This document shows positions 1 to 29,763 of a DNA stretch of 29,763 bases, piece by piece. Source of the DNA: Phycisphaerales bacterium (GTDB lineage: Bacteria; Planctomycetota; Phycisphaerae; WQYP01); NCBI GenBank assembly GCA_027451365.1, contig DAIDJN010000048.1, positions 1 through 29,763 of the forward strand. Direction: 5' to 3'. Both the position numbers and the translations under genes were made by a program. The notes under the pieces are model-generated. The model searched no databases, was not told the origin of the DNA, and saw only the letters and a program-made list of their open reading frames with translations. Each line of letters opens with the position of its first letter. Positions within the stretch are counted from its first letter, which is position 1.

Positions 1-13
1 TTTTAGCCATGAT

Positions 14-190
14 GTGTCCATTCATCAGAGCCGCGTTGGATGATGCGGCGCCGTGGAAAGTGATCCCCCAGAACAACGGAGTATGTGTCCATTCATCAGA
101 GCCGCGTTGGATGATGCGGCCATTTATCATTCTAATATGTAAAACGTTTTTTGTGTGTCCATTCATCAGAGCCGCGTTGGATGATGCGGC
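14..190 (-). CRISPR. CRISPR array, 3 identical 36-nt repeats (crRNA sense GCCGCATCATCCAACGCGGCTCTGATGAATGGACAC), truncated by the left window edge
   Basis: Identical copies at 14-49, 85-120 and 155-190; unique spacers 50-84 (35 nt) and 121-154 (34 nt); partial spacer 1-13. Minus orientation inferred from the leader/cas side, the ...GACAC 3' end (Cas12b-like) and tracrRNA complementarity. Confidence 0.98.
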
Positions 191-357
191 AGTCGCACTC
201 GCAACTGTTTATATTTCGGCCACTTAACGCAGCCGTTGCGAGCATGACGATTTTCCGAGCGGCTGTCGCCACCTCAGTCACCCCTTTTCGCCGCCGACAA
301 TTTTTCTTCTGCGGCCAAAAATGGGGGTTGCGAGCACGCCCCGCACCCCCACGCACC
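191..357 (-). promoter_or_regulatory. CRISPR leader
   Basis: Non-coding stretch between the tracrRNA and first repeat; AT-rich patch at 206-216; GTTGCGAGCA direct repeats (235-244, 327-336) and an inverted CTCGCAAC (198-205). Confidence 0.75.
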
Positions 358-358
358 A

Positions 359-376
359 CCGCCGCACTCGCGGCGG
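359..376 (-). terminator. GC-rich hairpin, probable 3' end of the tracrRNA primary transcript
   Basis: CCGCCGC-ACTC-GCGGCGG perfect 7-bp stem just after the second anti-repeat. No U-tract on the minus strand, so terminator function is uncertain. Confidence 0.4.
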
Positions 377-516
377 CAAAGCCGCATCAGCCAACTTGTC
401 AAAGAGCAGTCGGCCGCGGCCACTGCCGCAGTCAACGCGAATCTGAAGAATGCCGAGTGCCACGCCCATTGACGGGGAAGACACATACTCGGAAATGCGC
501 CCTCCTGTAGAGGGCT
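359..516 (-). ncRNA. tracrRNA of the Cas12b system
   Basis: Minus-strand RNA: 5' hairpin GCCCUC/GAGGGC (515-499); stem CCGAGU/ACUCGG (492-487 with 458-453) enclosing GUGUC (484-480, pairs with repeat 3' GACAC) and a small inner hairpin; then anti-repeat CAUUCUUCAGAUUCGCGUUGACUGCGGC (452-425) pairing with repeat nt 1-31 with mismatches and a bulge. 3' end uncertain. Confidence 0.9.
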
Positions 517-521
517 AAATC

Positions 522-550
522 ATTCTACCTAAAGAAGCTGCCGACAACAA
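522..550 (-). promoter_or_regulatory. sigma70-type promoter for the tracrRNA
   Basis: Minus strand TTGTTG (550-545), 17 nt, TAGAAT (527-522); predicted +1 at 516/515, exactly at the start of the first tracrRNA hairpin. Confidence 0.8.
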
Positions 551-553
551 GGA

Positions 554-3500
554 TCATTTGATGAAATCGTGAAGCCATTGGACAACTCGGTATTCAACTT
601 TATTCCAATATTCTTTGCGATCATACCAGGCCTTTTCCTGCATCGGCGGCGTGGATGAGAGGTCGCGCCATCGGTTGATGATTTCTCTAGGCACTTTTAT
701 CTTCGATTTTCGTCTTTTTCCAGCAGCGAGGATCTCGGCGTTCTCATCGGGTGATGCCTGCGGCGTGCCGAGGGGCGTTCTGTCATCAAATAGCGGACAG
801 CCGCCTACTTTCTCAGGGTCGGGGATATATGTTGCGGTTTTACACGGCACATACCACCACTTTCCGGTAAAGTCGGGATCGAGCAAAACCTTGAGGCCGA
901 TGTTGGCGGCGGCGTTGAGGTCGGCCTGGAGGCCCTTGGCGGCGGGCGACCCGGCGTCGGCGGAGACGAAAAGTTCGCCGCCATTCGCGGGGATGCGCAC
1001 GGGCGGTAGTTTTTCCCAGTTCTCAGGATTGCCGCTGAATTTTTCATCAAGTGCCAGCAGATAGCGATCGCGGGCAGCGCCGCCGTCTTTCTCATCCCTT
1101 TTCATTTTTGCGGTCTTAACCTGTTTTCGCCACCGCGGCGCGGTCATGAATTCCGTCACCGGCACATCGGAGCAACGTACGCCCGGCGCACCGGTGCGTG
1201 AATCCTGACGTGATGTGTAGCCCGCCTGAACTTCACGCAAATGCAGTCCGTGAAGCTGGCAGGCTTCGGCGAGGTACTTCTTGACTTTCGACGATGACCA
1301 ACTCATCAATTGCCTGTTTTCGCGGCGGGTGCGCGTCTCCTCAGGCCGGTAGTTGGTCAGGTCCTCAATGACCACGGCATGACATGGCGCATATTTCGGA
1401 GATGGCTCTTCCTGCCATACCCAGCGCTCTTTCGACCTGCCGTCTTTCATCTCGGGCAACTCCATTTCCTTCCAATGCCCACCCAGCCCCAGCGCGGAGC
1501 CGGCAATCCGGCTGGCCAGCTGCTTGACACGATTCTCACGCATACGTTCCATGGCTGTGAGAATGGAATCGGCCAGGCCGACGTTGGTTTCGCCCTTATC
1601 CGGCGCGCCGCGTGGCCGGTCCGGGGTGGCACGCATGGCGAAGGCCTTATGCAGTTGGTAAAGCGATTTCATGGTGGCAATGCGCGTGAGTGATATGCCA
1701 CCGACGTGGCGTTTCCACGCAACGCTCGTTTCTCCGGCCACGCTGCGGCCCATGATCCAGTCGGTTAACTGGCGAAGGTCGGCGTGGAAGCCCGCGGCGG
1801 CCTTATCGCCTAAGCGCGGGTTGCCGTCGTCCTTGTGCCAGCGGTCATGCCACGCTTGGAACAGAGTCGTGCGCGTGGCAGCGGTTAAGTTTTCCGCCAG
1901 CGGCTTGAGCTTTTCACGCAGCGAGTCCTCATCCTTGCGCCGCTGCTGGCGGGTGCGGTCGTCGGCTGTGCCGGCATCGCGCCTGGGGGGATATATTTTC
2001 CACGCCCCTTCGGGTGTGGCGACATGCTGATTCCACAATTCGCGCGCCGCTTGATCGTCCCATTTGCTTTCCGAGGCCATGGCATGCCAGTCAAAGAGGG
2101 CGTCGGTGAGCAGTTTGATATGGGTCGCATCGCCCTGCTGGAAGATGGTGGGCTTACCGCCGACGCCGAGGAGTGTGTTCGTTTTCGGACCCAGGGCATA
2201 GGCGATCTTGGCCCGGCGCGCATGGCGTTTGAGGGCGAGGGTGGCGATCCGAACCCCACGCGCCATAAGTTCATCCACGCGACGAGAGCGGATGGCGCCC
2301 TCTTCGGCGAGCAGGCCAAGGCGAGCGGCCAAGTCCTTGACGAGGGCAGCTTCCGCAGTGGAGGCGGCGCGAGGCGAGGTTTCCTCGCCCTGGAGCTTGA
2401 TGAGGAATTGGCGCTCCAGTCGCGCCCACGGAGCGGGATGTTCGATGCCATCGAGTTTGTCCGGGCCGATGCGACGGAAGATGGTGGTGCGCTTCCTACC
2501 GTCCGCTTTCGAGGTGGGGATGTGGAGGAACAGGTTTGACTCGGCGGGCGGAACATGATTGGCCGCCTGGCAGGCTGCTTCCATCTGCGTGCTCGTGAGG
2601 GTTTCCCATACGGCGCAGGATGCGGCATAGCGGTGGCCAAGGTCCACCGAAAGGAGGCGGAGACCGGGGAGGCGGGAGAGCATGAGCTTGGCGTGGCCCT
2701 TTCTTGCGCGCTCCGTGTCCTTAACGAGGCTCCCGTCCTTGCCTAGCTTGGGCAGTTTGTTGATTTCCTCAAAGGGCCAACCGTCCCAGTCAATATATTG
2801 CGTTCCTCTCTTCCGCTTCTTACCCGTCTCCTCATCCCTGGGCACCGTGCGCGCAAAGGGAGTCTTGTCGGGTGCCGCCTGAATGAACTTGTACCACGGA
2901 CCATTTTGCTCAAGTTCCATCGAAACGACGAGGCTCCAGCGCAATTGCTTTTTGCGTTTCTCCGCGCGTTCAAGGAACGCCATTTTCTTGACGGCATCCG
3001 TCTCCTTGGCGGCCTTGTCCAGTTCCTTCTGGATGCCAGCCAATTCGCCGCGTACGGCTGCCAGAGATCCGTTCCATCTTGGCTCTTTGATTCTGCCGCC
3101 GCCAGTAACGTCCTCACCATCTTCGCGCGAGCGGGCATCGACCGCTTTGGGATCGAAAACACCGGCGACTTTCGCCGGTATATCGGGGGTCGCAAGTCCT
3201 GCCGCCGCCGCACCGAGACGACCGCGGCGGGTCACTTTCGGCAGCTTTTCGCCATCTTTCGTCGCAGCATCGCACGCCGATCCAATTTCCCGGTCAAAAC
3301 GCAGGCTTGAGCCATTCAAGACGGTGATTTTGGCGCGCTTTTCCGACGGATTCCAGGTCAACAATCCAATGGCGCGTAGGTCGTTTCCCGCCGGTTCGTC
3401 TGTGAATGCCTTGAGCCGTCGGAATTCAATGGCCGGGCGGGAAACGCCGAATTGGCAAAAGACTGGATTTAGATATGCGTGGGGGTGCCGATAGGCCGCG

Positions 3501-5014
3501 ACCTTGAGGCGGTGCGCCTCACTTCGCGCCTTCATTCCGGCTACGAATCGCTTGAGAATATCCGCATCAGTCGCATTGTTGCGCATCCAGACTGGACAAT
3601 ATTTTCGATCGGCAAACCGGATGAATAAATTTGGATCGCCGAACTTCTTCTCCTTGTTTTCTTCCTGGGATTCCTTGACCGCTTCAATCCGCTTTTCTTC
3701 GGCCCGTTCGGGGTCAGCATCACTGATGCACGCCCAACTGGCGATGATCCGTTCCCAGCCCGTGATCTGTGCCGGTCGAATCCGAAACTCTACCGTCGCA
3801 CCCGATTCGATGCGGTACTCGGCGCAATAGGCGGTCAAAGCGGACAATGCCGCTGCAAATACCGCGTCTCCCTCCATTTTTTTTAGGTCGGCGTCGGCCG
3901 CTTGGCGTCCCTGTCGATCCGCCTCCTGTTGGCGCTGTTTGGTCCAAATCTGCGCCAGTCGCGAGGCGGCTTTGGAGAACATCTCTCGATGAAGTTCCGA
4001 TTGCGACCTGCCATCCTCTTCAGGTTGCCCGTCTGTTTTCGATGCTTCTGGTGTACCGCGCACCGGAATGCCAGTTTGCGCGAGAAGGCATTTTTTAAGA
4101 TGCTCATGCCATTTGTCGCGAAGCAATAGCGAACGGCCCGGCTTACCAAAAGGCTTGCCCGCGCCCAACAAATGGGAGAACGGGTGCCGTGTTCGCTGAG
4201 CGGCGCCTTTTGACGACTTCGAAACGGCCTTCTGCCTTTCATCGGCGTCATTCTCGTCTTCGTTGTCATTCTCACCTGTCGTATCGCCGTTCTTCTTAGC
4301 CTTTTTCGAAACAGAAAACGTGAGGTAATCGTCCTTCAAAATAAACCAAAGAAGTGTCTTGGCGTCCCTTCTGGCTTTTTCGGTGTCGGTTCCGGTCGCG
4401 AGAAGCTCATCAAAGGATCTACTTCGATTCACCCATACGGCATCCTTTCGGATCATTGCGTCCAGCGATGCTTTGCAGGCGTGAAGCCATGTTCCCTGTT
4501 GGCCTCCAATCGGCTGCGACAGATCACCAATCTCGGTATTGTCCACACCACGATTTGCGAGAATTTCGTATAGCGCCGCGAGGATTTTCTCTGGCGGATC
4601 ATCGCTCTTGGCTGCGATATTCGGCGCACCACTCTCTGATTCCACACTCAACCAAGATAGCGCTAGCAGGATTCGTCGGTTGCCAACGGCCTCCATGGAA
4701 TTGGCCTTCTTATCGAGTTCCTCTCGCACCTCGTCGCGCGTCGGCGGCGTCTCCTTCTTCTTCTTGGCCTCGCTTTCCTTCTTTTGCAATTCTTTCGTGA
4801 TTTCCTCATCGCCAATCTGGACACGTTCCAAGCGGTGATCCAGCCCTCCCCGTAACGTCAACAGCCAATCGCCGAAGACCTTGGCACCCTTGTTGACCGC
4901 CTCGTGCGTGGCCCAGAGCGCATCGCGCCATGAATTGTCATTTTTATCTGTGCCGCGCAGCCGAAGCGTATATGCCCGTTGTGTAGTGTTTGGTTTGTCA
5001 CGGTGATCTGGCAT
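554..5014 (-). CDS. cas12b: Type V-B CRISPR effector Cas12b (C2c1), about 1486 aa
   Basis: N-terminus TQRAYTLRL...LWATHEAVNKGAKVFGDWLLTLRG; RuvC-I LLSVDLGHRYAA, RuvC-II AVVIEDLTNY...RRENRQLMSWS, RuvC-III QADLNAAANI; next to cas4-cas1, cas2, tracrRNA and array. ATG at 5014 follows GGAAGGA, preferred over the TTG at 5026. Confidence 0.95.
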   Translation of the reverse strand: MPDHRDKPNTTQRAYTLRLRGTDKNDNSWRDALWATHEAVNKGAKVFGDWLLTLRGGLDHRLERVQIGDEEITKELQKKESEAKKKKETPPTRDEVREELDKKANSMEAVGNRRILLALSWLSVESESGAPNIAAKSDDPPEKILAALYEILANRGVDNTEIGDLSQPIGGQQGTWLHACKASLDAMIRKDAVWVNRSRSFDELLATGTDTEKARRDAKTLLWFILKDDYLTFSVSKKAKKNGDTTGENDNEDENDADERQKAVSKSSKGAAQRTRHPFSHLLGAGKPFGKPGRSLLLRDKWHEHLKKCLLAQTGIPVRGTPEASKTDGQPEEDGRSQSELHREMFSKAASRLAQIWTKQRQQEADRQGRQAADADLKKMEGDAVFAAALSALTAYCAEYRIESGATVEFRIRPAQITGWERIIASWACISDADPERAEEKRIEAVKESQEENKEKKFGDPNLFIRFADRKYCPVWMRNNATDADILKRFVAGMKARSEAHRLKVAAYRHPHAYLNPVFCQFGVSRPAIEFRRLKAFTDEPAGNDLRAIGLLTWNPSEKRAKITVLNGSSLRFDREIGSACDAATKDGEKLPKVTRRGRLGAAAAGLATPDIPAKVAGVFDPKAVDARSREDGEDVTGGGRIKEPRWNGSLAAVRGELAGIQKELDKAAKETDAVKKMAFLERAEKRKKQLRWSLVVSMELEQNGPWYKFIQAAPDKTPFARTVPRDEETGKKRKRGTQYIDWDGWPFEEINKLPKLGKDGSLVKDTERARKGHAKLMLSRLPGLRLLSVDLGHRYAASCAVWETLTSTQMEAACQAANHVPPAESNLFLHIPTSKADGRKRTTIFRRIGPDKLDGIEHPAPWARLERQFLIKLQGEETSPRAASTAEAALVKDLAARLGLLAEEGAIRSRRVDELMARGVRIATLALKRHARRAKIAYALGPKTNTLLGVGGKPTIFQQGDATHIKLLTDALFDWHAMASESKWDDQAARELWNQHVATPEGAWKIYPPRRDAGTADDRTRQQRRKDEDSLREKLKPLAENLTAATRTTLFQAWHDRWHKDDGNPRLGDKAAAGFHADLRQLTDWIMGRSVAGETSVAWKRHVGGISLTRIATMKSLYQLHKAFAMRATPDRPRGAPDKGETNVGLADSILTAMERMRENRVKQLASRIAGSALGLGGHWKEMELPEMKDGRSKERWVWQEEPSPKYAPCHAVVIEDLTNYRPEETRTRRENRQLMSWSSSKVKKYLAEACQLHGLHLREVQAGYTSRQDSRTGAPGVRCSDVPVTEFMTAPRWRKQVKTAKMKRDEKDGGAARDRYLLALDEKFSGNPENWEKLPPVRIPANGGELFVSADAGSPAAKGLQADLNAAANIGLKVLLDPDFTGKWWYVPCKTATYIPDPEKVGGCPLFDDRTPLGTPQASPDENAEILAAGKRRKSKIKVPREIINRWRDLSSTPPMQEKAWYDRKEYWNKVEYRVVQWLHDFIK

Positions 5015-5058
5015 ATGTCCTTCCAATCAGTTTTGACGTTCAAAAGGGGCGCGGTCGC

Positions 5059-5349
5059 CTATATCACCACCATCCCGCTCTCCGCCTTGGGCAAACTTTC
5101 GCCGACCACCACGGCCGCGGCGCGGGCGGCAGTCTCGTCGCTCCCAAGGTCGATGATGATCGCCTGATCCTCACGCGCGTTCAGTTCGGTCTCAAGCTCG
5201 CTCTGCATGCGCACCCGGTCTATATCCTTGAGCACGCAGAAGAAAACCGAATATTGCCAATGCTCACCAAAGCCCTTCATGGCCTTAAAAACGCGCCGCC
5301 ACCGCTTCGGTTCATGTATATCGTAACAGACAAGATAACAACGTCGCAT
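5059..5349 (-). CDS. cas2: CRISPR-associated endoribonuclease Cas2
   Basis: 96 aa; YLVCYDI...KRWRRV...GEHWQYSVF Cas2 motif; GAGGTG RBS. Confidence 0.97.
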   Translation of the reverse strand: MRRCYLVCYDIHEPKRWRRVFKAMKGFGEHWQYSVFFCVLKDIDRVRMQSELETELNAREDQAIIIDLGSDETAARAAAVVVGESLPKAESGMVVI

Positions 5350-5361
5350 AATGTTGTCACC

Positions 5362-7068
5362 TCATCGCGTGGTCAAAAACGAAAGCGTCGAAATATCGTC
5401 CGCAACCCAAGCGGCGATCATTCGGGCGTGCAACATCAGCATCCGCCTGTAACTTAAGCGGTAGCCCAGAACCGGATGGGTAATTTCCGTATCCATTCGC
5501 CGACCCCATGCCTGAAAAAATGCCCGGCGGCCGTGGTCCGTCATCGCGCAACCCGCAGCGGTTGAATTGAAATGGCCTTCCCCCACCTCGCCGCGGTTAA
5601 ACAGGCTCACCGCAACTGAATCCGCAATCAGCGGGCGGAACGGCTCCATAAGGTCCAGTGCCAGGGCTGGCCGTCCGGGCCGGCAAGTGTGCATGGCTCC
5701 AATGGCCGGCTCCAGCCTCGCCAGCCGCAGCGCCGAAACGCATTCATTGCTCAACATCGAATAGCCAAACGAAAGCACTGTATTTATCGGGTCAGGCGGG
5801 GGCCTGCGGGCGCGGCCGTTGGCATCAAATTTCCCGGAGAATGGGGCCTTAAATATTCCACCGAACAGACCAAAATATATAGCCGCTGCCTGACCTTCAA
5901 TACCCAGCAATTGTTCGGCGTTGTCGCAGACCACAGCGCCGCGGGCGAGGTCGGTCAGCCGCCCAGCCGCCGCGTCAGGCAGCGCCGGATGGTTGCGCAT
6001 CAGGATGGTACGCTGATTGGTGATTTTCGCCGAAATAAGGGCGCGGGAAAGCTGAATCGCAGTACTGGAATCATCAAACCGCCGAACCTGTTGTCGGCGA
6101 ACCAGCGAGCTTACGGAATCCAACGCGTCCACCATCGCAATCAGCCGGCCAGCGGAGCTCATATACGCCAAGGGGATGCGGTGGTCCGCCAGCACGCCCA
6201 GGGCTTGGGTGGAAACCTGCACGTTCCCCAGAACCGCAAGGCTTTCCAAATTGGCCAGGGGAATTTCGCGCACCAGTTTCCCGTCGTAATCTGTCACCCG
6301 GAGGCTGTTGCCGCGAACGCCGATACGGACGCCTTCCTGTTGGGCGACAAGGTGGACCGCGTCGTCGCGAGGCGGCCAGATTCGCCGGGGTATGTCATCA
6401 GGCTTTTTTTCAAACGCAATCTCGTCCGGGAGGCAGATTGGTTGAAGCGAACAGCGCAGGCACCGGGCATCGCGCACCAGCGGTGCCGGACGGGGACCCC
6501 GCGCGCAGGTCCTGGCGGATTGCAGGGTGGCCAGCGCCTCGGATCGCAACGCCGCGTCAAAGGGCACCTCCAGTCGGCGCTTCTCCGCGGCGTAATAAAT
6601 AACTCCGCGCTCCACGCTATAGCCCGCCTCTTCCAGCAAAATGCATTGCAGCCCTAACTGGACGCGATCCGTGGGCCAGGGCGTTGCGGCAGCCAACGGG
6701 GGCGGGTCGCACTCACCGGGATCGTCCGGCGGCGGATTGACGCTGTTAAGTTGCGGCCGCCCTTTGCGATATTCAACTGGAACAGCCGCCACCCCCTCTA
6801 TCTCCGCCAAATCGAGCGTAGCAGTCAGTCCATGTTTCTGGCTGGTAAGCACCAGACTTCGCACAACACGGGGCCGTTCGGGGTCGGCGGCGGCCACCGC
6901 GTCGCCAGCGGCTGCCGCGCTGGGCTGATCAACCCGGCGGTGAACCGCCTGCCCTTTTTCCGTGTCCGCACTGGCAATATGAATGCCTTCCACCTCCATG
7001 AAATAGAATAGACGCGGGCAGTATGCGAACTCTGCCACATTTCGGGCGGGCCAAAGGTATTCGTCCAT
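5362..7068 (-). CDS. cas4-cas1: Cas4-Cas1 fusion
   Basis: Cas4 domain (YCPR, LDLAE..VEYRKG, QLGLQ, CLRCSLQPIC Fe-S cysteines) followed by Cas1 domain (LLGIEGQAA, MH..RPGRPALALDLMEPFRP). ATG at 7068 lies 8 nt after GGAG. Confidence 0.96.
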   Translation of the reverse strand: MDEYLWPARNVAEFAYCPRLFYFMEVEGIHIASADTEKGQAVHRRVDQPSAAAAGDAVAAADPERPRVVRSLVLTSQKHGLTATLDLAEIEGVAAVPVEYRKGRPQLNSVNPPPDDPGECDPPPLAAATPWPTDRVQLGLQCILLEEAGYSVERGVIYYAAEKRRLEVPFDAALRSEALATLQSARTCARGPRPAPLVRDARCLRCSLQPICLPDEIAFEKKPDDIPRRIWPPRDDAVHLVAQQEGVRIGVRGNSLRVTDYDGKLVREIPLANLESLAVLGNVQVSTQALGVLADHRIPLAYMSSAGRLIAMVDALDSVSSLVRRQQVRRFDDSSTAIQLSRALISAKITNQRTILMRNHPALPDAAAGRLTDLARGAVVCDNAEQLLGIEGQAAAIYFGLFGGIFKAPFSGKFDANGRARRPPPDPINTVLSFGYSMLSNECVSALRLARLEPAIGAMHTCRPGRPALALDLMEPFRPLIADSVAVSLFNRGEVGEGHFNSTAAGCAMTDHGRRAFFQAWGRRMDTEITHPVLGYRLSYRRMLMLHARMIAAWVADDISTLSFLTTR

Positions 7069-7728
7069 GGTCAATTCTCCACCTTTATTGGCCGGGAAAA
7101 CTGTGCGCAGGCATCCGCCAACGGGCGTAAGCAGTACAAATCAGTCCAATGCACCCACTCTATTTTCGGAATATGGAGGCGGTTGCCATCAGTTCAGGCA
7201 CCTTATGGGGCGTTGGTCCATTAAGGGAGGATCGCTTGAATTTTTAAGCGGCCGTCTCATTTTGAAAAGTCCGCCCGGCCGCAGGAAACGCCGATTTTCC
7301 AACGCACGCCAAAAAACGCCGCAAAGAGCCGCCGACCTGTCGGCGGGAAATTCTGGAATCCCAAATCCCCCAGGCAGAATGCCAAATTCCGTCTTTCCTC
7401 GCGCGCACCTGATCGCCTGATCAACGGATCACCTGTTCTCACGTCAGCCAAGAGGCGAAATTCCGGTACGGCGGGAGCCGCCTATTGAGATTGATCAGTG
7501 ATCCGTGATCAGTGTTCTTTATATAGCTTCCCTGTTCTCGGCGCAGCCGTGCCGTAGGATGGCATGAGCGTTTTGCTACATGCCGGCCGGAGTATCAAAG
7601 CCATTTCATGTCTGGTACCGGGCGCGACTGGCCGCCTATTTTGGGTTCGCGGCAGTGTACTAAATCGGCTACGGCTCTTTCACGCCTGCAAATTAGTATT
7701 GAAGCCCTGGATTTGCTATGCTCCAGTC

Positions 7729-9165
7729 ATGACAACCGATTCGGCTACCGTTTATCCTTTCTGGCTTTCCGGCCAGCAACGGCATGGCCCCGCCGTACCG
7801 GTGCTCAATCCGTATGATGGTTCGATTGTGGGCGCGGTCTGCCAGGCGCGGACCGAAGAACTTTCAGAGGCCGTGGCCGCCATGAGACAATGCGGCGGCC
7901 GCCTGATGGAACGCACTCCGGCCGATCGACAGGCTGCCTGCAAGTGCGTGCTGACGGGATTGCAGGCACAGCGCGAAACGTTCGCACAACTTATTTGCCT
8001 GGAATCCGGCAAGCCGATTGCCACCGCACGGAGCGAGGTGGAACGGGCCATCGCAACATTTTCGCTGGCGGTGGAGGAAAGCGTCCGGCCCGCCAGCGAG
8101 CGCCTTTCAGTGGAAAACCAGCCTGCCTTCAGGAACTACGACTGCCACGTGGAGAGGGTGCCGGTCGGCCCAAGCCTGTTTATCGCACCTTTTAATTTTC
8201 CGCTGAATCTGGTCGCCCATAAGGTCGCACCCGCGCTGGCGTGCGGTTGCCCTTTTATTCTCAAACCCTCTGACCGCACGCCGCTGACGGCACTGCGGCT
8301 GGGTGAACTGCTGGCGGCGGCAAATCTGCCCGTCGGTTCCTGGCATATCCTGCCGACCGCAACCGCGAATATTCAGGCGATGGCAACCGATCCGGACATT
8401 GCACTGATTTCATTTACCGGCTCGGAAAAAGTTGGCTGGGAACTGTATCGTCAGGCGACGGGCAAGACGGTATTACTGGAACTTGGCTCCAACAGCCCGG
8501 TTATAGTGGAACCCGATGCCGATCTGGCGGACGCGGCCGAACGGATTGTGCGCGGAGCCTTTGGCTACAGCGGGCAAAGTTGTATCAGCGTGCAGCGTAT
8601 ATATCTGCAAAAAAGCATAGCCGCCGCATGCACGCGGATGCTGGTGGAAAAAGCGCAAGCCTTCCGCCCCGGGGACCCGCTTGACCCCCGAACCGATATC
8701 GGCCCGATGATCGATCTTGCGGCGGCTCGGCGCGTGGAACAATCGGTGCGCGACGCGGTGACCGCCGGCGGCAAACTTCTTTGTGGCGGGCAGCGGACTG
8801 GAAATTTTTATCCGCCCACACTCCTGACCGATGTCCCGGAAAATCAGCCGGTGGTGTGCGAAGAAATTTTCGGTCCGGTCGCGGTGATTCAGACTTATGA
8901 TACTCTGACGGAGGCCATTCAAGCGGCCAATTGTTCGCGTCTGGGTATTCACGCGGGTATTTTCACGTTTAATCCGATCTCGATTCAGTTGGCTTGGCAT
9001 CAGTTTGATTTTGCCGGTGTCGTCATCAACGATGTTCCGACCACGCGGGCCGACGCGATGCCCTATGGAGGCGTTAAATACTCGGGCCTTGGCCGTGAAG
9101 GTGTGCGCTACGCCATGGAACACTTGACCAGACCCAAAGCACTGCTGACGCGGCATGCAACTTAA
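7729..9165 (+). CDS. NAD(P)-dependent aldehyde dehydrogenase family protein
   Basis: PFNFPLNL, ILKPS, SFTGSE, LELGSNSP, GQSCIS (catalytic Cys), EEIFGPV, PYGGVKYSGLGREG. Start moved to ATG 7729 because the upstream 55 codons look non-homologous. Confidence 0.93.
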   Translation: MTTDSATVYPFWLSGQQRHGPAVPVLNPYDGSIVGAVCQARTEELSEAVAAMRQCGGRLMERTPADRQAACKCVLTGLQAQRETFAQLICLESGKPIATARSEVERAIATFSLAVEESVRPASERLSVENQPAFRNYDCHVERVPVGPSLFIAPFNFPLNLVAHKVAPALACGCPFILKPSDRTPLTALRLGELLAAANLPVGSWHILPTATANIQAMATDPDIALISFTGSEKVGWELYRQATGKTVLLELGSNSPVIVEPDADLADAAERIVRGAFGYSGQSCISVQRIYLQKSIAAACTRMLVEKAQAFRPGDPLDPRTDIGPMIDLAAARRVEQSVRDAVTAGGKLLCGGQRTGNFYPPTLLTDVPENQPVVCEEIFGPVAVIQTYDTLTEAIQAANCSRLGIHAGIFTFNPISIQLAWHQFDFAGVVINDVPTTRADAMPYGGVKYSGLGREGVRYAMEHLTRPKALLTRHAT

Positions 9166-9228
9166 GCATTGTTGCGCCAGCGCCGGCCGCCAAGGAAAAA
9201 AGCGGAAACGGCTGTGTGACGACGCATA

Positions 9229-11505
9229 TCAACAAATAGCTATTCGTTCATTGTATGAGCGGGCGGCACGCCGGCAAAAGATATATGGAACCGACGCCGG
9301 AGGTGCGGCCGGCGAGCCACGCGCGTAATTTAAAATGAAAGTTCGCGCCACAGCACCGGCCAGATGCACCGCGCCATCAGTTGGATAGGGCCGCTGCGAA
9401 AGACCGGCCCACGGATTTAATTCCGCTTTGTCGCCCGGTTTTGCCACGGCTATGTGCGGCCTGCGGGACAAGCGGGCACTTGCCGGCCCACCGGATGTCC
9501 GATTCGGCGCGTTGCGCAGAATGAAACTCACCGCGCCATACCCCGGATTATCCAGATAACGGGCATATTCGCGCCGGCCAAGGTCGTCAACAGCACGGCG
9601 GCACAAGTCTCCGGTAAGAGGACTGGGTTGGTCTGACCAGGCGGTGACCACCACATCCGCCCGACCGGTGGAAAGCAAATCTCCAGCGCGGTCCAGCACC
9701 GCGGTAACCGGGGTGTATGGATGGGCCAGCGTTTCGCATGGACCATGAATGCCAAAGCGAATCGCCGCAGAGGAGGCGGCATTGGAATAAACCGACCGGG
9801 AAAAATGCAGCGGAGACGCATATCTGCCATCCGCATCCAGCATGGAATCCAGATAGGCGATGGTGCTTTCAATCATGCCCCAGGCGGTATAAAGCAAAAG
9901 AGCGATGCGGTTGGAATCCACATTGGACGGATTCAATCCCGCCGCCTGCCAGGCCTGCTCAATCACCGTACAGGCCAGCGCCGCCACCGGGTCAAGCTTT
10001 TGCGTTTCCGCTGGCGCAACAGGTGATGGTTGCCGCCCAAGCCATTGAAAATCGACCGAATCCGGACATTGTTCCGAGGCGGCTTCACCGGCGCGTAAAT
10101 CGGATGTGGCGGCCGCCACAATGTCGGCGGCATCTTTAAAATCGGAAGTACGCACGCCCATTCCCAGAATTTCCAGCCATTGGCGATCCGCAGACCACCA
10201 ATTACAGCCGGAAATTGCCGGTTCGGCGGCGGACCGCGGATCGGCGGAAAATATCAGTGCCGTGTTGTTGCCACCAAATGCGAAGTTGCAATTCAACGCA
10301 GTTCCCACCGGCTGCTCCACAGATTCCAATGCCAGCGGCAGCAGCGGCTTGCCATCTGCGGCCATTTCCGGGTCCTGGCAACCGGCATTCGGGGGCACCC
10401 GTCCCCGGTCTATGGCCAGAACGCAGATCGCCGATTCCACCGCCCCGGCCGCGCCAAACGTATGACCAGTAAGCCGTTTAGTGGAACTGACCGGCGGGAC
10501 CGCGGCACCCGCACGTCCCCAGATTTCCCGAATGGCCAGTGATTCCATCAGGTCATTGTCACGTGATGCGGTGCCGTGGGCGTTGATATAATCAATGTCT
10601 GGTGGTGTCATGCCGGCATCGGCCAGGGCCAGTTCTATGGCGCGCTGCGCCTGTGCGGCGGAAGGGTCAGGTTTGGTAATATGAAACGCGTCGCAAGTGG
10701 CGGCAAAACCGCGGATGTACCCCAATGGCCGAGCCCCGCGTTTAGCGGCATGTTGCAAAGATTCCAATATCAGAATTGCGGCACCTTCACCCACGGTAAT
10801 GCCACGGCGGTTCTGGTCAAACGGACGGCAGCCGTCCGCGGCTACCAGTTTCAAACTGTTAAACCCGGAAATAATCAGGCGGCAGAGCGATTCTGTCCCA
10901 CCTGCCACGGCCATCGATATCTTGCCCAGACGAATGGCATCCACGGCAGCGCCGATGGTCATGGCCGATCCAACACATGTGGTCAGGTTCATATATAGCG
11001 GACCGCTTATTCGGTGGCGTCTGCAAAGCAATTCCAATGCCTCATAGGGCTGAATGCGCCGCATCAGATTTGAATCGGCCGCGGCGGCATCACTGCGGAA
11101 GACGGCATAAAATTTTTCGTTGCCATCCATGCCGCAAACCGTAGTGGCCAGAAAACAGCCGACGGTTTTGCCCAGAAAGGCGAGCGTTCGCGGCAGACCG
11201 GCGGATTTAAGCGCCTCGTCGGAGGCGGCGCACGCAAGCTGTTGGGTGCGCGCAAGTGTTTTCCATAGAGCCGGCTTCAAGTCGTCCGGGCAATGCGGTG
11301 TGGGGCACTGGGCGACGCGAATCAGCTGGAGCGCCGCGGGAAGATATCCCCGCCACGGGGCCAGAGAGTCCGGCGCGCTGTGAATTGCAGCCCAGGTGGT
11401 GGCGACATCCGCTCCAGCGCAGGTGACCATGCCGATGCCGGTAACGGCCACCGCCGCCGACGGCTCGCGAACTGCGCCCAAATTCTGACCGGCTGAATCA
11501 TTCAT
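9229..11505 (-). CDS. beta-ketoacyl-ACP synthase (FabF-like) fused to a C-terminal chain-length-factor-like degenerate KS domain
   Basis: N-domain: TTCVGS (Cys), INAHGT, STKRLTGHTFGAAG, NFAFGGNN. C-domain: ASPLHFSRSVYSNAAS...FGIHGP without a catalytic triad. Start overlaps the upstream stop (ATGA). Confidence 0.85.
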   Translation of the reverse strand: MNDSAGQNLGAVREPSAAVAVTGIGMVTCAGADVATTWAAIHSAPDSLAPWRGYLPAALQLIRVAQCPTPHCPDDLKPALWKTLARTQQLACAASDEALKSAGLPRTLAFLGKTVGCFLATTVCGMDGNEKFYAVFRSDAAAADSNLMRRIQPYEALELLCRRHRISGPLYMNLTTCVGSAMTIGAAVDAIRLGKISMAVAGGTESLCRLIISGFNSLKLVAADGCRPFDQNRRGITVGEGAAILILESLQHAAKRGARPLGYIRGFAATCDAFHITKPDPSAAQAQRAIELALADAGMTPPDIDYINAHGTASRDNDLMESLAIREIWGRAGAAVPPVSSTKRLTGHTFGAAGAVESAICVLAIDRGRVPPNAGCQDPEMAADGKPLLPLALESVEQPVGTALNCNFAFGGNNTALIFSADPRSAAEPAISGCNWWSADRQWLEILGMGVRTSDFKDAADIVAAATSDLRAGEAASEQCPDSVDFQWLGRQPSPVAPAETQKLDPVAALACTVIEQAWQAAGLNPSNVDSNRIALLLYTAWGMIESTIAYLDSMLDADGRYASPLHFSRSVYSNAASSAAIRFGIHGPCETLAHPYTPVTAVLDRAGDLLSTGRADVVVTAWSDQPSPLTGDLCRRAVDDLGRREYARYLDNPGYGAVSFILRNAPNRTSGGPASARLSRRPHIAVAKPGDKAELNPWAGLSQRPYPTDGAVHLAGAVARTFILNYARGSPAAPPASVPYIFCRRAARSYNERIAIC

Positions 11506-12767
11506 GCGCCAAAGCCTGTTGAAGCGGACAATCTTTCCACCGCATCCTTCGGATGGCTTCCTTCGCCGGGGCCGGTTTTGTCGCGGCGGGAAAGAATGGC
11601 ACTTGCGAGCGGATTGGACCGGTTCCAGACATCCCCACTCAGAATCCCGATAATAGCCTGACGCGCCGCCGCAGGCTGGTGCGGTGCGAAAAACAGATTG
11701 CGCACCAGATCCCGCTGGTAGAATCTTCCAACAAACGATTCAAACACAGCCAGACCCTGATCCATTGTTTCTGAATAACCGCTTAACTTGTCCATGGAAC
11801 CGGACCCTAAAAATTCTTTCACTGCGGCAGCCGCCAGTTTTGCGGATGTAAGGGCCAGATGCACGCCGCTGGAGAAAATCGGGTCCAGAAAGCCGCCCGC
11901 ATCACCTATCAGCATGAATCTGGGCCCGGTTTTTTGCAGGCAACGGTAGCTGTAATCCGAGACAGCTCGCCAATCCGCCAGAGGCGTGGCACGGTCGATG
12001 CGGCTCTGAAGCGTCGGTGATTGGGCAACCGCCGCCATGAATTGTTGCCGCAGGTCGAGATTTTTCCCAATGCCCTTCTGCCCCAGCACCGCCCCGACGC
12101 TCATGCTGCCATCGCGCAACGGAATGCACCATATCCAGCCGTGAGGAATCATGTGCATGGTAATGTATTGCCGTTCATGTTCGGCGGCGACGGGCAAATC
12201 CTGAAAGTAGTTGTAAATCGCAAGTCGGCCAAAATCCGGCAGCATTTTTCTTAACCCCATCCGCCGAGCCAGGAAGCCCGCGGCACCTGATGCGTCCAGC
12301 AGAAAATCAGCGGTGTATGAGGTTCCATCGGCACATTGAAGGTGGACCGCTTTTTCAGAAAATGCCGCATCCACAACGGCCCGGTTTTCCAGAACTTCGG
12401 CACCGCTTGCAATTGCCACGTCGCGCAACTGCTGATCAAAAATGGATCGGATAACTTGAAATGCGGGTGGGGAATCGCCATTGGACAGAGAAGCGAATTC
12501 AAATGTCCGCATGTCGCCGCTGGCGGGGTCGAAAAATCTGGCACCAAATTTATGCTGATGGTGGGATTCCATAAAATCCCGCCCCAGGCCCGTTTCATGA
12601 AGAATCGGCATGCTATGGGGCAGAAGCGATTCCCCAATATGGTGTCGCGGATGTGCGCCGGCCTCCAGCACACGAACAGTTATTCCACTTTTGGCCAGAA
12701 GGGCCGCTGCCGCAGATCCGGCGGGGCCGCAACCCATGATAATCACTTGTGTGTGTGTGGTCGTCAT
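11502..12767 (-). CDS. FAD-dependent oxidoreductase, flavin-dependent halogenase-like
   Basis: GCGPAG, PRHHIGESLLP, HKFGA (Lys), WIWCIP (WxWxIP), GDAGGFLDPIFSSGV. Start placed at ATG 12767. Confidence 0.85.
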   Translation of the reverse strand: MTTTHTQVIIMGCGPAGSAAAALLAKSGITVRVLEAGAHPRHHIGESLLPHSMPILHETGLGRDFMESHHQHKFGARFFDPASGDMRTFEFASLSNGDSPPAFQVIRSIFDQQLRDVAIASGAEVLENRAVVDAAFSEKAVHLQCADGTSYTADFLLDASGAAGFLARRMGLRKMLPDFGRLAIYNYFQDLPVAAEHERQYITMHMIPHGWIWCIPLRDGSMSVGAVLGQKGIGKNLDLRQQFMAAVAQSPTLQSRIDRATPLADWRAVSDYSYRCLQKTGPRFMLIGDAGGFLDPIFSSGVHLALTSAKLAAAAVKEFLGSGSMDKLSGYSETMDQGLAVFESFVGRFYQRDLVRNLFFAPHQPAAARQAIIGILSGDVWNRSNPLASAILSRRDKTGPGEGSHPKDAVERLSASTGFGA

Positions 12768-12884
12768 ACACTTATTTTCCGTCAAGAGTTGCCGGCGGGC
12801 AAGGGATGCCTGGAAAATAACGCGCGGCGAAATTTTCGTACCGGCATTGTTACCCCGCCTTGGATATTCGGCCGGGTTGAGCCA

Positions 12885-13913
12885 TCACCAGCTTTGCAGA
12901 TCCCCAAGAAGTTCTTCCACAAGGTCTTTCATGGTCACCAGGCCTATTGCCTGCCCCTGCCGGTTGACCACCACCGCTATTGTTTGGCGAGCAGCCTGCA
13001 TCAGCCGAATTGCGGTGCGTACGGATTGTTCGCCAAGCAGCGTCAGCGCCGGTTTTAAATGCTGGCGCAATTGCAGTTCGCCACTGCTTCCGATGGCATC
13101 TATCACATCCACAAGTCCCAGCACATCCTGGGCCGACCGCCCCAGCACTGGCATGCGCGACACATGGTAGTGCCGCACCATGGCCTCGAAACCGCGGCGG
13201 CTGATATTCACCGGCACGCCGATGACGCGGTTCCATGGCATCATCACCTCCCGCACATGAATATGGGCTATACGCAGACCGCGTTGAATCAGGTCCTGCT
13301 GCGTGTCAGTCAGCACACCGGTTGCCGTCGGTTCAGCTGTAAAGGCCAGCAACCTCGGCGGCGGGTCCACCTGCGGTGATTCAAGCATGTGGCCGATGAC
13401 GCGACGTGTCAGGAAATCCAGCACTCGCAGCAGCGGCAGAACCGGCAGCACGGTGATCACCATAAGCGACCAGCTCAAAAGCCGGGAAAGCCGATAGGTC
13501 CAATCATCGGCATGGGTTAAAAACAGATCCTTGGGCAGAATTTCAGCAAAGATCAGCATCAGCGGCAGTACGATCAGCGCCGACAAAAGCGTTTGAACCG
13601 TGGGGGAATATTGTCGCTGGCGGATAAGTTCGGCGACGCCCGCCGACACCATGAAATTGCAGATATTCTGCCATATCAGCAGTCCGGCCAGCGGGCCGGC
13701 GGGCTTTTTTATCCATTGGTTCAGCCGCAGGGCCGCAGTATCCTTTTTCCAGCCGCGAAGCTGCAGCCGCGGGCGCGAAAGCACATAAAAACCCGTTTCC
13801 ATGCCGCTGAAAATCATGGAACCAAAAAGTCCCACGGCCGCGACGAGCAGCCATGGCAGCCAGGGAGGCAACGCAGCGGAGGAGACCCTCATCATGCTGA
13901 TCACGCAATTCAT
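12885..13913 (-). CDS. CNNM (DUF21)/CBS-domain membrane protein
   Basis: FSGMETG, IFAEILPK, VREVMMP, SRMPV, GLVTMKDLVEELLG; hydrophobic N-terminal segments. Exact start uncertain. Confidence 0.9.
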   Translation of the reverse strand: MNCVISMMRVSSAALPPWLPWLLVAAVGLFGSMIFSGMETGFYVLSRPRLQLRGWKKDTAALRLNQWIKKPAGPLAGLLIWQNICNFMVSAGVAELIRQRQYSPTVQTLLSALIVLPLMLIFAEILPKDLFLTHADDWTYRLSRLLSWSLMVITVLPVLPLLRVLDFLTRRVIGHMLESPQVDPPPRLLAFTAEPTATGVLTDTQQDLIQRGLRIAHIHVREVMMPWNRVIGVPVNISRRGFEAMVRHYHVSRMPVLGRSAQDVLGLVDVIDAIGSSGELQLRQHLKPALTLLGEQSVRTAIRLMQAARQTIAVVVNRQGQAIGLVTMKDLVEELLGDLQSW

Positions 13914-15256
13914 TGCAGGCTCCCGGGTTTGCCCACACCTGAATCCGGATGATCTTCCGGTGGCGAACCGGAGGTTGGAGAAAGCGTCTCTGCCTTATCC
14001 GCCACGCATATTCGCACCCGGCCGACGCGCGGGCCGCGCATGGTTTCCACCGTAAGCCGGACATTGGGCAGCCGCACCGAATCCCCGGGTCTGGGAACGC
14101 GGCCGAGTTCGGCGTAAATCAGCCCACCGAGGGTCGCCGCCCGCCGGGAGGCATTTCGTCCGCTCAGCAGTTCAGCACAATCCAGCAAGGATACATCCCC
14201 CGATGCGGTCCATTCGTCCGGCCCGGCTGGTTCCAGCCTTTCGTTCACCGGGTCACCGGGTTCTGAAATTTCGCCGATCAATTGTTCCACAACATCTTCA
14301 ATGGATACCAGTCCGGCCACTCCACCAAACTCATCGACCACAATTGCCATCTGGATATGGTTGTCGCGAAAGGTGTTCAGCAGGCGTCCGACGGATTGAA
14401 GCTCGGGAACAAATTGCACCGGCTTGAGCAGTGCTTTAAGCGCAACGGTTGAAGCGGGCTTTTCCAGAAGCAGAGCCTTGGCATACACCACGCCCAATAT
14501 ACTGTCTATCTGCCGGTCATAAACAGGAATTTTGGATAAATGCGTCCGCAGGAACAGTTCGCGCAAATCTTCGATGGGGCGACCAATATCAAAGCCGACC
14601 ATATTCACGCGCGGCACCATGACATGGCGCACGCGCAATTCGCCCAACCTCAGCACACGTTCGATCAACTGATTTTCGCCCACATCAATCATTCCCTCTG
14701 TCTGGGAAAGCGCCAGAAGTTCACGTAATTCACCCAGCGACAGCCCTTCCGGGCTTTGCGGTCGACCAATCAACCGGGCCGCCGGCAGAATTACCAGTTT
14801 TTGAAGCACCGAGACCGCCGGTAAAAGAGTCCGAACCAGCGGCAGCAGCAACGCGGCAAAAACAGGTGCCAAGGAACGGTTGAATGTGCGGCCGATCATT
14901 TTCGGCATTACTTCGCCGACATAGGCCACCAGCAGAAGTGGTGCCGGCGCACAAGCCAGAGCCACAGCGCCGCCGGACTGCCGGGCAATGGAGGCGAGCA
15001 GGACGCTGCTGAAAATAAATACCAGGGTGGTACAGGCCATGTTAAACAACAAAATGACAATTAACAGGGACCGGCCCATATCCCGCAGGCGGGCCACGGT
15101 GGCTTCGCGGCGGCTGCGGCTTTTTCGAAAATAAAGAATATCCGCCCGTGTCAGCGAAAAAATGGCTGTTTCACTGCATGAAAACACCGCGGCCAACAGG
15201 AGCGTCGCCCCCGCGGGGAGAATGACATTGATATGATCCAGCAGAAGTTTCATCAT
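13910..15256 (-). CDS. Hemolysin/CNNM-CBS-CorC_HlyC family protein
   Basis: FSCSETAIFSL, GEVMPK, VRHVMVPR, SKIPVY, VVDEFGGVAGLVSIEDVVEQLIGEI, C-terminal TLGGLIYAELGRVP. Start placed at ATG 15256. Confidence 0.92.
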   Translation of the reverse strand: MMKLLLDHINVILPAGATLLLAAVFSCSETAIFSLTRADILYFRKSRSRREATVARLRDMGRSLLIVILLFNMACTTLVFIFSSVLLASIARQSGGAVALACAPAPLLLVAYVGEVMPKMIGRTFNRSLAPVFAALLLPLVRTLLPAVSVLQKLVILPAARLIGRPQSPEGLSLGELRELLALSQTEGMIDVGENQLIERVLRLGELRVRHVMVPRVNMVGFDIGRPIEDLRELFLRTHLSKIPVYDRQIDSILGVVYAKALLLEKPASTVALKALLKPVQFVPELQSVGRLLNTFRDNHIQMAIVVDEFGGVAGLVSIEDVVEQLIGEISEPGDPVNERLEPAGPDEWTASGDVSLLDCAELLSGRNASRRAATLGGLIYAELGRVPRPGDSVRLPNVRLTVETMRGPRVGRVRICVADKAETLSPTSGSPPEDHPDSGVGKPGSLQ

Positions 15257-15343
15257 GCCAAAAAAGCCCAGGGCCGCCGGCGCGTGTTTTTCGTCGCCGC
15301 CGATGTTTGACAATATCCTATTTTCGCCGAATATGCCCGGTTT

Positions 15344-16933
15344 ATGAAAGTGTCATGGAAAAAATATTGGATAGCCGTTTCGGGCGGTCAAGTTGGCGAG
15401 CCGGTGGCAAGCCGCCGACGGAGCATTTGGCGCGTCGGTCTGGCGGTGTGGTTCGCACTGCTGCTGGCCAGCGCTGGCTCCTGTGCGCAGAATCCGGATA
15501 CGCCGACCGGACGGGGCATACGCATTGGGCGCCTTGCACACAGACTGGCGAATGCGGCCAACCCTTATCGTCAAAGAATCCGGGCGGATCGGCAACTTGC
15601 GGCCCTTGTGGGAACGAACAGTTCTATCCGGCTTCATTTGTTGACTGACATTATTTGCGACCCAACAGATTCGCCGCGAATTAAAGTTTATGCCCTGGCG
15701 CGTCTGGCCCACTGCGAACCGGGCCTGGCCAGACACCTCCTCCATCGGCGGATTTATAAAATGGAGCACTGGCGGGTGTTAACCGCGGCCTGCCAATGGG
15801 CTGTTTCCCTGCATGACCGCGGGTCTTTGAACGCACTTTTTCGATCACTGAAGCGTCCGGCACGGCGGTTTGCGATCCCCCATCGACCCGAGGCCGCCGC
15901 CATTCGATATTTGTGTCATTCCACACTGACGCAGGCGTTATGGCAAAGACTGGCGCAGGGCGGCGACATTGCAGCCCGGTTGGCGGCGCTGGAAATTCTA
16001 TATCAGGTGCATGGCAGGGCAGCCGTTAAAGCGGGCATACTGAAGCTTGTTCCGCGCGACCCGCTGATTGCGTCGCTAAGCTGGTACATTCGCATATTTG
16101 GCTATGTGCCGCACCGGGCGACGGAAGTGGCATGGATAGAACAATTGGATCATCAACCTTCCGCCGACATTGTCCGACTGGCCCGGCAACGTATCGGCCG
16201 CGTAACCGGCCGGGGAAAAATGCGCCACGGTATAGCGCCTCGGTACCTGAAATTGCTGGCAATACTGGTAAAGCCGGCCGATTATCCGTCCGCGCTTGCA
16301 TTAAAAAGGCAGGTCGCCAGTCTGCTGGCAACGCACCGGCATATTCGCAGACCGGTTCCCTATGCCGGCGCGCCGACTGACATCAATCCGACACTTGCCG
16401 CCAATGCCGATCGACTGACCTATTGCGATCTGCTGCTGGTCAGAACAATGTTGCAGGCCCTAAGCCAGGCATCATTTGTCCACAGTGTGTGGCGGCTGGG
16501 AAAGGCGTCGCGGCGCGACACTTCTTCCGAACAGGGCGGACTGATTCTTGCCAATCACGGACAACCCAAACAGAGCGGACCGCGGCTGCGCCTTCGGCTG
16601 TTCGCACCGGCAATGCGCTTGAATAACACTATTTATGTGTCAAGTCCGCAATTGCTGATGGCCACGCCGCACGGACTGGCCGAGTTTATTTTTCATTTTC
16701 AGAGGCGCCACAATGCCCGTTATACCGGTCCGGCGGAAGGGGATTTAAAATATGTCCGGCATAAAGGCTGCAGCGTGGTGATCTTCACCTCCACAGGCCG
16801 CCGAAAATTTGACACGGTATTGGATACTCCCACCGGCGCGGTACTGGACTTGGGAATCAGCGCCGCAGAAAAGTCTATCGCGGCAGTAAGGCGGGTGATG
16901 TATCCACAGCCGTCCCCACAAGCGTTGCCATGA
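15344..16933 (+). CDS. Hypothetical exported/membrane-anchored protein with a helical middle and a degenerate JAB/MPN-like C-terminus
   Basis: 529-aa ORF; hydrophobic segment ending AGSC; C-terminal EQGG...FIFHFQ...GPAEGD. Confidence 0.6.
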   Translation: MKVSWKKYWIAVSGGQVGEPVASRRRSIWRVGLAVWFALLLASAGSCAQNPDTPTGRGIRIGRLAHRLANAANPYRQRIRADRQLAALVGTNSSIRLHLLTDIICDPTDSPRIKVYALARLAHCEPGLARHLLHRRIYKMEHWRVLTAACQWAVSLHDRGSLNALFRSLKRPARRFAIPHRPEAAAIRYLCHSTLTQALWQRLAQGGDIAARLAALEILYQVHGRAAVKAGILKLVPRDPLIASLSWYIRIFGYVPHRATEVAWIEQLDHQPSADIVRLARQRIGRVTGRGKMRHGIAPRYLKLLAILVKPADYPSALALKRQVASLLATHRHIRRPVPYAGAPTDINPTLAANADRLTYCDLLLVRTMLQALSQASFVHSVWRLGKASRRDTSSEQGGLILANHGQPKQSGPRLRLRLFAPAMRLNNTIYVSSPQLLMATPHGLAEFIFHFQRRHNARYTGPAEGDLKYVRHKGCSVVIFTSTGRRKFDTVLDTPTGAVLDLGISAAEKSIAAVRRVMYPQPSPQALP

Positions 16934-16985
16934 CATTCGTTGTCCGATTCAGACGACCTGAATCCCCGGCGAATCCCGCCTGCCA

Positions 16986-17014
16986 TTGCCGAAGACAACT
17001 TCCGCGTGTACAAA
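16986..17014 (+). promoter_or_regulatory. sigma70-like promoter of galM, probably leaderless mRNA
   Basis: TTGCCG, 17 nt, TACAAA; ATG at 17022 is 7 nt downstream; no SD motif. Confidence 0.5.
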
Positions 17015-17021
17015 TAGCGGT

Positions 17022-18059
17022 ATGAACATTCAACAGACAGCTTTCGGAAAAACAGCGGATGGTCAGACCGTGGATCTGTTTACGTTAACCAACAGCCACG
17101 GTGTGACCATAAAACTCTGCTCTTGGGGTGCGACGGTAACACAAGTGCTCGCCCCGGATAAAACGGGCAAAACCGCGGACGTGGTTCTTGGCTTTGATTC
17201 CCTGCCGCCGTATCTGGGCAGTCATCCCTACTTCGGCTGCATGGTGGGCCGGGTGGCCAATCGCATTGCCGGGGCGAGCTTTTCTCTGAATGGACAGAAT
17301 TATCCGCTGAATGCCAACAACGGGGCGCATTCACTTCATGGCGGCCCCACCGGGATGGCCCGCCGCGTCTGGACCGGCCGGATCGTCACTGAAGGCGAGC
17401 AGCAGGCGGTTGAATTTTCCTACCGCAGCCCGGACATGGAAGAGGGCTTTCCCGGCAATATGAATGTGCGGGCGGCCTATTCCCTGCGGGACACTGGAAC
17501 ATTGCGTATAGATATGTACGCTATTGCAGACCATGCCACTCCGGTGAACCTGACCAACCACAGCTATTTTAATCTTAAGGGAGCCGGGAATGGCGATATC
17601 CGCGGGCATGAACTGTTTCTGGCCGCCGATTTTTACACGCCTGTGGATGAACATTTAATTACCACCGGCGAAATTCACCGCGTCGCCGGCACCCCGCTGG
17701 ATTTCACCACACCCACGGCCATCGGCGCGCGGCTGGACCGCGTGCCCGGCGGATACGACCACAATTTCGTGCTGCGCGGCACACCCCACACCATGCGTCT
17801 TGCGGCGCGCGCTGTGGAACCAGTCAGCGGCCGCATGCTGGAAGTGCACACCACGCAGCCAGGCATTCAGCTATACACCGGAAACTTTCTGGATGGCAGT
17901 ATTGTCGGCATCGGGGGGGCCTACGCAAAGCAGGGCGGATTCTGTCTGGAAACACAGGACTATCCCAATGCCATTAACCATGGGCATTTCCCCGGAATTC
18001 TTTTAAATCCTGGCCAGACCTGGCATCATGTGGTGGAATACCGTTTTCTGACGGTGTGA
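17022..18059 (+). CDS. galM: Aldose 1-epimerase (galactose mutarotase)
   Basis: GRVANRI, HSLHGG, EEGFPG, NLTNHSYFNL, GYDHNF, QLYTGNFL, CLETQ. Confidence 0.96.
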   Translation: MNIQQTAFGKTADGQTVDLFTLTNSHGVTIKLCSWGATVTQVLAPDKTGKTADVVLGFDSLPPYLGSHPYFGCMVGRVANRIAGASFSLNGQNYPLNANNGAHSLHGGPTGMARRVWTGRIVTEGEQQAVEFSYRSPDMEEGFPGNMNVRAAYSLRDTGTLRIDMYAIADHATPVNLTNHSYFNLKGAGNGDIRGHELFLAADFYTPVDEHLITTGEIHRVAGTPLDFTTPTAIGARLDRVPGGYDHNFVLRGTPHTMRLAARAVEPVSGRMLEVHTTQPGIQLYTGNFLDGSIVGIGGAYAKQGGFCLETQDYPNAINHGHFPGILLNPGQTWHHVVEYRFLTV

Positions 18060-18352
18060 TTTTCATCGCATTGTCGCCAAGGACCTTCGTCCATGGCCTG
18101 GCGGCCCGGTTGCGACTGCGCCCATGCCTGCTCTTGTGCCGTTTTCCGATACGGTACAGTCGATACCAGTTTGGCCCGCGACTGTTGCCCGAACACGAAA
18201 TAGCCGATAATTCATTCGAAAACGCGTTGCTTGGCCCGGTAGTTGCACATTTCTATCGGGTAACCGGACTGATGAAAGACCTTTCATCCGACGGCAACGT
18301 ATAAAGGGCGGCCAATCGCCCGAAAGGTGATCCCGAAGGAGATCCGCCGCAG

Positions 18353-18916
18353 ATGCGACCACCAGACGCCCCAGTCGAATCCGCCGCAGCGGCAGTGCCG
18401 GTACCGGCTAATGCCATGGAGGCCATGCGCTTGTATGGCGGCTGGTTGCGGGCGGTGGCTGTGGCCCGGCTGCGCGGCACACAGGGAGCCGACGATGTGA
18501 TGCAGGATGTGGCTGCGGCCGCCATTCGAAACTGGTCCACGCTGCAGTCACCGCGGAACGCCAAACCGTGGCTTTACCGTCTGACTGTGCGGGCCGCCCT
18601 GATGCACCGGCGCACACTGGGGCGGGCACGCAAGCGTGTGCATGAGGCGGCAGAATTGCAAATAGCACGGCACGGTGCCATGGGTGCCACGTTTGCCGAT
18701 CCGCTTGAAGCGCTTCTTTCGTCGGAACGCAGCGCCCGCCTGCGGGCGGCGTTGGGCCGCCTGCCAACACGCGACGCCGAACTGCTTCTGATGAAGCATG
18801 TCGACGATTGCAGCTACAAGGAAATCGCATCACGCCTGGGCGTGACACAGGCGGTGGTGGAAATGCGCCTGTTCCGCGCCCGCCAGAAATTACGCGGACT
18901 GCTGGAAAATATATAA
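18353..18916 (+). CDS. ECF-type RNA polymerase sigma factor
   Basis: Region 2 (ADDVMQDV, PWLYRL) and region 4 (SYKEIASRLG...VEMRLFRAR); AAGGAG upstream. Confidence 0.92.
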   Translation: MRPPDAPVESAAAAVPVPANAMEAMRLYGGWLRAVAVARLRGTQGADDVMQDVAAAAIRNWSTLQSPRNAKPWLYRLTVRAALMHRRTLGRARKRVHEAAELQIARHGAMGATFADPLEALLSSERSARLRAALGRLPTRDAELLLMKHVDDCSYKEIASRLGVTQAVVEMRLFRARQKLRGLLENI

Positions 18917-18971
18917 CATCGCAATGGGATGGCTTTAAAGTAGTTTTTGTGGCAACAGACAGGGTTAAATC

Positions 18972-19670
18972 ATGAAACCATCAAGCAATGATCCGTTCGA
19001 CACGTCCCGGCCAGATCAGCGGTCCGCGGTCATGAAAATGGATCCGACCGCACAGGCGGAACTCGACCTGCTGGTGGATGATGAACTTCCAGAGACACGT
19101 CGGTCGGCATTGCTGCGCCGCATGGATCAATTTTCTGACGGCTGGCGGCAGATTGCCCTCTGTTTTCTGGAACATCAGGCGCAGCGAAGGGCTTTCCGCG
19201 AGTTGGTCAGTGGAAATGCGAATCGCGTTGGGCATGAAAAATCAGTCGAACAATCCGGTGCGCCGCATCGGTTCCTGACATCGGAGAATTTGCGAATTGC
19301 CGCCGCAGTGCTGCTGACGGCCACAATTTTCAGCCTGGCCGGGATTTATGAGGGACGCCGTGCGGCATCCGTCCCGGCTGGGCAACCTTTTCTCACCGCA
19401 TCCGGGACGGCGCTGCCTTCGGTAGCGGAAACCAAAACGAAAAATCAGCCCAGACAGATTCAGATGCTGACGCATTCTCTTCCGGCGCAATTTGGCAGCG
19501 CGGCTTATTTTGGCAACCAATATGATGCCGCCCAGAGTGTGCCAACAGCCTATCCCGCCGGATCGGGGAATGCGGATCAGAATCAGATTATGGTAGTCGG
19601 GGCAGGCCCGAATCGTGTAATGGCATTTCCGCTTTCGCCAGTTGGCAAGAACGGCCGCCCTGTATATTGA
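18972..19670 (+). CDS. Putative membrane anti-sigma factor
   Basis: Directly after the ECF sigma; N-terminal LDLLVDDEL...GWRQIALCFLE segment followed by one TM helix. Confidence 0.65.
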   Translation: MKPSSNDPFDTSRPDQRSAVMKMDPTAQAELDLLVDDELPETRRSALLRRMDQFSDGWRQIALCFLEHQAQRRAFRELVSGNANRVGHEKSVEQSGAPHRFLTSENLRIAAAVLLTATIFSLAGIYEGRRAASVPAGQPFLTASGTALPSVAETKTKNQPRQIQMLTHSLPAQFGSAAYFGNQYDAAQSVPTAYPAGSGNADQNQIMVVGAGPNRVMAFPLSPVGKNGRPVY

Positions 19671-19715
19671 TACGGCTTAATTGTTCCGGCTTATTGATCC
19701 ACAGGATTCCGTACC

Positions 19716-20960
19716 ATGGTTAAGTCACCAGCGAATTTCCGGCACATCCCGCTTCCAAGGGAATCCGCGCGGTGGAATATATCGCAGAGTGGATGCGGCC
19801 TTTATGCGCTGGCAGAATCGCGAACTTTTTCCAGCCGCGTGCGTAATGTTTATCTGATTCTCCTTCTCCTGATACTGGCGGGTGGCTTGGAAAACAGTCC
19901 TGCCACCGCCAGTGTCGCGGAGAGTTCCCTCACGCCGCCCGCATCCGAATCGCAAATGAAGATCAAATCGCCCGCACGCGCGGCGCACTGGCCCGCACAC
20001 TGGTTAGGTGTGGAGGTGGAAAGAATTCCACCAGTATTCAGTTCTATGGTGGGGCTGCTCCAGAATCAGGGGCTTCTGGTGATCGATGTTGTGCCGTCCA
20101 GCCCGGCGGGTCAAGCTGGCTTGCAACCCGGGGACTTGCTGTATGAACTTAACGGGCATCCGCTGATATTGCCCAGCCAATTAATTCAAGCAGCCAACGC
20201 CCATCACGGAAAGAAGGCCGCACCTTGCAAACTGACCTTCATTCGGCGGGGTAAGCGAGCCACCGTCGTGATAAGCCCGCAACCGCGCCCCGCTTTAAGC
20301 GTTATTCAGTCGGCCAGCAAATTGACCGGTGCCGTCGCGACTCCGAAACCCGCATTTCGGTCGGCTGGCCCGGCTAATCTTAGCCGCATGGTTCCGGGGC
20401 CAGGAATCCTGGTGCATTTGCAGAACAACGCGGTACCTGGCGAAGCTTTGCCGCGCTTTTTTTCCGTTACACGATGGACGCAAAAAAATGGCCAACTGCA
20501 AACCATGCAAATTGCCACCCAGGGAAAAATATACGACGTGGATATGGCACATCTGGAAAAACTGCCGCCGCAAATAGCAACGCTGGCCAGAATATTCGAC
20601 CGCCTGCATCAGAATGCATTGCCGGCACCCGCCGTAGCCATCCCGCGGTTGCAACTGTTTAACAGGGCGGTTCGGATGCGCCAACCAGTAAAAAAAATGA
20701 CGGTTATGGAACGTGAACGCCTGAACTTGGTGCGGCAAATTGCCCTGCTTAACGCAGATATTAAAAATTTAACCGCCGTTCGCCATGAGCTTGCGGCGAT
20801 GAAAGGCCCTTTGCGATCTACCGAGCCACCGGGCGCAACGGCTCCGGAATCAGGCCCGGAGCGCGAATTTGAATGTAAAATGATTGACGCACAACTCGCC
20901 GGACTTACTGCCCAGCGGGCCTGTTTAACGAAATATCTGACGACATTCAACGGGAAATAG
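19716..20960 (+). CDS. PDZ-domain exported protein
   Basis: WLGVEV...GLLVIDVVPSSPAGQAGLQPGDLL PDZ signature; hydrophobic segment near the N-terminus; C-terminal coiled coil. Start uncertain. Confidence 0.75.
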   Translation: MVKSPANFRHIPLPRESARWNISQSGCGLYALAESRTFSSRVRNVYLILLLLILAGGLENSPATASVAESSLTPPASESQMKIKSPARAAHWPAHWLGVEVERIPPVFSSMVGLLQNQGLLVIDVVPSSPAGQAGLQPGDLLYELNGHPLILPSQLIQAANAHHGKKAAPCKLTFIRRGKRATVVISPQPRPALSVIQSASKLTGAVATPKPAFRSAGPANLSRMVPGPGILVHLQNNAVPGEALPRFFSVTRWTQKNGQLQTMQIATQGKIYDVDMAHLEKLPPQIATLARIFDRLHQNALPAPAVAIPRLQLFNRAVRMRQPVKKMTVMERERLNLVRQIALLNADIKNLTAVRHELAAMKGPLRSTEPPGATAPESGPEREFECKMIDAQLAGLTAQRACLTKYLTTFNGK

Positions 20961-21028
20961 ACAATCGTTCATGTGATATAGTCCTATTTTCAATTGACGG
21001 CCCCACCTGTATTACGGGCAAAAAGCCG

Positions 21029-21526
21029 TTATGCAGTGGCCTGTCGCACCAGCAATTGCATGCCCGATGTACCAATTACCACCACCGGACTGCCGGAATT
21101 GATGACCGCCCCCTCACTGACGCAGGCCATCCGTTTGCCTGAAAAATCGCACGTGCCGGCAGGCCGCAGGGTGGAAACGGCCACGCCCGTATGACCCAGC
21201 ATGGCCGCCAGTTCGCTGGTTTCCTTCTCTAATCCCTTAATACTTCCTGGCGGCGGCTGGCGCAACACGATCCGCCGGCCCACGGGGCTTTGCGGGTAAT
21301 AACGCACGGTCAAATAAAGCGCCACCGGTGCGGCACATAAAACCAGGACGACGCCGACGATGCCAGCCAGGGGCGAAACCATGAAACAGGCGGCTACGCC
21401 CGCTATGGCCAGGGCGCAGGAAAACACCAGCAGCAACCCGTGAGCCGGAACAAAAAGCTCGGCCATTAACATGACAATTGCGGCAATAAACAGGACCGCT
21501 GCGGTCAGAATAAGTTCAATGGGCAT
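21029..21526 (-). CDS. Short NfeD family membrane protein
   Basis: AELFVPAHG TM region; GVAVSTLRPAG OB-fold C-terminus. Confidence 0.88.
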   Translation of the reverse strand: MPIELILTAAVLFIAAIVMLMAELFVPAHGLLLVFSCALAIAGVAACFMVSPLAGIVGVVLVLCAAPVALYLTVRYYPQSPVGRRIVLRQPPPGSIKGLEKETSELAAMLGHTGVAVSTLRPAGTCDFSGKRMACVSEGAVINSGSPVVVIGTSGMQLLVRQATA

Positions 21527-21586
21527 GAGAACTGTTCCGGTTGCAAAATTTCAGAATCCGGACACCTCTGCCGGATTGAACGCTTA

Positions 21587-23194
21587 TTATCCGGTATTTA
21601 CCGGCCGAACCCAAGTGCGATTCTCCGTCTGGTGTGCCACCGTCACAACTGAGCCGGCATTGATGTATTCATTTTCCGCCATGACATCCACCAGATCGTC
21701 GCCAAAACGGGCCTTTCCGGCAGGGCGAAGATCTGTTACCGCCCGGCCGACGGCGCCGGGAAACACCACATCGCGCCGGGGCGCGGTTTTGGCGTACAAA
21801 GCCTCCACATCGGGTGCCTTGCCGGCTGCGATCGCAAAACGTCGCAGGCCAGGCGTTACTTTTAAATACCGCATGAGCGCCAGAATAATCGCTCCGCCGG
21901 TAAGCAAACCGAGAGTTGTAACCGTCATACCGGTTCTCAAAGCGCTTAAACTCGCATTGGAATCAAATGAACCGGTATCCGGCGGTATAAACGAAGCGAC
22001 AATGCCCGCAGCCACCAGCAGCAATCCGGGAACAGCCAATACGCCGATACCACCAAAGTGAATGATATCAAAAAGAATAATGATGACGCCCAGCGCCACA
22101 ACTGCCAGCACACCCCAGTTGGCCAAGCCGGTAATCAGCGGTCCGCCCAGCAAAAGAATCAGCGCCAGCACCGCGACGCCGCCGGGAATAGTAATTCCCG
22201 GGTGGGCAAATTCCATATATCCGCACACCAGCATGATAACGAAAAGAAAGAACCGGACTGTCGGCGTTGACAGCCAGCGTGAAAGATTCTCCAGAAAGTC
22301 CAGATGCAGGACATCAATTTTTGCGCCTGTAATCCGCAGTGCGGTGCGCAACTGCAAATGCCCGCGTACTGTCGCGGAACTAAGGCCCATGCGAGCCGCA
22401 TCGCGGGCGTCCACCGTCAGCAGGGTGCCGGCCTTTTTGGCGCGCCGCAAAAATCGCCATTGGTCCGCCAGCGGAACCGGCGCGCCGGCAGCCGCCTTGC
22501 CGGCCGGAACCGCAAATAATGCGCGGCGGGCGGCGGGCGTAAGGAATTTTCTTGAGCCATTCGTACCGTTTTCCACTTCATCAATCTGTATCGCCCGATC
22601 CACCATTCCCAGAAGAATCAGCAGCGGATAGCCTTTTGCGGAATCTTTTTCCAGAGAGGCGGCTATCGGACTGGCCACCTTGGCGTGAAGATCGCTGGCC
22701 AGAGCTTTTCCGGCCGATCCGCGAATCCGCAGCGAATCGCCATCACCCAGCATCGCACCAGGGGCCATGACAATTTTGTCGCACGCGGCGGCAATAAGCA
22801 GTGATGGGCCGAGTGCCGAACCAGACACAAAGGCCACAGTCGGAATTCCCGCAGACCGTAACAGTCTGGCGGTGGCCAGTGCCGGCTTGGTCACGCCACC
22901 GACACTGTTGATGCGAAGAATCAACAGTGAAGCTCCCGCCTTTTTCGCCGCCAGCACGCGGCGCTGCACGCTGGTGAAGGTGATCTGATCTACCGGACCG
23001 CGCACGGTAATAATCGCCGCATGATTGTGCGATCTGGCCTCCACTGGAACCAGCCCACCGATTGCGGGCGCAGCCTGAACCATGGCCGATGAAAGGCACA
23101 GAAACATGGCCGGGAATAGCAAACAGATATACAAATACCCTATAAGCCGCAAGTGCCCGGGTGTGATCCAATTATTCCCACGCATGTTGTTCAT
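21587..23194 (-). CDS. Long NfeD family protein (ClpP-class protease-like domain, TM region, OB fold)
   Basis: ILRINSVGG, ACDKIVMAPGAMLG, YMEFAHPG, GRAVTDLRPAGKARF. Confidence 0.88.
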   Translation of the reverse strand: MNNMRGNNWITPGHLRLIGYLYICLLFPAMFLCLSSAMVQAAPAIGGLVPVEARSHNHAAIITVRGPVDQITFTSVQRRVLAAKKAGASLLILRINSVGGVTKPALATARLLRSAGIPTVAFVSGSALGPSLLIAAACDKIVMAPGAMLGDGDSLRIRGSAGKALASDLHAKVASPIAASLEKDSAKGYPLLILLGMVDRAIQIDEVENGTNGSRKFLTPAARRALFAVPAGKAAAGAPVPLADQWRFLRRAKKAGTLLTVDARDAARMGLSSATVRGHLQLRTALRITGAKIDVLHLDFLENLSRWLSTPTVRFFLFVIMLVCGYMEFAHPGITIPGGVAVLALILLLGGPLITGLANWGVLAVVALGVIIILFDIIHFGGIGVLAVPGLLLVAAGIVASFIPPDTGSFDSNASLSALRTGMTVTTLGLLTGGAIILALMRYLKVTPGLRRFAIAAGKAPDVEALYAKTAPRRDVVFPGAVGRAVTDLRPAGKARFGDDLVDVMAENEYINAGSVVTVAHQTENRTWVRPVNTG

Positions 23195-23473
23195 TCTGGT
23201 TCCATTTCCTTTGAAATATCATAGATCAGTCGTTCGCCCCCGACAAACCAGTGCCCGACCCGCAAATCACCCGTATTCTGACTGACACCCCACCGGAATG
23301 AAAATACTTACGCCGCCAGACAACAAGGGTAAAACTTTTGCGCCGGATTTATCAACCGGCCGGATCGGTATACAATTCAGCTGTATTGAACGGACCGGGG
23401 CCGTGAACTATCACGGGCGGAACACCGACCGGCCATCCGCCCAGCTTTTGATCCCCAATATTGGATATTCTGT

Positions 23474-24145
23474 ATGCCGGAGGCCAATTTTTCACCTGAA
23501 GCTTTGCGTCTGTTCACGCTGCTGCGGCGCGGGCATTATTCCCGCGCCGCCGGTCTTATTGACCGATATCTGGAAAGGTCAACTGCCGAGGCCGTACACT
23601 TGAATATCATGCTGCCGGTCATCGGTCTGGCTGGAGCCTGGGCGACACGCGGAGAACTGACCCACGAAGAAAGTCAAAGAACTTTTGCCGACATCCGCAA
23701 GGTCCTGGCCAGAATCCGTTTGCAACTAAGGCGGCAACCTCCGTTGGGATTAAAAGTTGTGGCGAGCAATCTGCCCGGCGAAATGCACGGAGCCGGCTTG
23801 GAACTGATTGGCGACTGGCTTTGGCGCGACGGCTGGGACGTGATAATCCCACCCATTGATTCGACCGAACGCGTGATTATTCAAACCGTCAAGGAGCACC
23901 ATCCAGACCTGCTGGCGATATCCTGTTCTATTCCGCGGCAGGCCGCAATAGCGCGGCGGATTATTCGCACGCTTCGCGCCACAGGTTTCAGCCGTTCGAT
24001 CTGGATTGGCGGCATGGCGATTAACGCCTATCCCGAATTATTTGCGCGATCCATGGCCGATCACACCGCTCCGGAAATCGTGCGGTTTACCCGCTGCCTT
24101 GCCACGGAATTCGGCTATTCGACCGCGACTCCGACGGAGTTGTGA
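23474..24145 (+). CDS. Stand-alone cobalamin (B12)-binding domain protein
   Basis: Helical cap (GAWATRGELT..E), GEMHGAG (ExHxxG), LAISCS, IWIGG. Confidence 0.8.
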   Translation: MPEANFSPEALRLFTLLRRGHYSRAAGLIDRYLERSTAEAVHLNIMLPVIGLAGAWATRGELTHEESQRTFADIRKVLARIRLQLRRQPPLGLKVVASNLPGEMHGAGLELIGDWLWRDGWDVIIPPIDSTERVIIQTVKEHHPDLLAISCSIPRQAAIARRIIRTLRATGFSRSIWIGGMAINAYPELFARSMADHTAPEIVRFTRCLATEFGYSTATPTEL

Positions 24146-24349
24146 GGGGATTTTTTGATGGGCATTCGCAAAGCGCACCGGCCGCCATCGCAAATTGATG
24201 GGTATTGGCGCGCTATTCCCGATCTACGATTGACTGCTCCGGGCGATTGTGCCCACGTGGCGTCTGGAGAGGAAGCGGTTCAATTGAGTCGCGCGACGTT
24301 CCGCCGGTTCGTTTAATAGTGGCACAGAGGCCGCATCATTACACCCGCC

Positions 24350-24378
24350 TTGACCACTTGTGCCCTATTCCATAGCAT
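24350..24378 (+). promoter_or_regulatory. sigma70-like promoter of the pgk operon
   Basis: TTGACC, 17 nt, TAGCAT, ending 85 nt before the pgk ATG. Confidence 0.6.
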
Positions 24379-24463
24379 AACACCAAACGTAAGAAGGCAT
24401 AGGGACTGCCTGCCGGCCAGCCTTGCCCCGCTGCGGTGCGTAACAGTGAAAGAGTTCTTCGTT

Positions 24464-25654
24464 ATGACAAAAAAGACAGTTGCCCAATTAGATGTTAAAA
24501 ATCGCAATGTTCTGGTTCGCGTTGACTTTAACGTGCCCCTCAACGAACAGGGCCAAATTACCGATAACCGACGTATCGTCGCGGCACTCCCCACCATTAA
24601 AAGCATTGTCGAACGGGGCGGCAAAGCCATTCTCATGAGCCATCTTGGCCGCCCGAAGGGTGGACCGGAAGCGAAATATTCACTCAAGCCGACCGCCATC
24701 TGCCTGTCTGAACTGCTGAAAAAACCGGTCAAAATGGCCGATGACTGCATTGGACCCGCGGTGACGGCCTTGACCAGCGCGATGCAGCCGGGGGAAATTC
24801 TGGTTCTGGAAAACACCCGCTTTCACAAGGGCGAGGAAAAGAACGACCCCGCCCTGGCCACGGAACTGGCAAAACTTGGGTCCCTGTATGTCAACGATGC
24901 GTTCGGCACCGCCCATCGCAAACATGCCTCCACGTTCGGTGTGCCGGCGGCGCTTGGCCAGGGCAATTGCGCCATCGGCTTCCTTATTGAAAAAGAACTC
25001 AAATTTCTTGGTCAGGCACTGGAACATCCGGTGCGGCCGTTTGTCGCTATTCTGGGCGGGGCGAAGGTTTCCGACAAAATTGCGGTGATCGAGAATCTGC
25101 TTTCCAAGGCGGATACCGTGCTGATAGGTGGTGCGATGGCCTATACCTTTTTCCTGGCTCAGGGAAAGAAAATCGGCAAATCACTGTGTGAAAAGGATAA
25201 AGTCGGACTGGCGGCAGAGCTGCTTGCAAAAGCCGGCGGCAAACTGATTCTGCCAGTAGATACCGTTATCAGCGACCAGATCAGCGATACGGCACAAACC
25301 CAGGTCGTGGCCGGAAATATTCCAGACGACAAAGAAGGCTTGGACATCGGCCCGGCAACCGCCGAACTTTACCGCGCTAAAATCGCTGCCGCCAAAACCG
25401 TGGTCTGGAATGGCCCGATGGGCGTGTTTGAGAAAAAACCGTTCCAGAACGGAACCCGCGTGGTTGCTGAAGCACTGGCTTCCATTACCAGCAAGGGTGC
25501 GACGACAATTATCGGCGGCGGAGATTCAGCCGCCGCCATTGAACAGTTCCATCTGGCGGAAAAAGTGTCGCACGTTTCGACGGGCGGCGGCGCGAGTCTG
25601 GAATTTATGGAAGGCAAGGGGTTTGCGTGCCTGGATATTCTGGACAACGCTTGA
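24464..25654 (+). CDS. pgk: Phosphoglycerate kinase
   Basis: [60 protein letters not shown]. Confidence 0.98.
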
Positions 25655-25728
25655 TGCCGGTGGAACGCAATCGTTTTCCGGTCGTTCCCCGGCCCATCCC
25701 CGGTCATTCCATAGTTTGGAAGTGATTC

Positions 25729-26421
25729 ATGAGCAGCAACATTTTTCTACGGCCGCCCCACCTGCCGCTGATCGCGCCCTCCATTCTGGCGGCGGATTTC
25801 GGCCGAATCGCCGAGGAAGCCATGGACGCCCAGCGGGCGGGCGCGGATTTGCTGCATGTGGACATTATGGACGGGCACTTTGTGCCCAACCTGACAATGG
25901 GTCCGGATATGGTTCAGGCCCTGGCACGCTCATGCCAGTTAATGCAGGATATTCACCTGATGGTGACCGATCCGCAGGATTTTATAAAGCCGTTTATTGA
26001 CGCCGGTGCCAGCCACCTGACGTTTCACATTGAAGCGCCCGGACTTAAACAGTTTGGCGCGGAGAATCTTATTCGCCGCATTCATGACCTTGGTGCCACC
26101 GCGGGCGTCGCCCTTAACCCTGAAACACCACCTGAACTGCTGGAACCTGTAATCAATGTGCTGGACCTGGTGCTGGTCATGAGCGTTCATCCCGGCTTTA
26201 CCGGCCAAAGCTTCATGCCCGAAACACTGGAAAAAGTCTCCTGGTTCCGCCACCGCCTGACGCCTAAACAACGGCTGGAAATAGATGGCGGCATCGGAAT
26301 TCGTTCCGCCCACGACGCCTTGGAGGCCGGTGCCGATGTTCTGGTCGCCGGTGCGGCAATATTCCGTGCTTCGCAGCGGTCCGGCACCATTCAACTGCTG
26401 CGCGGAGACTACCCGCGGTAG
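25729..26421 (+). CDS. rpe: Ribulose-phosphate 3-epimerase
   Basis: [37 protein letters not shown]. Confidence 0.97.
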
Positions 26422-26496
26422 CAACCTGGCACGGCGGCCGCGGATGAAGCCCGGCAAATACGTTCAACTGATCTTATTTTGAAAAAGGATTCGGGT

Positions 26497-27279
26497 ATGT
26501 CCATTCTGGCGGGTAAAAAAGCACTGGTTTTCGGCGTGCTCAATGAGTATTCGATTGGCTGGCATATTTCCCACGCATTGCATGAGGCGGGCTGCCAACT
26601 CGCTTTTTCCCACCTTCCGGGCGAAAAAATTGAGCGCCGCGTCGTCAAGGCGGTTGAGCCGTTCAAGCCGGCGTTTCTGGCCCCCTGTGATGTGAGTAAC
26701 GATGCCGACATTGCACGGACCATGGAAACCGCCGCCGCAAAATTCGGCACCTTTGACATTCTGGTTCATTCGCTGGCCTTTGCACCGGCCGAAGCCCTGC
26801 ACAATCCGTTCCTGCAAACCACACGTGAAGCATGGAAAACAGCCTTGGATATCAGTGCCTATTCGCTGGTGGCGCTGGCGCGCGCTTCGCAACCCATCAT
26901 GAATGCCAATGGCTCTATCCTTACACTCAGCTATCTGGGGGCCGAAAAATACATTCCCATGTACAACGTAATGGCCGTTGCCAAAGCCGCGCTGGAATGT
27001 TCCGTTCGATATCTGGCCGCAGAAATGGGCCGACATGAAAAGCACATTCGCGTCAATGCCATCAGCGCCGGAGCGGTCAAAACCATGGCAGCACGCGGCA
27101 TCGGCGATATTGATAAAATGATGACCCATTATACGGAAAAATCGCCGCTTCCATGGGAAGTCGACACCGCGGCCGCCCATGTTGGCCGCACCGGATTGTA
27201 TCTGGCCAGCGATCTGTCTTCAGGCGTAACCGGTGAAACCATTTACGTGGACGGTGGCTATAACATCGTCGGGTGGTAA
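26497..27279 (+). CDS. fabI: Enoyl-ACP reductase FabI
   Basis: SIGWHI, VHSLAFAP, ISAYSL, YNVMAVAKAALE, RVNAISAG, TGETIYVDGG; AAGGA RBS before ATG 26497. Confidence 0.95.
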   Translation: MSILAGKKALVFGVLNEYSIGWHISHALHEAGCQLAFSHLPGEKIERRVVKAVEPFKPAFLAPCDVSNDADIARTMETAAAKFGTFDILVHSLAFAPAEALHNPFLQTTREAWKTALDISAYSLVALARASQPIMNANGSILTLSYLGAEKYIPMYNVMAVAKAALECSVRYLAAEMGRHEKHIRVNAISAGAVKTMAARGIGDIDKMMTHYTEKSPLPWEVDTAAAHVGRTGLYLASDLSSGVTGETIYVDGGYNIVGW

Positions 27280-27282
27280 TTC

Positions 27283-28317
27283 ATGAAAACCAGCATTCAG
27301 ACTCCGCCCACCGCAATTGCGCTGGCGGTGGACCTGCTGGTGGGCGGAAACCTCGTGGCGTTTCCCACCGAAACCGTTTACGGCCTTGGTGCCGATGCCC
27401 GACAGACGGCCGCCATTGAATTGGTCTATCGGGTGAAGGGCCGACCCGCCAATAATCCGCTGATTGTCCACGTGGCGGATATTCAGACCGCCCGGCAATG
27501 CGCTGGGGCCTTTCCACCAGCCGCCGAAATTCTGGCCTCGGCCTTCTGGCCCGGCCCGCTGACCATGGTGCTGCCGCGCGGACCGGCAATCTGCCCCGCC
27601 GCCTGCGCCGGATTAAATACCATGGCCATTCGTCTGCCCAACCATCCGATTGCGCTGGAAATATTGGGGCGCTTCGGCCATCCGGTTTGCGCGCCCAGCG
27701 CCAATTTAAGTGGACAGACTTCGCCAACCTCGGCGGCGCATGTCCTGACTGAACTTGACGGCTTAATTCCGCTGATTGTCGACGGCGGAAGCTGTACCGT
27801 CGGACTGGAATCGACCGTGGTGGACCTGACCGGTCCATCACCGGTGGTCCTGCGGCCCGGCGCAATTACCGCGGAAATGATTCAACGCGAACTTCTTAAC
27901 GCCGGATTCAACTCCCGCGTTGTCCTTGAATCCCCTATGACATCGGCCGACCGTGGAGACGCCATGGCCAGCCCCGGCCTGCTGGCGCGCCATTACGCCC
28001 CGCGCACTCCAGCATTCCGATTTGCCCGCACCGATGCCGACCGGGTCATTCATTGGCTGCAACAGCAGCCGCGCCAGTCCCGGATAGCGCTTCTGGCGTT
28101 TCCCGGCGGCCCGATATTTGAGGGAATCGCCGAACAGATGGTACTGCCCGCGGGCGGGGCCGCCTGCGCCCGGCAGTTGTACGCCATGCTTAGAAAAGCC
28201 GATGAGGGCCACTTTGACACCATTCTTCTGGAAATGCCCGAATTGCAAACGGGTGTCTGGGCGGCCATTATTGACCGCATGACACGCGCCACCCGGGAGC
28301 TTGCATCATATGCTTGA
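27283..28317 (+). CDS. sua5: L-threonylcarbamoyladenylate synthase (Sua5/TsaC2)
   Basis: FPTETVYGLG, KGRPANNPLIVH, FWPGPLT, APSAN, SPGLLARHYAP plus a C-terminal SUA5 domain. Confidence 0.95.
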   Translation: MKTSIQTPPTAIALAVDLLVGGNLVAFPTETVYGLGADARQTAAIELVYRVKGRPANNPLIVHVADIQTARQCAGAFPPAAEILASAFWPGPLTMVLPRGPAICPAACAGLNTMAIRLPNHPIALEILGRFGHPVCAPSANLSGQTSPTSAAHVLTELDGLIPLIVDGGSCTVGLESTVVDLTGPSPVVLRPGAITAEMIQRELLNAGFNSRVVLESPMTSADRGDAMASPGLLARHYAPRTPAFRFARTDADRVIHWLQQQPRQSRIALLAFPGGPIFEGIAEQMVLPAGGAACARQLYAMLRKADEGHFDTILLEMPELQTGVWAAIIDRMTRATRELASYA

Positions 28318-29458
28318 ACAAGCTGGCACATTGCGGCTCTCGCGTGAACGCACGGTTCACAATATTCATCTGTTCCGCAACAGGCTGCCCGCTTCCACTC
28401 AATTGTGCGCCACTGTGAAAGCCAATGCGTATGGCCATGGTGTCATGGAAATGACTCCACTGCTGGCAACCGCGGGAATAGACTGGTTTTGCGTTTATTC
28501 CATCGCCGAGGCTCTGGAAATTGCCAATCTCGTCGCGGGCAAACCAATTCTGGTCCTGGCTCCTTTGGTGCTGCCGGCGGGAACCGCCCCCCACCCTGAA
28601 TTACTGCGAGCATTTAACCAACTGCTTCACCGCACGAATATAAGAATAACACTGACAGATGAGCAATCCGCGCGACACCTGGCAACCCTGGTCAGCCACC
28701 TGCAACCGGCCGCGCCATTGCCCGTGCATATTCAGGTGGACACCGGCCTGACGCGCCAGGGTGCGGCCATGAATGAAGTTGAAATGCTATGCCGCACCGT
28801 GGCCGCACAACCCGCGCTGCGGCTCGAAGGACTTTTTGCGCATCTCTCCCATGGCGATATCCCGGCGGCCCCCGATTCACCCGCACAACTTCGCGCCTTT
28901 GCCGGACTGGCGGAAAGAATCAGGCTTTTTGCGCCGCACATCCTGCTTCATGCCCAGAACACCGGTGGTGCATGGCACTGGCCCGGCGAACCACTGGACA
29001 TGGTGCGATTGGGAATTGGCCTGTATGGCCTGCAACCGGCCGTTGAACATCCTATTCCCGCACTGGCACCTGTGGCCTGTCTGCAAGCGCCGATTACCGC
29101 CATTCATTCCCGTGCGCCTGGAACGGGAATTGGTTATGGCCACACCCATATTCTAAAGCGCGACAGCCGCGTGGCCGTCGTTCCCGTGGGATATGCAGAT
29201 GGCTATCCGCGCGCCCTGTCCAATCGGGCGCACGCGGAAATCAACCGCATACCGGTTCCGGTGATTGGCCGGGTCAGTATGGATCAGACCCTTCTGGATG
29301 TAACCGATGCACAGGCCACCATCGGCGACCAGGTCACGCTGGTCAGTTCCGATCCGGCGTCACCGTTGTGCATGGATGCGCTGGCATCACTCTGCGGCAC
29401 CATAGGTTATGAATTGGCCACCGGACTGGGCCGACGGCTGCGCCGGGTGGTCGAATAG
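28310..29458 (+). CDS. alr: Alanine racemase
   Basis: VKANAYGHG (PLP lysine), DTGLTRQG, MVRLGIGLYG, GYADG, GRVSMDQ, TIGYE. Confidence 0.96.
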   Translation: MLEQAGTLRLSRERTVHNIHLFRNRLPASTQLCATVKANAYGHGVMEMTPLLATAGIDWFCVYSIAEALEIANLVAGKPILVLAPLVLPAGTAPHPELLRAFNQLLHRTNIRITLTDEQSARHLATLVSHLQPAAPLPVHIQVDTGLTRQGAAMNEVEMLCRTVAAQPALRLEGLFAHLSHGDIPAAPDSPAQLRAFAGLAERIRLFAPHILLHAQNTGGAWHWPGEPLDMVRLGIGLYGLQPAVEHPIPALAPVACLQAPITAIHSRAPGTGIGYGHTHILKRDSRVAVVPVGYADGYPRALSNRAHAEINRIPVPVIGRVSMDQTLLDVTDAQATIGDQVTLVSSDPASPLCMDALASLCGTIGYELATGLGRRLRRVVE

Positions 29459-29500
29459 GCCATGCAGATAAGCCGCAAATAAAATGTATTGGAGGCACCC

Positions 29501-29620
29501 ATGGCGCATCAATTTCTGATCACGCGCGCAATACCGCACCAGGCGATCGACCTGTTGTCAAAACACGGGACGGTAACAGTCAACCCGCATGACCGCGTTC
29601 TGCATCCTGAAGAACTTATA
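29501..29620 (+). pseudogene. N-terminal fragment of a D-2-hydroxyacid dehydrogenase (glyoxylate reductase/D-glycerate dehydrogenase-like), apparently interrupted
   Basis: GGAGG RBS; MAHQFLITRAIPHQAIDLLSKHGTVTVNPHDRVLHPEELI resembles GyaR/GhrB N-termini. The frame stays open afterwards but the resemblance is lost. Confidence 0.6.
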
Positions 29621-29763
29621 GACCGTAGTTCCCCGCACGAAAAGCAGAAAACCCCTGCAAATACAGGGGTTTCCGTTGTTTTCGCCATTCACCGTACTGG
29701 GTACAACCCCAGCAGTTTCAAGGCTCGCTCCTGTAGGGGCGTTGCATCGCTGATGACGGTGAA
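29619..29763. mobile_element. Possible end of an inserted element of unidentified family
   Basis: Abrupt loss of dehydrogenase similarity at TTATA|GACCG; hairpin AAACCCCTG/CAGGGGTTT (29649-29672); inverted TTCACCGT/ACGGTGAA (29688-29695, 29756-29763). No transposase visible. Confidence 0.35.

Follow-up and report, generated by a model that had tools for sequence, protein, structure and literature searches.

Locus organization and family assignment

The window, by which we mean the whole 29,763-nt stretch of DNA analysed here, is the entire contig C48 of a 4.06-Mb, 88-contig Phycisphaerales assembly. Its first 7,068 nt carry three cas genes, a tracrRNA, a leader and a CRISPR array, with the following features:

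5362..7068, minus strand: cas4-cas1 fusion, 568 aa, of the type I-G/V-B kind (Cas4g/Cas1g)
5059..5349, minus strand: cas2, 96 aa, best PADLOC model Cas2g
554..5014, minus strand: cas12b, 1486 aa, of the large NiCas12b-like branch
522..550, minus strand: putative tracrRNA promoter, with a -35-like element at 550-545 and a -10-like element at 527-522, spaced by 17 nt
433..515, minus strand: tracrRNA core, identified by homology to the elements of the solved ChCas12b sgRNA, covariation and cofolding
514-500, minus strand: stem 1 of the tracrRNA, followed by stem 2
484-480, minus strand: 5-nt tracrRNA segment complementary to the final 5 nt of the repeat, followed by stem 3
453-433, minus strand: anti-repeat 1, complementary to repeat nt 12-33
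396..407, minus strand: boxA-like putative antitermination element (a 12-mer), behind anti-repeat 1 and a variable insert
381..395, minus strand: second anti-repeat, directly after the box, complementary at 14 of 15 nt to repeat nt 1-15
191..372, minus strand: leader, with a GCGAG motif at its start, 181 nt ahead of repeat 1
1..190, minus strand: CRISPR array, cut by the contig end, with three identical 36-nt repeats (190-155, 120-85, 49-14)
154-121, 84-50 and 13-1, minus strand: spacers of 34 nt, 35 nt and 13 nt (the last partial)

All three cas genes are open frames on the minus strand, with a site resembling a ribosome-binding site ahead of each start. The cas12b product scored 705.7 bits against NCBIfam model NF033949 (curated cut-off 150) and 92.2 bits against PF22126 (cut-off 27), the cas4-cas1 product scored 615 bits against the NCBIfam Cas4g/Cas1g model NF049935 (curated cut-off 560), and the cas2 product reached 36.9 bits in NCBIfam (cut-off 24.5) and 60.2 bits against PF09827 (cut-off 23.8). 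In the Cas4-Cas1 alignment, C17, C203, C206 and C212, which we take to be the four Fe-S cysteines, and E391, H460 and D472/E475, presumably the acidic and histidine motifs of Cas1, were each invariant in 73 of 73 aligned relatives with a residue at that column. A crippled Cas4, considered for a motif reading E-Y-R-K, was rejected, as the R occurs in 69 of the 73 relatives. The cas4-cas1 fusion of the prototype V-B systems is related to type I-G (PMC9419969), and the fusion in the window is of this same kind.

Four features of type V-B were found: one effector above the Cas12b cut-off, its RuvC triad, a cas4-cas1 fusion with cas2 and, at the sequence level, a tracrRNA with an anti-repeat just upstream of the array. 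With 1486 aa, the effector is not a Cas12b2 (type V-B2), a group given as about 700-800 aa in PMC10691335. The locus is thus very probably an ordinary type V-B CRISPR-Cas system from the large (about 1500 aa) Cas12b branch, with functions assigned by analogy to its relatives. This agrees with the preliminary description of a large Cas12b in a type V-B locus with intact components. The same description had called the system complete and intact, all on the minus strand, which holds for the genes, tracrRNA, leader and identical repeats but not for the array; because the contig ends after two whole spacers, the array itself is not described here as complete.

A new Cas12b in a characterised branch

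The closest of 654 matches to the window Cas12b was 52% identical, the 120 best of these matches were 1164-1888 aa long, and the window protein was the sole member of its 90% cluster. The nearest named protein was P0017, MCP9456315.1 (NiCas12b), with 46% identity over the full length. The best PDB match was 9KLN (E 9e-217), a 1496-aa protein fitting ChCas12b, and a protein of 1496 aa that begins like the 9KLN protein is encoded at locus L033. Residues D791, E1217 and D1365 of the window protein (minus strand) align with D767, E1220 and D1364 of ChCas12b, proven catalytic residues according to PMC12204704, and this RuvC triad was invariant in 98 of 98 aligned proteins.

For comparison, 160 related loci were collected and not deduplicated, comprising the best 80 of 120 genome matches and the best 80 of at least 359 metagenome matches. 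The query was built from 43 aligned homologues out of the 120 listed; the same search with the window Cas12b alone found nothing. In a FastTree tree of 98 effectors, from which near-identical sequences had been dropped, the window protein formed a clade with those of L003, L008 and L081 (support 1.0), and the NiCas12b clade was sister to it (support 0.86). By its length of about 1500 aa and its grouping with proteins of similar size, the window Cas12b belongs to the large Cas12b1 clade as delimited by Altae-Tran (2023). A clade of Cas12b1 proteins of about 1500 aa with their own adaptation module has already been described (PMC10691335).

The PAM-reading segment of ChCas12b (P289, G290, K292, K334) had no clear counterpart in the window protein, which carries a shorter, different loop in common with NiCas12b (Nitrospira sp., 1440 aa). 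Because this segment differs, the PAM expectation was carried over from the measured TTN of NiCas12b rather than from the ChCas12b structure. The NiCas12b and window loci also have the same tracr core and 36-nt repeats with the same five terminal bases. They differ in that a charged insertion of about 27 aa is present close to the N-terminal end of the window protein, which is also without about 47 aa near residue 903, and in that the NiCas12b locus (L009) has cas12b first, with no box-like motif or second anti-repeat found there. ChCas12b (Candidatus Hydrogenedentes, 1496 aa) shares the RuvC triad and a three-stem tracrRNA with two repeat:anti-repeat duplexes, whereas only 41.5% of the residues of the L033 protein are identical to the window Cas12b, the PAM-reading segment in helical-I is of another kind and the locus (L033) is cas12b-first. 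AacCas12b and BthCas12b (PDB 5U30, 5WTI; 1108-1137 aa) share the RuvC region and the family profile (E 1e-21 to 7e-24), but they are about 350 aa shorter and the similarity is mostly confined to the RuvC region.

The protein itself is new, while its branch is known and characterised. In line with the initial expectation of a likely uncharacterised orthologue, the protein has no close relative among these matches. A resemblance of its N-terminus to the Desulfatirhabdium butyrativorans type had also been suggested, but no sequence under that name came up. The accompanying view that the branch is much less characterised was not supported: NiCas12b, whose PAM is TTN, edits both human cells and mouse liver (PMC11423069, Zhang et al. 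2024), and ChCas12b, also with a TTN PAM, has four cryo-EM structures, PDB 9KLN-9KLQ (PMC12204704, Li et al. 2025).

tracrRNA, leader and spacers

An Rfam scan of positions 1-8000 gave one chance-level match to an unrelated family, and the identity of the tracrRNA therefore rests on homology and covariation. Two-sided changes occurred at 11 of 16 predicted pairs among 28 loci hand-picked for diversity; the predicted helix at alignment columns 34-37 coincides with the known repeat-pairing segment and was probably mis-predicted. Folding of 556-355 alone was not significant (z -1.6). The tracrRNA had been placed abutting the cas12b stop, and it does sit between cas12b and the array, as V-B tracrRNAs also do in PMC6342934, but its first stem starts 40 nt past the stop, with the -10-like box at 527-522 in between. 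A strict sigma-70 scan did not list the putative promoter at 522..550. A TAnnnT hexamer 32-55 nt ahead of the tracr core was present in 76 of 87 distinct loci, versus 133 of 1740 background windows.

The repeat sequence had three matches in the whole assembly, all in this array. An A directly follows all three copies, and because a relative in sequencing run X6 diverges from the window at that base, the repeat was set at 36 nt. The leader motif GCGAG was found 168-172 or 176-181 nt ahead of repeat 1 in 79 of the 80 loci having the motif. The leader of the type I-G array of the host has the same motif layout as the V-B leader.

Contigs of four public runs were aligned to positions 1-7500 at 90% likeness; the listing of runs carrying this sequence named no RNA dataset. 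In runs X2 and X6 the same repeat lay beside other spacers. Two loose ends in run X3, at 50 and 84, were long, unlike the repeat, and bounded exactly spacer 2 (50-84), and we infer that they belong to one protospacer contig. On the guide strand, the three bases 5' of this match are TTG, which fits a TTN PAM (one case). Parts of spacers 1 and 2 had no exact match in the viral contigs scanned, and the spacers had no match longer than 16 nt in the host assembly outside the array, such that no self-target was seen.

A boxA-like element and a second anti-repeat behind the tracrRNA

The 12-mer at 396..407 is similar to the boxA consensus sequences of E. coli and B. subtilis and occurs exactly three times in the assembly: at this locus, 417 nt before a 16S rRNA gene (contig C58) and 323 nt before a 23S rRNA gene (contig C40). 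It is most likely a boxA antitermination signal, a putative function read from the sequence match. BoxA acts in the nascent RNA, and transcription of the array should therefore start upstream of 407; this suggests the putative tracrRNA promoter as the simplest start site of the array. The two consensus sequences are quoted in PMC13753749, and boxA upstream of CRISPR arrays was reported by Stringer et al. (2020), as cited in PMC7862264 and PMC13753749. The window resembles that known arrangement in having a box upstream of the array, and differs in that the box lies directly behind the tracrRNA.

Under a loose pattern, 66 of the 87 distinct related loci have a box-like motif, and only 6 of the 87 have five consecutive T between the tracr core and the leader. 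A boxA element binds NusB-S10 and suppresses termination by Rho, and host genes above cut-off included those for a NusB family protein, Rho and RNase III. An exact scan of viral contigs with a tracr-plus-box pattern gave no matches. Two other roles for the box were considered and set aside: TTGACA inside it as a -35 element, as no -10-like hexamer was found by eye 17 nt on, and helical phasing with the first repeat, which found no support across 66 loci (R 0.27 at 10.5 nt). Looser versions of the box also occur in the leaders of the I-G and I-C arrays of the host, and the loose pattern had 31 matches versus 10.7 expected.

The segment at 381..395 forms a second anti-repeat, and together the box and this segment suggest a single tracrRNA-leader-array transcript able to pair in cis. 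In the lowest-energy fold of the 395-nt read-through RNA, both anti-repeats pair with repeat 1, with mean probabilities of 0.74 and 0.37. We propose, tentatively and as a possibility that falls well short of probable, that some members of the large-Cas12b branch use a single promoter behind cas12b to make a tracrRNA-boxA-leader-array RNA protected by the rRNA antitermination machinery. The anti-repeat, in two parts (453-433 and 395-381) that meet at the box, would cover nearly the whole 36-nt repeat, open the repeat hairpin and pair in cis with the first repeat; the transcript carrying the newest spacer would thus also supply its tracrRNA and act as a natural precursor of a single guide, favouring the latest spacer.

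An alternative, to which we attach a little less than an even chance, is that 407-381 has no part in an RNA mechanism: the second anti-repeat would be the relic of an inverted repeat copy (the origin of the tracrRNA) or an integrase DNA site, and the array promoter would lie in the leader, where the AT-rich hexamer at 213-208 is a possible -10 box. Its distribution would be consistent with this, as the second anti-repeat was significant (p<=0.01 vs shuffles) in 18 of the 66 box-motif loci, the window included (18 of the 87 distinct loci), and not in the other 48, while the box-like motif is missing altogether from 21 of the 87, among them the NiCas12b and ChCas12b loci. These two loci, without box and second anti-repeat, work as tracrRNA fusions of the 75-nt type. 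The in-cis pairing probability of the second anti-repeat, the lower of the two given above, also favours the alternative; the count of G-U versus A-C mismatches, at 10 to 7, was not decisive. Two observations argue against it. The 12-mer is the host's own rRNA-leader sequence, and an element that works as RNA requires transcription to begin upstream of it. Moreover, the second anti-repeat changes with the repeat: the locus's own repeat paired best in 10 of the 18 loci and beat the mean foreign repeat in 18 of 18.

These locus counts overstate independence, since kin share the box and the second anti-repeat. An ungapped version of the test identified 11 of 56 loci at p<=0.05. The sense duplex was stronger in 16 of the 18 loci, but these had been chosen on sense energy, and the control with anti-repeat 1 gave 47 of 87. 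A link between the second anti-repeat and stronger repeat hairpins was rejected (medians -11.4 vs -8.4 kcal/mol, p 0.08).

A known parallel is the leader-repeat hairpins of II-A and VI systems, which block extraneous crRNA (PMC13187072) and likewise involve an upstream segment complementary to the first repeat. Unlike in II-A and VI-B, the segment in the window pairs with the 5' half of a repeat from which a functional guide has to be made, and blocking of extraneous crRNA does not apply here because the layout is repeat-guide. No V-B description of a tracrRNA-boxA-leader-array arrangement was found in the literature searched, a collection without key papers.

Proposed mechanism and activity

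By analogy with the Alicyclobacillus system (Wu 2022), Cas4-Cas1 and Cas2 would add spacers of about 35 nt at the leader end without Cas12b; spacer capture by V-B Cas4-Cas1/Cas2 without the effector is described in PMC9419969. The array transcript would most likely start upstream of 407 and be shielded from Rho by the putative boxA element. Each repeat would be bound through its 3' part by the tracrRNA, and the resulting duplex would be trimmed by a nuclease of the host, probably RNase III. Cas12b loaded with both RNAs would then find a 5'-TTN PAM and cut both strands with its one RuvC site, leaving staggered ends, in line with the TTN-dependent staggered dsDNA cutting shown for NiCas12b and ChCas12b (PMC11423069, PMC12204704).

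From the intact motifs, the differing spacers in related strains and the one target with a TTN-type flank, we infer that the locus is active. Intact-looking V-B orthologues often fail in foreign hosts, where 4 of 15 (PMC11423069) and 4 of 14 (PMC6342934) worked. It is improbable that the effector, intact in sequence, is inactive or decaying in this strain and that the adaptation module is the main reason for the locus being retained, given the open frame of 1486 codons, the sites resembling ribosome-binding sites ahead of all three starts, the invariant catalytic residues and the intact tracrRNA pairs. This possibility draws on run X6, in which depth was about 12-31 over cas4-cas1, cas2 and the tracr/leader region versus 0-2.75 in the cas12b bins, and in which a contig leaves the window sequence right after the cas2 stop, which points to relatives with another effector there or none. 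It also draws on the loss of parts from such loci, 24 of the 160 being without cas1 despite at least 3 kb of upstream flank.

Gene order

The adaptation-first order had been regarded as unusual, a view that the related loci do not support. Among the 160 best-listed loci, 41 had cas1 upstream of cas12b, 68 had it downstream and 1 had it inverted, and none was found in the flank of the other 50; adaptation genes thus come first in 41 of the 110 loci in which cas1 was located. The 104 distinct full-length effectors divide into 36 up, 50 down and 18 none. In PMC11423069, cas12b came first in 11 of 15 loci. On the effector tree, read by eye, the NiCas12b clade is down and the two orders interleave outside it and the window clade.

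The modules are mosaic. Among the loci compared, the window effector is nearest NiCas12b, its Cas4-Cas1 is nearest that of L171 (74%), a locus from the same host family with an effector only 31.5% identical, and its tracrRNA is nearest the Planctomycetota loci L025, L031, L017 and L012. Such reshuffling of modules would explain the window gene order. Two layouts are common, and the one with cas4-cas1 and cas2 ahead of cas12b does not imply a different mechanism. That this layout marks a distinct V-B subtype with its own mechanism is highly improbable and already largely refuted. In its favour, the three other members of known order in the window's strongly supported clade (L003, L008, L081) are up, and the second anti-repeat is found more often where the order is upstream (9 up, 2 down, 7 none or unknown; n=18). 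Against it, L024 (up) groups with L133 and L083 (down) with support 1.0 and L031 (down) is nested among up loci (both from the tree by eye). In most loci of either layout, Cas4-Cas1 shares about 52-74% identity with that of the window, and up and down loci have the tracr core in common.

Implications for the large-Cas12b branch

At about 52% identity to the nearest sequence and 46% to NiCas12b, the window Cas12b is a fair orthologue to screen, with a guide RNA and a likely PAM readable from the DNA. Its branch has already given working, specific editors, and the window enzyme is one more candidate; the gene order adds nothing. The evidence suggests one unusual lead at this locus, namely that tracrRNA and array are made as one transcript. 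The native boundaries of the tracrRNA in the large-Cas12b branch may extend past the usual anti-repeat, and host Nus factors may be needed to express the array, with a possible bearing on the failure of some intact V-B loci in foreign hosts. The same RNA lead may also bear on how the newest spacer is favoured.

Other CRISPR systems and box-like sites of the host

The host assembly carries two further CRISPR systems:

C29:100-10700, minus strand: type I-G-like system, the second CRISPR system of the host
C81:1-8800, minus strand: type I-C-like system as judged by eye, the third

The I-G-like system comprises cas7/csb1-, csb2- and cas3-like genes assigned by eye, a cas4-cas1 fusion, cas2 and an array; its fusion protein (625 aa) is 34% identical to the Cas4-Cas1 of the window. 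The leader of this array has its layout, a box-like motif with GCGAG, in common with the window leader. The I-C-like system comprises cas5, cas8, cas7, cas3, separate cas4, cas1 and cas2 genes and an array, and its leader contains a box-like motif; an additional array with an identical repeat lies at a contig end (C56:48-470).

Four box-like sites elsewhere in the assembly (C6:32105, C41:29769, C58:1962 and C84:48435) resemble one another, with common upstream and downstream context, and are possibly a repeated regulatory element. No rRNA or tRNA genes were found near the sites at C41 or C84, the two of the four that were examined.

Genes beyond the cas locus

The cas4-cas1 gene is separated by about 490 nt (7075-7560) from a divergent aldehyde dehydrogenase gene, and no sigma-70-type promoter within this interval passed the promoter scan. 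Further into the window are the following:

9229-15313, minus strand: consecutive genes for two CNNM/CBS membrane proteins, a flavin halogenase-like oxidoreductase and a 758-aa double ketoacyl-synthase
15344-16933, plus strand: 529-aa ORF, zero Pfam matches
18972-19670, plus strand: 232-aa ORF, zero Pfam matches

The minus-strand gene row possibly encodes a small lipid or polyketide pathway. An ECF-type sigma factor gene precedes the 232-aa ORF, whose product may be the anti-sigma factor of this protein.

Adaptation modules and effectors in related loci

The nuclease motif of Cas4 is E-x-K; at this motif the window protein reads E-Y-R-K (residues 99-102, positions 6763-6774), and the arginine is usual for its branch, being found in 69 of 73 relatives. 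Either this arginine or the lysine after it may be the catalytic residue.

Among related large-Cas12b loci, L171, from the family of the host, has the closest Cas4-Cas1 (74%) together with a distant effector (1531 aa, 31.5%). Its tracr region (9150-9350) has no match to the common core, yet the locus retains the box and GCGAG leader. A third gene layout was observed in L007 (11018-13240), where the adaptation genes are inverted and lie past a short array, and the minus strands of L025 and L057 hold a second tracr-core-like sequence in opposite orientation, with no array behind it.

With at least 90% likeness to the window, contigs from the public sequencing run X6 cover its adaptation genes as well as the tracrRNA and the leader; cas12b (554-5014) is barely covered, and one contig diverges from the window directly past the cas2 stop (5061). 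From these alignments, the X6 relative is read as having a near-identical adaptation module followed by a different effector or none, possibly through a swap of the effector.
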